Shown here one piece after another: positions 1 to 64,000 of a DNA stretch of 64,000 bases. A program made the translations under genes and the position numbers. Under the pieces are notes generated by a model. The model was not told the DNA's origin and searched no databases. It was given only the letters and a program-made list of their open reading frames with translations. Position 1 is the stretch's first letter. Every line of letters begins with the position of its first letter. Source of the DNA: Candidatus Thorarchaeota archaeon (GTDB lineage: Archaea; Asgardarchaeota; Thorarchaeia; Thorarchaeales; Thorarchaeaceae); the NCBI GenBank assembly GCA_048882485.1, contig JBHLRP010000003.1, forward strand, positions 96,001 through 160,000, in the 5' to 3' direction.

Positions 1-398
1 CGTGAGTGAACCTGAATCGGAAGTGCGAGCTTCTTGGAAAGTGCAATCAAGCTTCTGAAGCAGGACTCCTGGAGGTTTCGTTCTTTGTGGTCTCGAATCA
101 AGTAATGGTCAAGACCAGTTTCACCAATAGCTATTATTCTCTCATTATTTGATCTAATCCAATCAACTGCGATTTCACAATCATGGTATTGTGATACTTC
201 AAGACCCACAGCTGCATACACGTTTGAGTATGCTTCAGAAATAGCACACCCCTTTTCCCAGAGATGCTTTTCTATAGCAGATGTTATGATACTTACACCA
301 AGGACTCTTGCTTTTTCAATCACAGACTGCCGATCCAAGTCAAAATCTTCCAACTCAAGATGGCAGTGAGTGTCAATCAATCTTGAAGGTTCTTTCAT
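1..398 (-). CDS. tatD: TatD family hydrolase/DNase (N-terminal part, runs off window edge)
   Basis: Not in ORF track. Manual translation from ATG 398: MKEPSRLIDTHCHL...AIGETGLDHY...LPIQVHSR, canonical TatD motifs. Confidence 0.92.
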   Translation of the reverse strand, partial: MKEPSRLIDTHCHLELEDFDLDRQSVIEKARVLGVSIITSAIEKHLWEKGCAISEAYSNVYAAVGLEVSQYHDCEIAVDWIRSNNERIIAIGETGLDHYLIRDHKERNLQESCFRSLIALSKKLALPIQVHS

Positions 399-505
399 TT
401 CAAACACAACCTCTGCCAACTGCTGGTCTGTTCTTCAGCTTAGTAATGTTATTTCCTTTGGAAGAATCTCAAATCTGTGCATTAGGCTTAGAGATACAGT
501 CAACT

Positions 506-1297
506 TCAGCACTTGAAACACACGAGATTTTTGTCAAGCCCATAGAAATCGAAACCGTCCAGGAGATCAAAGAATTCGTTGATATCATTGCCTGAACCAA
601 TAATATGCTCAGGAACAAACTCTACAATTATTCGAATATCTGGGTTCTCCGAAATGGTTCTCTTCATGCCCTTCAATACAGACAGCTCAGAACCTTCCAC
701 ATCTATCTTCACCCAATCTACCCTCTCAAGATTCAGGTTGTCTAATCTAACGGTTTCAACTTCTGTGATTCTCTTGATGTTTCTGGAAGGGGTCAATCCG
801 GATCTACTGAGATGACTATTCAAGAAGAATCTCTGCTGCCCATTATGGTCAGAAATTGCTCGGCTATCCAGATTGACGTTTTCGTAGCCATTCAGACGTA
901 CGTTTTCTTCGAGAAAAGGAAACATACGTTCATCGGGCTCAAATGCGAAGACCTTTCCTGAAGCACCAACCAATCTTGCGAAAAGAAGAGTGAAGTAGCC
1001 TACATTAGCACCAATGTCTACTGCAATGCATCCTGGCGTTACATTTGCCCTGAGGTACGCAGTCGTTTCAGGTTCGTGGATTCCGTTATAGTATAAACTA
1101 GGGAGGTGGGTTTTGTCTATTATCATGGTATGTCCTTGGACTTCAATCTTAATCAGTCTAGATGAAGGCAATAACCTTCGAAGGACCGCCTTTCTCAGTC
1201 TTTCCACAGTTTGCAGCCCCCATGCGGGTTCTAGGCAGCATCTGGAAAAGTTGTGACCCGGTCTATTGAACTTATTGCTGCCTCTGTATCTATTCAC
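506..1297 (-). CDS. FkbM family methyltransferase
   Basis: HEPET, VDIGANVGYFT, FAFEPD, VKIDVEGSE motifs. True start probably ~30 codons downstream. Confidence 0.92.
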   Translation of the reverse strand: MNRYRGSNKFNRPGHNFSRCCLEPAWGLQTVERLRKAVLRRLLPSSRLIKIEVQGHTMIIDKTHLPSLYYNGIHEPETTAYLRANVTPGCIAVDIGANVGYFTLLFARLVGASGKVFAFEPDERMFPFLEENVRLNGYENVNLDSRAISDHNGQQRFFLNSHLSRSGLTPSRNIKRITEVETVRLDNLNLERVDWVKIDVEGSELSVLKGMKRTISENPDIRIIVEFVPEHIIGSGNDINEFFDLLDGFDFYGLDKNLVCFKC

Positions 1298-1626
1298 AGC
1301 TTATAAACTGAGAATACAGGCTCTTCGATGCTATTCCATCCCTGGCTAATATGGCACTTGGTACATTCCTATTCCATAAGAGAGAAGCGAATGACCTGAA
1401 TTTTCACCTAGCATTGATGAAGGGTGTCTTCAGATTCTTATTTATTGCCGAAATCTAGGAACTAGTCTTGGGACAAAATAGAAACCACAATATCCTAAAG
1501 AGAAAGAAGAAATTGCAGTTCATCATGTTTATAGGAACAGTGAATGAATCCTTTTGGACGTGCAAGCATTGCTGATTCTATGAAATAATGAGTTGGTACC
1601 ATACAGCAAATCGGAGTTGAATAATC

Positions 1627-2361
1627 TTGCCCAAATTGCCGTACTTCCTATGGAAGAGATTGGATGAGTTTTTGAAACAAGGCATCTTATCAAATGGCGG
1701 TTTCGTGAGAAGGAAGGTTATGGGGCACGACATGATTCTTGATGTTCGTGTTGGTCATGGTTGGATGCTATCAAAAGGAGATCAGTATGAGCCACAGACA
1801 ACCGAGTATATTAAGGACTCCGTAAGGGAGGGAAGTGTAGTGGTGGACGTTGGTGCCAGTCTGGGATATTACACTCTCCTACTGGCACGACTTGTAGGTC
1901 CAAGCGGTCGCGTTTACGCGTTTGAACCAATTCCTCGCGACTTTGCTATTCTCAAGAGAAATGTCCGCGCAAATGGCTATCGGAACGTAGTCTTGGAAAA
2001 CAAGGCAGTATCAGATATGGAAGGAATGGCTAGGTTCTACATATCTCCGGCGAGCTATGGCATGAGTAGTCTATGCCCTATGACAAATCCAGAGAGTATT
2101 ATTAACGTCGAAGTAGTGAGTCTTGATAGCTATATTCAGGAAGATGTTGATCTTATCAAAGTGGATGTGGAAGGAGCAGAAAGCCTTGTTGTTAAGGGGA
2201 GCAGGAGATTAATACAGAATAGCTCACATCCTCGCTTAGTCATAGAGTTCGCCCCTGAGCGAAAAGGTTTCGATGCAGATCAGTTATTTGCAGAATTGGA
2301 AGGATGGAATTACAGACAGCTAGATTGCAACCTGCTGTTCTGGAAAGATAATATCGTGTAA
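1627..2361 (+). CDS. FkbM family methyltransferase (paralog of 506..1297)
   Basis: YEPQT, VDVGASLGYYT, YAFEP, IKVDVEGAE motifs. Confidence 0.92.
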   Translation: MPKLPYFLWKRLDEFLKQGILSNGGFVRRKVMGHDMILDVRVGHGWMLSKGDQYEPQTTEYIKDSVREGSVVVDVGASLGYYTLLLARLVGPSGRVYAFEPIPRDFAILKRNVRANGYRNVVLENKAVSDMEGMARFYISPASYGMSSLCPMTNPESIINVEVVSLDSYIQEDVDLIKVDVEGAESLVVKGSRRLIQNSSHPRLVIEFAPERKGFDADQLFAELEGWNYRQLDCNLLFWKDNIV

Positions 2362-2807
2362 CATTGTCATTCCTAGTGTAATCTCTTCGAATGTTATGCA
2401 TGGTTTTGCGTTTATGTTCCTTCTACTCCCCAGAGGTCCATTTGGATCTTCATGGATTTGTAAACTCAGTGGTTTACGATTTGATTTTGTAGAAGTGCTC
2501 TTCTCGTGAATAGCTTGCTACTGCTATTCAGTTATGCTGTGGTTGCGATGATTGTAAACAGGAATCTTCTAGGTATTTTAAGCTTCTACACATTCATTGA
2601 TAGTGGCCTTTTAGATTGAGATTCCATTGATTTTTCGGAGAGGTTTTTCAATCTACATTATCTTGGTGTGTCTGTGAAGGCTAACACAATGTATATGGAT
2701 GAAGTGTACTTCCTTGGCTATCAGACAAGATACTATTTCGCAAACACCTTTGAAGTGAACAGGGCGCTCAATTAGCAATGTGAATCGGCATATATCCTGA
2801 AAGAAAT

Positions 2808-3470
2808 CTATGTTTTTGTCCAATATACTATTAGTGAATGCGCTCTCGGGAACCAATTCCATGCATAGGGATGACGCTTAATAATTCTGTAGACTATACG
2901 GACTAGTGCCTTTCCGAGCTGTTCATTTTTCTCTCTAATTGGTGATCCCACTTTCAAGACCCTGCTCTTCAGTCCGGGAAGAAAGTGTTCTAGCACCTTC
3001 TTTGTAATTCCAAATGTCACATGCGCCTGGAAATACTCACCACCCGTTTGACTATGGTAGTAGTTGATATAGTCCTCCAATCGCTCATTATGAGGCGTCG
3101 TTATGAATACTTTCCCTCCAAGCTTCAGCGATTTCTTCATAAGAATGAAGGCTTTCGGCCAATCCCTAAAAGGGATATGTTCCAATACTTCCGATGCGAT
3201 AATTGCATCAAACTTGTTTTCAGATTTCATATCCAAGAAATTCATCTGGACTACTCTGAGAGGGGCATCCTCTATCGGCGCAATGTCTATTCCTAAATAG
3301 CGACCCTGCTCATTGGCTTCTCGAAATTTCGTGCCATGCCTGGATTCCAGTTGCATCTTTCCTGTTCTAGCACCAACCTCAAGAATATATCCGTTGAAAT
3401 AATCATCTGGAATCATGTTATACCGTGCTACTGCATAATCTTTTGCCCATGCATAAGGCATAGTGATCAC
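2808..3470 (-). CDS. Class I SAM-dependent methyltransferase
   Basis: ILEVGARTG, GIDI, FDAIIASEVLEHI, LKLGGKVFITTP. Confidence 0.88.
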   Translation of the reverse strand: MITMPYAWAKDYAVARYNMIPDDYFNGYILEVGARTGKMQLESRHGTKFREANEQGRYLGIDIAPIEDAPLRVVQMNFLDMKSENKFDAIIASEVLEHIPFRDWPKAFILMKKSLKLGGKVFITTPHNERLEDYINYYHSQTGGEYFQAHVTFGITKKVLEHFLPGLKSRVLKVGSPIREKNEQLGKALVRIVYRIIKRHPYAWNWFPRAHSLIVYWTKT

Positions 3471-3502
3471 TATGCTGAGCTTCTTGCTCCGGCTATTTAT
3501 TA

Positions 3503-4345
3503 TTAGCTAGGTTTTCCGAGGTCTTCCCATTCAGACCATCTACCATTCCACCATTTATGAACTAGCGTATATGCAGAACCTAATGCAAAGATATCAAGAC
3601 GATTCTCTGACCATGTTGATACAGTTGGTGCGGATGTAAGGGAACCACCAAGATTTTCCCATTGAGACCACTGGCCACTCCACCACTTATGCCAGAGCGC
3701 ATTATCTGTACCTCTTGCAAACACATCGATCCGGTTATTTCCCCATGAAACCGCACCAGGGGCAGATGTCAGTATGCCTTCGAGGGTTTCCCAGCGGGAC
3801 CATTGACCGTTCCACCACTTGTGCCAGAGCGCGTTATCTGTACCTCTTGCAAAGATATCAAGACGATTCTCTGACCATGTTGACGCAGTTGGTGCGGATG
3901 TTAGGATGCCTTCAAGGTCCTCCCACTGAGACCACTGGCCATTCCACCACTTGTGCCAGAGCGCGCTATTTGTGCCTCTTGCAAACACATCGATCCGGTT
4001 ATTTCCCCATGAAACCGCACCAGGGGCAGATGTCAGTATGCCTTCGAGGGTTTCCCAGCGGGACCATTGACCGTTCCACCACTTGTGCCAGAGTGCGCTA
4101 TCTGGGCCTCTTGCAAAGATATCAAGACGATTCTCTGACCATGTTGACACAGTTGGTGCGGATGTAAGGGAACCACCAAGATTTTCCCAGTGAGACCACT
4201 GGCCATTCCACCATTTGTGCCAGAGAGCATCGAGAGGTCCTTTGATGAACACATCGATTCGATTATTTCCCCAAGAAACCGCTGCAGGTGCGGGTTGAAT
4301 TTCTTGCATTTTGATATCACCATCAGCATGAACCTTCTTCAACAA
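3503..4345 (-). CDS. Six-bladed Trp-rich beta-propeller lectin-like protein (PLL/fucose-lectin-type repeats)
   Basis: Six 44-aa repeats SAPxxxxWxxNRxDxFARGxDxALWHKWWNGQWSxWExLxGxLT. Likely start at MQEIQP. Confidence 0.8.
   Translation of the reverse strand: MLKKVHADGDIKMQEIQPAPAAVSWGNNRIDVFIKGPLDALWHKWWNGQWSHWENLGGSLTSAPTVSTWSENRLDIFARGPDSALWHKWWNGQWSRWETLEGILTSAPGAVSWGNNRIDVFARGTNSALWHKWWNGQWSQWEDLEGILTSAPTASTWSENRLDIFARGTDNALWHKWWNGQWSRWETLEGILTSAPGAVSWGNNRIDVFARGTDNALWHKWWSGQWSQWENLGGSLTSAPTVSTWSENRLDIFALGSAYTLVHKWWNGRWSEWEDLGKPS
3520..4290. repeat. Near-identical intragenic tandem repeat, 264-bp unit x3 (each unit two 132-bp subunits)
   Basis: gatatcaagacgattctctgaccatgttga recurs at 3590, 3854 and 4118 (period 264). 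Boundaries approximate. Confidence 0.95.
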
Positions 4346-4808
4346 CTAATATGATAGTAAGTAGGATGTATAACACGACTATAGGTTCAATAAGTCGCCT
4401 ATATTTTACGCCATGAGAATATTCTTTTCACGCTTCAGGAATCCAATTTCTCTCGTTTCGCCAATTGCTATTATGTGCTCCTGATTTTTCTTCTGACAGA
4501 AGATTTACATTTTCTCACTATGAATTTCAGAACTCAGAACCCATTCGATGGTTGAACCCTGCAATATGTCACCTCCACTCTACCACGTCATTGCCTATGA
4601 CAATGTCTAGATGAATATAGCATAAAATGGTTGAATTTCATCGATTCGTTCAGAAGTTGTTTTATAGCCTGTGGCAATTGACACAACTGAAGGAAACATG
4701 TGCATGAAGTTTGATGAATATTCAACCCTCCAACTCATGACATATTTCTTGAAAACCATTGAATTGCTTGATGAACAGAAAATTCTAGACTCTGGAGGTG
4801 TAAAGTAG

Positions 4809-5639
4809 ATGTTGGAATTCATCCAAGGCAAGCAAACCGTCAGACTCTCAAATAGTATTCAATTGGACCTTCTAATCAAGGGACAAGGGAATCCTGTATT
4901 ATGGTTACATTCAGGTTTTCGAGGAAGAATAGGACTTGGGAACCTAGTTACTGCTGTCGAAAAGAAACTCAAACAAGAAAATAATGCGTGGCTCCATATA
5001 ATTCCCAATCTCCCCGGATTTGGTGAAAGCACTCCTGGACCTTCAGGGAACACCAATCCTTATGAGTTGACAGACGCAATTGAAGAATTAATCTGTCTTC
5101 TTAATTACCCCTCAATAGATGTCATCGGATATAGTTTAGGAGCGAATATTGCATCTATACTTGCAAATAGAAATCCAGAGAAAATCCACCGAGTTGTCCT
5201 TCTGGGTACTGCAATAGAAGGATCGAATCTTGATATCTACAGACGAATGCTAGATATGCATAATGACCAAAATTGGGAAGGTCTTGTCAACGAAATAGCG
5301 CAAAACTTGGTTGGAAAGAAGAATAGGTCACAATATGCTAGGATGATGCCATTAGTCAAGAAGCAAGTGTCTTCGAAGAGATTCTCTCAGGATTTAACTC
5401 GTATTCTCTCGTCTGGAGTTCGTCTGGATGTCTTTAAGGAAATCGAGAGCATCACTCATCCCATGTTAATGATTTCAGGCAAAGAAGATCCATTTGTACC
5501 AAGACCAGGCCGTATAGAAATGTTGAAACAAAAAGATAACATCAAACTTGTTCTTCTCGATGGAATTGGACACAATGAGTTAGTATTTCCAAGACAGATA
5601 GATTTGTCAGATCAGATTATAGATTTTCTTCAAAACTAA
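4809..5639 (+). CDS. Alpha/beta-fold Ser hydrolase (possible thioesterase)
   Basis: LPGFGES, GYSLG nucleophile elbow, GKEDPFVP (Asp), GHNE (His). Confidence 0.88.
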   Translation: MLEFIQGKQTVRLSNSIQLDLLIKGQGNPVLWLHSGFRGRIGLGNLVTAVEKKLKQENNAWLHIIPNLPGFGESTPGPSGNTNPYELTDAIEELICLLNYPSIDVIGYSLGANIASILANRNPEKIHRVVLLGTAIEGSNLDIYRRMLDMHNDQNWEGLVNEIAQNLVGKKNRSQYARMMPLVKKQVSSKRFSQDLTRILSSGVRLDVFKEIESITHPMLMISGKEDPFVPRPGRIEMLKQKDNIKLVLLDGIGHNELVFPRQIDLSDQIIDFLQN

Positions 5640-6403
5640 GCTACAATAGTAAGGATGTAGTTTCCTGCATGTGCAAAAAAGACTGGTTTCTGATTCTGGA
5701 TATTATCCGACGAGTGTACTACTATATTATCATTCTCAATGCTCAATTTGTATTCGAGTGGTGATTTAGAACTGATGGAAGAGAAAGCTTTGAATCCAGC
5801 TTCTAATGCCGACCAAATTACAATTTCAGAATTCATCAAATTAAGACTGGGGATAGATTTTGAGAGTAACTCAGTGAATAAACGGATCTCCTCGTGTGAG
5901 TGAATTTTAGAAATCCTTCTAGCAACTCCATTGTGTCTCGCTAATCTTTCACAATCCACGCCAATAATTCCATTTCTTCTGCATGCAGCTACGACATACC
6001 CATCTTTATGGCTAATTGATATTGCTCCATTGAACTTGATTTTTGAATCATTGAGATTGAAAAATGGTTTTCCATGTTTCTCATTCTCAATACTGAAGCT
6101 TTGAAAGTCAATCTGGTCCTGATTGATGATATCGAAAAGGCTTCGCTTTGCTAATACTCTTCCAACATAGAATTGCTTTCTTGTGTTTGGTTGATTGAGT
6201 TTCATTAATCTCCTAATTTCAGATGCAGAAAGATGATCCCGTATCATTGAATCAGCTAATGTGATATTATTGAATCGTGAGCCATGAATTGAAATCCCAG
6301 TACTCGTATGCAGTAGTTGCGTTTGATTATCAATTAGGATTTGATTTTCAATCAGTCTATAGAAAGATTCCTTTAGAATCTCATATTCAGTTTCAGTCAT
6401 CAT
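5636..6403 (-). CDS. 4'-phosphopantetheinyl transferase, Sfp-type
   Basis: GRVLAKRSL, HGKP, ISISHK, IGVDCE, WSALEAGFKA. Confidence 0.88.
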   Translation of the reverse strand: MMTETEYEILKESFYRLIENQILIDNQTQLLHTSTGISIHGSRFNNITLADSMIRDHLSASEIRRLMKLNQPNTRKQFYVGRVLAKRSLFDIINQDQIDFQSFSIENEKHGKPFFNLNDSKIKFNGAISISHKDGYVVAACRRNGIIGVDCERLARHNGVARRISKIHSHEEIRLFTELLSKSIPSLNLMNSEIVIWSALEAGFKAFSSISSKSPLEYKLSIENDNIVVHSSDNIQNQKPVFFAHAGNYILTIVA

Positions 6404-6411
6404 TTGCTAAG

Positions 6412-7482
6412 TTATGCTCCTACAAAGCTGCCTCTCAATTTGCTCGCTACAATTTCTGGAGGTATAACAACGACCTCAGTGTTAAGCAGATGTTGGAAAA
6501 AAAATTCTCCTGCTCGATACCCCCTTGTGAAATTCTGTCTCGTCGCTAACCTGATAAAACATCTATTGGATTTCTCTTGGTCGGTCAAGTCGCCAAGTTC
6601 TAGACTAAAATTGAAAGAAGAATAACCATCATTGCCATAGTACTCTAAAACATTGGATACTCCTTGGGCTAGAGAAGTGATAACCTCATCAGGCGTATCC
6701 TTGAATTTGCCACTTGGAAGAAGTCCAAAAACCTCATTTGTGCAGGTTGGTGAGAATGGAGTAAACCAGTGGGTAGACTCGAGCTGCCCAACATAGCGTA
6801 CTCCTAATTCCTTTTCCAATTCAATAAGGTCATCCCAATATTCATGACCATACTTCTCGCTGTACTCGAGCAATGCGTCCTGAGTCTTTCTAGAATAATT
6901 CGTTGGCTGAGAGGAGGCTATTAATTGTAGATGCGCATGTACAGCACTTGCACCTGCTGGCGGCATATAATTACAATTGAGTGATCCGAAGAGATTTTCA
7001 TCAGGCGGAAGATGGGAAACGAACTCCCTCGCCGCGAGAAATGCATCTCTTAGCATTGATGGGGCAAACTCCTGTGGTTTTAGAAAGTGTTTCTTAGATA
7101 ATACTATAATAGCATGAAATTTCGATAAAGGGAAAAGGTTTGGAAAAAGCACCGATTCACCAACTGTGATTCTTCCTTCTGGGAGGATTTCCTCAGGAAA
7201 CTTCGGTGTCGCCGTATGGACTTTTTCAGGGCAAAAGAAACACTTCTCACTGTTTTCGTTGACAAAAGCATTTAGAAATTCATCATCTGTACTCTCTATG
7301 AGAGTTTCGAGTTTGTCTACAAGCCTGAGTCCAATAATACTCATGTTTCCAGTGAGTGGATCTTTTCGAATTTCAATATCTTGAATATCCATTTCAAAAT
7401 CCATAAGAGGGCTGTGCAGTTTTGCTGATTCGCTGAATCTCTCCATTTTTATCCTGCTTGATACACCCGCCACAACTATCAC
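6412..7482 (-). CDS. galT: GalT-like hexose-1-phosphate nucleotidyltransferase (HIT superfamily)
   Basis: IRKDPLTG, CFFCPE, FPNLFP, GASAVHAHLQ (HxHxQ). Confidence 0.85.
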   Translation of the reverse strand: MIVVAGVSSRIKMERFSESAKLHSPLMDFEMDIQDIEIRKDPLTGNMSIIGLRLVDKLETLIESTDDEFLNAFVNENSEKCFFCPEKVHTATPKFPEEILPEGRITVGESVLFPNLFPLSKFHAIIVLSKKHFLKPQEFAPSMLRDAFLAAREFVSHLPPDENLFGSLNCNYMPPAGASAVHAHLQLIASSQPTNYSRKTQDALLEYSEKYGHEYWDDLIELEKELGVRYVGQLESTHWFTPFSPTCTNEVFGLLPSGKFKDTPDEVITSLAQGVSNVLEYYGNDGYSSFNFSLELGDLTDQEKSNRCFIRLATRQNFTRGYRAGEFFFQHLLNTEVVVIPPEIVASKLRGSFVGA

Positions 7483-8456
7483 TCATTTCTTTTTTTCAAT
7501 TTAGCGGCTTTTGTACCGAATCGCTTAGCATGGTCTTTGACCACTAGTCTCCATGCTAGATTTGGCATTGCATAAAATCCAGATACAGTTTCGTTATCAG
7601 GTACATCCCTTACTACAACCGCATTGATTAATACACTTGAATTGTCACCAAGTGTAAGTCCATTAGAAACTGTGGCTCCAATCCCAATCCAACAATTCTC
7701 ACCAATTTCAGTGCTTCCCCCAATGCACGATGAAGCCGCAAGCTGGGTGTTTGTTTTGATATGTACATTGTGACCAATGTGAACCATGTTGTCAATCTTC
7801 ACACGGTCCTCCAAAATCGTATCACCAAAGGTTCCTCTATCAACACAAGAGCTATTTCCAAATTCTACATCATCACCAAATCGAACGCCGCCTATATGTA
7901 TCAGACGATGAATCCTGTTCTGAGCATCTCTCATTATGCGATATCCATCTCCACCAATACTTGCGTTGGCATCTATGATATTCCTTCTACCAATCTTGAC
8001 CCTGTCATAAATTGCAGTATTAGAGAATACTTCGCTATCATCACCAATGGTAACATCACTACCAACGACAACATAAGGGTGGATTTTTACTCGGTTTCCC
8101 AGATTCACATTTTTGCCAAATCGTGCTGTGGACTCTATCTCGCAACCTTTTCCCATTGTTGGCTTCGAATCATCTGGAGTGAAGGATTTTACATCTTTAT
8201 GAAACTCGTTATGTATCTCTAAAAATGCAATAAGTGGGTTTTCTACTTCGATGTATGTATTCCCCTCAATCTTAGAAACACGATCAAAGAATTTAGGTTC
8301 GACAAGTATGTAAGCTCCCTTGTTCGGAGAGATGTGTTTCAGAAATTGCATCTGATTGATGTAAGCGATATGCTTCTCTACTAGGCTCTGGATTGCACAC
8401 GTACTTGCAGCATCTTGAGGAATTCCATATTTTTTTAGGATATCACTGATAGTCAT
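7479..8456 (-). CDS. lpxD: LpxD-like UDP-aminosugar N-acyltransferase (left-handed beta-helix)
   Basis: VENPLIAF, hexapeptide repeats, IGGDGY, HIGGVRFGDDVEFG, VDRGTFGDT, KIDNMVHIGHNV with the catalytic His position. Confidence 0.85.
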   Translation of the reverse strand: MTISDILKKYGIPQDAASTCAIQSLVEKHIAYINQMQFLKHISPNKGAYILVEPKFFDRVSKIEGNTYIEVENPLIAFLEIHNEFHKDVKSFTPDDSKPTMGKGCEIESTARFGKNVNLGNRVKIHPYVVVGSDVTIGDDSEVFSNTAIYDRVKIGRRNIIDANASIGGDGYRIMRDAQNRIHRLIHIGGVRFGDDVEFGNSSCVDRGTFGDTILEDRVKIDNMVHIGHNVHIKTNTQLAASSCIGGSTEIGENCWIGIGATVSNGLTLGDNSSVLINAVVVRDVPDNETVSGFYAMPNLAWRLVVKDHAKRFGTKAAKLKKRNE

Positions 8457-8518
8457 GATTGCTCGTTTTCATCAAAGGAACTCCTTCCTTTTGAATTATA
8501 CTTTGGATTGAGCTTCAT

Positions 8519-9709
8519 CTATTCAAGTATAGTCAGATTATTCCAGCATACGAGTCGATTCAGAAGTAGTATTCCATCCCATGGTGAGTCATAGATGTGC
8601 ATCTGTCCCGGGGGTACAACTCTCGCGACTCCTCGATACATGACCCCTTCCGCAAACGCTACTGATTTCTCATGATTAAGTATGCAGTTACCAATAGTCT
8701 GTACATTACGAGTGACGAGATTCATTGTATCAAGAACATCGTTAATTGGTTTTAGAAAGATGGTTCGTGATTGGACAGGTTCTTCCAAAGTAACTTCACT
8801 ATCTATTAGTATTGTCCAATCATTCTCTTTTGGAGCTAGAACGTCCTTTTGAAGATCAAGAGCATACTCTGCTCGCTTATTGATAATCATAGTGCCACGA
8901 CCTGGATCAAATTCGGTTTTTGGCATTATTCTGGAAAGACGTTCAAGCTCCTTCGATAGCAGCTCGGCAAAGTGCAGGATTCCCTTTTTATCAGTTTCAA
9001 CAAAAATAACATGTGGTGATGAGCATGCACTCTGCTCAAAGAGAATTGAATCAGTAGCCACGTTCCTAAGATATTTGGCTAAATTCTCCGACTTCAGTGC
9101 CTCTCTATCAAAAACTGCAAACGAGTACTTAGGTCCAAAAACAACATCCTCACAATGAGTTCTTTTGGGAAGACCAGTGATTGCCTCAACTGCTTCTTTC
9201 CCTCCCCAGACAACCCTCGCATCTGCGATCATTGATAGGTCTGTGTTTGCTTGTAAATCGGAGGAAGGAAAGTATACAATCGCCACAGAATTTAGCAAGT
9301 CCCTTCCCGTAACACCTTCAACTTCAATTGTAGCGAATAGCTGCAGAATTGGTAGGACAGTAAGAAGGCTATCTTGAGGTATTCTTAGAACATTCCCGTT
9401 CTTCGCAAGCATTGATTGAAAGAGCGAGAAGAGACTCAATGTCGGGATATTACCTGCTATCCAATGACTTACTAATCCTCTTGGAAATGCCCGAAGCTTC
9501 TTTCGACCGGTTCCACTGAATGAATCTAAATAGTTCTGACTCCCAAGATTAGTTTCGATAATCCTCTTGAGATTTTCACGGCGCAGCCAATTTGAGAGGA
9601 ATGCAATTCCTTCTATCCTCTTCACTTTCTCATCTCTAACAAGCGAACGACTGAATCTATGAAGAATATCTAAAATTGATGAAACTGGAGTTCTAAATAG
9701 ATCAACCAT
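8519..9709 (-). CDS. luxC: LuxC-family acyl-CoA/acyl-protein reductase
   Basis: PRGLVSHWIAGNIP, VWGGKEAV, FGPKYS, FEQSACSSPH (catalytic Cys), PWDG. Frame is open upstream to 9808. Confidence 0.9.
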   Translation of the reverse strand: MVDLFRTPVSSILDILHRFSRSLVRDEKVKRIEGIAFLSNWLRRENLKRIIETNLGSQNYLDSFSGTGRKKLRAFPRGLVSHWIAGNIPTLSLFSLFQSMLAKNGNVLRIPQDSLLTVLPILQLFATIEVEGVTGRDLLNSVAIVYFPSSDLQANTDLSMIADARVVWGGKEAVEAITGLPKRTHCEDVVFGPKYSFAVFDREALKSENLAKYLRNVATDSILFEQSACSSPHVIFVETDKKGILHFAELLSKELERLSRIMPKTEFDPGRGTMIINKRAEYALDLQKDVLAPKENDWTILIDSEVTLEEPVQSRTIFLKPINDVLDTMNLVTRNVQTIGNCILNHEKSVAFAEGVMYRGVARVVPPGQMHIYDSPWDGILLLNRLVCWNNLTILE

Positions 9710-9807
9710 CCCCTCACGGATTATGGTTTCTATCTCATTGAGATCATCAATCAGCAGTACGGGGTCATGGAACTCTCCATTACTAGTAAGTAGCTGAATC
9801 GATATAA

Positions 9808-10926
9808 TTAGTCACCTCTACGCTCAGCAAATGTATCGCCGCATCCACGTGTTTCAGCTTTTTCAGCGCGAGATCGGAATTCGAAATATTTCCCTTTTCT
9901 TCCACATGGACAATCATCGATACCTATTATTTCTCCGATGTCTTCTGTGAGGAGTGCCTGACTCGGATAGCTACTAGCAATCGTAGAAAGAATTTCGATT
10001 AATCCAGGTATACCAACAGGTGCTTCCTCCATTGTATAGATATCTCTGATGATCAAATCAGCAAAATCCGGGATGTGTTTGTGACCTTCAGAACAATCAA
10101 CAAAGAGTAAACCAAGTTGCTCTACCATTCCATAATAGTCCAAGATATTGTGAGGTTCTGTCCCAAAGAGCGCTCCGATTTCACGATTAAAGATCTCCTT
10201 GGTGACAGCCTGAGATGTCAGTTTTTTCCATCCGCCACCATGAAGAATCTTTATGTTGGGAATGTTGATAGTCATTCGTTTTTTCTTCAATGCATGAAAG
10301 AATCGAGTCCAAATAATGTATGTGAATCCGAATCCAAGAACTTCTTTGCTTCCATAGTTCTCAGCAAATGATTTGAGTCTGTCAAAGTTTACGCGTAATT
10401 CTCCGTCAATATTGTCCATTACATATACCGTTTTTCTAGCAAAGCTAGAGATTCCTCGAATTGCTGCTCCTCTGGCAGTAATAGATGCAGCTGTAGGATC
10501 GTTGACATCAGCTGTGTCCATAACTAGGAAAGGTCTTCTTGATGTACCAAGAAAACTCTTGAGTGACGCAACAAGAGCTCTCGTTTGACGCATGGCTGTT
10601 GTTTTGTCGATTGGAATCTTGCTTGGAATCCCTGTAGTGGTGGCACTTGATTTCAGTGTTCTAATGATTTGATCATCTGAAACAGTCTGCAGATTATAAT
10701 GCTTGAACATTGATACAGGAATCGGTGCCACATCTCTCAGGGCTTTGATATCTTCTGGAGTGCTACTGTATGATTTGTAGAATTTTCTCAGTGGAAGACT
10801 AGATTCCATTGAGGCATGAACCTGTTGTTTGATAAACGGTAGTAAGATTTGCTCTTTATCCTGTTGAGGCATCTGGAACTGGTCATTCGCAATCATGGAT
10901 TCAATTGTTATTTCTTCAGAATCCAT
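9808..10926 (-). CDS. luxE: LuxE-family acyl-protein synthetase
   Basis: PIPVSMFK, SSATTTG, GFTY, HGGGWKK, YYGMVEQ, LLTEDIG, C-terminal RGCGD (acylated Cys). Confidence 0.9.
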   Translation of the reverse strand: MDSEEITIESMIANDQFQMPQQDKEQILLPFIKQQVHASMESSLPLRKFYKSYSSTPEDIKALRDVAPIPVSMFKHYNLQTVSDDQIIRTLKSSATTTGIPSKIPIDKTTAMRQTRALVASLKSFLGTSRRPFLVMDTADVNDPTAASITARGAAIRGISSFARKTVYVMDNIDGELRVNFDRLKSFAENYGSKEVLGFGFTYIIWTRFFHALKKKRMTINIPNIKILHGGGWKKLTSQAVTKEIFNREIGALFGTEPHNILDYYGMVEQLGLLFVDCSEGHKHIPDFADLIIRDIYTMEEAPVGIPGLIEILSTIASSYPSQALLTEDIGEIIGIDDCPCGRKGKYFEFRSRAEKAETRGCGDTFAERRGD

Positions 10927-11984
10927 TGAACTAACTCCCTAAGATTGCCCTCTTTCATTCGAACTGGAGAGGTCTTGATAGAAGGATCTGCTAATGCTTC
11001 TTCAATCCAGGAGTCAATATCAACTCCGTCCAGAACTCCTGGTTGGATGTATGTAGATAAACCAAGTTCCTCAAAATCACTTTTCAGTTTTGAGTAAATC
11101 GAATCATTTGTAACGTTCTCATGCCATGTGAGGCATTTTGGCGTTAGCGTCAGGACACCAGCACTATGGGGAGTTCCATTTTGCTGCTCAAGAGCATGTG
11201 CAAGTGCATGACAGACACCAACATAAACACTACCTGTCATCAGTCCACCCAGATACCCGGCTTGAAGAAGGATATCAAGAGCTTTTGCACTTCCTGGTTT
11301 CTCTGATAGTTCCAAAGAGGCTTCTTTTAGAAGGGCAATGATTGATTGCGAAATTGCCTTGGTCATTGGACTTGCTTTCTTAGAAAGCAGGCTTTCATTT
11401 GCGTGGCCAAAGATGTCTCCAATAAATACGTGCAGCTGCTTTTCCTCAATTGTCTGAAGAAATGATGAATCAAGAATAGCCACTTCAGGAATAAGTAATC
11501 TGTGAATATGCGGTATCTTTACGCCCTTCTCATTCTTGATCACCGCAGTTCCATTTCCTTCAGATCCTGTTGACGGTGTTGTTGGAATAGCAATTAGGTT
11601 GATAGATCGTGATGCACGCTCGTTTTCGAGCAGGCTAGGGAAATCGATTGAGTGATTTTCTAAAAGCAACCGTAAGGCTTTGCTACTGTCCATTACTTGT
11701 CCGCCACCAATTGCTACAATCAAATCAATCTTCTTTGAAGTATAGATCTCTCTTAATCTGAGAACCTCGGTTTCCGTAGCAGCTGAGCATTTCTCCTCAA
11801 AAATGGAGTTGCCTTCTAGATTTGAAATTGCCTTTTGATATGCTTCATTTTCACTCGCTTCAGGATAAGCGATTACTAGGATTTTCGCTTCCGATATTTC
11901 CCTCAGAAGCGAGATGGCCCCTTTTCGAAAATGCACGCTCTGATTGTACATTAGACTCGGAATAATTGGTGAACCCTGAATCAT
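10908..11984 (-). CDS. Iron-containing (family III) alcohol dehydrogenase
   Basis: AIGGGQVMDSSK, IPTTPSTGSE, DIFGHANE, GVCHALAHAL, PHS. Confidence 0.9.
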   Translation of the reverse strand: MIQGSPIIPSLMYNQSVHFRKGAISLLREISEAKILVIAYPEASENEAYQKAISNLEGNSIFEEKCSAATETEVLRLREIYTSKKIDLIVAIGGGQVMDSSKALRLLLENHSIDFPSLLENERASRSINLIAIPTTPSTGSEGNGTAVIKNEKGVKIPHIHRLLIPEVAILDSSFLQTIEEKQLHVFIGDIFGHANESLLSKKASPMTKAISQSIIALLKEASLELSEKPGSAKALDILLQAGYLGGLMTGSVYVGVCHALAHALEQQNGTPHSAGVLTLTPKCLTWHENVTNDSIYSKLKSDFEELGLSTYIQPGVLDGVDIDSWIEEALADPSIKTSPVRMKEGNLRELVQWILKK

Positions 11985-11988
11985 GTTG

Positions 11989-13488
11989 CTATACTCCCCG
12001 TTTATTCAACTCTTTCAATTCCGACATCATGACCTTTTCAGACTCATTCTTTGGTAGAGTATCAAGGAACTTGATATGTTTTGGTACCTTGAAAGATGGA
12101 AGATTCTTTCTGCAATGATCAATAATCACCTTCTCAGAAAGCGTGCTTCCTCCTCGAATTACAACATATGCTTTGACAGCTTCCCCCATGATGTCGTCAG
12201 GAACCCCAATCACTCCTACTTCAACCACGTCTGAAATCTTGGCTATTGTTGCTTCAATCTCTCGGGGGCTGATACGATGCCCACCACTTTTAATAAACTC
12301 CTTCTGCCTATCTACAACATAGATGAAACCTTCCTCATCTACAGTTGCCAAGTCGCCTGTGTATAGTTTTCCATCTCTTAGATTTTTTGCAGTCCCCTCA
12401 GGGTCTTTCCAGTAGCCCATCATTATATTGCCACCAGAAGCGACAATCTCTCCAATTTCACCAGGACTGACTGGAGTTCCATCCTCTTTTAAGACTTCAA
12501 GAGTTGTCCTTGGAATTCCTTTTCCACATGAGCCAAGCTTAGACTCCAATAGATCTGGGGGTAGATACGATAGTCGAGCTGTTGCTTCAGTCTGACCGTA
12601 CATAATGAATATCTTTGTTGTAGAGAGAGTTTCCATGAGTTCTATAATAAACGGGTTTGTTAACTTTCCTCCTGCTTGAGCGACGAATCGTAGATGAGGA
12701 AATTTCATTTTCTTAAGAGGTGACCTTCTCAAAAGGATTTGAAACGTCGAAGGGACTCCGGCAAACCCGGTACATTCCTTTTCGACCATTTCATCTAATA
12801 CTTTTCCGGGGAACATAAAACGGTTGTTTAAAACATTTTGTCCACCTACTTTAGTTAATGAGTGTAGCCAACTTGCTCCATAGCAATATGAAAATGGAAG
12901 TACAACCATCATTCTGTCCTTTTCTGATAGTTCGAGATATTCTACAATAGAAGAAGTGTTCCAATGAATATTGTGATGCGAGAGCATCACACCTTTTGGT
13001 GTTCCTGTCGAACCTGATGTGAACAATATAACTGCGAGAGTCTTTACTGCATCGATATCAAGAAACTCAAACTCTTTTCTAGGTATGGAACCAAAATAGG
13101 TGGTACCTTCTATGCTTTTTTCATCAGTTATTATATTCTCAAAGTTGTATTTTTGCACCTTTTTGAGATACCTCTTCTGAATAAAGCAAGTTTCAATCTC
13201 GCAGGACTCAACAACAAAATCAAGGTGGTCTTCGCTCACACTATTATGAAGCGGTACTGAAACCAAGCCTGCACCCATTGTACCAAAATATGCTGAAACC
13301 CAGAAGAATGAATTGTCCGAGATTAGTAGGATTTTGTCATTAAGTTTATGACCAAGGTCCATGAGTTTTGCGGATACCGTTTGGATATTGGAATACAGTT
13401 CAGGATAAGTGATTGTTTGATCGCCTGCAAAAAGGGCAATCTTTCGAAGATTCCTTGACTTTTGGAAGAGGTCATTCACTATATTCAT
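11989..13488 (-). CDS. AMP-forming acyl-CoA/acyl-ACP ligase (ANL superfamily)
   Basis: FTSGSTGTPKG, MYGQTEATAR, LYTGDLA, DRQKEFIKSGG, LPKNESEK. Confidence 0.93.
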   Translation of the reverse strand: MNIVNDLFQKSRNLRKIALFAGDQTITYPELYSNIQTVSAKLMDLGHKLNDKILLISDNSFFWVSAYFGTMGAGLVSVPLHNSVSEDHLDFVVESCEIETCFIQKRYLKKVQKYNFENIITDEKSIEGTTYFGSIPRKEFEFLDIDAVKTLAVILFTSGSTGTPKGVMLSHHNIHWNTSSIVEYLELSEKDRMMVVLPFSYCYGASWLHSLTKVGGQNVLNNRFMFPGKVLDEMVEKECTGFAGVPSTFQILLRRSPLKKMKFPHLRFVAQAGGKLTNPFIIELMETLSTTKIFIMYGQTEATARLSYLPPDLLESKLGSCGKGIPRTTLEVLKEDGTPVSPGEIGEIVASGGNIMMGYWKDPEGTAKNLRDGKLYTGDLATVDEEGFIYVVDRQKEFIKSGGHRISPREIEATIAKISDVVEVGVIGVPDDIMGEAVKAYVVIRGGSTLSEKVIIDHCRKNLPSFKVPKHIKFLDTLPKNESEKVMMSELKELNKRGV

Positions 13489-13727
13489 ACTTTAACACCA
13501 TGATTCTTTAGTGCTTCTTTCATTAGCCCGATTGTGGTCATCTCAGTAATTTCTTCAACATCCAGGGCTAAATCCCATTCATCCTCAAACAAAGCCATCA
13601 GGTCCATATGAGTAACCGAATCCCAGCTATCAATGTCGTCAGGTGTACTATCATCCGAAAACTCATCTGGTTCAACACCAAATACCTCGCAGATATATTC
13701 ATTGAATTTATCGAGTTGCGACATCAT
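13485..13727 (-). CDS. Acyl carrier protein
   Basis: 80 aa, very acidic, WDSVTHMDL Ppant-Ser motif. Overlaps the ligase start by 4 nt. Confidence 0.93.
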   Translation of the reverse strand: MMSQLDKFNEYICEVFGVEPDEFSDDSTPDDIDSWDSVTHMDLMALFEDEWDLALDVEEITEMTTIGLMKEALKNHGVKV

Positions 13728-13734
13728 AATTCAC

Positions 13735-14136
13735 CTACTTTGATTTTATATGCATAACTCTGGATTCAGCAACTCCTTCAAGGACAACTTTTCCGTCTTG
13801 ATTATAAACCAATGTTTCTACGGTTGCGACTTTTCTTTTGTCGATGGAAGTAATTGTCAGCTTTGCTGTTACAGTGTCATTGATTCTGACTGGGAAAGTA
13901 TACTTTATTGTTTGACTCATCCAAAGGTTTCCTGGACCAAACATTTTTGTCAATGCAGCAGAAACTAGAGCTGCAGAGAGAATTCCATGAGCGATTCGTC
14001 CTTTGAAAATTGTTCTATTTGCGAACTCCTCATCGGTATGCAGGGGGTTGTCATCACCACTGATCTCAATCAGCTTTTGTATATCTGCTTCAGTGATCTG
14101 TTTACTGATTTCGATAGTGTTTCCAACCTTCATCAT
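13735..14136 (-). CDS. MaoC-family (R)-specific enoyl hydratase/dehydratase
   Basis: SGDDNPLHTDEEFA, RIAHG, GPG hot-dog hydratase-2 motif. Confidence 0.93.
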   Translation of the reverse strand: MMKVGNTIEISKQITEADIQKLIEISGDDNPLHTDEEFANRTIFKGRIAHGILSAALVSAALTKMFGPGNLWMSQTIKYTFPVRINDTVTAKLTITSIDKRKVATVETLVYNQDGKVVLEGVAESRVMHIKSK

Positions 14137-14283
14137 CGGTCGATAAGTGAGATATCGAGCCGTGAATAAATCTTACTAAACGTCAATGATTCATTGCATC
14201 ATTTAGCAGTGTTTAGGTGTGTCGGAGGCCACTGAGGTACAAAAAGAGTTAAGAATAATCCGAGAATACAGCCAGAAAAATCA

Positions 14284-15207
14284 ATGGTTGACTCTCTCAC
14301 CCTCACACTGAGAGGGAACGATATTATGATTAAAGTTCTCTATGTATGGAATACTGCAGGGACTATATCTCCAGTAGCAACATGGCTGAATGATCATGGG
14401 CATGAAGCACGAATCATCATGCACTCATCATATGACAAGTATGGCGCTACTAGAATCTCAAAGGGAGCTGTAATGATAAACTCTAGAAGAGCTTTCTACT
14501 GGTCGATTATTAAATACATTCTACTATTTCGACCGACCCATATTCATGTAAACGCTAGTATTGCTGGTTTAGTCCTTGCACGTCTGTTTGCTCCAACTAC
14601 TCCCATAATTTTACAGTACCACGGCAACGAGGTTCGCTTTAGAAGTAAAGTTCATCCAGAAGCCTTGCTCGCTGACAAAGTGATTGTGTCAACTCCCGAT
14701 TTGAAAAGATTTGGCGAGTGGGTTGATCGGCCAGTAGAGAGTATCTTCTATTATAGAGGTGGAAGGAAAAAGGGAACCGCTCTAATGGTGTACGCCTCAT
14801 ATTTCCCTGATAAACGTGCTTTAGCAAAATCTTGGTGTGCTAAGAATAACATCAAACTACGGATTTATGATCGCGATGCTGAGGGATGGATTCCTTTTGA
14901 GGAGTTTCCTTCTATTCTTTCGAAGTATGAGTACTATCTTGATTGGAAAGGGATTAGTGATTCTCAGACTTGTAGTAAAACAGCACTGGAGGCAATGGCA
15001 TGTGGGTGCAAGGTTATTACAGATTATGATGTTGATAAAGTCTTAAATGACTATAATTTTGCAACCCCCAAGACATACATAAAGCTCTACCTCTCATTGA
15101 AGAAACCATTGCCCTCCATAAGGCGTACGCTAATAGCAATTGCAGGAATTATGAAATGGTTTGCAAACCGGTTGGGCAATTCCCCTGTGCCTTCTGGATG
15201 GAGATGA
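14284..15207 (+). CDS. GT4-like (GT-B) glycosyltransferase
   Basis: PTHIHVN, QYHGNEVR, ADKVIVSTPDL, SKTALEAMACG. Likely start ATG 14326. Confidence 0.78.
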   Translation: MVDSLTLTLRGNDIMIKVLYVWNTAGTISPVATWLNDHGHEARIIMHSSYDKYGATRISKGAVMINSRRAFYWSIIKYILLFRPTHIHVNASIAGLVLARLFAPTTPIILQYHGNEVRFRSKVHPEALLADKVIVSTPDLKRFGEWVDRPVESIFYYRGGRKKGTALMVYASYFPDKRALAKSWCAKNNIKLRIYDRDAEGWIPFEEFPSILSKYEYYLDWKGISDSQTCSKTALEAMACGCKVITDYDVDKVLNDYNFATPKTYIKLYLSLKKPLPSIRRTLIAIAGIMKWFANRLGNSPVPSGWR

Positions 15208-15213
15208 CAACCA

Positions 15214-16128
15214 TTGAAACGATTACGTGTTTTATTTGTGGGGAATACTGCTGGAGCGATGACACCTGTTGCGGACTGGTTGTGTGCGAATGGTCATGAA
15301 GCGATAATCCTAGAAATGTACCACAATGACAGGTACGAATTGACATCAAGGTTTCCTTTTGCAAGAATGAGTACTTCAGCAACTGATTTTGTGGTTTCAA
15401 TAAAAGATGCAATTCTTGATTTAAACCCGACCCACATACATGTTAATGCATATTACAGCAGTCTTCCAATTATTCGAGCTTGCTCTCCATTCACTCCTGT
15501 CATTATGCATTATCATGGAATCGAAATACGATTCCGAAAGAGAATCCATCCAACTGTACGATTATTTGCAGACAAAGTGATTGTATCGACTCCGGATCTG
15601 AGAAAGTATGGAGATTGGTATGGTTGTCCTGTGCCAAAAGAATTCTATTTCCGTGGAGGTCGACAATTAGGAACAGCGGTAATGTTTTTTGGGCAAGTAT
15701 TACCTCTAGCTGACACGGATGAAAAGACGCAGGATGCAGAAAAGATCTGCAAGGAGCTAGGCTTGGAATTAACGATTATAAACAACCAAAGAGGTGAGAG
15801 TGTACCAAGCCATAAGATGCCTGAATTTCTTTCTAGTTTTGAATATCTCTTTGATTTCAAAGGACTTGTACATTCTCCGATTTTTTCTAAAACAGCGCTT
15901 GAGGCAATTTCCTGTGGAGTCAAAGTGATTCACGACTCAGATTTGACCAAGATTTATACATCTTATCCTATCAAAACACCCAAGGACTACTATGAACTAT
16001 ATCTCTCGGTGGAAAATCCCCCAGCATACAAGATACCCTTTCAAATGCTAGCATCTCTGATTCTTACTTCCTATTTTGCTCGAATGTTGGGCAGAAAAAT
16101 CAGGAGTGTTATGAAAAGGACTTCATGA
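15214..16128 (+). CDS. GT4-like glycosyltransferase (tandem paralog)
   Basis: Same motifs: PTHIHVN, HYHGIEIR, ADKVIVSTPDL, SKTALEAISCG. Confidence 0.78.
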   Translation: MKRLRVLFVGNTAGAMTPVADWLCANGHEAIILEMYHNDRYELTSRFPFARMSTSATDFVVSIKDAILDLNPTHIHVNAYYSSLPIIRACSPFTPVIMHYHGIEIRFRKRIHPTVRLFADKVIVSTPDLRKYGDWYGCPVPKEFYFRGGRQLGTAVMFFGQVLPLADTDEKTQDAEKICKELGLELTIINNQRGESVPSHKMPEFLSSFEYLFDFKGLVHSPIFSKTALEAISCGVKVIHDSDLTKIYTSYPIKTPKDYYELYLSVENPPAYKIPFQMLASLILTSYFARMLGRKIRSVMKRTS

Positions 16129-16133
16129 TTACT

Positions 16134-16787
16134 CTATTCAAAAATCCATGTACCACGAACTAAGATGAATGCCTCTGCAAACTCTGTGTTTATATATACT
16201 CCATCGCTTCTCATGATGGCTTCAAAATTATGCGGACTAAACCAATTGTTCCTCAATTCGAATTGGCTTTTATAGCATGCAAGCGCTTTCATTTTCATGT
16301 CCACTTCTTCTTTAGTCAGGGGCACGTATAGGTTTGGATTGAAGTCTTTTGATGTTCCCTTTATTCTATATTGGATGAGTGTCACTCGATGTCTAGTCGC
16401 AGCTCTCAAAGCTTCCTCTGCAACGGTTTTATGATCCTGATGAAAATCTCCATTGTAAGGCGCAATAATTAGATCTAATTCCAAGTCATTCCTATAGTCA
16501 TATATTATATCTAGGATTTCTTGCCTTGAATCTGGTAAGTACTTATTTTCAAAGTCATGATAAATACAACTTTTCACTCCAAGTAATTTTGCCGCTTTTT
16601 CATCTTCCCTCATAAGTTCGCCTTGTGGAAACCTGGTGCCGACGAGAGTGTCATCACATTTCGTAAAAACATGATACTCTATCTCGCATCCCTGCGTTGC
16701 GAGTTTGTACAATAGCGCACCAGCTCCAATTATTGAATCATCAGTGTGTGGTGAAAGAACCAGTGCTCTCTTTGGATTAATCTGCAT
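16134..16787 (-). CDS. PIG-L/LmbE family N-acetylglucosaminyl deacetylase
   Basis: SPHTDDSIIG (HxDD), HQDH, KMKALACYKSQ, FAEAF. Confidence 0.9.
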   Translation of the reverse strand: MQINPKRALVLSPHTDDSIIGAGALLYKLATQGCEIEYHVFTKCDDTLVGTRFPQGELMREDEKAAKLLGVKSCIYHDFENKYLPDSRQEILDIIYDYRNDLELDLIIAPYNGDFHQDHKTVAEEALRAATRHRVTLIQYRIKGTSKDFNPNLYVPLTKEEVDMKMKALACYKSQFELRNNWFSPHNFEAIMRSDGVYINTEFAEAFILVRGTWIFE

Positions 16788-17056
16788 GTCAATATCAATC
16801 CTCAGGACAGCGGATTTTTGAGGTGACTGCCATATATAGTCTTTCCAAAGATCAAGATATATAGCAGCAAATCAGTATCTCGTCTGCGGAAGTGCATCCT
16901 TTGATTGCTTGGGGTTCGGATTGTAATAGATAGTAGTATCTGAATCGCCCCTGTTGAAGTTAAGCTATAGGTGATATTATAAGGAGTTCAGTTTTTGCCT
17001 TTCAAAGAATCGAGATTTCAGCTGGGTCTACCGGGTCTCTAGAGAAGGACTAGGCC

Positions 17057-18103
17057 ATGAGTGGGAAAAAATGGATAATGAAGCAGTATTGGCGTGTAGG
17101 AACCATTCGGACTCTTTTCAGTCTAGTTCTAAGTATGTTAGTATTGGGCAAGTACTACTATGAATTCGTTCCAATACTTGCGCCGCTTGGTTTGCTAGGA
17201 GCACTAATACTCGGGTTTCTGCTTGTCCTCCTCTTCCTCGGTATAGGATATATCTATGATGTAAGACTTAAGCTATGGAATGAGACATTCCAGGTGGGTG
17301 TAGAACGTGATCCTTACCAACAGACTCCAAATATTCGAAGCTACTCAATGGATTTTCCAGTACTATATGCATTTCTTTTAACATTCAGAAAATCACTTCT
17401 CAAAAGAAATCTAGATTTCTCAAAAATTGACGAACTTGTCCAGTACTATGATGCCTTTTTTCATAGAAATGCCACAGAAAAGAATGATCTGGTGGACTCA
17501 ATAAAAAGTAATGAGGCATTTCTCGACAGAAATCCATTCACCAAAGAACGGTTACAGATTCAAAAAGGAAGAAGTAAAGGAGCAAGAATGAAGAAGTCTT
17601 TTCAGACGCAGATATTGAGGATCAATTATGTGCAATCACTCACAGGATCTGTGCAGGACGTCCTCGTCATCTCTGCTTTGTACGTCCCAATTCTTTTTGG
17701 TGCTACATTACCCAGAAACCTTCTCCTCAATATGATTTGGCTCATATCCCTTCCTCTGTTTATTCTTCTGGTTGTTCTTGGCTGGTACTATGATAAACAA
17801 CTTAGAATGTGGGGACCAGAGTTTTCAGTAAGGATCGAAAGAGACCCATATAGCTATGTCCCCGAACCAAAGTTGGTGGCATCATTTTTCCCATTCATTT
17901 ATGCGTTCCTAAGCACATCCTATGATGTGTTGAATGAAATTAATTCGGATACTAGGTACATAGAGAAGATAATTGGTTATTTTGATAGCTATTCTGCCCT
18001 TAGATCTTCGGTGGAGGATGATATGAATCGAGGAAAACAGATTCGATTTGAATTGGGAAACATTTGGATGAAACAGAAAGGAGAAGATACCAATGGGAGT
18101 TAA
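17057..18103 (+). CDS. Membrane protein with two copies of an unknown 2-TM module
   Basis: Each half has 2 hydrophobic helices followed by G(Y/W)xYDxxLxxW...ERDPY. Confidence 0.8.
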   Translation: MSGKKWIMKQYWRVGTIRTLFSLVLSMLVLGKYYYEFVPILAPLGLLGALILGFLLVLLFLGIGYIYDVRLKLWNETFQVGVERDPYQQTPNIRSYSMDFPVLYAFLLTFRKSLLKRNLDFSKIDELVQYYDAFFHRNATEKNDLVDSIKSNEAFLDRNPFTKERLQIQKGRSKGARMKKSFQTQILRINYVQSLTGSVQDVLVISALYVPILFGATLPRNLLLNMIWLISLPLFILLVVLGWYYDKQLRMWGPEFSVRIERDPYSYVPEPKLVASFFPFIYAFLSTSYDVLNEINSDTRYIEKIIGYFDSYSALRSSVEDDMNRGKQIRFELGNIWMKQKGEDTNGS

Positions 18104-18605
18104 AAAATGGTTGATGAAACAACAATGGCGTCTAACTCAAATTAGAGGAATTTGGAGCTTGTTTTATGGGACCTTCATGCTGTCGATTGCGTTCTATGGG
18201 TTTGTCCCTATATTAAGCGAAATGGGTCCAATAGCTCCGTTTATCTTCTCTGCCACTCTCTTTCTAATATTCTTGGTCGGGGGCTATATCTACGACAGAG
18301 TGTTGATTATGTGGGCACCATCTCAAGAGGTGTGGATGGAACGCAACCCTTACCAGTATGTTCCTCAGCCAAGAGACCGCATTTTTTGGTTTCCATTCTA
18401 TTCAATACTACTCGACGTTTCAGAAGAGATGGCAATTAGCTATGGTTTGGACACTTCAGTCATTGATGAGGTTAGAGAATACTATGCAGAACTTGAACAA
18501 TATACTGCAGAACGCAAGGAGGACATAGATGCTGCAAGTAAGCTAAGAGAAAGTTTTCGGGCTAAGCATTCATTCAAGGATATCTTTAACGATGACACAC
18601 CATGA
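18093..18605 (+). CDS. Membrane protein, single copy of the same module
   Basis: KKWLMKQQWR...GGYIYDRVLIMW...ERNPY mirrors the N-half of the upstream gene. Confidence 0.8.
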   Translation: MGVKKWLMKQQWRLTQIRGIWSLFYGTFMLSIAFYGFVPILSEMGPIAPFIFSATLFLIFLVGGYIYDRVLIMWAPSQEVWMERNPYQYVPQPRDRIFWFPFYSILLDVSEEMAISYGLDTSVIDEVREYYAELEQYTAERKEDIDAASKLRESFRAKHSFKDIFNDDTP

Positions 18606-19399
18606 ACCTAGGTGTCCTTCCACAAAGAAAGCTATGCAAACCAAGGATATTGAGAATAATGGAAGAAGTAGTTATAGTCGCTGGGGGATTGGGAATCCGA
18701 CTTGAGGAAATGCAGAAAGAAATTCCAAAGACATTACTCAGAGTAGGTGGCAAGACAATCTTAGACTGCATCATAGCAACCATTGAAGATGCGACTAAAG
18801 GGAAATATCGACTTTTTATCGCAGCTGGCTATTACTATGATGACCTTAAGAGCTATATTGAGGAAAGAGAATCGAAGTATTCAAGAGTAGATGTAGTGGA
18901 GGCCAGGAATTGGATGGAAGGTAATGCATCTACGCTTCTTGCAGTTGAGGATAGGATAGAAAATGACGACTTCATCCTTCAGATGTCTGACCATCTCTTC
19001 ACACCAGAAACGTACAAAGGATGCATCAAGAATACGTCAATACCTCTTCCTTTTGTTTGTGGGCAACCTCGAACAGATGGGATACCAGACTATCTCGATC
19101 TTGATGATGCAACAAAGGTTTTGTCGGATGATTCTTTCAAGATTATAGAGATAGGAAAAGATATTGAAGAATGGAATATGATTGACATGGGCGTATTTAG
19201 ACTCACTAAAGATGCATTTTCTGTAATTGCATCCCTACCTAACAATCAAAAATCTCTTAGTCAGTATGTCATGAAATGGAGATCAAAGCAAGATTTCTAT
19301 GTAAACCCGCAGCCGCAGGCTATATGGAAGGATATAGACACACCAATGGATCTTCAATGGGCAATAAAGATGGATTTACAAGGCATATGGAAGTCATAA
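18602..19399 (+). CDS. NTP transferase, IPCT/choline-phosphate cytidylyltransferase-like
   Basis: AGGLGIRL, PKTLL, GNASTL, MSDHLF, DLDDATKV, IGKD, WKDIDTP. Likely start ATG ~18659. Confidence 0.82.
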   Translation: MNLGVLPQRKLCKPRILRIMEEVVIVAGGLGIRLEEMQKEIPKTLLRVGGKTILDCIIATIEDATKGKYRLFIAAGYYYDDLKSYIEERESKYSRVDVVEARNWMEGNASTLLAVEDRIENDDFILQMSDHLFTPETYKGCIKNTSIPLPFVCGQPRTDGIPDYLDLDDATKVLSDDSFKIIEIGKDIEEWNMIDMGVFRLTKDAFSVIASLPNNQKSLSQYVMKWRSKQDFYVNPQPQAIWKDIDTPMDLQWAIKMDLQGIWKS

Positions 19400-19519
19400 C
19401 GAGGAACAGAATGATGTTAATTCCTATCAGGCGAGATTATTGCAAGCTTGTAGACTGCCAATATACCATCATTCTCAATAGATGAATATGTTTCGATAAT
19501 TCATTGGGGAACAGCAAAA

Positions 19520-20680
19520 ATGGTATTTAGGACAAACTTGGCAAGATTATTCAAGATTATCACGCAAGGCTTGGACTATATTTGGCCAAAGGATCCCAGA
19601 ATTCTCATCTTTGGTTCAAGCATGGGATTATTTCCAAGTGGTAATGCAAAGGCACTTTTCAATTATATCACCGGAAACCCAGATTCTCCATTTCATTGTC
19701 ACTTTTTCCTTCGCGATTGTGGACCAGATTCTAGATACCGAAGATACACTCCCTTTAATCTAAAAACCTATCTTCTATTTCTAAAGGCAAAAACAGTACT
19801 CATAACGCATGGTCTCTATGACATCGGACGACTAAATGTCTGTTCTAAGAAAAAGAATATCATCAAGTTGTGGCATGGTCGACCGGGCTTGAAAGGCGAT
19901 GGATACTCTAGCAAGAGCTCGACTCGTGAGCAACTTGCAGAGTTAGAAAGAGAAGATAGAAAGACCACTGCATTTCTAGTATGTTCTCGAATGGAATCAT
20001 TCATGCGGGCTTATTCAAACGTATTACATCCCAGACAGATTCTGCCGCTTGGATATCCGAAAAATGATATACTGCTGAAAGATGCCCCGCCCCCGACAAC
20101 ACTACGGGATATATTTCCAACTCTCCCAGACTTTGAACAAGCTCTGCTATATGCTCCGACATGGCGAGATTATGCTCAAACGAAGTTTTTTCCCTTCGAT
20201 GATTTTGATGCTGAAGCTCTTGAGAGCTGGTTAGAGAAGCGAAATGCAATTCTTCTTCTACGAGCTCATATTAGTGATTCGATACCTGTCAGTGAATCCA
20301 AGAGAATAAGATCTCTAAGCTTCGAGGATTGCAACGAAATCACTGATATATTAAAGGAAATAAATGTGATAATAACAGACTATTCATCAATAACAGCTGA
20401 TTTCCTTCTTCTGGATAGACCAATAATCTACATTCCATACGACAGAAACCAATTTGAGTCACGGATTGGGTTCTGCTATGGTAACTTTGATTTCTGGACA
20501 CCCGGTGAGAAGGTATATTCATTTGCAGATTTTATTCAGGCTGTTAATGTAGCATTAGAAGGTGATGATGGCTATTCTGAGCAGAGAAAGCTGGTAAATC
20601 AATTTGTCAATGAGTTTCAATCACATAACTCAACTGAGAGGGTCTATACGTACCTTAAGAGGAAACTTGGATATAGCTAG
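19520..20680 (+). CDS. CDP-glycerol/polyol glycerophosphotransferase (TagB/TagF family)
   Basis: LWHGRPGLK, GYPKND, LYAPTWRD, ITDYSSITADFLLLDRPII. Confidence 0.92.
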   Translation: MVFRTNLARLFKIITQGLDYIWPKDPRILIFGSSMGLFPSGNAKALFNYITGNPDSPFHCHFFLRDCGPDSRYRRYTPFNLKTYLLFLKAKTVLITHGLYDIGRLNVCSKKKNIIKLWHGRPGLKGDGYSSKSSTREQLAELEREDRKTTAFLVCSRMESFMRAYSNVLHPRQILPLGYPKNDILLKDAPPPTTLRDIFPTLPDFEQALLYAPTWRDYAQTKFFPFDDFDAEALESWLEKRNAILLLRAHISDSIPVSESKRIRSLSFEDCNEITDILKEINVIITDYSSITADFLLLDRPIIYIPYDRNQFESRIGFCYGNFDFWTPGEKVYSFADFIQAVNVALEGDDGYSEQRKLVNQFVNEFQSHNSTERVYTYLKRKLGYS

Positions 20681-20691
20681 GAGCTGACTTC

Positions 20692-21630
20692 ATGGGTCAT
20701 GATCTAAAGAAATACCCATTCCACCTTTATTGCGAATTCTGCAATAAGGAATGTACCTCTCCTGGTTACTCTGATGCAGAATATGTGCATGTCACAAATG
20801 TTTGGAATTGTCGAGAGAGTATCGAGCATGCATTCAAAAAACTAGCCAAGCAGACAAAGCTTCCAAGAGTATGGCTATGGATTGATGATGGTTCCACTGA
20901 TGGTACTTCTGACGAAATCCTCCGTGTCGCCAAAGAACACCCTCAATTCGAGGTATGGCTTGAAAGAATGCCCCCTAAGATAGAGGGTAACATCAATACC
21001 ATCGGTCGAGCATACACCGAAATAATGCCTAGAGTTATTGATAAATTGGACGCGCTGGATATCAAGTATTTTACAATCCAGGATGTGGACACAGAGCCGT
21101 GTCCGAATTATTTCTCGCGAGTAATATGGCTCATGGATAATGATTCGACTCTTGGGGCATGTTCTGGAACTGCGATCGGTCAGGAAGAGGCTAGAGAATC
21201 AGGCATGCCCATGGGTGGTCTAAAGGTTGTACGTTGGAGCATTATTAGGGAGATAAAGGAATACTGGGATCTTTCACCAGACACATTTCTCAATATTCGC
21301 ACTTTGAAAAAGGGGTACAAACTAAAAATCTGGAGAATTCCTGTTAGAGAAGATAAACCTGCTTTTGGCACGACAGAGAAGGGAATGTTCTATCAAGGGC
21401 AATTGAACTTCTTTATAGGCAGACCATTTCTGGGAGTGCTTATCAGGGCTCTCCGCAGAGTTGTCCTACGTCGATATGGAACTGCTATGTTACGTGGATA
21501 TTTCTTCGAGCGAGCAAGAGGAACTTGGCGATGTGATGACCCCGACGTTACTAGCTTCTTTGGCTATGGAAAACCCTGGCCTTGGGTAATCTTTAACTTG
21601 ATCAAGACAAGAGGCCGATATTCTGACTAA
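20692..21630 (+). CDS. GT2-like glycosyltransferase
   Basis: WIDDGSTDGT, QDVD (DxD), PNYFSRVI. Confidence 0.8.
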   Translation: MGHDLKKYPFHLYCEFCNKECTSPGYSDAEYVHVTNVWNCRESIEHAFKKLAKQTKLPRVWLWIDDGSTDGTSDEILRVAKEHPQFEVWLERMPPKIEGNINTIGRAYTEIMPRVIDKLDALDIKYFTIQDVDTEPCPNYFSRVIWLMDNDSTLGACSGTAIGQEEARESGMPMGGLKVVRWSIIREIKEYWDLSPDTFLNIRTLKKGYKLKIWRIPVREDKPAFGTTEKGMFYQGQLNFFIGRPFLGVLIRALRRVVLRRYGTAMLRGYFFERARGTWRCDDPDVTSFFGYGKPWPWVIFNLIKTRGRYSD

Positions 21631-21791
21631 TTCTAACAACTCCAGCGCTTGCACTCTGTGATTGAATTTCCTTTGATGAAAGGTATCCACTCATCCCACT
21701 CAGTTGCTGCTGTTCCCATATGAAGAGAAAAGACATTGCCTTAGGCATTTCTGGAAAGGTTTCAACTAGAGCAGAGTTCTCTGTCACATTA

Positions 21792-23360
21792 TCAAATGAG
21801 TCCTGCCTTTTGGGCGAACTTCCTGTATCCTTTCATGAGTAGCTTCACGATATTACGTCGTAGGTTGAACCTAATCCATTCCTCATCAGTTGGTTCTTTA
21901 AAGAACCTCCCGAAATTGGCAGCATATTCATCTTCTGATTGGTATGTGATTAGCTGCTCTACTGCACCAGGTGAGAATGATATCTCAACATCAGGATTCT
22001 CTCCTCTTACAGGATATACCTGTATCTCTGAATTCCCAGTGACCTCAACATGAAACCGATTTCCTTCTATCTCGTAGTCAATAACCGCTCCTGCTTTTAA
22101 GCCATCAAAGATCTTTGGATGGTTTGAAAGATAGGACATGAATTGGCTTTTGAGCGGATGGTCTTCCGTAGATAGCAGGCGATCACCTGTTTCAGCATTT
22201 AGCAGAAATGTAGTGAGCTCAAGAATCTGCAGTTTACTGTCAATCGATCTTGCACCATCTCTAAGGCCTCTGAAACAAAAGGGACATGCTGTAATGAGGA
22301 TAACAGAATTGGTGTCCTCGGCCTCTCTTACGCGGTCAGCAGCAATTCTTTCAGCCAACTCTCCATGGGAGCTCTTCACTCCGCCACCCGCCCCGCAGCA
22401 ATGTGCGTATCTTCTGTTCGTGACCATCTCAACAAGCTCTACATTATCGACCGATTCAATGACTCGACGAGGAGCTTCATATACCTCTGAATGCCGACCC
22501 AGATGACAAGGGTCGTGATAGGTCACTCGGAGCTTGTCTGCAAATCCAAAGGATACTTTTCCTTCTCTCACTAGCTGGTCTAGGAATTCTGTGATGTGAA
22601 GTACTTGAAAATCGTAGTCATGACCTCCTTGAGGAATATCAATCTTCCAAGTCCGGAAGCAACCTGCACAAGCAGTTACAACCTCCTTTGCACCAGTGTT
22701 CTTTACGGCTTCTATATTGTGCCTAGTTAGATCTTCAAATGCATCCATTCTCCCCAGTCTCAGAAGGACTGAGCCACAGCAGCGTTCATCTTGAAGTATT
22801 GTATAATCAATGTTCATCTTGTCAAGCAGCTGCACAGTTGATACTGCAATCTCCTTCTCACGTACCGAGCTCGTACAACCTACAAAGAAGACTACCTCTG
22901 CGGTCTCCTGGAACTGGCGCTCTCCAAAAACCAGATGGCGCATTTCATGGTCCTCTTTGTATGGATTGTAATGGCTCATAATCGAGTTTTCAATATCGAT
23001 GTGCTTCTCGAATCCGTACCCTGCTTCAACAAGGTCATTTCGTAATGCTTCACTCATCTCAGGGAGTCTTATCCCGTTTGCAGTCGCTGTGCAGGTTTCC
23101 TGGCAGTTTCTGCAAGTTGTGCACGAGTACGCCCAGCTTACTAAATCCTCATCCACCTCAAGCTTCCCAGCTAAAAGGTCATTCATAATCATAATTCGGC
23201 CTCTTGAGGTGTAGGCTTCAAATCCAAGGACATTCTTTACCGCACAAGGATGAAACACATCTCGACCTGACGCAATGGTCTTGTCAGCAAGAGAACAATC
23301 GCCACATCTTGCACACAAGAATAGGTCCTCTGCGTATTTCTCCAGATTCCTGTACTCCAT
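21792..23360 (-). CDS. HdrD/GlpC-type Fe-S oxidoreductase (2x[4Fe-4S] + 2 CCG domains) with C-terminal SCP2-like extension
   Basis: CARCGDC, CTTCRNCQETC, FVGC, RCCG, ACAGC, YHDPCHLGR, HCCGAGGG, ACPFC, plus ~130 extra C-terminal residues. Confidence 0.9.
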   Translation of the reverse strand: MEYRNLEKYAEDLFLCARCGDCSLADKTIASGRDVFHPCAVKNVLGFEAYTSRGRIMIMNDLLAGKLEVDEDLVSWAYSCTTCRNCQETCTATANGIRLPEMSEALRNDLVEAGYGFEKHIDIENSIMSHYNPYKEDHEMRHLVFGERQFQETAEVVFFVGCTSSVREKEIAVSTVQLLDKMNIDYTILQDERCCGSVLLRLGRMDAFEDLTRHNIEAVKNTGAKEVVTACAGCFRTWKIDIPQGGHDYDFQVLHITEFLDQLVREGKVSFGFADKLRVTYHDPCHLGRHSEVYEAPRRVIESVDNVELVEMVTNRRYAHCCGAGGGVKSSHGELAERIAADRVREAEDTNSVILITACPFCFRGLRDGARSIDSKLQILELTTFLLNAETGDRLLSTEDHPLKSQFMSYLSNHPKIFDGLKAGAVIDYEIEGNRFHVEVTGNSEIQVYPVRGENPDVEISFSPGAVEQLITYQSEDEYAANFGRFFKEPTDEEWIRFNLRRNIVKLLMKGYRKFAQKAGLI

Positions 23361-24803
23361 CTATTGGTTCCCTCCTGTGAACACAGCGGGAGCCAGGATA
23401 TTTTCTGGGTCTAGGGCCTTCTTTATCTTCCAGTAAGTTTCAAGGAATGTCTTGTCGGTCCTCTTGTGAGCTCTGCTCTCCCATAGAATGCCCTGCCAGT
23501 AAGGGCAGCCTCCGGTTTCAATGATTGTATCAAGCATCTCATTCCATATCTTGGTCGCTAACTCCATCTTTTCCCTATTTGGTGGGAAGAGCGTAATCCA
23601 TCCAGTGGCATATGCTCTATCAGCGCCCAGGCAGCTAGCAATCCATTTGATTCCGTTCTTCAGCATCTCATGTTTGTCAAATATGGCCCAGAGCTTCTTC
23701 ATGAGGTCTGGAATTGTGGTTATCGGCCTTAGATGACAAGTATTCAACCAAAATCCGTTATTGTAGAGCGGTTGAACAAGATTGAATAGCTCAGTCCAGT
23801 GCATTTGTGATGCAAAGTTCCCGAGGTCTTTCCCTCCGTTCTCGAAAGCTATCTCTCTCACAATCTCCATCTTACGCTGAGCTAGCTGTTCGTCTGTCTC
23901 TTGAACTATCGATGCAAACATAGCATGAATCTCGGGGTGACTGTCTAAGAATCCAGGAAAGAACGTGTCAGTAGACTGTCTATCCGCTAGGAGATTGAGT
24001 TCCTCTGTTAAGCCTCGTTTCTGAACTTCTAGGAAGGCGGCTGTCGCCTCTTCGAGCGTCTTGAATCCAAAGTCTCCATATGTAATGTGCTCTGCTTTGG
24101 GGTAAATCTTGAGGGTGACCTTCGTCTTGATTCCGAGGGTGCCATGATCACCAAGGAATATTCCAGTCAAGTCATTGTATGTTGAATACCTTCCGAAGAG
24201 CTCCGCTCCTTCATTCCAGCCCGTTCCGGTCTTGATAACATCACCACTTGCTAGCACGACCTCCAGAGAAACCACTCCTTCAGTTGAAGGGCCATACTTC
24301 GATGCAGCGTAACCAATGCTGTTTATACTCGTAGACCCGCCTACAGTTCCCACATTTCCTCCGTAGGGACCTCGGAATCCAAGTTTGTAACCCTTTTCAT
24401 CAAGACGATGTATCAGTTCTGCCCATCTCTGCCCTGCCTCAACTGTGACCGTCATGACATTTTCGTTAATCTCTACTATCTTGTCCATCTTAACCATATC
24501 AAGCATAACTGCTCCAGGAACCCTCGGAAGGCAAGCACCGCATATCCCGTTCCTCCCGCCTGCAGGTACGAGCGGTGTGTTGGAATCTCTACATAGACTC
24601 ACGATGGCCTGTATTTCTTCAAGGCTCTCAGGCATGACCACAATACCCGGTCTTTCTGCTGTGATATGGCATGCGTCCTGACTATAGGATGAGATGATAA
24701 TCTGATTGTCATTGACTCTGGCTTCACCAACTATGTCCTTGATTTCATTATATAGTGGATGATTACCGGCAGGCTCTATAATTGTCAAAGAAGGTTCCCT
24801 CAA
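23361..24803 (-). CDS. FAD-binding oxidoreductase (GlcD/Dld/ADPS, VAO family)
   Basis: PAGGRNG, VTVEAG, GTVGG, GDHGTLGIKTKVTLK, KKALDPENIL. Abuts the CCG gene. Confidence 0.9.
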   Translation of the reverse strand: MREPSLTIIEPAGNHPLYNEIKDIVGEARVNDNQIIISSYSQDACHITAERPGIVVMPESLEEIQAIVSLCRDSNTPLVPAGGRNGICGACLPRVPGAVMLDMVKMDKIVEINENVMTVTVEAGQRWAELIHRLDEKGYKLGFRGPYGGNVGTVGGSTSINSIGYAASKYGPSTEGVVSLEVVLASGDVIKTGTGWNEGAELFGRYSTYNDLTGIFLGDHGTLGIKTKVTLKIYPKAEHITYGDFGFKTLEEATAAFLEVQKRGLTEELNLLADRQSTDTFFPGFLDSHPEIHAMFASIVQETDEQLAQRKMEIVREIAFENGGKDLGNFASQMHWTELFNLVQPLYNNGFWLNTCHLRPITTIPDLMKKLWAIFDKHEMLKNGIKWIASCLGADRAYATGWITLFPPNREKMELATKIWNEMLDTIIETGGCPYWQGILWESRAHKRTDKTFLETYWKIKKALDPENILAPAVFTGGNQ

Positions 24804-24899
24804 CGCAATCTGAAAGTAATCCGCTATAAGTAGTCAACGCCAGCATTAGGTTGGTGAGTCATCGAGAACTCTTTATCTAGCAGTGCAAGAAAGGCAGAT

Positions 24900-25397
24900 G
24901 TGTGTGAGATAGTGATGAAGAGATTAGCTGTCGTCTTGGGCCGTGGTGGCCACACAGCACAGACATTCGCCCTCGTGGATCTTCTAGGCACACGATTCAG
25001 CTATATCTACCTGATTGGCATTCTCGATCGTCTAACTCCAAAGAAGATCAGGATTGAAGGGAGGGTTCTACCTGTCTTTGCACCGAGATTGCTTCCTCAG
25101 GATTCTCGGACCATGTCAGTGATACGTACAGCATTTACGTTGCTTTTATCAATCATCTATTTCGTCTTGTATAGGCCTGTGGCCGTAGTGAGTTGTGGAA
25201 CCGGACTCACAGTTCCCATTTTCTATGCTGCCCGCCTTCTAGGTGTCAGGACAGTCTTTATTGAGAGCATGTCTAGAGTGGAGTCGCTTTCCATAACTGG
25301 AAGATTGCTACTAGGAAAAACAGACCTTTTTCTGGTTCAATGGCCTAGCCTTGCTGAAACCGTCCCGAATGCAATTTATGGAGGGCAGCTGCTTTGA
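24900..25397 (+). CDS. alg14: Alg14/PssD-like UDP-GlcNAc transferase acceptor subunit
   Basis: VLGRGGHTAQ, SCGTGLTVP, FIESMSRVESLSITGR, VQWP. Confidence 0.9.
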   Translation: MCEIVMKRLAVVLGRGGHTAQTFALVDLLGTRFSYIYLIGILDRLTPKKIRIEGRVLPVFAPRLLPQDSRTMSVIRTAFTLLLSIIYFVLYRPVAVVSCGTGLTVPIFYAARLLGVRTVFIESMSRVESLSITGRLLLGKTDLFLVQWPSLAETVPNAIYGGQLL

Positions 25398-25852
25398 TTT
25401 TCCTGACAGTTGGAACAGCAATGTTTGATCCCCTCGTCAAGGTGATAGATCGACTCGTCGGAGAGGATATCATCAAAGAGCCTGTTGTAGCTCAGATTGG
25501 TCGCGGAGAATATGAGCCAAAGAACATGAGATATTTCCGATTCATCAAATCCCTCAACAAGGCATATGATGCTGCGGACATTATTATTAGCACAGGCGGC
25601 GCAGGAACAACTATTGAATGCGTCAGCAGAGGGAAGAAACTGGTTGTTGTTGAGAATACTACTCTGATGGAGGGCCATCAAGCGCAATTAATTGGAGAGA
25701 TGGCAAAACGAGGACACCTAATCTGGTGTCGCGATCCTGATTCTTTGGAGGATTGCATCGAGCAGGCACGAAATAAAACCTTCACACCATTCATTTCAGA
25801 TGAACCCAGGGCTCATGAATTCATCTTGAAGCTCATTGGCGAATCCAAATGA
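25394..25852 (+). CDS. alg13: Alg13/PssE-like UDP-GlcNAc transferase donor subunit
   Basis: IFLTVGTAMFD, QIG, ISTGGAGT, GHQAQL. 4-nt overlap with alg14. Confidence 0.9.
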   Translation: MIFLTVGTAMFDPLVKVIDRLVGEDIIKEPVVAQIGRGEYEPKNMRYFRFIKSLNKAYDAADIIISTGGAGTTIECVSRGKKLVVVENTTLMEGHQAQLIGEMAKRGHLIWCRDPDSLEDCIEQARNKTFTPFISDEPRAHEFILKLIGESK

Positions 25853-26081
25853 TATCTCGTCGTTTGGCGCCAAATGGACAGCGGCTATTCCAGGCTGATT
25901 GTTGGGAAGAGTCGGATTTCATACCAGGGTTGGTATGGACGTATTGCACCAGCTACATGCTGCTATTGTCTGGATTTGATGTTCTCTTTATATTGAAAAC
26001 CATACCCTTATTTCCATCGGAAACGAAGGTCAGTTGATACTGATTCCTCAGACAACACGAAAAACACCGAGATGAGACATC

Positions 26082-26840
26082 TTGAGCACGACAACAAAGA
26101 AGAAAAAGAAGAAGCCGGAACTACTGAGGCCCATTGGCGTGGGACTCTCAGTGAAGCTCTACAAATATGAAGGGACCAAGAGTAATGCCGCTCAGATCGC
26201 GACCGCGTTGAAGAAGGTCAAGTACGCACCAGAGAGCAAGAGCCATGCCGGAGCAGGATTTGCCAAAGTGAAGGCTACCGGGAAGACCGTTGAGGGCGAG
26301 ATTATTGCGGGCTTCAAGGTGCCTGTTCTGACTTACGGTACGGGCGGCAGATTGGAGCCAGTGCATTACATCAGTGTCAGCAAAGCGCAAGTGCTTGTAA
26401 AGACTGGAAAGGGCACTGTTGAAGTAAGAGGTTCAGCGCGCATCGCAAAGAAGTTCCAAATGCTAATGGAGGAACATACAGGTGCCAAACTCACGCCCCT
26501 GAATCTCACTTCCGAAGCAGTGAAGGAGGTATATGGCGCTGCCACTGATATCGCATCTGTCATGCTATCCGGTGTCGAGAGAGGCAATCTCACACAAGCA
26601 GAGTTCCGCGGAATCTCGATAAAGAATGAAGCTGAGATAGGTCTCTATACGCGCAAATATAGAGGAGAAATCTCCCGCTTCCGCGGCACGTTTCCATATC
26701 CTAGCGGCGCGCAGCATACAACAACCGTCAATGCTGACCTTGGTTCATTGATGATCTATCGTAGCGGCGAAGGCATCGCAGAAAAGGACCTGAACTGGAT
26801 TGTAGGATTGATGGAGGACGCCGCTCTAAACTACGGCTAA
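26082..26840 (+). CDS. Hypothetical basic protein
   Basis: 252-aa ORF with natural composition and a poly-Lys N-terminus. No motif recognised. Confidence 0.7.
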   Translation: MSTTTKKKKKKPELLRPIGVGLSVKLYKYEGTKSNAAQIATALKKVKYAPESKSHAGAGFAKVKATGKTVEGEIIAGFKVPVLTYGTGGRLEPVHYISVSKAQVLVKTGKGTVEVRGSARIAKKFQMLMEEHTGAKLTPLNLTSEAVKEVYGAATDIASVMLSGVERGNLTQAEFRGISIKNEAEIGLYTRKYRGEISRFRGTFPYPSGAQHTTTVNADLGSLMIYRSGEGIAEKDLNWIVGLMEDAALNYG

Positions 26841-26900
26841 TCCGGTTGGGCTTGCAAGGCCCTCCTAATCGTTACTTTCCCCCTCGGGAGCTAGCTCTAG

Positions 26901-27197
26901 CTACAACCATTCATCTGTATTTCTCTTAGCACCAATGATAGTCCGCGTGTTGTCAAGATAGAATCGTGTCTTGTCTCGGAACTTGGGCCAGAATTCAAAG
27001 AAACGTTCGGGCTTCTCGACTTCTATGAGAAGGAATCCATTCCAATCGCTTCCCCATGCATGTCGATAATCTCCCAAGATTCTGATATCGCTAGGCCAGT
27101 CATCCTTTGAAAAGACCGTCCAGAATTTCTTAGCCTTCTTTGCTTTTTCTTCATCCATGAGTTGGAATCGGTAGAACACAATGAACGCATATGTCAT
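26901..27197 (-). CDS. Small hypothetical protein (possibly ferredoxin-like/dimeric alpha+beta barrel)
   Basis: 98-aa ORF with an alternating beta/alpha pattern. Fold is a guess. Confidence 0.6.
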   Translation of the reverse strand: MTYAFIVFYRFQLMDEEKAKKAKKFWTVFSKDDWPSDIRILGDYRHAWGSDWNGFLLIEVEKPERFFEFWPKFRDKTRFYLDNTRTIIGAKRNTDEWL

Positions 27198-27267
27198 TTC
27201 AGTCCCCGAAAATCACATGCGTTCGGTGAATTAAAAAGATTGAGCACCGGCAAGAATTCGGTGAGTC

Positions 27268-27999
27268 ATGTCTTCTAGAGAGCCTGACATTGCACGACGC
27301 GAATTCAAGCATGGGAAAGTTGCGTATGGCTTTCAATGGAATAAGACTCATCATGAACGCTTGGGAAAGCATGAGGGGGATCTTGCTTCCCTTTGGGCTC
27401 ATATGACAAATATCACCTCTGGCAAGGTTCCGTCTGAACCATTCTCCGATCCATTCTATGCGAGGGCTTCCTCCCTGAAGTTGCCAACGATGAATGCTAC
27501 AAAGAAGGCAGCCATGAAGAACCGCTTGTTTAGAACAGGATCTGTAAAACGTTTCATGGATAGTGACCTAATTAGCAAGCTAAGAGACTACCATCGTGCA
27601 AACAACAATCTAAGTTACAACGCGGACCATGGAATAGTGAGAGAGTTCCTATACAATGATCCTAAAACTATTGCAATTGAAATCCCCGTGTGGTCTGAAC
27701 GATATCGTCTGTCAGGGCATGTAGATCTCCTCAGATTCGTGGGAGACACTGTTGAGGTATGCGATTACAAACCAGGGCCCATGCATTCTACTAGCAATCG
27801 ATTCTTGGAATCAATACCACAAATCGCGGCCTATGGCGAGATGATGGCACATCACCTCGCGGGCACTCTGAGAAGCGCGCTTGATGCACCCCTACTCCCC
27901 AAAATTCGCTGCTGCGTCTTTGACACTCATGCATGCTGGGAGTTTGGTGCCGAGATGTTTGTGACTCTGATGGAATCTGGAAAGATATCTGGCTTCTAA
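27268..27999 (+). CDS. PD-(D/E)XK nuclease (AddB/RecB-type)
   Basis: AIEIPV, SGHVDLL, VCDYKPG, PQIAAY. Confidence 0.82.
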   Translation: MSSREPDIARREFKHGKVAYGFQWNKTHHERLGKHEGDLASLWAHMTNITSGKVPSEPFSDPFYARASSLKLPTMNATKKAAMKNRLFRTGSVKRFMDSDLISKLRDYHRANNNLSYNADHGIVREFLYNDPKTIAIEIPVWSERYRLSGHVDLLRFVGDTVEVCDYKPGPMHSTSNRFLESIPQIAAYGEMMAHHLAGTLRSALDAPLLPKIRCCVFDTHACWEFGAEMFVTLMESGKISGF

Positions 28000-28832
28000 T
28001 TCCGCCCGTTCTTGACAACTGTCATAGTCACATTTTCTTCAATACTGAGCAATCCTGTGTCTGCATTCCGAGTTTTTAATAGGATTGTAGGCCTCTGTGA
28101 TACAAGTCCTTCTCGAATTCGTGAAAAGTAATTCTCGCTGAGCACTCCGAAACGACCGAGTGCAGGGTCAACCGGAACCCATCCTCGCTTCTCTAGGAAG
28201 ATTTCGCACCACGCATGAGGTTCCGGCTTGGGTTGCCCCTTAAAGAAGTGACCAATGACCCTTCTGGAGGGAATCTTGACCGCTCTTGTCAGCGCAATGA
28301 ATAGGTCTGCATGTTCATCACAATCCCCCTCTTTTTCCAGCGCTGCTCTTGCCGCTCCTATCCGCTCGTCTAGGTGAGTCTTTAGCTTCACTCGCTCTCG
28401 TACCACTTGAAAAGCCAGCCTTCCATATGAAAGATCTCCGTCGCTCTTTTCTGCGATACCTTGAGACAACGTTTGAATGATTGGCTTGTCCAATTCCCAG
28501 TATCTTTGCATAGAACTATACATACCTATTGTCTGGTTCCTGATGGATTCTGGAATTGATCGCTGCTCAATTAGCCAATCTCTAGCCGTAGTATCAATTC
28601 GCAGAATCACGGTAGGAGAGAAAGCTTCACCGGGACTGATCTCTGGAACCTTCATGACCGCAACAATATTCTTCTCTGCTCTCTCCATCACCCTGGCTGG
28701 AGGAAAGACATCAATCATCTCAACAAACTGATTGTCCATGTCAGTAAAGAGATGCCAAATAAGCCGTCCATTACGAATCTTGGATTTTCCCCGATTCAAT
28801 ACATCGGCTTGCATCTCGATGCGTAATCTCAC
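27996..28832 (-). CDS. Transglutaminase-like protein
   Basis: GDCDEHA, IPSRRVIG, HAWCEIF, WVPVDP (Cys-His-Asp triad). Confidence 0.9.
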   Translation of the reverse strand: MRLRIEMQADVLNRGKSKIRNGRLIWHLFTDMDNQFVEMIDVFPPARVMERAEKNIVAVMKVPEISPGEAFSPTVILRIDTTARDWLIEQRSIPESIRNQTIGMYSSMQRYWELDKPIIQTLSQGIAEKSDGDLSYGRLAFQVVRERVKLKTHLDERIGAARAALEKEGDCDEHADLFIALTRAVKIPSRRVIGHFFKGQPKPEPHAWCEIFLEKRGWVPVDPALGRFGVLSENYFSRIREGLVSQRPTILLKTRNADTGLLSIEENVTMTVVKNGRN

Positions 28833-28944
28833 TACCCAACCTCACTCAATTCCAACAAGTCGTTCCTACTGCGAATAGATTTATGTGTTGTCTGCTACTC
28901 CAGACCTATTGCCTCAATGATTGATAGGTTAGTGAGGTTCGCTT

Positions 28945-30405
28945 ATGAGCAAAGATCCTAAGGACTCCCCCGAGCGAACGGGAGTAGTCGACGAATTGCT
29001 TGAGGAACTTGGTGTTGATGAGAGTCTCAAAAAGGATCTCATCGATTCAGGACGAATGCAGACTGATGTCTTCATGGTAGAGTCTGCAGAGCAAGTTCGC
29101 CGGCGGTTGGAGATAGAACGGAGTGCTGAAAGGCTCAGAGATAGTCTTGTCCTACTTGAACGCAACATGATGAATGTTGATGCTACCGTTGACAGGGTCG
29201 AACGTGACCTAGTACCGGTTGTACTCTCTTTCTTGGTTGGACTAAAGGGGAACCTTGTGAATCTTAGGACGTCAATTATTGGTCGGAGCAAGCGAAGAGC
29301 CAAGACAAACCTACAGGCTGCTTATGTTGAAACAGAGGTCAAATCCATCGTTGAAGAAGAGTTCGAGAAAGTTGAGGAAACACTCACTACCGGTATGTCT
29401 GCTCCAATAATGGAGAAGGTGAAAGACATCACAGATGGCCTCAAGGGCTCCATGAAGACTACATTTGAAGAAATGACCACCCTAAAGTCAAGCGTGGATG
29501 GTTTCACACAGCGCGCAACAACAGAGCTTGAGTTTCTTTCTAAGGAGCTGTTGATGAAGCCAAAGGAAATCACTTCTGTTGAACTCACCAGCAAAGTCAA
29601 GGAGCTCGAAAGACAAGTAGAGGAGCTCACACGTGATTTGGGTGTTGCTGAGGAGCGCCTGAAGAATAGAGAAGAAGAGATTGCCAGAGTTCAAACTGAT
29701 TACAATGAAGCCAAAGCCAAAGAGGATTTGCTTGAAGAAACCATTGCGAAGATGAAGGCTGCTCCTCAGGTTGATGCAGATGTTCTGGTTGACCTTAGAC
29801 AAAAGGTAAAGTCTCTAGAAACCGAACGCGATCTTCTAGCAAAGCGAGTGGGAGAGGAAGAGAGTCGTGCTTCCACTGCGGAAACGGCGGCAGCTGAACA
29901 CCGATCAATGGTTTCAAAGAAGGAAATTGAGATTGGTGACTTGAAAGCTCAAGGAGCTGGACTTCAGAGTCAAATCGATTCTACTAGGGAACAACTGCTT
30001 GAAGTTGACGATCTTCGAGCGCGCCTTCGATCATATGAGTCGGGAGACAAGATGCGAGAGCTTGAACGCTTGCATAGTGAATATGATCGAATCAATGCTA
30101 CATTTGAAAGAATGAAGAAGGACCACGATAAGACCCTTGCACGCCTACGGTATACAGAGCTGCGCTTGGAAGGATATCTCGGGCTTATGGAAGCAACTGA
30201 CAAGACAAAGGGCTTCCTAATGATTGAGGAGAATAAAGAGATGTCCGTAAAGGCGATAGCCAATGCATTGGGCGTGTCCCAACCCATAGTCAGGAAATGG
30301 GCTGAGGATTACCAGAAGCTCGGTATTGCGCAGATTAAGGATGACGGAGAAACAATTGTCCTTGACAAGATGTTGATAGTACTGGAAGAGGATGAGGGGC
30401 AGTAG
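28945..30405 (+). CDS. Long coiled-coil protein with C-terminal winged helix
   Basis: Heptad-rich E/K/R body, C-terminal MSVKAIANALGVSQPIVRKWAEDYQKLG. Confidence 0.78.
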   Translation: MSKDPKDSPERTGVVDELLEELGVDESLKKDLIDSGRMQTDVFMVESAEQVRRRLEIERSAERLRDSLVLLERNMMNVDATVDRVERDLVPVVLSFLVGLKGNLVNLRTSIIGRSKRRAKTNLQAAYVETEVKSIVEEEFEKVEETLTTGMSAPIMEKVKDITDGLKGSMKTTFEEMTTLKSSVDGFTQRATTELEFLSKELLMKPKEITSVELTSKVKELERQVEELTRDLGVAEERLKNREEEIARVQTDYNEAKAKEDLLEETIAKMKAAPQVDADVLVDLRQKVKSLETERDLLAKRVGEEESRASTAETAAAEHRSMVSKKEIEIGDLKAQGAGLQSQIDSTREQLLEVDDLRARLRSYESGDKMRELERLHSEYDRINATFERMKKDHDKTLARLRYTELRLEGYLGLMEATDKTKGFLMIEENKEMSVKAIANALGVSQPIVRKWAEDYQKLGIAQIKDDGETIVLDKMLIVLEEDEGQ

Positions 30406-30406
30406 T

Positions 30407-30859
30407 CTAGGCCTTCTGCACCTTACTAAAGAATTGGACTACCTCTAATTGCCCGTCTATCTGCAACACACTCTCGTAGAGCTTCTCAATCCATTCTGAG
30501 CTTGCTGAGCTAGTCATATATTGCTTCATAGCGGGTTTCAAGACATCCTGCACGAAAGTCCTTCTCAGACATTCGAGAGCCTCGACTAGCTCAGCACCCA
30601 ATTGACCGGACCTAAGAGCGTTTTTCACAGCAAGATATTGCACTCTACATTTTCGTGATGCGACATGTCTTTTCCTTGGTCCATCCAGAGCTTGCTTTGC
30701 TAGAGAGAAGTACTAGTCTGTGGCTTTGCTGAAGTCAGTGACTGCTAGATACTTGGTTTCTGAACACCGGCTAAGGAATGGCCTAGTCCTGTCAGTGACT
30801 GAACCAAACAGGCCGCTGAGTGTTTGGAACTCCCTAGGTTTCTTCAACAGAAAAACCAT
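30407..30859 (-). pseudogene. 150-codon hypothetical protein gene with one in-frame TAG (pseudogene, sequence error or readthrough)
   Basis: ATG at 30859 is in frame with track ORF 30407..30643. The only stop between them is TAG at 30713-30715. Confidence 0.6.
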
Positions 30860-30888
30860 CAGCAAATGGGTCTGAACTCATTTTAATC

Positions 30889-32001
30889 TTGACACTCCCA
30901 TTATTCTCACACACCATAAGACGAATAAGAGTCAACGGGAACGAGACCCTGATTATGAAGGAAGCAGTGCTCTATTCCAACCTGAAGGAAGGAGTCAGAT
31001 GTGATCTATGCGCCAGAAGGTGTGTCATACGTGAGGGTGAAACCGGTTTCTGTAGAGTGAGAAGCCTGAAGAATTCCAAGCTATACACATCTGTCTATGG
31101 GCTGATTGATGGAATGGCAGCTGATCCAATCGAGAAGAAACCCTTGTTTCACTTTGCGCCTGGTTCTAGAACATTCTCTATTAGCACCTCTTCGTGTAAC
31201 TTCAGATGTCAATTCTGTTTGAACTATCATTCCTCCCACCGTGATAGTCCAGTAGGTCGCCAAATGAGTCCTGAAGCAATCGTGAATCAGGCTGAACAGA
31301 CAGAATGCGCTGGAATAACATACACATATACTGAGCCCACTATCTTCATGGAGCTCGCATATGATACTGCAAGGATAGCAAACTCGAAGGGAATGTTCAA
31401 CACATTTGTCACTAATGGCTACATGACAGTAGAGGCAGTAGACTACATTGCACCGTATCTTGATGCCGCATCTGTTAACCTCAAAGGAAGTGCTAACAAA
31501 GCGTTCATGCAGCAGTACATGGACGTCCCTAAGCCTGAGCCTATATTCAATTCAATGATCCGCATGAAGGAGAGGGGCATCTTCATAGAAATAACAAATC
31601 TGATTATTCCCGAAATTGGTGATCATGAAAATGACACAAGAGCTTTATCAGAGTGGGTTGTGGATAATCTTGGTCCTAGGACTCCGCTTCATATAATTGC
31701 TTTTTCTCCTACATTTAAGATTACGAACCTTCCCCGAACTCCAGCAAGAATGCTGGAGAGGCACATCAAGATAGCAAGAGACTCTGGACTGACCTTTGTT
31801 TATTCTGGAAACATAGGTGGACATGACTACGAGAATACATACTGTCCGGAATGCGGCTATAGGGCAATAGAGCGCTATGGAGTTTATTTGAAGAGGAACC
31901 ATCTCAACAAACAAGGTAACTGCCCAAATTGTAATGCAAATCTGAATATTCAGGGAGTGCAATGGATGGGCGAGGGCACTCCACGCCTGACCTTTTTCTA
32001 G
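30889..32001 (+). CDS. amrS: AmmeMemoRadiSam system radical SAM enzyme
   Basis: CDLCARRC, GFCRVR, DPIEKKPLFHF, CNFRCQFC, YTYTEP, NTYCPECG. Likely start ATG 30955. Confidence 0.92.
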   Translation: MTLPLFSHTIRRIRVNGNETLIMKEAVLYSNLKEGVRCDLCARRCVIREGETGFCRVRSLKNSKLYTSVYGLIDGMAADPIEKKPLFHFAPGSRTFSISTSSCNFRCQFCLNYHSSHRDSPVGRQMSPEAIVNQAEQTECAGITYTYTEPTIFMELAYDTARIANSKGMFNTFVTNGYMTVEAVDYIAPYLDAASVNLKGSANKAFMQQYMDVPKPEPIFNSMIRMKERGIFIEITNLIIPEIGDHENDTRALSEWVVDNLGPRTPLHIIAFSPTFKITNLPRTPARMLERHIKIARDSGLTFVYSGNIGGHDYENTYCPECGYRAIERYGVYLKRNHLNKQGNCPNCNANLNIQGVQWMGEGTPRLTFF

Positions 32002-32906
32002 GAGAATTTGCTATGCATGTGATGAATGTCCTCTGGCGACCTACAAGTCGGGATACCTTCGAGCCCGGATTAAGGGTTTGGCCAACTGATGCAGACACAC
32101 CACATTTTCTATCGCTTCCATCAGAATACGATGTGAGATGGACCATCCTAGGTCCCAAACATTGCATTGGCCACGTAGATTCACAAGGCATACCGGTGAG
32201 ATGTCCTGAGCATAGTCTGGTTCGCAGAGGTATGCGTCGATGTGGTCCATGTTCTGCAATGGACGAAATGGATCCCTGTATTCGTTGTGACGGGAGCTAC
32301 TGCAACGCTAATGAAGAGCGAAAGGAGCGATGCCGTTCCACTGAATATGCCGTTTATCTGGCTGTCTTCAATGATGGCACTCTGAAGATTGGCGTTTCTT
32401 CAAGAGCAAGGATAGAAACCAGATGGGTTGAACAGGGCGCAGACTACGGTGGAGTGATTGGAATCATTGAAGGAGGTTTGAAGGCTCGACAAATTGAGCA
32501 CAAACTGGGTTCTAGATCTGAAGTCAAAAAGCAGGTCAGAGCTGAAAGGAAGGCTTTGCACCTTTTGAAGCCTATCAGTCTGGGGAGGGCTCAAGAAATC
32601 GCGCAAGGTTTTCTTGACACTGTCAAGGAGAAAGAGATTGAATCAGAAATAACACTTCAGGACCTATCGAAATACTATCCTATTGATTCATTGAACGCAG
32701 AACCTCAGAGGTGGAGGTCGGGAAGAACTCCAATTGAAGGCCTCCAGTTGGCTGGACAAGTTCTAGGCATGAAAGGATCACTGCTTGTGACCCGATTTGG
32801 CTCAGCCTTCACAGTAGCAAACCTGTCAGAGCTAATTGGCTACTCCATAGATGATACTTCTGAAGTGCGAATGACTGCTCAAACAGGCCTTCTTGATTTC
32901 TTATGA
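31962..32906 (+). CDS. DUF2797 domain protein
   Basis: Cys-rich N-part, VYLA, LKIGVS, RWVEQGA, GMKGSLL. Confidence 0.8.
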   Translation: MDGRGHSTPDLFLGEFAMHVMNVLWRPTSRDTFEPGLRVWPTDADTPHFLSLPSEYDVRWTILGPKHCIGHVDSQGIPVRCPEHSLVRRGMRRCGPCSAMDEMDPCIRCDGSYCNANEERKERCRSTEYAVYLAVFNDGTLKIGVSSRARIETRWVEQGADYGGVIGIIEGGLKARQIEHKLGSRSEVKKQVRAERKALHLLKPISLGRAQEIAQGFLDTVKEKEIESEITLQDLSKYYPIDSLNAEPQRWRSGRTPIEGLQLAGQVLGMKGSLLVTRFGSAFTVANLSELIGYSIDDTSEVRMTAQTGLLDFL

Positions 32907-33810
32907 TGTTCAGATAAGTTATATCTGGCCAATTGTCCTGTCAGTAATTACGATGAGTGAGCCAGAAGACCATGGTGCAAAGGTCCGCTACCTCTCCCTG
33001 GTGAGAAGGGAGGGAGGTGAGCCAATAATAGGCATTCCCTATCGTGAGATGTCTGTGGACCCAGACTTGGTCGCGAGTTTTGTCCTTGCTATCATCATCT
33101 TTGAGAACCGCCAGTTGAAAACATTCACAAAAGAAGGCTATGTCGTAGTCATCGAAGAAGGGGACTATGTGGTTGGGCTACTCATCATTGATAAGGTGGA
33201 GGATGATACAGAGTACCGACAGGCGCTGATCAAACTCATTGAGCAATTCGAATCAGAATACGAAATACATCTACAAAACTGGAAGGGTGACATTCGTCCT
33301 TTCAGGGAGTACGCTCTCACCATTCTCGGGATTTTCCCATATCGAAAACTCGATTGGGAATTGGTTCCTCGAATGGTCACAAAATCCGAGGCAACTCCTG
33401 ATCTTCAAGCAACCATACCTTGGAGTGTTGGGGAAACTGATGAGAAATTGCAGCTAATCTCAGGATACATCAATGGCAAGCGGTCAATTGGTGAGATTAT
33501 TGATCAGGCTGAGATACCTGAGGCTGAAGCATTAGCGCTATTTTCAATGCTTGATCGGTACAAATGGATTACATTGAGCAGACGTTTGGAAGAGAAGAGT
33601 ATACTAGTGAAGGTGATGGAGCCTCCCCTTTTATTGCGAGGGGTATACGGGGACCAGCTGACAGCTCTTGTGGAACTCTGTGATGGCACCAAAACTCTTC
33701 TCGAAATCTGTGAATCATTACCGTACAATATGGAAGCAGTCAAAACGGTAGCAAAGAATCTGATAGATGCTGGGGTGCTAGGTTACCATGATTTGGAATT
33801 GGCAAAATAG
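32893..33810 (+). CDS. Longin-like domain + two winged-helix domains (NPRL2/3-like architecture)
   Basis: VDPDLVASFVLAI...WKGDIRPF longin-like N-domain; YINGKRSIGEI and LCDGTKTLLEI wHTH repeats. Likely start ATG 32953. Confidence 0.65.
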   Translation: MISYDVQISYIWPIVLSVITMSEPEDHGAKVRYLSLVRREGGEPIIGIPYREMSVDPDLVASFVLAIIIFENRQLKTFTKEGYVVVIEEGDYVVGLLIIDKVEDDTEYRQALIKLIEQFESEYEIHLQNWKGDIRPFREYALTILGIFPYRKLDWELVPRMVTKSEATPDLQATIPWSVGETDEKLQLISGYINGKRSIGEIIDQAEIPEAEALALFSMLDRYKWITLSRRLEEKSILVKVMEPPLLLRGVYGDQLTALVELCDGTKTLLEICESLPYNMEAVKTVAKNLIDAGVLGYHDLELAK

Positions 33811-33875
33811 CGAATTTCTCCCTTCACCAGCAAAGGCTATTAACATAGCATCACCGCTCTCAGAATGCGCAAAGA

Positions 33876-34736
33876 ATGAATACTGGAGAGGAGGTATGGC
33901 TGAACTTGTCAATTGATACCAAGAAGGTCAGATATATCTCCCTTATCCGGATGGAAGGCGGCGAATCTGTTCTCAACGTGCCTTACGCTGAAATGACTGT
34001 TGATCCGGACCTCATCGCTGGCTTTGTCACAGCTGTGATTATTTTTGCCAAGACTCCAATTCGAACAATAAGAAAAGCTGCATATGATATTCTAATTGAA
34101 GTTGGAGAGACCGTGTTGGTCCTTCTTGTAGTTGACCCAGTTCCTGATGAAGCTCCATACCGTGAGAAACTCAATAAGATTCTACAAGAAGTCGAAGCAA
34201 CCCATGGTAGGAAATTGAAGGATTTTGAAGGCGATGTCAGAATATTCAGGGATTTTGCCCTGAATATTATCAAGGAGTTTCCATATATGGAGATTGACCT
34301 TGACCTGGTACCTATACGTAGGTCTGGAGGGTCTAGGATAGGATTTCGTGTTGGCGATGTTGACAAAAAGCTGGAGCAGGTGGAGGCTTTCATCAATGGA
34401 AAACGCACAGTTGCTGAGATACTCGATTTGATTGGCCTGCCAGAAGATGAGGTTCTTGCAGCGATTTCTGCTCTTGCCAAGTATAAATGGATAGGCTTCA
34501 AACGCAGGCTCACAGAGAACGATGTTCTCGTGCATAATGATTGTCAAGACATAGATATCGATAAGCTTCGAATCCAATACGAAGCTAATGCAGTAGATGG
34601 CTTGATTGCCAGTTTTGATGGTGTGAAATCAATTACTGAGGTTTTCCAATCATTGCAAAATGACCGCTACGATCGCAATGCGCTTTGGTTTCTGATCCAC
34701 AAGCTTGTAGAATATGGTTGCCTTACACCGGCCTAA
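33876..34736 (+). CDS. Longin-like domain + two winged-helix domains (paralog of preceding gene)
   Basis: VDPDLIAGFVTAV...FEGDVRIF; FINGKRTVAEI and FDGVKSITEV. Confidence 0.65.
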   Translation: MNTGEEVWLNLSIDTKKVRYISLIRMEGGESVLNVPYAEMTVDPDLIAGFVTAVIIFAKTPIRTIRKAAYDILIEVGETVLVLLVVDPVPDEAPYREKLNKILQEVEATHGRKLKDFEGDVRIFRDFALNIIKEFPYMEIDLDLVPIRRSGGSRIGFRVGDVDKKLEQVEAFINGKRTVAEILDLIGLPEDEVLAAISALAKYKWIGFKRRLTENDVLVHNDCQDIDIDKLRIQYEANAVDGLIASFDGVKSITEVFQSLQNDRYDRNALWFLIHKLVEYGCLTPA

Positions 34737-34742
34737 TGTGTT

Positions 34743-35567
34743 TCAAAGCGGTGTATCATCACCAGGGATTCCAACAACATCGCTTCTACATTGCTGACAC
34801 TGATGAAACTGCTTAATATACTCTGAAGCGCTCTTTCTTGCCGCTGCCAATTCGCGGCCAGAAGGTGCTTTCATTCGTATCATACTGTCGTTTGGAACCA
34901 GTGGCACTATGTTATGAAGAGTAGCTCCAGCTTCAGAGATACTTCTAGCCAATGAATCAATATCGCCTCCGTTTATGGATGGAATAAGAATGGTATTTGC
35001 TTTTACACGAATGCCCCCGCTACATGCTCTGCGAATCCCTTCCAGTTGTTTCTCAATAATGCGTTTCCCCATCTTCTCCCCCCGCATAAGTCTTCCATCA
35101 ATTATAGCCCATTCGTAGATTCTCGCGGCGGATTGAGGATTGACTGTGCTTATAGATACTGACACGGTTTCAAGATTGATTCTCAGAAGGCTTGGAATCT
35201 GCGACGCAAGTAATATTCCATTTGTGCTCAAGCAGAAATGGATACCCGGCAAGGCTGTCTTGATTTTCTGAAGAGTGTGGAGCGTTGCATCATTTGCTAG
35301 CGGCTCTCCAGGACCTGATACTGCCACGATTCTAAGATTGGGCCTTCTTTCGATTTCCTCAATAGCTCTATTCACAGCATCTTCAGAATTCATCAATATT
35401 CGCGAAGCACCAGGCACATGAGTGTGACAAGCAGAAGCACCCTTTCCATCACAGAATGCACATTTCACATTGCATACTCTTGCCACCGGTAGATGAATTC
35501 GCTCCCAGATGCTTTGTCTGCAATCAGACCAACATGGATGAAGTTCGGCTGGATACGCTAGTTGCAT
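34743..35567 (-). CDS. Stand-alone NifB-like radical SAM protein
   Basis: HPCW, RIHLPVARVCNVKCAFC, SGPGEPLAN, CLSTNG, CQQCRSDVVG. Confidence 0.85.
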   Translation of the reverse strand: MQLAYPAELHPCWSDCRQSIWERIHLPVARVCNVKCAFCDGKGASACHTHVPGASRILMNSEDAVNRAIEEIERRPNLRIVAVSGPGEPLANDATLHTLQKIKTALPGIHFCLSTNGILLASQIPSLLRINLETVSVSISTVNPQSAARIYEWAIIDGRLMRGEKMGKRIIEKQLEGIRRACSGGIRVKANTILIPSINGGDIDSLARSISEAGATLHNIVPLVPNDSMIRMKAPSGRELAAARKSASEYIKQFHQCQQCRSDVVGIPGDDTPL

Positions 35568-35578
35568 TGCTTAATCAC

Positions 35579-35971
35579 TTAAGTTAGGTCTCGTAGAATC
35601 TTGCTTGCCTCTCTTGCAGCAAGCTTTGCATCGTTGAAGATTAAACCCAATCTTGCATTTTCTGGCGCAGTTACGGCTAGGAGGTATTCTGAGGGCATTG
35701 TAACAACAAGTGTAGATCCTCGGCTTCCCTGAATTATTATAGATTTGAGATTCCCTTGACGTAGTTCTCGAACTGTCTGTTCTCCTGCAGAGTGAATGCC
35801 TGCTACCATTGCAGCTACAGCAACCTCTTCGGTTCTGCCATGAAAGTGACTCACGAGTGGCAATCCTTCCACAGAAAGTATGGCGGCACCAAGAATCGGC
35901 GAATTATTAGAGAGTTTCTTCAGAACCTCTTTGAGTATGCCAGGCATATCTTCCGCGACAGGCTTTGCCAA
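35579..35971 (-). CDS. Roadblock/LC7 (MglB/LAMTOR-like) protein
   Basis: AAILSVEGLPL, VAAMVAGI, LKSIIIQGSRG, ARLGLIF. Confidence 0.9.
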   Translation of the reverse strand: MAKPVAEDMPGILKEVLKKLSNNSPILGAAILSVEGLPLVSHFHGRTEEVAVAAMVAGIHSAGEQTVRELRQGNLKSIIIQGSRGSTLVVTMPSEYLLAVTAPENARLGLIFNDAKLAAREASKILRDLT

Positions 35972-36080
35972 CTTCCATCCCTCGAAATGAATCGGTCATC
36001 TCTCAAACGGCACTACTATCTGTTGGGAGGCTGGTAGCAAATAAAGCTTGGGAGCATATGTCCTGCGGGGCGGTTTGTAT

Positions 36081-37082
36081 CTATCCTATGAGTCTGACTG
36101 ATGTCACGGTATCACTGTGTATCGAACGAGCGGGAGTCTTCATGATTCTTAGTACATTGTTTGCATGCTTCTCCATCTCAACGTCGCGGAGCATGTCAAC
36201 GAAATCTAGACCGGTTGTCACAGCTAGTCCTTTCAGTGGCTTACCTGCCTTGCAGGATTCCAAGAGGTCGGTTGCGGAAACAACTTTGCAGCGTAAGCCA
36301 TCGCCAACATGTTTCTGCAAATGAGAAATCCCTTTTCTTGCGATTCCTTTGCTTTCCCTTTGTTCAGACGTATAGACCCTTCTTTTTGCGATATTGCGGA
36401 GTCTTGCCAAGCCCCCTTCAATGATTTCATCCGATGTTATCGTGGTTCCATAGAGGTGACTTACATCCTTCGTTGTTGAGGTCACAAGCCATGCTGTGCC
36501 ATATGCCGCTTGGTATCGCATGCCCTTTAGAATCTCTGACTCACTAAGAAGTGTAATCGAACGATACCCCTTGTACTCTACTGAGATTGTCCAATTCAGA
36601 TCTTTATGCTTCACCATAAGATCCGGAGTCAAGCCCCCTCCAGTAGATGGGACACTTGTTTCCACATTGGGAAACAGATGAGTGATATAAGCCTCAAATG
36701 CTTCATGAAACATGTTGTGCCTTAGATTCCTTGCCTCCTGCGGATGTCGGAGGCCTGCTTCCTGGTAGAGAACAGGCATCTCCATCTTTTGTCCTGTCTT
36801 AAGTCGGACTTCGTTTTTCGTGGTAAGCTTTCCTCGAGCGTGGTTTTGCTGTACAAGATGAATTGCTGCGGTTCGTCCAATCAAATGAAACATTGCCTTT
36901 CCCAATTCTATCCCTTGGGGCGTTTTCCTTCCTTCCTGCTTTCTCTTGGACTCTTTGTATGCCCAGTCTATGACTTCCTGTGCATCGTTGCCAAGTAGGT
37001 GGAAGATTGAGCTAAGCTTCTCGCCCAGATTGTATCTCCTTACATACTTCTTCAGTTCTGGTGCATACTTTATTCTTCCCAA
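36081..37082 (-). CDS. Restriction endonuclease-like PD-(D/E)XK protein
   Basis: FE...TPDLMV...SVEYKG motif. Basic protein. Confidence 0.6.
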   Translation of the reverse strand: MGRIKYAPELKKYVRRYNLGEKLSSIFHLLGNDAQEVIDWAYKESKRKQEGRKTPQGIELGKAMFHLIGRTAAIHLVQQNHARGKLTTKNEVRLKTGQKMEMPVLYQEAGLRHPQEARNLRHNMFHEAFEAYITHLFPNVETSVPSTGGGLTPDLMVKHKDLNWTISVEYKGYRSITLLSESEILKGMRYQAAYGTAWLVTSTTKDVSHLYGTTITSDEIIEGGLARLRNIAKRRVYTSEQRESKGIARKGISHLQKHVGDGLRCKVVSATDLLESCKAGKPLKGLAVTTGLDFVDMLRDVEMEKHANNVLRIMKTPARSIHSDTVTSVRLIG

Positions 37083-37125
37083 GTGTCTACACTCTCAAGG
37101 TTAATTGCAGGATTCCTCTCTGGAC

Positions 37126-37758
37126 CTACATTATATCCTTTATCAGCTTGACCTCTTGTGTTTCGTCATCATAGGAAATAAGCTCGGCATTCCTCAAGTC
37201 GTGGATTGCTTTCATGACAGCCGTAGCCATGATTCCTGTACTAGCTTCAATATTCTTCCTTGTGATAGCAGTCTTGGTATTATGAAGAGTGTATAGGACT
37301 CTTGCATGAGGTTTTCCGCCGAAGATGTTTTCAATAAGGATAATATAGATCGCTAGAAGGTCACTGACATCTACCTTCTCTTGGAGTTTCTCCTTCTCAG
37401 CCGATGTTTCACGATACAGTTCTGATACTCGTTCAAGTTTCGTATTGATTTCATCCATCTCAGCTCGGAGTTCATCACGCTCCTTTCTGAGATCTTCAAT
37501 CTCCGAGTCTTTTGTCGTGTCCGATTTCAGAGCCTCCAATTCAGACTCTGCATTGTTTGCTCTTTCCTCAGCTGCCCAGGCCTCTTCTTCAGCTTCTCTC
37601 TTTGCAGCACGGAGCTCTTCTGCTTCGCCAGTGTATTTGTCAATGTCTGCGGACAGCGCTTCATGTTCTTCCAGCAGTTTGGCAATACTATTCCTCAGCT
37701 CATCGAAATCCTCGAGTGTCTTCTCTTTATCCAATGACATTGTATCTCCACCAATCAT
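37126..37758 (-). CDS. Coiled-coil protein with C-terminal winged helix
   Basis: Acidic heptads, then PHARVLYTLH...ITRKNIEASTG...AIHDLRNAELI. Confidence 0.78.
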   Translation of the reverse strand: MIGGDTMSLDKEKTLEDFDELRNSIAKLLEEHEALSADIDKYTGEAEELRAAKREAEEEAWAAEERANNAESELEALKSDTTKDSEIEDLRKERDELRAEMDEINTKLERVSELYRETSAEKEKLQEKVDVSDLLAIYIILIENIFGGKPHARVLYTLHNTKTAITRKNIEASTGIMATAVMKAIHDLRNAELISYDDETQEVKLIKDIM

Positions 37759-37890
37759 GCCTGACTATTCAGTGTCTTATATCAGTTTCACGTCCTAGTC
37801 AGTTGCTTTCGTTTGAATCTATATTATACCTCCAGTTTTCAATTGATTTAGTGGCAACTCAGACGCATTGAAAGCATGCAATTGTTGCTT

Positions 37891-38814
37891 TCATAGAATT
37901 GGAATTATGAAGTAACCGACAAGGAGTGTGGATAGCAACGAAGCCGTTACTATGACCCAAATCCGTCTGCTCCACCGCCATATTGTGCTGCCATCAAATC
38001 CTGGAATGGGTATCATGTTGAAAAGACCAAGGAACGAATTAAGCAACATTCCGTAGAAGATTATGAAATCAACCGGGTATGCCAATGCTCCTGTGGTGAT
38101 TGCCAATATCTCTGCAATGATGAAAAGCAGTCCTGCGACAATTAGATTTGATAATGGACCTGCAACTGTTGATTTGGCGTAGTCATCAACATCACTTACT
38201 CCTCCAACTGCCATTACCCCCGTGCCAAAAATGGGGATAGCAAAAAGGATTGCTACCGCGGACAGATAGTATCCCTGCATTGTCATGCGGAAATGTGCGT
38301 ACATCCCATATCTCTGAGCTACAAACTTGTGTGCAAACTCATGAATCATGAATGACAACCAAAAGATGGAGATCAGAGCCAATGGATACCACCATAACCC
38401 ACCCAGGATGAGTCCAGGAAGTCTGATAATTCCATTGAGGATTCCAATTGGTGGCCCTCCAATGATAGAGATGCTAACCAGAATAGTAAGAACAGTGGCA
38501 ATCCCAAGATCTCTTACCTCTGTATCTGTGAATCTTCGCTTTCTTGGTTTCCTCACTTTCACTGGTCGTGGCCGAGCAATTATGTCTTCATCGTAGTCTT
38601 CATCATCATACTGCCCTGTGAATGATTCTGTGATTTTCCTCCGAGCATCATCTTTGACCTTTTGCATTGCAGCGCATCCGTGTCCCTCTGGAAGTCTATG
38701 GTCAGCACAATAGATTCCTCTGCAATACGGACATGTAAAAGTCAGGTCTTCTTTGCCGCATAAGGAGCAGTTGGCCATAGTTGTTGCCTCTTTGAGTTCT
38801 CGATTTCTGCCCAT
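37891..38814 (-). CDS. AN1-type zinc finger fused to M50 (site-2) intramembrane metalloprotease
   Basis: CSLC...FTCPYCRGIYCADHRLPEGHGC; HEFAH, AGPLSN, FNMIPIPGFDG. Likely start ATG 38778. Confidence 0.92.
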   Translation of the reverse strand: MGRNRELKEATTMANCSLCGKEDLTFTCPYCRGIYCADHRLPEGHGCAAMQKVKDDARRKITESFTGQYDDEDYDEDIIARPRPVKVRKPRKRRFTDTEVRDLGIATVLTILVSISIIGGPPIGILNGIIRLPGLILGGLWWYPLALISIFWLSFMIHEFAHKFVAQRYGMYAHFRMTMQGYYLSAVAILFAIPIFGTGVMAVGGVSDVDDYAKSTVAGPLSNLIVAGLLFIIAEILAITTGALAYPVDFIIFYGMLLNSFLGLFNMIPIPGFDGSTIWRWSRRIWVIVTASLLSTLLVGYFIIPIL

Positions 38815-39051
38815 ATTGGCTTTCTTAAGAGTATTCTTAGTGGAAGCCTGCTGGCCTTTTTTGTGCGGGAAGAGCGGCTTTTTCTAAAGTTATTAAGAAA
38901 TTCGTGCATATTAGTAAAGGTTCATATACTTTCTAATGTAATTTTCCAACAAACGCTTGAATTCTAGGCTTGTCAAGAGAGACTGCGGCCTGTATTTGAG
39001 ATGGCCTCGCATGAAGCCTAGTGTCCTGGAAAGCGGGAGGAAACAAGTTTA

Positions 39052-39483
39052 ATGATTGACGATGACGAATTTCAGAAGATTTTCCGTAGAATGATAGAGC
39101 AGTTCTTCGGCACCTTTGGGATGCAGCCCGGAGGAAGCGGGATAGACGGATTGTGGGACAGTCCTTCGGAAGAATTGGATGAGGTGCAATTCGATATGCC
39201 TCATGAAGGTGCCAGAGTTGAAAGGATAGACCTTGGAGACACAGTCATCCTTGTTATGGACAACTGTGCTATGGAAGAGGGTCTCCAAGTGACAGTCAAG
39301 GGGAGAGTCGCTACACTTTCCTACAGCCCTGATAACCTATTCCAGACATTTGAAACTCCCTTTGCCATTGATGCCAATCGTTCCTATGTTTCGTGCCGCA
39401 ATGGGGTTGCTGAGATACGTCTGGAGAAGGATGAGAATAATAAAGAATCTGATGAAATAGAGAGATTGCTGAGATTTGAATAG
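39052..39483 (+). CDS. Hsp20/alpha-crystallin-like small heat-shock protein
   Basis: Phe-rich N-terminus, CRNGVAEIRLEK, C-terminal LRFE (IxI-like). Directly upstream of cdc48. Confidence 0.72.
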   Translation: MIDDDEFQKIFRRMIEQFFGTFGMQPGGSGIDGLWDSPSEELDEVQFDMPHEGARVERIDLGDTVILVMDNCAMEEGLQVTVKGRVATLSYSPDNLFQTFETPFAIDANRSYVSCRNGVAEIRLEKDENNKESDEIERLLRFE

Positions 39484-39496
39484 AGGGTGTGTTTGA

Positions 39497-41725
39497 ATGG
39501 CAGAAAGTTCAGATAATTCGACTAGATTGAAGGTCGCGGCAGCAATGCCGAAGGATCAAGGTCGTGGGATAGTACGGTTGAACACTGAAGTACGTGACCT
39601 TCTCCAAGTCCGGGCAGGAGATTACGTTTTGCTTAAGGGGACCAAGGAGACCGTTGCAGTATGTTGGCCAAGCCTCAAGGAGGATGAAGTGCTTGATATG
39701 GTCCGAATGGATGGTTTCATTCGTGCAAATGCAGGAGTGAAGCTTGGGGAAATGGTAGAAGTTGGGACAACAAATGTTCCTGACGCAACTAGGGTTGTTC
39801 TAGCGCCAAGTCAGCCCGTAAGATTCCAGCCGGGCTTTGAGGACTACATAAAGCAACAAATAATGAACCGGCCTATGACAAGAGGAGATATCATCCTAAT
39901 AGCATCGATAGGACAAGGTCTTCAGTTCACCGCGACGTCTGTGGGTCCAAGCAAGCATGTTAGAGTTACTGCATCAACTAAGCTGGAGGTTCTCACTCGA
40001 CCTGCAAAACCTGAGGAGATTTCAATCCCGCAGGTCACCTACGAAGACATAGGTGGTCTGAGCAAGGAGATACAGAAGATCCGAGAAATGGTTGAGCTCC
40101 CAATAAAATCCCCCGAGCTCTTCAGACGTCTCGGAATATCCCCACCAAAAGGTGTTTTGCTCCATGGGCCACCTGGAACAGGTAAGACGCTTATTGCGAA
40201 GGCAGTGGCTAATGAATCAGGTGCGAATTTCAAGACAATTAATGGACCAGAGATAATGTCCAAATTCTATGGAGAATCTGAACAGAAATTGAGAGAAGCC
40301 TTTGAGGAAGCTGAGAAGAACGCCCCTAGCATTATCTTCATTGACGAACTCGACAGTATTGCACCAAAGAGGGCTGAAGTTACGGGAGAAGTTGAGAGAA
40401 GGGTCGTTGCCCAACTACTTGCGCTGATGGATGGACTAGCGGGCAGAGGACAAGTGATAGTAATTGGAGCAACAAACCGGGTAGATGATGTTGATGAGGC
40501 TCTCCGAAGACCGGGTCGGTTTGACCGCGAGATTGAGATTGGCGTGCCTGATCGACAGGGCCGTCTTGAGATACTTCAGATTCATACCAGATCCATGCCT
40601 CTCGAGGAAGATCTTAATCTTCAAAGGTTGGCTTCTGTCACTCATGGATTCGTTGGTGCGGACCTGGCGGCTCTAGCTAGAGAAGCCGCGATGGAAGCAC
40701 TCCGCAGAGCGCTGCCTCATGTAGATCCTGAAACTGGAGATATTCCTCCAGATGTGCTTCGTGATCTCTTTGTGACACAGAATGATTTCGATATTGCACT
40801 CTCCGGTATCTCACCTTCTGCTCTGAGGGAGGTGCTTGTGGAAAAACCCAATGTACAATGGGAAGATATTGGCGGACTGGAAAATGCGAAAAAGGCGCTA
40901 TTGGAGTCCGTAGAAGGTCCTCTCAAGTATCCGGATGTTTTCACAGAAATGAAGATTAGGACCCCCAAAGGGATTCTTCTCTATGGCCCGCCAGGCACTG
41001 GAAAGACTCTACTCGCTAAGGCAGTCGCCACTACGAGTGAGGCTAACTTCATCTCAATAAAGGGACCTGAGATATTTAACAAATATGTGGGAGAATCAGA
41101 AAAAGCTGTGAGAGAGATATTCAAGAAAGCTAGACAGGTTGCTCCATGTGTAATCTTCTTTGATGAGATAGATGCGCTGCTCAGTCAGCGTGGGCGGCAA
41201 GATGAAACTGGAGTGACACAGAGGATTGTGAACCAGTTCCTAGCTGAGGTTGATGGGCTTCAGACTCTGCAGAATGTGCTTGTCATCGGCGCTACGAATC
41301 GCCCAGATATTATGGATCCAGCAATGCTTCGTCCTGGTCGATTCGATATCCTGTTGCATGTCGAAGCACCTGACAAGGGTGCGAGATTGGAAATACTCAA
41401 GGTGCACACAGTTGCAAGGGGCATTCCGGGTTCGGAGAACCTCGATTTGGAGAAACTTGCAGAAAAGACAGCCAACTTCTCTGGAGCTGACATTGAAGGC
41501 CTAGTAAGAGTCGCAGTGATGATTGCTGTCACTGAGGGTTCAACACCAACAAATATCCAGATGAAGGCCAGGAAAATTGAAATGAAGCATTTCGAAGAAG
41601 CTCTGAAGACAGTGCGGCCAACTTTGACACCAAAAGTGTTGGAATACTATGACAAGATTTCTGCGGCTCTAGAAGGCCGCCAAATTGAGCCAGATAGACC
41701 GACGCGGTCTGACCTATATGTATAA
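39497..41725 (+). CDS. cdc48: CDC48/VCP/VAT AAA+ ATPase
   Basis: N-domain plus two AAA modules (GPPGTGKT x2, IIFIDE/IFFDE, RPGRFD). C-terminus DLYV. Confidence 0.98.
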
Positions 41726-41828
41726 TCCATCAAATCGGAGGGTCATCCACCCTGACTCTCTCCCATTTCCTTAGGGTCGCAACACTTTTGGCATCCATAT
41801 TACACAACACATTGTTGAGTGACTTACA

Positions 41829-44321
41829 ATGGGGCAACGTTGGATAGTAAATCTATGCCCATTTCTGCATTTTGACAACTCAAGAGTGCAGACGTATGAA
41901 CATAACGTCAGCATTGTTTCTTGGAATGTCAAAAGCATTCTGGACTATCTTGAAGTGAATCCAAGTCACAAATTCTGTGTGGACCAAGTGACACTTCTTG
42001 AGGGGTTCAAGCGACTATTTCCCAACTACTGGGACTCCCTTCATCAAAGGGTTTTGGAGGGGAGGATTGAGATTGTGGGTGGCATGTATGTGATGCCTGA
42101 CCTCATCATCCCTGATGGAGAATCCATAGTTCGCCAATTTATGTTTGGCACTCGCTTCGTCAGAGAGGAACTAGGAGTTGAAGTGAAGACGGGGTGGGCA
42201 ATAGATTCCTCGGGGCACTGCTCTCAAATGCCCCAAATTCTACGGCAATGTGGGATTGATTCGTATGTGTTTTGGAGGGGGATGCCATATGATTCGCCGA
42301 CTGAGTTTGTGTGGAAAGGACCTGATGGCAGTCGGGTGAATGCTGTGTGGCTTTCAAATGGTTATGACAGCTCCGCATGGCTATCAGAGAATCTTAGAGA
42401 AGCTTACAGTAATCTACTCAAAGTTGCAGAATTGGCTGGAGCAAAGGCGTCCTCCCAGAATGTGCTTGTGCCTGTTGGCGGCGAGCTTGTGCCTCCGCTA
42501 CCACATTTAGCTGACATTGTTTCCCACTGGAATGAATCTTTTCCAGACATGCGAATGTCGATTGTAACTCCAAGGGAGTTCACTGAGAAAATCAAAGCAG
42601 TACAAGCCTCTCTACCCATGATGTCTGGAGAATTGGCATCTGGCCGTTTCTCATCTGCGAGATCTGGAGGTTTGAGTGCCAGAGTGAAGCTGAAGCAGAT
42701 GAATCGCCAGCTAGAATCTATGCTTTATCTCACCGAGCTGCATCTATCATATACCGGTGATTTGAGCAATACAAGGGTGTTGGAGAACCTCTGGCTAATA
42801 CTTCTTTTCAATCAAGATCACAATATCATTAGAGGCACCATTGCCGATGAGCCCTATCAATTCGCTGAGCGGAGATTCAAGCAAGCGCTAGACCAGGCTG
42901 GCGAGATTCTTGAAGATGCCATAAGTGGTGTTGCATCTCAAATCTCGGTTGATCCCTCCAAGGCATCATTTGTAATATTCAATCCTCTTCCTTGGCGCCG
43001 GAGTGATTTGACTCGACTTTCCATAGATCTATCTAAGATCCACACGCCCTTCTTTCGAATTCATGATTCAAATGGAAACAGTGTTCCGTATCAGGTAGTT
43101 GGGGACATCGCCGAGGGAAGCCCCGCAGATGTCCTTATTCTTGCATCAGATATGCCAAGTCTTGGATATAGAGTCTACACTATTGAGCCCTCAGAGAAGC
43201 CTCTCGAATTTGAGTCTTCTTTACGCACAGGGAACAATTGGATAGAGTCGGATGATTTCATCGTCGAATTTGATGATTTCAGTGGTGCGATGACAAGAGT
43301 GTTTGACAAACGCAATCAGTTTGAAGCTCTGCGCGGCCCCGGCAATTATCTAACAATGGAAAGTGATGTTGGAGACCTCTACAGATACGCAAGATCCACG
43401 CTTTCAGATGAGGAATCTGATCTCACAACATTGCGGCACTCAGGCAAACTTTCAGTCGTTGAGTCAGGTCCGCTTCGAGCCACAGTAATAGTTGAGGGAG
43501 ATTTCAAGGATTCTAAGAGAGTCCAAAGGGTTGTCTTGTACGAGGATCTCCATAGAATCGACCTTGAAACAGAACTGAATTTCAATGGCCATGGCAAGCG
43601 TGTCAGAGTCAACTTCCCTCTTACAGTACTTGCAGACAATGTGGTAGTCGGCTCTCAATTTGGTGCAGAGTCTAAGACCGCCACTCCGAATGATCCTCAG
43701 GAATGGGCTGATGCCAACCAGGGGCTCTTTTCTGGCCTTGATTGGGTGGATTGCTCTGGACCAGAGTTTGGCATAGGGTTATCAGCATTTGGCCTTCATG
43801 AGTTTCACTTCCGAGATGGAATGCTCAGTGTAACTCTCCTGCGAAGTGTGGAACAGCTATCACATGGGCGACATGATGATGTTCTTCAGTCAAAGACTGC
43901 AAATGAGAAAGGCGAACATTCATTTCGGATGTCTATTATTCCACACAAGGGAACCTGGAAACAGGCTTCAGTGTGGAAAACAGCTGCTGAGCACAGATTA
44001 CCGCTAATTGGCTATCCGCTAGAAACTTCCGGCGGAACGCTGCCTCTTGAGAATTCATTTCTGAAAATTGAGGGAATGGAACTTGGTCTCTCCTGTTTCA
44101 AGATTGGTACTTCTGAACATGAGTTCATTATTCGACTCTATGAAATGGCGGGCGAAAAAGGAAGCGCAACTCTTGAATTTCCCTTTGGAGTATCCAGGGT
44201 CAGCCTGGTAGATCTCCGTGAGAATGTCATTGGAGACCTGCCAACATCTGGTTCAACTGCAACAATTCCAGTTGATGCTCACTCGATAATCACTCTCAGA
44301 GTTACCAAAGCATCTCGCTAG
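41829..44321 (+). CDS. GH38 alpha-mannosidase-like protein (divergent active site)
   Basis: HFD, GRIEIVGGMYVMPD...GESIVRQ, WAIDSSGH, FVWKGPDGS, FNPLPWRR, TLLRS, IRLYE. Confidence 0.88.
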   Translation: MGQRWIVNLCPFLHFDNSRVQTYEHNVSIVSWNVKSILDYLEVNPSHKFCVDQVTLLEGFKRLFPNYWDSLHQRVLEGRIEIVGGMYVMPDLIIPDGESIVRQFMFGTRFVREELGVEVKTGWAIDSSGHCSQMPQILRQCGIDSYVFWRGMPYDSPTEFVWKGPDGSRVNAVWLSNGYDSSAWLSENLREAYSNLLKVAELAGAKASSQNVLVPVGGELVPPLPHLADIVSHWNESFPDMRMSIVTPREFTEKIKAVQASLPMMSGELASGRFSSARSGGLSARVKLKQMNRQLESMLYLTELHLSYTGDLSNTRVLENLWLILLFNQDHNIIRGTIADEPYQFAERRFKQALDQAGEILEDAISGVASQISVDPSKASFVIFNPLPWRRSDLTRLSIDLSKIHTPFFRIHDSNGNSVPYQVVGDIAEGSPADVLILASDMPSLGYRVYTIEPSEKPLEFESSLRTGNNWIESDDFIVEFDDFSGAMTRVFDKRNQFEALRGPGNYLTMESDVGDLYRYARSTLSDEESDLTTLRHSGKLSVVESGPLRATVIVEGDFKDSKRVQRVVLYEDLHRIDLETELNFNGHGKRVRVNFPLTVLADNVVVGSQFGAESKTATPNDPQEWADANQGLFSGLDWVDCSGPEFGIGLSAFGLHEFHFRDGMLSVTLLRSVEQLSHGRHDDVLQSKTANEKGEHSFRMSIIPHKGTWKQASVWKTAAEHRLPLIGYPLETSGGTLPLENSFLKIEGMELGLSCFKIGTSEHEFIIRLYEMAGEKGSATLEFPFGVSRVSLVDLRENVIGDLPTSGSTATIPVDAHSIITLRVTKASR

Positions 44322-44391
44322 ACTATCACATACATTCAAGATGTGCCAAGAAATTGAAAAGCACAACATTTTTAGTGAATTGGCCGAATGC

Positions 44392-44652
44392 CTACTCTTC
44401 TAGCAGCCTGTTGATTTCTTCTACTTTTCTCTCCAGCGCTGACAATCTCTCTCCCACGTTCTCCATCTTTGCCCTCATCTCCGCTCCCATTTCTCCCCCC
44501 GGATCTTGTTTCATTATGCTTCCAGTGAGGACAAGGGCCAAAATGATGAGAATGATGGAAAATCCAGCGTAATCCCTGAAATAGCCAAGGATACCACTGA
44601 TGATCGCGGTTCCTATCCAGATGCCAACTATCGCTGTTCCTCTAGAATCCAT
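44392..44652 (-). CDS. Small 2-TM membrane protein with C-terminal coiled coil
   Basis: Two hydrophobic segments then RLSALERKVEEI. Overlaps the ArsR gene end. Confidence 0.75.
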   Translation of the reverse strand: MDSRGTAIVGIWIGTAIISGILGYFRDYAGFSIILIILALVLTGSIMKQDPGGEMGAEMRAKMENVGERLSALERKVEEINRLLEE

Positions 44653-44950
44653 TCATATCTTTCCTCTTTTTCAATTCAATAGGCGATATTTCGATGTGGA
44701 AATCCTTCAGCCTGTAGTATCTGAGGGCTCTTGCCTCGTCTTCTAGAAGTACTATCCTTGTTTCGACTAGGCCTGCTTTGTAGAGTTTGTTCAGGTGTAC
44801 CTTGGCGAGTGCTCTGCTTATGCCGACCTCCTTAGCTAACTCGCTGAGATATTTCTCGCCATCAACTAGGGAGGTGAGTATCTTGAGTCGATACTCATGT
44901 CCCAACGCTTTTAGCTTCTCTATGAGGTCTGCGTATTCCACATTCTTCAC
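44642..44950 (-). CDS. ArsR/SmtB family wHTH regulator
   Basis: LKALGHEYRLKIL, LSELAKEVGISRAL...HLNKL...GLV...RYY. Confidence 0.92.
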   Translation of the reverse strand: MKNVEYADLIEKLKALGHEYRLKILTSLVDGEKYLSELAKEVGISRALAKVHLNKLYKAGLVETRIVLLEDEARALRYYRLKDFHIEISPIELKKRKDMNGF

Positions 44951-44960
44951 CTATGATTAC

Positions 44961-44980
44961 ATGTAATAAAATTATTACAT
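44961..44980. promoter_or_regulatory. Palindromic operator (likely ArsR autoregulation)
   Basis: ATGTAATAA-AA-TTATTACAT, a perfect 9-bp inverted repeat between a TATA-like CTTATAT (minus strand) and the GTG start at 44950. Confidence 0.75.
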
Positions 44981-45184
44981 ATAAGTATTTCTGACCTATC
45001 TACGAATCCTTTCTTCAAAGCAACAGCAGCCCTCCAAATTGGTCACCATCTTCAGAATCTAAATCTTGATAAAAAATGGAGCAGAGGAATCGCTTCGGAT
45101 TTTGAAAATCTCGATACAATCAAGATAGCCTTTTGAAGCCATGAAAACAGGGTCATAGGACAAAGACATTAGTGAGGTCTGACA

Positions 45185-46051
45185 TTGAGCGATTTCTATC
45201 CTATCTCGCCATTGGTTGGCATCACCAATACAAGCTATGCGGCACAAGCAGGAGTCATGGATGAGAAGTGGGCATGCCGTGTGGTCAGAGGCAAGAAGAT
45301 TCTAGTCGAGAAGACTATTCATGACTTAGATTTGGAATCCTATGTGGGAGTAATCTATGGCCACATAAGACTTGAAGGCCTCAGCAGACATGCGGTGGCT
45401 CAATGCGCCGGCCGACTAATGCAGTTTTCGAGGAAATATCAGACTGCAGGTGTGTGTCCCAACTATGAGATTCCTGACCTTGTATATGATAATGGCAGTT
45501 CCCCCACAGCTCCTTCTGAGGGGGAATCTGAGATTAAAGCCGAGCCTTCTACAAGTATTGATGATATCTCTCTCACTGGCGTAGGTGCCATACCCAAGCT
45601 GGAGTCCCTGAACAGTACCGATCTCTGGAAACACGCAATCCAATCTTACGGCGTGATGTTGTCAGAATTGGCAACATATGGCGGAAATCTTCCCTCGGGC
45701 CATCTTGAGGTCATGTTTGAGAATGTAGCAAACGAATTGGTTAGAATGTGGAGCGCAACTGGTGATGGAATTGACGTTCTTTCTGGTTTTGGAAATATGA
45801 TCCTCAGTTGCTCGAAAGAAGCTCAGCTCCCTGCAGCTCCAGTACACCAAATGAAGATAGAAACAGGACGTTGCGAACTTTTGGCAATGGCAAGACAGAT
45901 TGATCCTGATGGGAGGAAACTTCCGGCGGGCTATCCATGCGCATTCCATGAAAAGGTTGCAGAGAAAGTTGGCAAACTTATCGGAGCCAAAATAGAAATC
46001 AATACCTCTTCAACGGGATGCATTGTTCAAATCGCTCTAGACCTCGGCTAG
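45185..46051 (+). CDS. Hypothetical protein (C-terminal V4R/ligand-binding-like Cys/His motif)
   Basis: Long ORF, likely start MDEKW. C-terminal RCEL...YPCAFH...GC. Confidence 0.65.
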   Translation: MSDFYPISPLVGITNTSYAAQAGVMDEKWACRVVRGKKILVEKTIHDLDLESYVGVIYGHIRLEGLSRHAVAQCAGRLMQFSRKYQTAGVCPNYEIPDLVYDNGSSPTAPSEGESEIKAEPSTSIDDISLTGVGAIPKLESLNSTDLWKHAIQSYGVMLSELATYGGNLPSGHLEVMFENVANELVRMWSATGDGIDVLSGFGNMILSCSKEAQLPAAPVHQMKIETGRCELLAMARQIDPDGRKLPAGYPCAFHEKVAEKVGKLIGAKIEINTSSTGCIVQIALDLG

Positions 46052-46142
46052 AATATCGCCGACAATCTTAAAACGCTCCTAACTTCTGAAGTAGAATTAG
46101 ACGAGACCGCGTGGTAAGAGTCTCGATTAGGAGCTAAATCAA

Positions 46143-46424
46143 TTGGCTTATCTTACATGGCGTTCATATGTCCGTTCAGGGCCGGTATGCCTTGGAGCAC
46201 TCCTGGTTATAGCAGGAGCAATTATAGCACTACTACCATCCATTGATGCACAATATGCCTTCTTTGGTGAAATGACGGTGCTCATTGGTGCAGGTGTTGC
46301 TGTGCTAGGGCTTATCTTCATCTTGGTCGGATTCTTCTTCACTAAGAAGAAGCGCGATTCTGTTTTGAGACCTGTGGACACAAAAGTCGACGACACACCA
46401 CCTCCACCACCACCGATGGACTGA
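46143..46424 (+). CDS. Small 2-TM protein with C-terminal polyproline
   Basis: Two TM helices, KKKR, TPPPPPPMD. Confidence 0.7.
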   Translation: MAYLTWRSYVRSGPVCLGALLVIAGAIIALLPSIDAQYAFFGEMTVLIGAGVAVLGLIFILVGFFFTKKKRDSVLRPVDTKVDDTPPPPPPMD

Positions 46425-46452
46425 ATCGCATTCAATTAATCTCTCAATCATC

Positions 46453-46502
46453 TGGGACTGTGGACCTTACTCTGGTCCATAGCCCCATTTTGTCTCTTTT
46501 TC
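46453..46502 (+). terminator. Hairpin + U-rich tract after 46143..46424
   Basis: ctgtggacc-ttactct-ggtccatag stem followed by ttttgtctcttttt. Confidence 0.55.
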
Positions 46503-46526
46503 CAATCTCTCAATTTTCTGCATACC

Positions 46527-47426
46527 TCCATCCCGCAAATCCTAATACAGGCAATTTCTATGAGAATTGCTACAAGCACTACAGAGCTTGGAAAGAGGTT
46601 TCCCCTTGAGTAAGCAAACTATGTCAACGCAAGGGACTCATTTCGTAGATAAACTCTATAACTCTTTGAACGAAAGTACTCACAGAGGGAGAATATGTCT
46701 GACGAACACTCTGATAGGGTAATTGTTTCTCAGGACAATCTTGCTCGGTGCAAGTGGTGTGGAACTCCTGAGAGTCCAATTTGGACAATTAGCCAGAGTG
46801 AGAATCTCTACTGCACTCCTGAGTGCATGCTTGCAGATGAAGCATCGATAAAACGACTCGGAGGGATTATCTTTATGGTCTTGGGAGTCCTTTCGACAAT
46901 TCCCTACATCGCTACTCCTTTTTTATTTCCTGGATCTGTAGGTGCAGACAATCTCCTCATAGTTACTGGTATGGCTTTCTTGGTGATTGGTATAGCACAA
47001 TATGCTGAAAGCAGAAAGGGCCAAAAATACATGGATCGTAAGGATAGATACCGTGGAGTGTCTCCCATAATTTGCTCATACTGCTCGCACCAAAATTCAC
47101 CACATTTCACAGCATGTCAGAATTGCGGGGCTCCATTGACTGAAGCCTCTTTTGCAGAAGAGTCACTACCTCCTTGGTTACACACTACAAGCGGTGTCGT
47201 CAGGTGTCCCTATTGTGCTGCATTCCAATCATATCGCCAAGTTCAAGGTACGCAGGAACGCTTGGTCTTTTGTCAGAATTGCAGTAGGCTTTTCCGACCA
47301 TCGAGACAAGCACATGTTGTACGATGATGCAGATTCAACTAAGTCACTTCTACTGAGTGGTTGGTTTTGCCTTTTCTAGGAAGCAAATCCTAAGAAGCAG
47401 CGAATTCCATCCCGCAAATCCTAATA
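46527..47426 (+). repeat. 21-bp direct repeat TCCATCCCGCAAATCCTAATA at 46527-46547 and 47406-47426
   Basis: Exact match read from the sequence. Partial third copy GCAAATCCTAA at 47383-47393. Confidence 0.85.
46695..47327 (+). CDS. Zinc-ribbon membrane protein
   Basis: CKWC..CTPEC, 2 TM helices, CSYC..CQNC, CPYC..CQNC. Confidence 0.82.
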   Translation: MSDEHSDRVIVSQDNLARCKWCGTPESPIWTISQSENLYCTPECMLADEASIKRLGGIIFMVLGVLSTIPYIATPFLFPGSVGADNLLIVTGMAFLVIGIAQYAESRKGQKYMDRKDRYRGVSPIICSYCSHQNSPHFTACQNCGAPLTEASFAEESLPPWLHTTSGVVRCPYCAAFQSYRQVQGTQERLVFCQNCSRLFRPSRQAHVVR

Positions 47427-47473
47427 TGCAACCTGAGCCAGTTTGAGTTTAGAATTGACAAAGGTAGGGAACT

Positions 47474-47764
47474 ATGACATTCCTAGAATACAGAAACAGC
47501 CAGTTTCATGAGTGTTCAGGCACGCCATCTTCGGAGATTACATTGAAGGTTGATGATGCCCAAAAGAAATTGATACTCACCGTTCCTGGTGGGGTCGGAA
47601 TGATCGAAAAACGTTCAGCAGAACGTGGCGCGCGATCAATTCAGAAGTCCGGCTTTCAGACTGCGAGGAAAGGCCGCATTGGGTCTGGCTACGAGCTTAT
47701 CATTGAGGGTCATGGTGGCTCTCTGCCTGATAAGCTGAAGCACTCTCCAAGAGAAGTATACTAG
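47474..47764 (+). CDS. Small protein, possible degenerate gelsolin/cofilin-like domain
   Basis: LKVDDAQKKLIL..GVGMIEKRSAERGARSI aligns by eye with VVDDETKSIYL..AGIRRKFIGARVATNL of 51373..52290. Confidence 0.5.
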   Translation: MTFLEYRNSQFHECSGTPSSEITLKVDDAQKKLILTVPGGVGMIEKRSAERGARSIQKSGFQTARKGRIGSGYELIIEGHGGSLPDKLKHSPREVY

Positions 47765-47835
47765 AACATGATTAATAGCTGTGACCTACTTAACAAAGAA
47801 GCGATGGTCCAGAGGGAGCTGGAGGTCGAGGAACC

Positions 47836-49614
47836 GTGTCGGATGAAGATGTAAGGCGCATGATTGAAGAAGCAACAAAGGAGTCTCTAAGACAGTCCTT
47901 TACTGAAGCTGGACGGAAATTCATTGAGGCCGCTGAAACCTCGGAGCGAAGAGGTGACTACGAGGGGGCAGATAAGCTGTATCGTCAGGCTGCTGATGCC
48001 TATGAGAAAGCTGCGGACAAATATAGAACTAGCAAAGGATTCAAGAATTCAGCCATGAACATGTGTGCAGCTGGCGATGTCTATTCAGAGCTTGGAGAGT
48101 CGCAGAAGGCTGTTGAATCCTATGGCCATGCCGCAGATGATCTCTTTGCAGCAGCAGGAGAACATCTCCTCTGGGGGGAAGACGCAGAAACCGCCAAGGG
48201 TACGGCCCTTGCGATGGCTGCGTGTATGCTGCTCCTAATGATTGGGAGAGAGGCTGATTCCTTCTATCGAGCTCGGACATTTTCAGCTGAAAATGCCTCC
48301 AAGCTTAGATTTCCTGCCATTGTGCGTCTAAGTCAAATCCCTCAGATGATTGAAACCTCGATCCAAGCAATGGACCTCGAAGGCTTTGCGACTGCAGAAA
48401 CCGCGGCCGTGACCGAGTTGAAAGCAGCCCTGGCTAATGCCAATGCTCAGGAGTTCACCAAATATGTGGATAGAGGACTGGATATGGTCAGAGAGATTCT
48501 TAGGGGCAAGCTTAAGGTTCCTAGGCTTGTTCCCCAATTGGCTTTGCCAAGCGACATGACCTTTTCAGAGGAATTTCCAATTCGCGTTCTAATTCAAAAC
48601 GCAGGTGACGGTGAAGCTACAAACGTGAATCTCGAATGGCATATTGATGAAGACCTTGTGGTCATGTCAGGTGAACGGAAGAAATCCATTCCGATGCTTC
48701 CGCCTGATGAATCCCTTGACATAGCAGTCGTAGTAAAGGCGAAAGAAGGCATAATGGGTGTAAAGGAATACACCATCATGATGAAGGGAGTCTACAGTGA
48801 TAAGCTGAAGACTGAATACTCACTGCAAGCAGGGCCCGGAACACTGGTACTGAAGGACTTCAAGGAAACCGAGAAACTTCAACAGGCTCTTGATGTTACA
48901 GACACTCGATTAGGACTTCTTACCTCCACCGTTGAGGACTCGCCATTTGAAAAAGAAGTGTTACATGGTGTCGTTTCATCCATTGCCAACTCAGCGAAAC
49001 AGGCACGCACCTATCTCGATGAAGGAGATATCCCTTCTGCACGCGGCTGCGTTCATGTAGTCAACGAGATGGTTGACAAGATTGATGCAATCCTTGGCGA
49101 TGAGGAGCTAATCGCAAGAATAAACGAAGCCAAGGAGGCTAGGAAACGATCATATGCAAAAGTGATGCTTCAATCCGCCAAGGAAGAGATTGATTCTACA
49201 ATGAAAGGCAAGCAAGCCAAGATTGAGGCAGCCTCTCTTGAAGCGAAAGTTGATTGGGGCAACGAAGCTGAATCCAAGAAAGCGCTTGCTGCTCTTATTT
49301 CTGGTGCGCGTGATAAGACATCCAATCTAATCGGGGACCTGGAGGCTCTAAAGAGTGAACTGCCCTCCGCTGCTGATTCAGTAGATCCAACCGAAGGCGC
49401 TCTGAGAACCAAACATCGCACTATGGTAGAAACAGCAGTGAGCAAACTGTCTGGGATACGTGCCGAGCTTGAGCGCATGTCAAGTGATAGGGTACTCGCT
49501 GTAGGTGTAGCGCCAGACACTCCGGATAAAGTGGCATTAGCAAAGAAGCTTTTAGACGAGCTTATTTCAGATGTCAATGCAATTATAGAATCAAAGAAGA
49601 CAGAAACTGGGTAG
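47836..49614 (+). CDS. SNAP/TPR-like helical repeats + Ig-like (CARDB/DUF11-type) domain + coiled coil
   Basis: Ala-rich repeats (YRQAADAYEKAADKY, AAGDVYSELG), IQNAGDGEATNV beta-sandwich, helical C-terminus. Confidence 0.65.
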   Translation: MSDEDVRRMIEEATKESLRQSFTEAGRKFIEAAETSERRGDYEGADKLYRQAADAYEKAADKYRTSKGFKNSAMNMCAAGDVYSELGESQKAVESYGHAADDLFAAAGEHLLWGEDAETAKGTALAMAACMLLLMIGREADSFYRARTFSAENASKLRFPAIVRLSQIPQMIETSIQAMDLEGFATAETAAVTELKAALANANAQEFTKYVDRGLDMVREILRGKLKVPRLVPQLALPSDMTFSEEFPIRVLIQNAGDGEATNVNLEWHIDEDLVVMSGERKKSIPMLPPDESLDIAVVVKAKEGIMGVKEYTIMMKGVYSDKLKTEYSLQAGPGTLVLKDFKETEKLQQALDVTDTRLGLLTSTVEDSPFEKEVLHGVVSSIANSAKQARTYLDEGDIPSARGCVHVVNEMVDKIDAILGDEELIARINEAKEARKRSYAKVMLQSAKEEIDSTMKGKQAKIEAASLEAKVDWGNEAESKKALAALISGARDKTSNLIGDLEALKSELPSAADSVDPTEGALRTKHRTMVETAVSKLSGIRAELERMSSDRVLAVGVAPDTPDKVALAKKLLDELISDVNAIIESKKTETG

Positions 49615-49624
49615 ATCTCTCTAC

Positions 49625-50830
49625 TCACTTTCTTCTCTTGTCCATGAATTGCTCTAGCCTATTCATTGCGTCCTCTATCATCTCAGGTGGAGGAAGGAAT
49701 ACGCTTCTGAAATGTGCCAAGCCATATATTGGATCAAAGCCAGAGCCGGGAACAAACACGACGCCAGTATTCTTGAGAACATCAAGCACGAACTCCGTGT
49801 CATTTGCCCACCGGGCCATTAGCTCAATCCTCGGCATAATGTAGAACGCGGCTTGAGGCAATCGTGTCGAAATCGAATCAATCTCATTCAGCCTCCTCCA
49901 AATCAGGTCTCTTCTCACTCTCAATCTGGCCATTACGTCTTTCAGATGACTTCCGTCACTTCTGAGGGCGGCTGCTGTGGCTAGTTGTGCCGGGGCATTA
50001 GAGCAGATTCTGATTCTAGCCTGTTTCACCATTGCATCGCGAAGCGGTTCAAGCTCTCCATCTTGGTCATGATAGTATACATACCCTACTCTCCATCCGG
50101 GAGCTAGGTAGACTTTGCTAACACCATTAAAGCCCATGACCGGAATTTCTCCGGCCGCCTTGACCATTGGAGTCTGGTCCTTGTCGAAAGTGAGTTGATC
50201 ATAGATCTCGTCGGTTATGAGTGGAAGGTTGTACTCACCTGCTATCCCCGCTATCTCCTTGAGTGTCTTCTCATCATAGACTGCACCTGTTGGATTATTC
50301 GGATTAATAGCGAGGATGCCCACAGTTTCTTCGTTAATCTTCTTTCTAAGATCTTCCGTATCCGGAGCCCAATCTTCCTCCTCGATTGTACGATATGTTC
50401 TAGGGACGCCTCCAAAGAAGCTGACATAGCCAACATATGGAGGATATGAGGGTCCAGGAACAAGAAGCTCGGAACCGTCGTTTACGAGTGCCCCTGCTAG
50501 GAATTGGATTGCCTCCGAAACCCCAGTTGTTGCAATGATTCGCCCAGGATCGACATCGATCCCATTGACTCGCTTCTCCTTTTCAGCTGCAGCATGCTTA
50601 AGTTCATCAAGGCCCTCTGATGGAGAGTACCCATTCACACCGTCGCGTGTGGCCTTGCACATGGCTTCTATCATGAACTCGGGAGTTTTCCAGTCATACT
50701 TTATGGGATCACCAATATTGAGATAGAGTGGGGATTCGCCACTATCCTTCTCATACTGCTTGGCAGCTACTACCACATCTCTAATGGCATATTTCAGGTT
50801 TGCAGCTCTCGAGGTGATTCTCAGTTTCAA
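49625..50830 (-). CDS. Class I/II PLP aminotransferase (alanine aminotransferase AlaA-like)
   Basis: YAIRD, LNIGDP, INPNNPTG, DEIYD, NGVSKVYLAPGWRVG, VPGSGF. Confidence 0.93.
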   Translation of the reverse strand: MKLRITSRAANLKYAIRDVVVAAKQYEKDSGESPLYLNIGDPIKYDWKTPEFMIEAMCKATRDGVNGYSPSEGLDELKHAAAEKEKRVNGIDVDPGRIIATTGVSEAIQFLAGALVNDGSELLVPGPSYPPYVGYVSFFGGVPRTYRTIEEEDWAPDTEDLRKKINEETVGILAINPNNPTGAVYDEKTLKEIAGIAGEYNLPLITDEIYDQLTFDKDQTPMVKAAGEIPVMGFNGVSKVYLAPGWRVGYVYYHDQDGELEPLRDAMVKQARIRICSNAPAQLATAAALRSDGSHLKDVMARLRVRRDLIWRRLNEIDSISTRLPQAAFYIMPRIELMARWANDTEFVLDVLKNTGVVFVPGSGFDPIYGLAHFRSVFLPPPEMIEDAMNRLEQFMDKRRK

Positions 50831-50904
50831 ATGAATCCACTCGTGTCTGTCGACTCGAGGCCTCCGTATATTGTTTGCTATCAGGGGCGCATCCTAACTA
50901 AATT

Positions 50905-50947
50905 AGCCACAACCGTGGCAAAAAAAACGGCTTTGAATTAGAGCGGC
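50905..50947 (-). terminator. U-tract terminator downstream of roadblock gene
   Basis: Minus strand: imperfect hairpin, T8 (A-run 50920-50927), then gccac/gtggc hairpin. Confidence 0.55.
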
Positions 50948-50948
50948 C

Positions 50949-51344
50949 TCATGTTGAGAGTAAATCGCCAACCTCTTTGGCATATTTCCTCATCTGAGTC
51001 GTTGCCAGACCCATAGATGTCAAGTCCTTCGCTGCACCCATGAGTAGGAATTCTCCAGCTTGTGAAAGCACTGCAAATCCTTTCGCTCCTCTGACCGTCA
51101 CCTCGAAGAGGTCTCCCAAATCTAATTTCTCTGCAGACGCAGCCATCTCTCCAGTCATCAGCAATGCTGCACTTACAGCAGCCATGAGATCTGGATCTGC
51201 TTCGGAGTCTTCAGTGGCGAAGTACGCCAGCTTCACACCCTGCTTGCTGACCACCGCAATGGCGTCAAGGTCTGCATAGTTAGTCAATCCCATCAGGAGC
51301 TCTACGAGTTCCTTCTCTTTTTCTGGGTCCAGATGTTGCGACAT
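50949..51344 (-). CDS. Roadblock/LC7 (profilin-fold superfamily) protein
   Basis: IAVVSKQGVKL, DPDLMAAVSAALL, LGDLFEVTVRGAKG, SMGL. Confidence 0.88.
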   Translation of the reverse strand: MSQHLDPEKEKELVELLMGLTNYADLDAIAVVSKQGVKLAYFATEDSEADPDLMAAVSAALLMTGEMAASAEKLDLGDLFEVTVRGAKGFAVLSQAGEFLLMGAAKDLTSMGLATTQMRKYAKEVGDLLST

Positions 51345-51372
51345 TGTATTTTGCTCCCTATTGATTCATTGA

Positions 51373-52290
51373 TTATTTTGCGACAAGCTTCTTCTTCTTT
51401 TTAGCGGTCTTGGCCTTTTCATCGGCGGTTGGCATGACGGGCGCTTCGGTTTCAGAACGGAAGAATGTGATGAGGTCTCCCAGGCGCTCCTTCATTTCCT
51501 GTTTGATTGGACTCAGGATGGCTTCAGGTGTGCCCTTCAGTAGCTCGATACCTAGCACTTTTCCATCTTTGACAATAACGCGGGGAATGAATCCCTCCGC
51601 CATAAACGTACCTTCTGGAGGATCTTTGACCCTTTCAAACTTCCTTTCAACTTTCTCTTGTCCGAATACTGCTATCTTGTGCTCTGCAACTGTAAATAGT
51701 TCGTTATACACGATCAGCAATTCTCTTTGATAGCCTTCAGGCGGGTCAGTGGTCTGCAGCTCTTCAATCATGGCCTTTATTTCACCTGAAATTGGACTTG
51801 CAGGCATAGATGTTGCCGTTGGAGCTGTAGATGGTTTTGAAGGCGATGTGGTAGAGACTGATGGTTTCGGAGGTGGTGCAGTTGCCTTCGGCTTTGGGGG
51901 CGGTGCAGCTTCGGTCTTCGATGCTGGCGCTTCTGCGGCAGTTGCCTTTGGTTTGGGCTTTGGCGGAGCTGGAGTAGGGGGCTTTTCCCCAGGCTTTAGC
52001 ACACGTGTTGCAGCAGTTGTCCCATCCAGCGCGCTGAAGAATGTGGGTGGTTCTTCTCCTTCATCTACTGCCCTCACCTTGAAATGGAACCCATATTCAG
52101 TTCGAAGATTGGTCGCAACTCTTGCGCCAATGAACTTTCTTCTTATTCCTGCTTGAGTGCCTTTCCACAGGTAGATTGACTTGGTTTCGTCATCAACTAC
52201 ACAGACTACCATTTGAGAATCCAAGTCTGCCTTGGAGATCTCAACTTCGTTGAGAGTTCCATCCTCCATTACCTCATAACCTACGACCAT
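51373..52290 (-). CDS. Gelsolin-like domain + Pro/Ala/Thr-rich linker + C-terminal domain
   Basis: LDSQMVVCVVD..SIYLWKG..AGIRRKFIGARVA..VDEGEEPPTF is a typical single gelsolin-domain signature. Confidence 0.8.
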   Translation of the reverse strand: MVVGYEVMEDGTLNEVEISKADLDSQMVVCVVDDETKSIYLWKGTQAGIRRKFIGARVATNLRTEYGFHFKVRAVDEGEEPPTFFSALDGTTAATRVLKPGEKPPTPAPPKPKPKATAAEAPASKTEAAPPPKPKATAPPPKPSVSTTSPSKPSTAPTATSMPASPISGEIKAMIEELQTTDPPEGYQRELLIVYNELFTVAEHKIAVFGQEKVERKFERVKDPPEGTFMAEGFIPRVIVKDGKVLGIELLKGTPEAILSPIKQEMKERLGDLITFFRSETEAPVMPTADEKAKTAKKKKKLVAK

Positions 52291-52505
52291 GATTATTCAC
52301 TAACTTGCAGTTTTTATCTTCTTGCTCCTGTGCCCCCAGAATTGGGCAGCTAAAGATTAGTTGAGATATGGTCATCTCTACGGACAGCTGGATATCTCTG
52401 TTTGGGATATAAGATTGTTATTGTGGTGGATGTTTTGTTTATAAACCCTGAAACTGATAGCGGTCAACAAGCCTTATGTAGAAGGGGAGCTAATGGCCTT
52501 AGTCG

Positions 52506-53594
52506 GTGCCAATGACTGAACAGTCAGCAGAAGCATTCTATGCTGAGCAATTTGGTAGAGGCAAGACCCTCTCTGTGTTACAATTTATTGCGGGCTTCAT
52601 TATTTCCACGCTCATTATGGTTGGGTCCACTTGGGGTCTAATATACGTCTATGATGTCCTAACGGACTTCTCAATATCACCATCGAATCTGGGCATATAC
52701 ACGCTGGCGATGACAATAGGATCCCTTGTTGCCACGATACTTGGTGTAGCCATTTGCTACATCATTCTAAAGGTCCCTCGTGCAGGAACATTGCTCCTAA
52801 GGGTTCATAGGTTCTTCAAGAGAGGCACTGGCGAGTATTTCGTCTGGCCAGAACCTAAAGATCAGAGCCTGCGGCTTGTCTTTCGTAGGTCATTATATGG
52901 TTCCATTCTGGTAGTCGGCATTGGAATGACAACGGTGAGCTTTGAACTTATGGGCGTGGCACAAACTGCAGATCTTGCTATATTCGGGCTTTGGGTTGTT
53001 GTAATCTCAGCTGCTGTTCTTCCTCTGACGATCCTGATACTATACTACGGTCCATGGCTCATCAAGGATGCAGGTCTTTTCCACTTGGATCTCAAGGACC
53101 GATCACTCAGCAATGTAGGCGACGACCTAGAAGACATGCTTGAGTTCTTTGCTGGCGTTGATTTAGTTCTAGTTTGGCTTGAGTTGACATTGACAGCAGG
53201 CTTTGAACAACCTTGGTTCTCAGTATTCGTCATAATGGTTGCATTGGGTCCTCTGCTCGCCATCATCTTCAACTTCACCCTTGTGTTTATGTTTATCAAG
53301 AACAGAGCCACTTTGCAGATTATTGACCGTCTGGTGGCTAGGTATGACACACAAGACATGTATAATGCATCAGACAAAATCAGAAACAAGGTCCTTGCTC
53401 TCATAGACAGAGATATTCTTGCATCTTTGGAGCAATCTGACGAGAGTGTAAGCACTCCTGCTGAAGATGAATATGAACCGGTTCCTGACGATTCTTTTGG
53501 CTACATGCACTCCGAATCTGAAGAGCTCGGGGAACTGGATGTCATTCAAGAGGAAGAAGCCGAATCAACAGATGATGACGAGAGATGGTCCTAG
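52506..53594 (+). CDS. Multi-pass membrane protein with acidic C-terminal tail
   Basis: About 6 hydrophobic helices. No family recognised. Confidence 0.75.
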   Translation: MPMTEQSAEAFYAEQFGRGKTLSVLQFIAGFIISTLIMVGSTWGLIYVYDVLTDFSISPSNLGIYTLAMTIGSLVATILGVAICYIILKVPRAGTLLLRVHRFFKRGTGEYFVWPEPKDQSLRLVFRRSLYGSILVVGIGMTTVSFELMGVAQTADLAIFGLWVVVISAAVLPLTILILYYGPWLIKDAGLFHLDLKDRSLSNVGDDLEDMLEFFAGVDLVLVWLELTLTAGFEQPWFSVFVIMVALGPLLAIIFNFTLVFMFIKNRATLQIIDRLVARYDTQDMYNASDKIRNKVLALIDRDILASLEQSDESVSTPAEDEYEPVPDDSFGYMHSESEELGELDVIQEEEAESTDDDERWS

Positions 53595-53604
53595 CACTAT
53601 CAGC

Positions 53605-54663
53605 CTAGTCCAGCAGCATCACTGATCCATCAGAGAATCCAAATCCAACCTCAGCATCTTTCATTGATCTTAGTCTATGGGCCAGAGATTCATCTGGAAC
53701 TGAGGCTACAATAGTCTGACCTTGAAAATCAAGAGTGATTCTGAAAGTTCCGATTCTTGGAACTACTGAGATGACTGATGCCACTGGAGTGTCCTTGCTG
53801 ATATCCGACGTCAAGAAGATGTCTTCTGGTTTGACAGTATACTTGACTGTTCCGCCTCTATCCGCAACGCCGTTTGCAGCAAATCGATATCCACCAGTAT
53901 CAACAATAACGCGTTCTTGATGAAGCTCTACTACTTGACCAGTCAGAACATTACCACTCCCTAAGAAGCTGGCAACAAACTCGCTGGCGGGCTTATCGTA
54001 GAGTTCTTCAGGATGGCCCACTTGATTGACTACTCCCTTATTTAGAATGGCTACACGATCAGAGATGGCAAATGCCTCATCCTGGCTGTGGGTCACATAA
54101 ATGGTGGTGATATTGAGTTCGTCCTGTATTCTCCGGATCTCGGTTTGGAGTCTCTCTCTTAATTGAGGATCTAGTGCTGAGAGTGGTTCATCCAAGAGAA
54201 GAAGATTCGGCTCTTTTGCAAGTGCTCGAGCAAGTGCTATCCTCTGTCCCTCTCCTCCACTTACCTCGTTGCTACGTCTCATCAGCAAGCCCCGAATACC
54301 CAGAATGTCCGCAAGAAATTCAACCCGTTCAATAGTTGCCTCTCGACTCCATCCAGCCATCTCAAGTGCGAATGCAATATTCTGATAGACATTCATGTTT
54401 GGAAAGAGCGCCACAGACTGAAACACCATTCCGATATTCCGATCTCTTGGAGGAGCATACGTTACATCTTGGCCATCGAATAGAAGCTTGCCAGCTTGTG
54501 GTCTGAAAAAGCCTGCTATCATTCGAAGTGTTGTTGTCTTTCCTGAACCGCTTGGCCCCAGCAAGGTCATAAGCTCGCCATCTCCTACTTTGAGGTCGAT
54601 AGGGCCAATACTAGTCCCATCTCTGAATCTTCGCATGAGTCCATGCAGTTCAACACTAACCAC
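53605..54663 (-). CDS. thiQ: ABC transporter ATP-binding subunit (thiamine)
   Basis: GPSGSGKT, VSGGEGQR, LLLDEP, TOBE-like tail. Operon context. Confidence 0.88.
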   Translation of the reverse strand: MVSVELHGLMRRFRDGTSIGPIDLKVGDGELMTLLGPSGSGKTTTLRMIAGFFRPQAGKLLFDGQDVTYAPPRDRNIGMVFQSVALFPNMNVYQNIAFALEMAGWSREATIERVEFLADILGIRGLLMRRSNEVSGGEGQRIALARALAKEPNLLLLDEPLSALDPQLRERLQTEIRRIQDELNITTIYVTHSQDEAFAISDRVAILNKGVVNQVGHPEELYDKPASEFVASFLGSGNVLTGQVVELHQERVIVDTGGYRFAANGVADRGGTVKYTVKPEDIFLTSDISKDTPVASVISVVPRIGTFRITLDFQGQTIVASVPDESLAHRLRSMKDAEVGFGFSDGSVMLLD

Positions 54664-56306
54664 TACAACGCGCCTCCTGAAGTTTCTTCTGAAATCTTTC
54701 CAATCACAAGAAAGGCGATGAAGCAGATTGCTACCAAGACAAAGGCTGCTGCTCCTGCTTCAACCATTCTCCTAACACCCAGATATTGATAGATAACAAC
54801 TGCTAATGTTGTATTCTGCTCAAGTGCAATGAACAATGTCGCTGACATCTCGCCTATGGCCATAGCAAATGCGAAAACCCCTCCCGCAAGGATTCCAGGC
54901 GCGAGCAGAGGAAGCTCAACATAGAGCAGCCTCTGCAGACGCGAAGCTCCTAATGATTCAGCCTGCTCAATGACTTCACTGTCAATATTCCTAAGAGATA
55001 GCTCGATTGCTCTGGTGCTGAAAGGCAGTCCAATAAGGGTTTGAGCGATAACAATCAGAACCCATGGATTTGTGGTTAGTCCCAAGGGAACAGCAATAGT
55101 CCGCATGAGTCCATAGGCCACTGTGATTGCAGAAATTCCTAGGGGCAGAAGTGTCATTGCTGATGCCAGAGTTGGCAGGCCCTTTTGTCGAGTACGATGC
55201 AAATATGCCAAAGGTATACCAAGCAGGACTGCTAGGATGGTTGCTAGGACCGCGTAAAGAAGAGAGTTAGCAAGTGGTATTAGCCCGCCTCCTGCACCTG
55301 AATTTAGTAGGTTGGCAAACCCTTCCAATGTGTATTGGCCGCTGAAGGGATTATAAACAGCTGCTTGTGCGATTGCCAGGATAGGCCCTGCAACTAGAAC
55401 TGCGATCAATATAAGGTAGCCAACAGAACAGACCTTCCAAATCAAGCTGATCTCATCAAAGGACATTGTCTTGATTGTGCCGGTTCTACCCCCATTTTCC
55501 TCAATTCTACCAAGTCTGACATAGGAAAAGGCGAGGGCTAGAGTGATGAGGATTTGAATCAATGCCAGAGAGCTGGCTTCGCCAAAGTCAAAGGTCCTGA
55601 AAGCATACCATATTCGAACCTCAAGTGTCATGTATCTGCCCTCTCCTAGGGCTAGCACAATGGGAAAAGACATGAAGCAGAAAAGGAATGTAAGAACTGC
55701 CGCAGCTAGGAGTGAAGCACGAATGTGAGGTAGGATGATATACCTGAATTTCTGAAGAGTCGTGGCTCCAAGAATCTCTGCGGTTTCCTCAATCTCTGGA
55801 TTCAATCTCTCAAGTGCAGATGAGACCATCACAATGACTAGAGGTATATTGTAGAATGCGTGGGCCAAGATTATTCCAACGAATCCATTTGCTAAGTTCA
55901 TAATGCTATCAGAAGTTCCAGCTATTGTCATAAGCAAGGAGTCCAGGATTCCAAATTCTCCAAAAACTCGGAGGAAGCCCACCACTACGACGATGGGCGG
56001 CAATACGAAGGGAACAATGAGCGATGCTCTCAAAAGAGATTTACCCCTCATTCTCAATCTGGCTAGAAGGAATGCGCCAGGCAGCCCGATAATCACAACC
56101 AGAATAGTGCTAATGAGGGCTTGAACTACAGTGAAATTGAAGACAGACTGTGTCACTATGGAGGAAATGACTTCGATGAACGATGTGCCAGGTCCATAAA
56201 TAAGACCCTCGACTAGAACTGAAACGACAGGGAAGATTAAGAATGCCCCGAGAAGCACCAGCGGGGAAGCAATAGCGGCCCATCTAATCGATGTTTTCCA
56301 ATCCAT
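54663..56306 (-). CDS. thiP: ABC transporter permease (thiamine, duplicated domain)
   Basis: VPFVLPPIVV, AHAFYNIP, two EAA-like loops (EETAEILGA, EQAESLGA). Confidence 0.88.
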   Translation of the reverse strand: MDWKTSIRWAAIASPLVLLGAFLIFPVVSVLVEGLIYGPGTSFIEVISSIVTQSVFNFTVVQALISTILVVIIGLPGAFLLARLRMRGKSLLRASLIVPFVLPPIVVVVGFLRVFGEFGILDSLLMTIAGTSDSIMNLANGFVGIILAHAFYNIPLVIVMVSSALERLNPEIEETAEILGATTLQKFRYIILPHIRASLLAAAVLTFLFCFMSFPIVLALGEGRYMTLEVRIWYAFRTFDFGEASSLALIQILITLALAFSYVRLGRIEENGGRTGTIKTMSFDEISLIWKVCSVGYLILIAVLVAGPILAIAQAAVYNPFSGQYTLEGFANLLNSGAGGGLIPLANSLLYAVLATILAVLLGIPLAYLHRTRQKGLPTLASAMTLLPLGISAITVAYGLMRTIAVPLGLTTNPWVLIVIAQTLIGLPFSTRAIELSLRNIDSEVIEQAESLGASRLQRLLYVELPLLAPGILAGGVFAFAMAIGEMSATLFIALEQNTTLAVVIYQYLGVRRMVEAGAAAFVLVAICFIAFLVIGKISEETSGGAL

Positions 56307-56321
56307 GAATTCGCACCTGAA

Positions 56322-57461
56322 CTAGGTTATTCTAATCTCATCAAAGGTATCAAGCCAAATGGTGAGATTAGCAGCAATTTCTGTTCTTGGGAGGAGATCG
56401 TTCAACAATGATACATCACTAGGATGCAACGCATATTCGAAAGCAGGATCCAGTGACACTCCAGTTCTAACAGGAAACATCCATTGGTTTGTGGCTATAA
56501 GGGATTGAACTGTTTCATTCAGACAAAAATCAATGAATAACTTAGCGAGATCGGGATTTGGACCGTTCTTGACTAACCCCATCCCTTCAACTTGCATCCA
56601 CGCATAGTATTCCCCATCATGGTAGATTGGCGCTATTCCTGTTTCTGGCTCTCCACCATATGTATAGACTGAGAATGCGCCATCAGTTCCATAGCTATTC
56701 ATGATGTGTTTACTTTGTGTATTGTACCAAACATTCCATGCTTCAGACCATCCTGGCTGCACATCTATATACTCATTGACATCGATCCACCAATCTGTCC
56801 AGTTCACATACAGAAGCTTCTCATAGACAGCAATCTCAGTCAGAAGAAAAGCAAGACCAGGGCTGCTGAAGTGAGGGTCTTCAGTTACCAGGCCGCCAGC
56901 CAAGGCCGGATTTGTCAGGTCAGCGAATGTTAGATTGTTAAGCTCTGGGAACAACTCAAGACTGCTATCCTTGTATATCAGGGTAACAAGGCCAAAATCA
57001 AAGGGGACAATATAGTGGTCTGGATCGAGGACGTCTATAAATGTCGAGTTAACAACTCCGATATTGCTCGGTATGTAAGGAGTTAAGAGATCGGTGACTC
57101 CCGGTTGGAGAATCAAGATATTGTCTATCCCTATGATAACATCAGCAACTGGATTGCCTTGTTCTGTACCCAATCTTGAAACGATACCATTCGCATCTGT
57201 CCGAAGCCTTTCGATTGTTACGTTGCAATCAAATTGCTCCTCAAATGCACTAAATGCCCTCTCGAATATTGTGTCTGGATCATCGCCCCATTGCATGAAG
57301 CTATCGTATGTATAGACAATCAGGGTTGGCCTCTCACTTGGAGGCCGGTATGATATGAGTGCTATTGAAGCGACTGCAATGACAGCTACAACTATCACTA
57401 CCGCAATCACATTCTTGGGATCTCTTCTCACTGGATACTCTGACATCGCAGACACAACCAT
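56322..57461 (-). CDS. thiB: Thiamine ABC transporter substrate-binding protein
   Basis: VYTYDSF, ADVIIGIDN, PFDFG, SSPGLAFL, GWSEAW, QVEG, NQWMFPV. Confidence 0.92.
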   Translation of the reverse strand: MVVSAMSEYPVRRDPKNVIAVVIVVAVIAVASIALISYRPPSERPTLIVYTYDSFMQWGDDPDTIFERAFSAFEEQFDCNVTIERLRTDANGIVSRLGTEQGNPVADVIIGIDNILILQPGVTDLLTPYIPSNIGVVNSTFIDVLDPDHYIVPFDFGLVTLIYKDSSLELFPELNNLTFADLTNPALAGGLVTEDPHFSSPGLAFLLTEIAVYEKLLYVNWTDWWIDVNEYIDVQPGWSEAWNVWYNTQSKHIMNSYGTDGAFSVYTYGGEPETGIAPIYHDGEYYAWMQVEGMGLVKNGPNPDLAKLFIDFCLNETVQSLIATNQWMFPVRTGVSLDPAFEYALHPSDVSLLNDLLPRTEIAANLTIWLDTFDEIRIT

Positions 57462-57469
57462 CCTTATAT

Positions 57470-57498
57470 CTTAGTTATACAACTAAGTTATAGAACTA
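57470..57498. promoter_or_regulatory. Candidate ThiR operator in the divergent thiB/thiR promoter
   Basis: Palindrome CTTAGTT-ATAC-AACTAAG (57470-57487). Tandem 13-mers AGTTATA(C/G)AACTA at 57473 and 57486. Confidence 0.7.
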
Positions 57499-57523
57499 GC
57501 TGAGATAAATAGTTTACTCAGGA

Positions 57524-58459
57524 GTGATTATGATGAGACCACCGTGTGAACTCGTTCAAAAGGAGTATCTGCCAAATCTGAGAGCTAATCTTGCAAAGAG
57601 GCTTCACGAGTCAGGCCAGTCACAGATTGAAATTGCCAGAAGGATGAACATCACTCAGGCTGCAGTGAGCAAATACCTCAGTCAAGGAAGTAAGAAAGGC
57701 TCACTGCAGAAAGATGTGGACATTCTCGCAGAGAAGCTCACTAGCATGATTCTTTCAGATGCACCTCGCCAAGACACAATGGTGAAGGAGATATGCAAGA
57801 CCTGCATGTATCTTCGAATCGGGTCTACAATCTGCAAGATGCACAGAGACTCTGTACCTACCTTGGGCGAAGTGAAATGTCAAATTTGTACTGATCTCCT
57901 TGCAGGTGAAGAAAGGGAGTTTACAGGTAGAGGAGTAACACTGAGGGACCTTCAAGGTGCCCTCACTCTAATATCAAACGCCTCCCAGTTCGCACGTCTA
58001 ATCCCTCAGGTGAGAGCCAATCTCGTAGCATGTGGGGTCGATGCTAGAACACAGATGGATGTCGCCGGCGTTCCGGGAAGAATCACCCTTGTAAACGGGC
58101 GTGCTGTTGCTCTCACATCTCCTCAATTTGGTGCTTCGCGACATACTGCCAACCTTCTTCTTTGGGCGCGATCAAATTGGCCACCAATTCAAGCTTGCCT
58201 TGGTATAAGTGGAACTGAGGAGATAGTCGCGGCCGCAGAAGATAGCGGTTTCAAAATGATAAGCCTATCAATGCCGGCTAGTGATCATGAAGCAATTTCT
58301 AACGCTGCTCAGAAATTCATAAAGGGTCTGAAAAAGACGCTGCAATTCATTGCTATTCATGTCCCTGGTGGAATTGGCGTAGAGCCCATTCTTTACCTAT
58401 TTGGCCCAAGCGCGATGGCCTTAGCCAATGAATCGATAGCCTTGAGTATGAAGCTATGA
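57524..58459 (+). CDS. thiR: ThiR transcriptional regulator (HTH + ThiN-like domain)
   Basis: RPPCE, SQIEIARRMNITQAAVSKY, LIPQVRANL, DVAGVPGRI, PQFGASRH, GGIGVEP. Confidence 0.88.
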   Translation: MIMMRPPCELVQKEYLPNLRANLAKRLHESGQSQIEIARRMNITQAAVSKYLSQGSKKGSLQKDVDILAEKLTSMILSDAPRQDTMVKEICKTCMYLRIGSTICKMHRDSVPTLGEVKCQICTDLLAGEEREFTGRGVTLRDLQGALTLISNASQFARLIPQVRANLVACGVDARTQMDVAGVPGRITLVNGRAVALTSPQFGASRHTANLLLWARSNWPPIQACLGISGTEEIVAAAEDSGFKMISLSMPASDHEAISNAAQKFIKGLKKTLQFIAIHVPGGIGVEPILYLFGPSAMALANESIALSMKL

Positions 58460-58528
58460 GGTCCTGTCATACACATCCTTGACTCTTGCATTTCATCTAT
58501 CTCGATTTGCGAGAGTGCGCATGCAATG

Positions 58529-58939
58529 TTATACTAGTTCTCCTAGTATAGATATCATGTTCCATATTTTGGATAGAATGTCTGTATAGGTTATTATGCC
58601 TACGAGGCTCTCCTCTTGCATGACTGGTATCTTCCTAACCCGCTTTTCTGCCATGATTTTGACTACCTCTGCCACGCTGGCGGATTCGCATATCGTTATC
58701 ACGGGGTGAGTCATGATTTGCTTCGCTGCAATGGTTTCTGGGGATAGGCAAGGCTCAACCACCCTCATGAGGACGTCGCGTTCGGATATTACACCAACCG
58801 GCTTATTATCCTGTACAACAATTATCGACCCTATGTTGAACCTATTCATGGTGGCGACGACCTCTTTAACGCTGGAGTCTGGTCCTGTCACCCTAACACC
58901 CTTCGTCATGACATCTTTGACAAGGAGCGTATCAACCAT
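58529..58939 (-). CDS. CBS-pair domain protein
   Basis: VKDVMT, IGSIIV, VGVISERD, VRKIPV, VGIITYTD. Confidence 0.93.
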   Translation of the reverse strand: MVDTLLVKDVMTKGVRVTGPDSSVKEVVATMNRFNIGSIIVVQDNKPVGVISERDVLMRVVEPCLSPETIAAKQIMTHPVITICESASVAEVVKIMAEKRVRKIPVMQEESLVGIITYTDILSKIWNMISILGELV

Positions 58940-59254
58940 CGTGTGCTTTCAATCCTTGGCTGCGCGCGCATGTTTTTGGTTCCACATACTCACATCCTAT
59001 TAATCAACATGTCTTAAATCATGGAGTAATAAGCCATCTTTCGCTCTCCGTCTTTCTTCTTTAAGGTGTTGCTCTTGGCCTGCTTCTTTGACCATTTTAT
59101 GTTGGTCTAGTGCAAATTGATGCCTACCACGTTGGCATTCAGTTTATGCACATTTAGGATAGTCATCGCATAGTAAGCAGCTCTTGACAACTGCGGGAAT
59201 ACCTGCGACAAGAACGGTAAGAGTGGTGGGGGTAATACAAAGCCAGAAGTAAGG

Positions 59255-60235
59255 ATGTATCTTCCAATCTGTAGCAAGGTGCTGACTCAGAATCATAATA
59301 AGGATTCAACGAAATCCGTTGAGTTAAACATCCTTATTTCTTCATGGAACGAGCATCAGTTGACACCACAATCTGGGCGATCCGCGATGGTCAAGATTAG
59401 AAATGGATTGATGAAGGACTGCAAAGACCTCCTAGAAGTATATATGGGCACTCGATGGTCCGAGGGATTCACTACTGTTGAACAGGTGAAACTAGAACAC
59501 AAGGGGGTAGCTTTCGAGAAATGGGGCTGGCTTGTGGCTGAGGCAAGAGGCAAAGTAGTCGGTGAAATCCTGTGTCGCATTGAAAAGAATCCAGTTGCTG
59601 GAAGAATCGGAATCATAAGGAACCTCGGCATAGATGTTCGGCATCAGAAGAAAGCAATTGGAACCAAACTGACTAAAGCAGCTGAAAAGGTGTTACGCTT
59701 AAAGAAGGCGGGAAGGTTCGTTGGTACCACGACTCCAGAGGCTTATAACTACTGGATGAAAGTTGACTATCATAAGCGATACTGGCTAATGAGAATTGAA
59801 GCGCTTCTCTCGAAGATACCTGCAAAGAGATCAAAGAAGTTGCATCGAGAACTCCTCTCCAACCCAAAAGGACTTCCAAAGAGTATGCGCTTCTCTAACC
59901 TTGCCTATCCTGGAGAACTAGCGGAAGTTGTCAGAGAAATCATCACCTATGGAAAATCGGGGTTGATGATGGAGTTTCACTCAGAGAATGCTTTGTTGGG
60001 CGTGGGTGCAGTTGTTATGCGGGATGACAAGACAGCGAAATTCATGGCCGATGTAACGCCCAAAGGAGTAGATTTCGCAGATCTCGTAGTATTGCAGACC
60101 GCAAAGGCAGCGGCCAAGTTGAAGCCCAAATCTGTTTGGACTCTAATTCCTGAGGATAAACTGCCATGGTATAGGGGATTGGCCAAATGGAAGTCCGAGA
60201 TGTATCGGAACTTCCCTGTGACCAAATTAGCCTAG
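59255..60235 (+). CDS. GNAT acetyltransferase-like protein
   Basis: LVAEARGKVVG, LGIDVRHQKKAIGTKL, AYNYW. Likely start MVKIR (~59387). Confidence 0.78.
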   Translation: MYLPICSKVLTQNHNKDSTKSVELNILISSWNEHQLTPQSGRSAMVKIRNGLMKDCKDLLEVYMGTRWSEGFTTVEQVKLEHKGVAFEKWGWLVAEARGKVVGEILCRIEKNPVAGRIGIIRNLGIDVRHQKKAIGTKLTKAAEKVLRLKKAGRFVGTTTPEAYNYWMKVDYHKRYWLMRIEALLSKIPAKRSKKLHRELLSNPKGLPKSMRFSNLAYPGELAEVVREIITYGKSGLMMEFHSENALLGVGAVVMRDDKTAKFMADVTPKGVDFADLVVLQTAKAAAKLKPKSVWTLIPEDKLPWYRGLAKWKSEMYRNFPVTKLA

Positions 60236-60240
60236 TCTCC

Positions 60241-62433
60241 CTATTCTTCTGTTTCCATTGCCAGAGGTACTGCGATGTTAGTGAAAATCAATGCGGCTCC
60301 TATTGCCCATATACTTGCCATATTGATGTGCCATATTGCGAATGGAAGAGAGTTCACACCCATCGCAAAGAAGACTCCTGCTACTACTACAATAAATAGT
60401 AGGTCTGCGATGAGCACCGCCCTGATGGGCCCTCCACTTCTCCATCTACGAAGCGGGAAGCCGAGTGCAATAACAAGAATGATGATCCCGCTGACGATCT
60501 CTTCAAGTTTGAAGTTTGCGAACCCGTAAAGTTCTTCGTCGAATCCTTCAAGGCCTTCATCTGTCACAACCTGAACTTTCACAACATGTTCCCATTTGCT
60601 GTACTGGTTTGTATCGATTTCGAATGTGGCCTCTCCGACATCTACCCGGAGCCCTTCAAGAGCTGTCACAACTTCATCATCCACAAATACAGTCAGGTTG
60701 ACAATGTCCCAAGTGCTATCAATTTCCACGGTGAATGTAGTCACACCGACAACAACATCATCCAAAGGAGAAACGAAACTCACAGATGGTGCACCATGAT
60801 TATCTACTTCAAGAATTATCTTGTATGTGAAAGCAAATTCATCAATGGCATATGCCTTGAATGTGAAGTTATGCTCTCCTTCAGAGTATCCGACGGTGTC
60901 GATATTGAACGATGCAATGCCGGTCTCTAGCGTTACGTTTACAACATCAGGTGCAAGGGCGTCATCAACATAGGCTGACAACGTCACGTTCGGATAGGGA
61001 GATTGAATTCGAATGGTGATACTGGCATTGCCTGAGATCTTGTCATAGACGGTAAGGTCTCTTATTTGGATTCTAACATGATCGAGGAAATTGTAGACTC
61101 TTGATGCTGTGCTTTGAAGCCCTTCCTCAGTTTCAACAATCGCCACAATCGTCTGGTCACCATTCTCGTAGCGGCTTCCATTTATCGTGTAGATACCTAC
61201 TCCGCTGGCAACGAGTGTATGATTGTACTCGGATGTGATTTCATCGTCGACGGTAATTGTGAGGTACACAAACTCATAATCTGAAGTAATATTCAATGTG
61301 AAATCGTCAAGTCCGGTGAAGACTTCACCTGCATCGGGTGTCAGAAACACAACAGCCGGCTCCCCGTGATTGTTTACTGAGAAGATATACAAATAGGTGA
61401 TGCGGGCGTTCTCTCCAGTCACATTGTACTCCAGCAACAGTGTGAAGTTTAGAGCACCTTCTCCGAGGATTGTTGTATTCAGCTCTAGGTCATGTTCACC
61501 GTTGGCAATGTAAGTCAAATTGAATTGGGGATATTCGATCTCGTCCTCCACAAACAAGGTTAGATTTGCTCCACCGTAGTCAGAGCCAAGCTCCACAGTG
61601 AGGTTGAAGGCATCACTCACTTGGCTCTGGTTAGTTGGAGAGATTAAGGAGAGTGTTATGGGCTGCCCATCATTGTCCACAATGAAAACAAGGTAGAATC
61701 GATGAGTGTCCTGAAAATTAACGACATCATAGTCAAACATGAGGGTGAAGTTATGCAGGCCTTCTCTAACGCTGGTTGTGTCAACCTGAATCTCCTGCGG
61801 CTCACCAACTATTGTAACACCATCATATGTAGGATAGATCTCACCTTCTATGTAGAGTGTGAAGTTGATGAAAGCGAAATCTGATGTGATGTTGAGCAGC
61901 AGATTCGCTGTCCCTGTGAGTGTGCTTTCATTTGCCGGACTTGTGAGGCTTACTTCGAAGTTCACAGAATCGTTGTCAACGAAGTATTCTAGGAAGAATG
62001 ACTCCTTCTCATCCCAAGTCACATCTTTGTACTCAAGGAGTATAGTGAAGTTGAGATTGCCCTCTGGAACCGATGGCAATGTCGTGTCCACAGATAGTAT
62101 CTGAGTCCCACTTCCAATCAATGTCTTGTTGTATGCTGAGTAGATTGCATTCTCAATGAACAGTGTGACATTTAGATTACCAAAGTCCGATGTGATATCA
62201 ATTGTGATATCCAGTGTGCCCGAAGTTCTGCTCCTATTTGTGGGGCTGACCAGACTAACAGAGATGTTCTGAGAGTCGAAGCCGCCAGTAGCAAAATAAT
62301 TAGGATCCTTTAGGCTCGCTGTCATGGAACCATCATTTGTGGTCATAGCAAGCGGTTGAATATAGGCAACTCCAGCCAACATCATGGCAAGGAGCAGTAT
62401 TGATAGCAGTCTACTCGTTGACTTCATAGTCAA
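60241..62433 (-). CDS. Membrane-anchored surface glycoprotein with six Ig-like repeats
   Basis: Signal peptide, six ~100-aa repeats (SLxSPxN..ITSD..NxTLxxD..EGxxNFT..VDN), many NxS/T sequons, 3 C-terminal TM helices. Confidence 0.85.
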   Translation of the reverse strand: MTMKSTSRLLSILLLAMMLAGVAYIQPLAMTTNDGSMTASLKDPNYFATGGFDSQNISVSLVSPTNRSRTSGTLDITIDITSDFGNLNVTLFIENAIYSAYNKTLIGSGTQILSVDTTLPSVPEGNLNFTILLEYKDVTWDEKESFFLEYFVDNDSVNFEVSLTSPANESTLTGTANLLLNITSDFAFINFTLYIEGEIYPTYDGVTIVGEPQEIQVDTTSVREGLHNFTLMFDYDVVNFQDTHRFYLVFIVDNDGQPITLSLISPTNQSQVSDAFNLTVELGSDYGGANLTLFVEDEIEYPQFNLTYIANGEHDLELNTTILGEGALNFTLLLEYNVTGENARITYLYIFSVNNHGEPAVVFLTPDAGEVFTGLDDFTLNITSDYEFVYLTITVDDEITSEYNHTLVASGVGIYTINGSRYENGDQTIVAIVETEEGLQSTASRVYNFLDHVRIQIRDLTVYDKISGNASITIRIQSPYPNVTLSAYVDDALAPDVVNVTLETGIASFNIDTVGYSEGEHNFTFKAYAIDEFAFTYKIILEVDNHGAPSVSFVSPLDDVVVGVTTFTVEIDSTWDIVNLTVFVDDEVVTALEGLRVDVGEATFEIDTNQYSKWEHVVKVQVVTDEGLEGFDEELYGFANFKLEEIVSGIIILVIALGFPLRRWRSGGPIRAVLIADLLFIVVVAGVFFAMGVNSLPFAIWHINMASIWAIGAALIFTNIAVPLAMETEE

Positions 62434-62557
62434 GCCTTCCTGATACCCAGTGACCAGTGGTCAGGCTGGGGCGACAGGATTGAGCCCGTTTTTAAAGCTA
62501 GCGCCGGTTTGATATTCGTACGACTACTGATGTTGAACCGCATTCAATTCCCTTATA

Positions 62558-63511
62558 TTGGAATACGGAGCAAAGCCGCTGATGACGCAGACAGGACTTG
62601 TAACAAACATCCAAAGATGTTCGACTGAAGATGGACCTGGTATACGCACAACTGTTTTCATGAAAGGCTGCCCAATGAGTTGCACTTGGTGCCATAATAT
62701 CGAAACCATTGATTCCGAACCACGAACAGTTTGGTACTCCACAAAATGCATCGGTGACAAAGCCTGCATCGAAGCCTGTCCAGAGGGGGCTCTCACATTT
62801 CTTGAGGAGGGCATGCGGATTGACCTAGAGAAATGTAAGACCTGTGGGACATGTGAAGATGCCTGTCCAACGGGAGCCATTAAGGTCATGGGAAAAGAAT
62901 GGGAATCAAAAACTCTTGTTGAGGAGCTCCTTCGCGATAGGGTCTTCTTCACGACATCTGGTGGTGGAGTCACTCTATCTGGCGGAGAAGCAACCTATCA
63001 GTCAGATTTTATGGTAGAGGTTGCTGAGGGTTTACGTGCCGAAGGAGTTCATGTCGCACTAGATACATGTGGTTACTGCAGTGAGTCTGTGATCAAGAAA
63101 GCATTGTCTGTCGTCAGCATGGTTCTTTACGATCTGAAGGTAATGGACGCCGAGAAGCATTTGGAATACACTGGAGTTCCTTTGGACCTGGTCTTGACAA
63201 ATGCCAAGATTGTAGCTGAGAGCGGATTGCCCGTGTGGATTAGGACGCCAATAATTCCCGGATACACCGACGATGAAGAGAATATCAGGGCAATCTCACG
63301 ATTTGTAGTTGACAATATGCCCAATATTGAGAGATTCGACCTGCTAGCGTTCAACAAGATGTGCATCGACAAGTATGCCCTTTTCGGATTGGAGTATCCG
63401 CTCAAGGATGAAGAGCTTATGACGCCCGAGAGAATGGAGCATCTAGCCTCGATTGCCAGAGAGGAAGGTGTATCGAATGTTATATGGTCTGGAATGACCA
63501 AAGTGAGCTGA
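62558..63511 (+). CDS. Glycyl-radical enzyme activating enzyme with ferredoxin insert
   Basis: DGPGIRTTVFMKGCPMSCTWCHNIE, CKTCGTCEDACP, GGGVTLSGGE, DTCG, RTPIIPG. Confidence 0.93.
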   Translation: MEYGAKPLMTQTGLVTNIQRCSTEDGPGIRTTVFMKGCPMSCTWCHNIETIDSEPRTVWYSTKCIGDKACIEACPEGALTFLEEGMRIDLEKCKTCGTCEDACPTGAIKVMGKEWESKTLVEELLRDRVFFTTSGGGVTLSGGEATYQSDFMVEVAEGLRAEGVHVALDTCGYCSESVIKKALSVVSMVLYDLKVMDAEKHLEYTGVPLDLVLTNAKIVAESGLPVWIRTPIIPGYTDDEENIRAISRFVVDNMPNIERFDLLAFNKMCIDKYALFGLEYPLKDEELMTPERMEHLASIAREEGVSNVIWSGMTKVS

Positions 63512-63599
63512 TGAATATGCCAAGGCATATTCCATAACGCAAAATGCCACACCACAATCCTTTTTGTTCACAATATTCAGCAAATCTTTCGAGCCATCG

Positions 63600-64000
63600 A
63601 TGAGGACCTGGGCATATTCCACAAAGGACGGAGCCTCCATAACAGTGCGTCATGCAGTTCCGGCTGATGCTAGGAAGCTTCACGGTGGATTTAACGAGGT
63701 CATTCAAGAGGGGATTTGGCTTCCGACATTCAATGCTAATAGCAACATTGCTGACTGGGTCAACTGGATTCAACGGACCAATCAATGTCGCGACGTGATG
63801 TTGGTCGCTGAGATTGATGATGAATACACGGGACATCTTACTCTTCAGACAGAGGAATGGATGGCGTCTGGGCATGTCGCCAAGCTGGGCATTATTGTAG
63901 CCAAAAAGGATAGAGGGAGGGGTATTGGCCGGGCTTTGATGAGAGCAGCTGAAGAGGCGGCGGTGGATTCTGGCTTTGAAAAGATTGTGCTTAGCACTTT
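63600..64000 (+). CDS. GNAT acetyltransferase (runs off window edge)
   Basis: Manual translation MRTWAYSTKDGASITVRHA...LGIIVAKKDRGRGIGRALM. Confidence 0.88.
   Translation, partial: MRTWAYSTKDGASITVRHAVPADARKLHGGFNEVIQEGIWLPTFNANSNIADWVNWIQRTNQCRDVMLVAEIDDEYTGHLTLQTEEWMASGHVAKLGIIVAKKDRGRGIGRALMRAAEEAAVDSGFEKIVLST

Follow-up and report, generated by a model that had tools for sequence, protein, structure and literature searches.

The window analysed here (64,000 nt of a Candidatus Thorarchaeota contig) contains an operon of nine co-directional minus-strand genes at 14136..5636, as established from the open reading frame list and translations of this Thorarchaeota metagenome-assembled genome (MAG), which is estimated to be 90.5% complete with 5.8% contamination. 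The genes are densely packed and some of them overlap, with successive gaps, from the MaoC gene to the phosphopantetheinyl transferase (PPTase) gene, of 7, -4, 4, -19, 98, 62, -4 and 8 bp. A plus-strand serine hydrolase gene is convergent with the PPTase gene and overlaps it by 4 bp. An earlier note, made from the sequence alone, had described these nine co-directional genes and the convergent hydrolase; the open reading frames lie exactly where it had placed them, and the key motifs that it named in the ACP, LuxE, LuxC, LpxD and GalT proteins are all intact in the translations. Pfam and NCBIfam profiles confirmed every operon domain but that of the GalT-like protein, whose identity comes from an AlphaFold model and a Foldseek search.

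The surroundings of the operon comprise genes for two GT4 glycosyltransferases, a PIG-L protein, a nucleotidyltransferase, a TagF-like protein, a GT2 glycosyltransferase and an FkbM methyltransferase. The two GT4-like genes are divergent short paralogues with weak PF13439 matches (14284..16128, plus strand), and the PIG-L/LmbE-family de-N-acetylase gene is found at 16134..16787 on the minus strand (PF02585, 61 bits). GC content in the first 22 kb of the window is below that of the remainder (0.40 in the glycan island versus 0.46), and genomes of the same genus carry other gene content at the equivalent site. Because of this lower GC content and the differing gene content at the site, we regard the region as a variable glycan island; the operon is accessory cargo of this low-GC, hypervariable island.

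Low GC in the first 22 kb, the contamination estimate and gene families that are typically bacterial would all fit a bacterial fragment joined to an archaeal contig during assembly or binning. However, the contig that encloses the region is at least 160 kb long, four independent assemblies carry an identical operon with identical flanks, and the Thorarchaeota orthologues are 65-90% identical and completely syntenic. In addition, the core block is present in the closed genomes of the cultured Asgard archaea Lokiarchaeum ossiferum and Promethearchaeum syntrophicum. The four assemblies and the closed genomes refute an artefact, including the bacterial chimera that the earlier note had named as a possible refutation, and we give this explanation practically no weight. 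The two closest operon-bearing genomes are Candidatus Thorarchaeota, in agreement with the Asgard host that had been suspected. No SSU rRNA, archaeal or bacterial, was found in the MAG, and a literature search by assembly and run accessions returned no publication.

Carrier protein, ligase and tailoring enzymes

The first gene of the operon (13735..14136, minus strand; 133 aa) encodes a MaoC-type (R)-specific enoyl hydratase/dehydratase (PF01575, 76 bits) with the hydratase-2 motif ISGDDNPLH; MaoC also stands beside the cassette in Thor, Loki, Hel and further Asgard loci. It is followed by a stand-alone ACP (13485..13727, minus strand; 80 aa) that scored 23.8 bits against PF00550 (cut-off 20.8) and has its attachment site at Ser37 in a DSWDSV motif. 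The last gene encodes an Sfp-type 4'-phosphopantetheinyl transferase (5636..6403, minus strand; 255 aa) of two-domain ACPS-superfamily architecture, with PF22624 (28.2 bits) and PF01648 (31.5 bits) both over cut-off and the motifs GKP, GVDCE and WSALEAGFK (GxD..E and WxxxE..K) intact. In profile searches of the 90.5%-complete MAG, the ACP was the sole PP-binding match and the PPTase the sole ACPS-family match, which bears out the idea that the operon encodes its own carrier and priming enzyme. This uniqueness is valid for this MAG only. The wider proposal that an ACP occurs in the phylum only with the cassette was ruled out, since PP-binding matches were obtained in 96 of 400 Asgard genomes, many of them within giant multi-ACP frames. 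The PP-binding profile was too weak for the ACPs of two other Thorarchaeota loci.

The ANL-family AMP-forming ligase (11989..13488, minus strand; 499 aa; PF00501 and PF13193) carries the P-loop TSGSTGTPK and the motifs YGQTE and TGD and is presumed to charge holo-ACP with an acid. Its top PDB match was a fatty-acyl/feruloyl-CoA synthetase and its top NCBIfam match a long-chain fatty-acid ligase subfamily. Malonyl-CoA, oxalyl-CoA and o-succinylbenzoate ligases were also among its close PDB relatives, and several of the closer relatives use small dicarboxylates. True ketosynthases were absent from the profile matches in the MAG, which included thiolase-like partial matches only, as anticipated when the operon was first described.

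Three further genes encode redox and activating functions. The iron-type alcohol dehydrogenase (Fe-ADH; 10908..11984, minus strand; 358 aa; PF00465 and PF25137) has candidate Asp/His metal-ligand positions, for example in GDIFGH and HALAH. The LuxE-family acyl-protein synthetase (9808..10926, minus strand; 372 aa; PF04443, 208 bits) carries the motif RGCGD, with Cys362 ten residues before the C-terminus, and the LuxC-family acyl thioester reductase (8519..9709, minus strand; 396 aa; PF05893, 267 bits) carries QSACSSP, with Cys229. Residues Q226, C229, S231 and P232 of this QxxCSSP motif were unchanged in nine Asgard orthologues of LuxC. Both proteins belong to the same families as the LuxC-LuxE pair of bioluminescence in PDB 7xc6 (E 3.7e-20 for LuxC and 5.6e-19 for LuxE), with the active-site cysteines at the expected places. 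In contrast, their scores of about 115.3 and 70.8 bits did not reach the bioluminescence LuxC and LuxE equivalog cut-offs of 750 and 550, and neither a luciferase nor LuxD was seen in the window. Unlike in bioluminescence, LuxE and LuxC probably act here on the distal carboxyl of a short acid tethered to ACP.

The convergent alpha/beta-fold serine hydrolase (4809..5639, plus strand; 276 aa; PF00561) has a GYSLG nucleophile elbow and is probably an editing thioesterase, an esterase being the other candidate. L. ossiferum and P. syntrophicum likewise have an alpha/beta hydrolase adjoining the PPTase. LuxD is an alpha/beta-fold enzyme, and the conservation of such a hydrolase beside the module in Asgard loci would suit a pathway in which the hydrolase, acting like LuxD, frees an acid from ACP; LuxE, LuxC and Fe-ADH would reduce this acid to an alcohol, with the LpxD-like enzyme working separately. 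However, the hydrolase gave no LuxD-family match in Pfam or NCBIfam and the acyltransferase would be left without a donor, so that we judge this pathway very improbable.

The LpxD-type transferase and the GalT-fold enzyme

The acyltransferase of the operon (7479..8456, minus strand; 325 aa) is a three-domain hexapeptide N-acyltransferase of LpxD type. It scored 232 bits against NF002060, the LpxD subfamily profile (cut-off 207), and its best PDB match was the Acinetobacter baumannii LpxD 4e75 (E 1.7e-32 across transferase residues 20-304), whose QIAHNV motif aligns to HIGHNV of the archaeal protein; the catalytic H229 is invariant. The AF2 model (pLDDT 92) comprises an N-terminal alpha/beta domain, a beta-helix and a C-terminal helix (299-324), and all 25 of the top 25 Foldseek hits were LpxD. 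PF04613, the N-terminal uridine-binding domain, gave no match in the window transferase and was recorded in several homologues; the alignment with LpxD starts from residue 20. The three-domain architecture, the catalytic His and a putative ACP-thioester donor are shared with LpxD of lipid A synthesis, and the carrier-enzyme pairs resemble those of solved LpxD-ACP structures. Outside the Asgard archaea, the nearest source-named relatives are Chloroflexi proteins encoded next to PIG-L genes in polysaccharide loci; in one such locus PIG-L is directly upstream of the LpxD-like gene.

These features, together with the (R)-3-hydroxyacyl thioesters that MaoC enzymes make and the long-chain subfamily matched by the ligase, would be compatible with a lipid-A-like glycolipid, in which the LpxD-type enzyme adds a long (R)-3-hydroxy fatty acyl from ACP to UDP-GlcN to give an anchor for the archaeal envelope. 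LpxD enzymes usually take long 3-hydroxyacyl chains. However, the partner pathway of lipid A LpxD was not found: the 90.5%-complete MAG had no matches for LpxC, LpxB or LpxK and none over cut-off for LpxA. The transferase also scored below the cut-off of TIGR01853, the lipid A LpxD equivalog (225.7 versus 242.5 bits). Moreover, there is no ketosynthase or acyl-ACP dehydrogenase that could make the enoyl substrate of MaoC from a scavenged saturated acid, LuxE, LuxC and Fe-ADH would be left without a role, and for the related Vibrio cholerae module the assigned acyl group is C4. We therefore consider a glycolipid of this kind unlikely, and we find it quite improbable that the dedicated ACP and the LpxD-type enzyme attach a longer 3-hydroxy-acyl to a UDP-amino sugar as a lipid-A-like membrane anchor, acquired and rewired separately from the bacterial Raetz pathway.

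The neighbouring gene (6412..7482, minus strand) encodes a protein of 356 aa, or 353 aa if a downstream start is used, which by its predicted fold is a GalT-fold (HIT branch III) nucleotidyltransferase or NDP-sugar phosphorylase. With the upstream GTG as start codon, it overlaps the LpxD-type gene by 4 bp. No Pfam match was obtained, and NF008724 scored 19 bits versus a cut-off of 448. Foldseek searches with the AF2 model (pLDDT 89.6) retrieved ADP-glucose phosphorylase and GalT (E 1e-17 to 1e-12, TM 0.63-0.73). Fold, CxxC (CFFC) and HxHxQ (HAHLQ) motifs are shared with these enzymes at 14-17% identity, and C81, C84, H123, H132, H182, H184 and Q186 are invariant. The possibility that the gene is an extra paralogue was ruled out by its single copy in the genome. 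The protein forms part of a distinct family with over 1,000 members, usually stand-alone, whose distant homologues in Desulfacinum and in a Promethearchaeota MAG occur singly in unrelated contexts; coupling to an LpxD-type gene was observed in Thorarchaeota and Sifarchaeia only. The LpxD-type N-acyltransferase and the GalT-fold enzyme together support a nucleotide-sugar acceptor, as the earlier note had supposed, and their coupling suggests an undescribed way to an N-acylated UDP-amino sugar. The PIG-L de-N-acetylase is a possible source of the free sugar amine, and in a Promethearchaeota locus PIG-L adjoins the ACP gene. PIG-L as an obligatory partner was rejected, the gene being missing from two other Thorarchaeota loci.

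Related cassettes in bacteria and archaea and a proposed pathway

The operon belongs to a cassette type that is known and widespread in bacteria, with related sets in many glycan and flagellin-glycosylation loci, a relationship that the earlier note had not recognised. The wbeK-L-M-N-O genes of V. cholerae O1 (rfbKLMNO, VC0248-VC0252) are assigned to the 3-deoxy-L-glycero-tetronyl N-acyl group of perosamine, that is, to a C4 dihydroxy-acyl group; order and products are published for wbeL, wbeM and wbeN, and mutations in these three genes abolish or alter the O antigen. All the functions of wbeK-O (ACP, AMP-ligase, Fe-ADH, LuxE and LuxC, hexapeptide acyltransferase) are present in the Thorarchaeota operon, in a gene order that probably matches, and both sets lie within a surface-glycan locus. 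This likeness is one of published domain content and order, in which we take VC0248 to be the ACP and VC0252 the acyltransferase. In V. cholerae, LuxE and LuxC are encoded by one fused gene of 2478 nt, wbeN, whereas they are separate in Thorarchaeota; a search for longer fused homologues returned LuxE-LuxC fusions of 794-833 aa (e.g. Odoribacter) and no V. cholerae entry. Compared with wbeK-O, the Thorarchaeota operon has an archaeal host and adds MaoC, its own PPTase, the GalT-fold enzyme and the hydrolase. The pairing of a three-domain LpxD-type transferase with a GalT-fold nucleotidyltransferase is specific to Thorarchaeota.

Flagellin glycosylation islands of Aeromonas (group II) and Enterobacteriaceae contain ACP, AMP-ligase, FabG, LuxE and LuxC sets. 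As in the archaeal operon, carrier protein, ligase, LuxE and LuxC are placed amid glycosyltransferase genes, here with nonulosonic-acid genes, and glycan acylation has been proposed. In contrast, these sets have an SDR (FabG) instead of Fe-ADH, lack a PPTase or LpxD-type enzyme, and have flagellin-linked pseudaminic acid as their target.

In archaea, synteny of the ACP–ligase–Fe-ADH–LuxE–LuxC core extends to 10 other Asgard genomes, and the cassette is present in at least 11 Asgard genomes as well as in DPANN and Thaumarchaeota MAGs, so that the rarity implied by the earlier note was overstated. The other Asgard core loci also carry a hexapeptide acyltransferase, MaoC, an alpha/beta hydrolase and a PPTase, with DegT aminotransferase, sugar epimerase/dehydratase and phospho-sugar transferase genes as neighbours. 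All Asgard loci examined had an acyltransferase of hexapeptide or LpxD type with the core, amid sugar-modifying genes.

All in all, we favour as the probable function a tetronate-type glycan-decoration operon similar to V. cholerae wbeK-O, which builds a hydroxy-acyl group on its own ACP and transfers it to a UDP-amino sugar. We infer each catalytic step from the protein families, the intact motifs and the genomic context of the genes, and likewise the substrate, the chain length and the order of the steps. The Sfp-type PPTase would convert apo-ACP to holo-ACP, and the AMP-ligase would put a small acid, probably C4-C6 unsaturated or dicarboxylic, on the ACP thiol. MaoC would then hydrate the 2-enoyl-ACP to (R)-3-hydroxyacyl-ACP. 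LuxE would adenylate the free distal carboxyl and pass it to LuxC for reduction to the aldehyde, which Fe-ADH would reduce to the alcohol to yield a dihydroxy-acyl-ACP. The LpxD-type transferase would N-acylate a UDP-amino sugar with this group, taken from ACP; the acceptor could be provided by the GalT-fold enzyme (e.g. UDP-GlcN from GlcN-1-P), or its amine exposed by the PIG-L deacetylase. Finally, the adjoining glycosyltransferases would put the N-acylated sugar into a surface glycan. Because the cassette matches the C4 tetronate genes, the acyl group is, by analogy, most likely short and hydroxylated rather than lipid. Of the interpretation first offered for the locus, the Asgard host, the operon's own ACP and PPTase, the lack of a ketosynthase and the nucleotide-sugar acceptor hold, and the lipid-A-like chemistry found no support.

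Archaea are, to our knowledge, generally said to have no ACP-based acyl chemistry. Under the proposed pathway, relatives of the eukaryotic ancestor would use an ACP with its own activating enzyme to decorate glycans, and the presence of the core in both cultured Asgard strains makes its function directly testable. The tetronate-type cassette is biochemically unsolved in any organism, the cholera O1 antigen included, and the archaeal form, in which LuxE and LuxC are separate proteins and a PPTase is included, could be convenient for resolving the chemistry. In cholera O1 the cassette contributes to a structure that serves as protective epitope and as phage receptor.

The closest bacterial LuxC clade is that of Clostridium (40-42% identity), whose versions lack Fe-ADH and adjoin ABC exporters, a sigma-54 regulator and HpaB instead of glycan genes; the cassette is therefore not always glycan-linked. 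These neighbours, and the origin of LuxC and LuxE as a fatty-acid reductase, would suit a small-molecule product, with the ACP, ligase, LuxE and LuxC core making an aldehyde, an alcohol or something like a lipopeptide, next to sugar genes that are there by coincidence. We hold such a product to be improbable for the Thorarchaeota operon, given the constant association of the Asgard core with an acyltransferase and sugar-modifying genes, the 4-bp overlap of the transferase and GalT-fold genes with the upstream GTG start, and the O-antigen phenotypes of the wbeL, wbeM and wbeN mutants. In a careful LuxC tree, grouping of the Asgard sequences needs two changes, and the strongly supported branches permit one.

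The operon and its LpxD-type acyltransferase and GalT-fold genes

Analysis of the ORFs revealed nine genes that run in a single direction on the minus strand, from window position 14136 to 5636, with intergenic distances of 7, -4, 4, -19, 98, 62, -4 and 8 bp in that order. A plus-strand ORF (4809-5639) is convergent with the last of these genes and overlaps it by 4 bp. Families were assigned with Pfam and NCBIfam profiles, which identified on the minus strand a MaoC protein (PF01575, 76 bits), an ACP (PF00550, 23.8 bits against a cut-off of 20.8), an AMP-ligase (PF00501 and PF13193), an Fe-ADH (PF00465 and PF25137), LuxE (PF04443, 208 bits), LuxC (PF05893, 267 bits), an LpxD-like hexapeptide transferase (7479-8456; NF002060, 232 bits, cut-off 207; TIGR01853, 225.7 bits, cut-off 242.5), a 356-aa protein without a Pfam match (6412-7482) and an Sfp-type PPTase (PF22624 and PF01648, each exceeding its cut-off). 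The convergent plus-strand ORF encodes an alpha/beta hydrolase (PF00561).

Residues 20-304 of the LpxD-type protein align to Acinetobacter baumannii LpxD (E 1.7e-32), with HIGHNV opposite QIAHNV. Its predicted model (pLDDT 92) comprises an N-terminal alpha/beta domain, a beta-helix and a long C-terminal helix, and all 25 of its 25 best Foldseek matches were LpxD chains. Searches for homologues retrieved more proteins from Thorarchaeota and Sifarchaeia (59-87% identity), and the nearest non-Asgard relatives with a named source were from Chloroflexi (36-39% identity). The 356-aa protein was predicted to fold with a pLDDT of 89.6, and its top structural matches were Arabidopsis ADP-glucose phosphorylase and the E. 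coli and human GalT enzymes (E 1e-17 to 1e-12, TM 0.63-0.73). Residues C81, C84, H123, H132, H182, H184 and Q186 were invariant among 35 homologues. The nine-gene operon and convergent hydrolase described in an earlier note are confirmed in full, and every motif quoted there was found in the translations. The operon is real and intact, and that note's reading of its parts is correct.

Archaeal origin and distribution among Asgard genomes

The source MAG is 3.96 Mb long, with a completeness of 90.5% and a contamination of 5.8%; the window spans bases 96001-160000 of its contig 3 and encodes a two-domain CDC48 ATPase. The earlier note had considered that the region might be a bacterial chimera. 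This explanation fails, because an identical LuxC protein, flanked on each side by the same genes, recurs in two more NCBI assemblies (one of them on a contig of 148 kb) and in two independent Logan run assemblies, and because syntenic orthologues occur in other Asgard archaea. In a set of 400 species genomes from the phylum, a full-length LuxC orthologue (47-77% identity) was present in 10 genomes other than the window's MAG, including two Candidatus Thorarchaeota of the same family, Sigyn-, Hel-, Hermod- and Heimdallarchaeota MAGs, and the closed genomes of the cultured Lokiarchaeum ossiferum Loki-B35 and Promethearchaeum syntrophicum MK-D1. The LuxC-bearing genomes show a syntenic block of ACP, ligase, Fe-ADH, LuxE and LuxC, in most cases with MaoC as well; at one locus, a fragment of 4.9 kb, only Fe-ADH, LuxE and LuxC are present. 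The operon is archaeal DNA.

Outside this core, the Asgard loci take several forms. The L. ossiferum core has a short hexapeptide acyltransferase and MaoC ahead of it, and after it come an alpha/beta hydrolase, a PPTase, another hydrolase and a DegT aminotransferase. Partners of the same kinds occur in P. syntrophicum, in Sigynarchaeum and in a Helarchaeota MAG: a hexapeptide acyltransferase is present at every one of these loci, and a PPTase, a DUF354 protein, a sugar epimerase/dehydratase and a polysaccharide deacetylase are distributed among them. Replacement of the short transferase by an LpxD-type gene followed by the GalT-fold gene was found only in three Thorarchaeota genomes among the Asgard loci compared. 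A tree built from 40 LuxC proteins supported a Thorarchaeota clade (100/98) and a Loki/Hel/Hermod/Sigyn clade (88/90); the backbone linking them with Heimdallarchaeota, Clostridium and a mixed clade was not resolved. The DPANN and Thaumarchaeota sequences fell within the mixed clade alongside bacteria. The tree is compatible with one Asgard origin of LuxC as well as with several.

Carrier chemistry and a tetronate-type cassette

In the 90.5%-complete MAG, the operon ACP was the sole match to the PP-binding profile and the operon PPTase the sole match to the ACPS-family profile. The module is therefore predicted to prime its own carrier, and its description as self-contained holds. No ketosynthase was found in the MAG, where the ketoacyl-synthase profile, which also matches every archaeal control genome, hit only short stretches of thiolase-like frames of ~390 aa. 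The proposal of lipid-A-like chemistry was not supported: LpxC, LpxB and LpxK gave no match and LpxA none above the cut-off in this 90.5%-complete genome, so the lipid A pathway appears to be absent. PP-binding matches were present in 96 of 400 Asgard genomes, many of them in tandem inside frames of 2,700-3,800 aa; carrier-protein chemistry is therefore less foreign to Asgard archaea than the earlier note supposed. In the body of literature searched, neither LpxD nor ACP/PPTase chemistry was linked to this group of archaea.

The giant frames carry two to five tandem PP-binding domains (e.g. G016:C1:573944-574801, G053:C95:34387-35448 and G135:C1:871059-872180, in three other genomes of the phylum), with counts by family of 30/31 (f8), 8/12 (f10) and 10/12 (f13). 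They resemble multi-ACP megasynthases such as PUFA synthases or PKSs.

In Vibrio cholerae O1, we take VC0248 to be an ACP and VC0252 to be a hexapeptide acyltransferase. With these identities and the published descriptions, VC0248-VC0252 match the operon in content and probably also in order. These genes have been assigned to the biosynthesis of tetronate, which N-acylates the poly-perosamine O1 antigen; wbeL encodes a 471-aa product with an ATP-binding domain and wbeM an iron alcohol dehydrogenase. Sets of ACP, ligase, LuxE and LuxC, all shared with the operon, have likewise been described in flagellin glycosylation islands of Aeromonas and Enterobacteriaceae. A survey of one genome per GTDB species detected the syntenic core in Clostridium, Myxococcota, Acidobacteriota, Verrucomicrobiota, Lachnospiraceae, Gammaproteobacteria, DPANN and Thaumarchaeota, with an LpxD-like gene near it in three Myxococcota-type loci, and LuxE-LuxC fusions of ~800-830 aa occur in bacteria such as Odoribacter. 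The likeness to V. cholerae, the flagellin-island sets, the taxonomic spread and the fusions thus place the module in a widespread type of cassette. The most fitting classification of the operon is as a Thorarchaeota form of the tetronate-type cassette for ACP-dependent N-acylation of glycans, not as a lipid-A-like system.

Among bacteria, the LuxC clade of Clostridium lies nearest to the Asgard proteins (40-42% identity). Its version of the cassette, as at locus L038 of a Clostridium MAG (2886-16882), contains ACP, ligase, LuxE and LuxC without Fe-ADH, and instead of glycan genes its neighbours are a sigma-54 activator, two ABC exporters, HpaB and an acetyl-CoA hydrolase.

A six-step scheme would assign a role to every gene. 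The PPTase would prime the ACP, the ligase would tether a small unsaturated or dicarboxylic acid on it, and MaoC would generate an (R)-3-hydroxy thioester. LuxE and LuxC could then reduce the free distal carboxyl to an aldehyde, which Fe-ADH would convert to an alcohol, and the LpxD-type enzyme would place the resulting dihydroxy-acyl group on the amino group of a UDP-amino sugar, an acceptor putatively supplied by the GalT-fold enzyme. By analogy, this scheme parallels a possible origin of tetronate (2,4-dihydroxybutyrate) from ACP-bound malate. Loading of a small acid is hinted at by the PDB neighbours of the ligase, because several act on malonate, oxalate or o-succinylbenzoate. As for the acceptor amine, one Chloroflexi LpxD relative lies in a polysaccharide locus immediately 3′ of a PIG-L gene, which lends some support to deacetylation followed by re-acylation. 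Against this, the two remaining Thorarchaeota loci lack PIG-L, whereas both retain the GalT-fold gene.

In Chloroflexi MAG JACPPQ010000003.1 (locus L070, 9349-12566), a PIG-L deacetylase gene, an LpxD-like gene and a GFO/IDH/MocA-hexapeptide fusion follow one another within a polysaccharide locus, and the first two are possibly a deacetylate/re-acylate pair outside lipid A synthesis.

The surrounding glycan island

The GC content of window positions 1-22000 is ~0.40, compared with ~0.46 in the remainder, and none of 16 same-genus genomes carried the LuxC gene. The flanking CCG-domain gene (21792-23360) is 93-95% identical in two of the same-genus genomes; upstream of it, both carry genes different from those of the window, apart from two membrane proteins and, in one genome, GT2 genes. 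Low GC and gene turnover at one site are typical of a hypervariable surface-glycan locus. The operon is surrounded by two GT4-like genes, a PIG-L deacetylase, a nucleotidyltransferase, a TagF-like glycerophosphotransferase, a GT2 and FkbM-type methyltransferases.

Several genes of the island deserve separate mention. An overlapping pair at 17057-18605 (348 and 170 aa), without a Pfam match and with a repeated unit in common, comprises the only island genes present in both of these same-genus genomes as well as in a further genome of Thorarchaeota (40-59% identity). The pair may encode the core membrane part of the glycan machinery. Between the methyltransferases and the operon, a 280-aa protein (3503-4345) with four DUF346 repeat matches (110 bits) looks like a propeller lectin. 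The nucleotidyltransferase, the TagF-like CDP-glycerol glycerophosphotransferase (172 bits) and the GT2 at 18602-21630 suggest, from their families, a glycerol-phosphate-containing polymer in an archaeon. Finally, a paralogue of the CCG-domain gene in two genomes of the genus (G000:C32:22366-23535 and G375:C2:136474-137628) carries one TGA and one TAG in frame at matching places, which could reflect recoding, selenocysteine or two adjacent genes.
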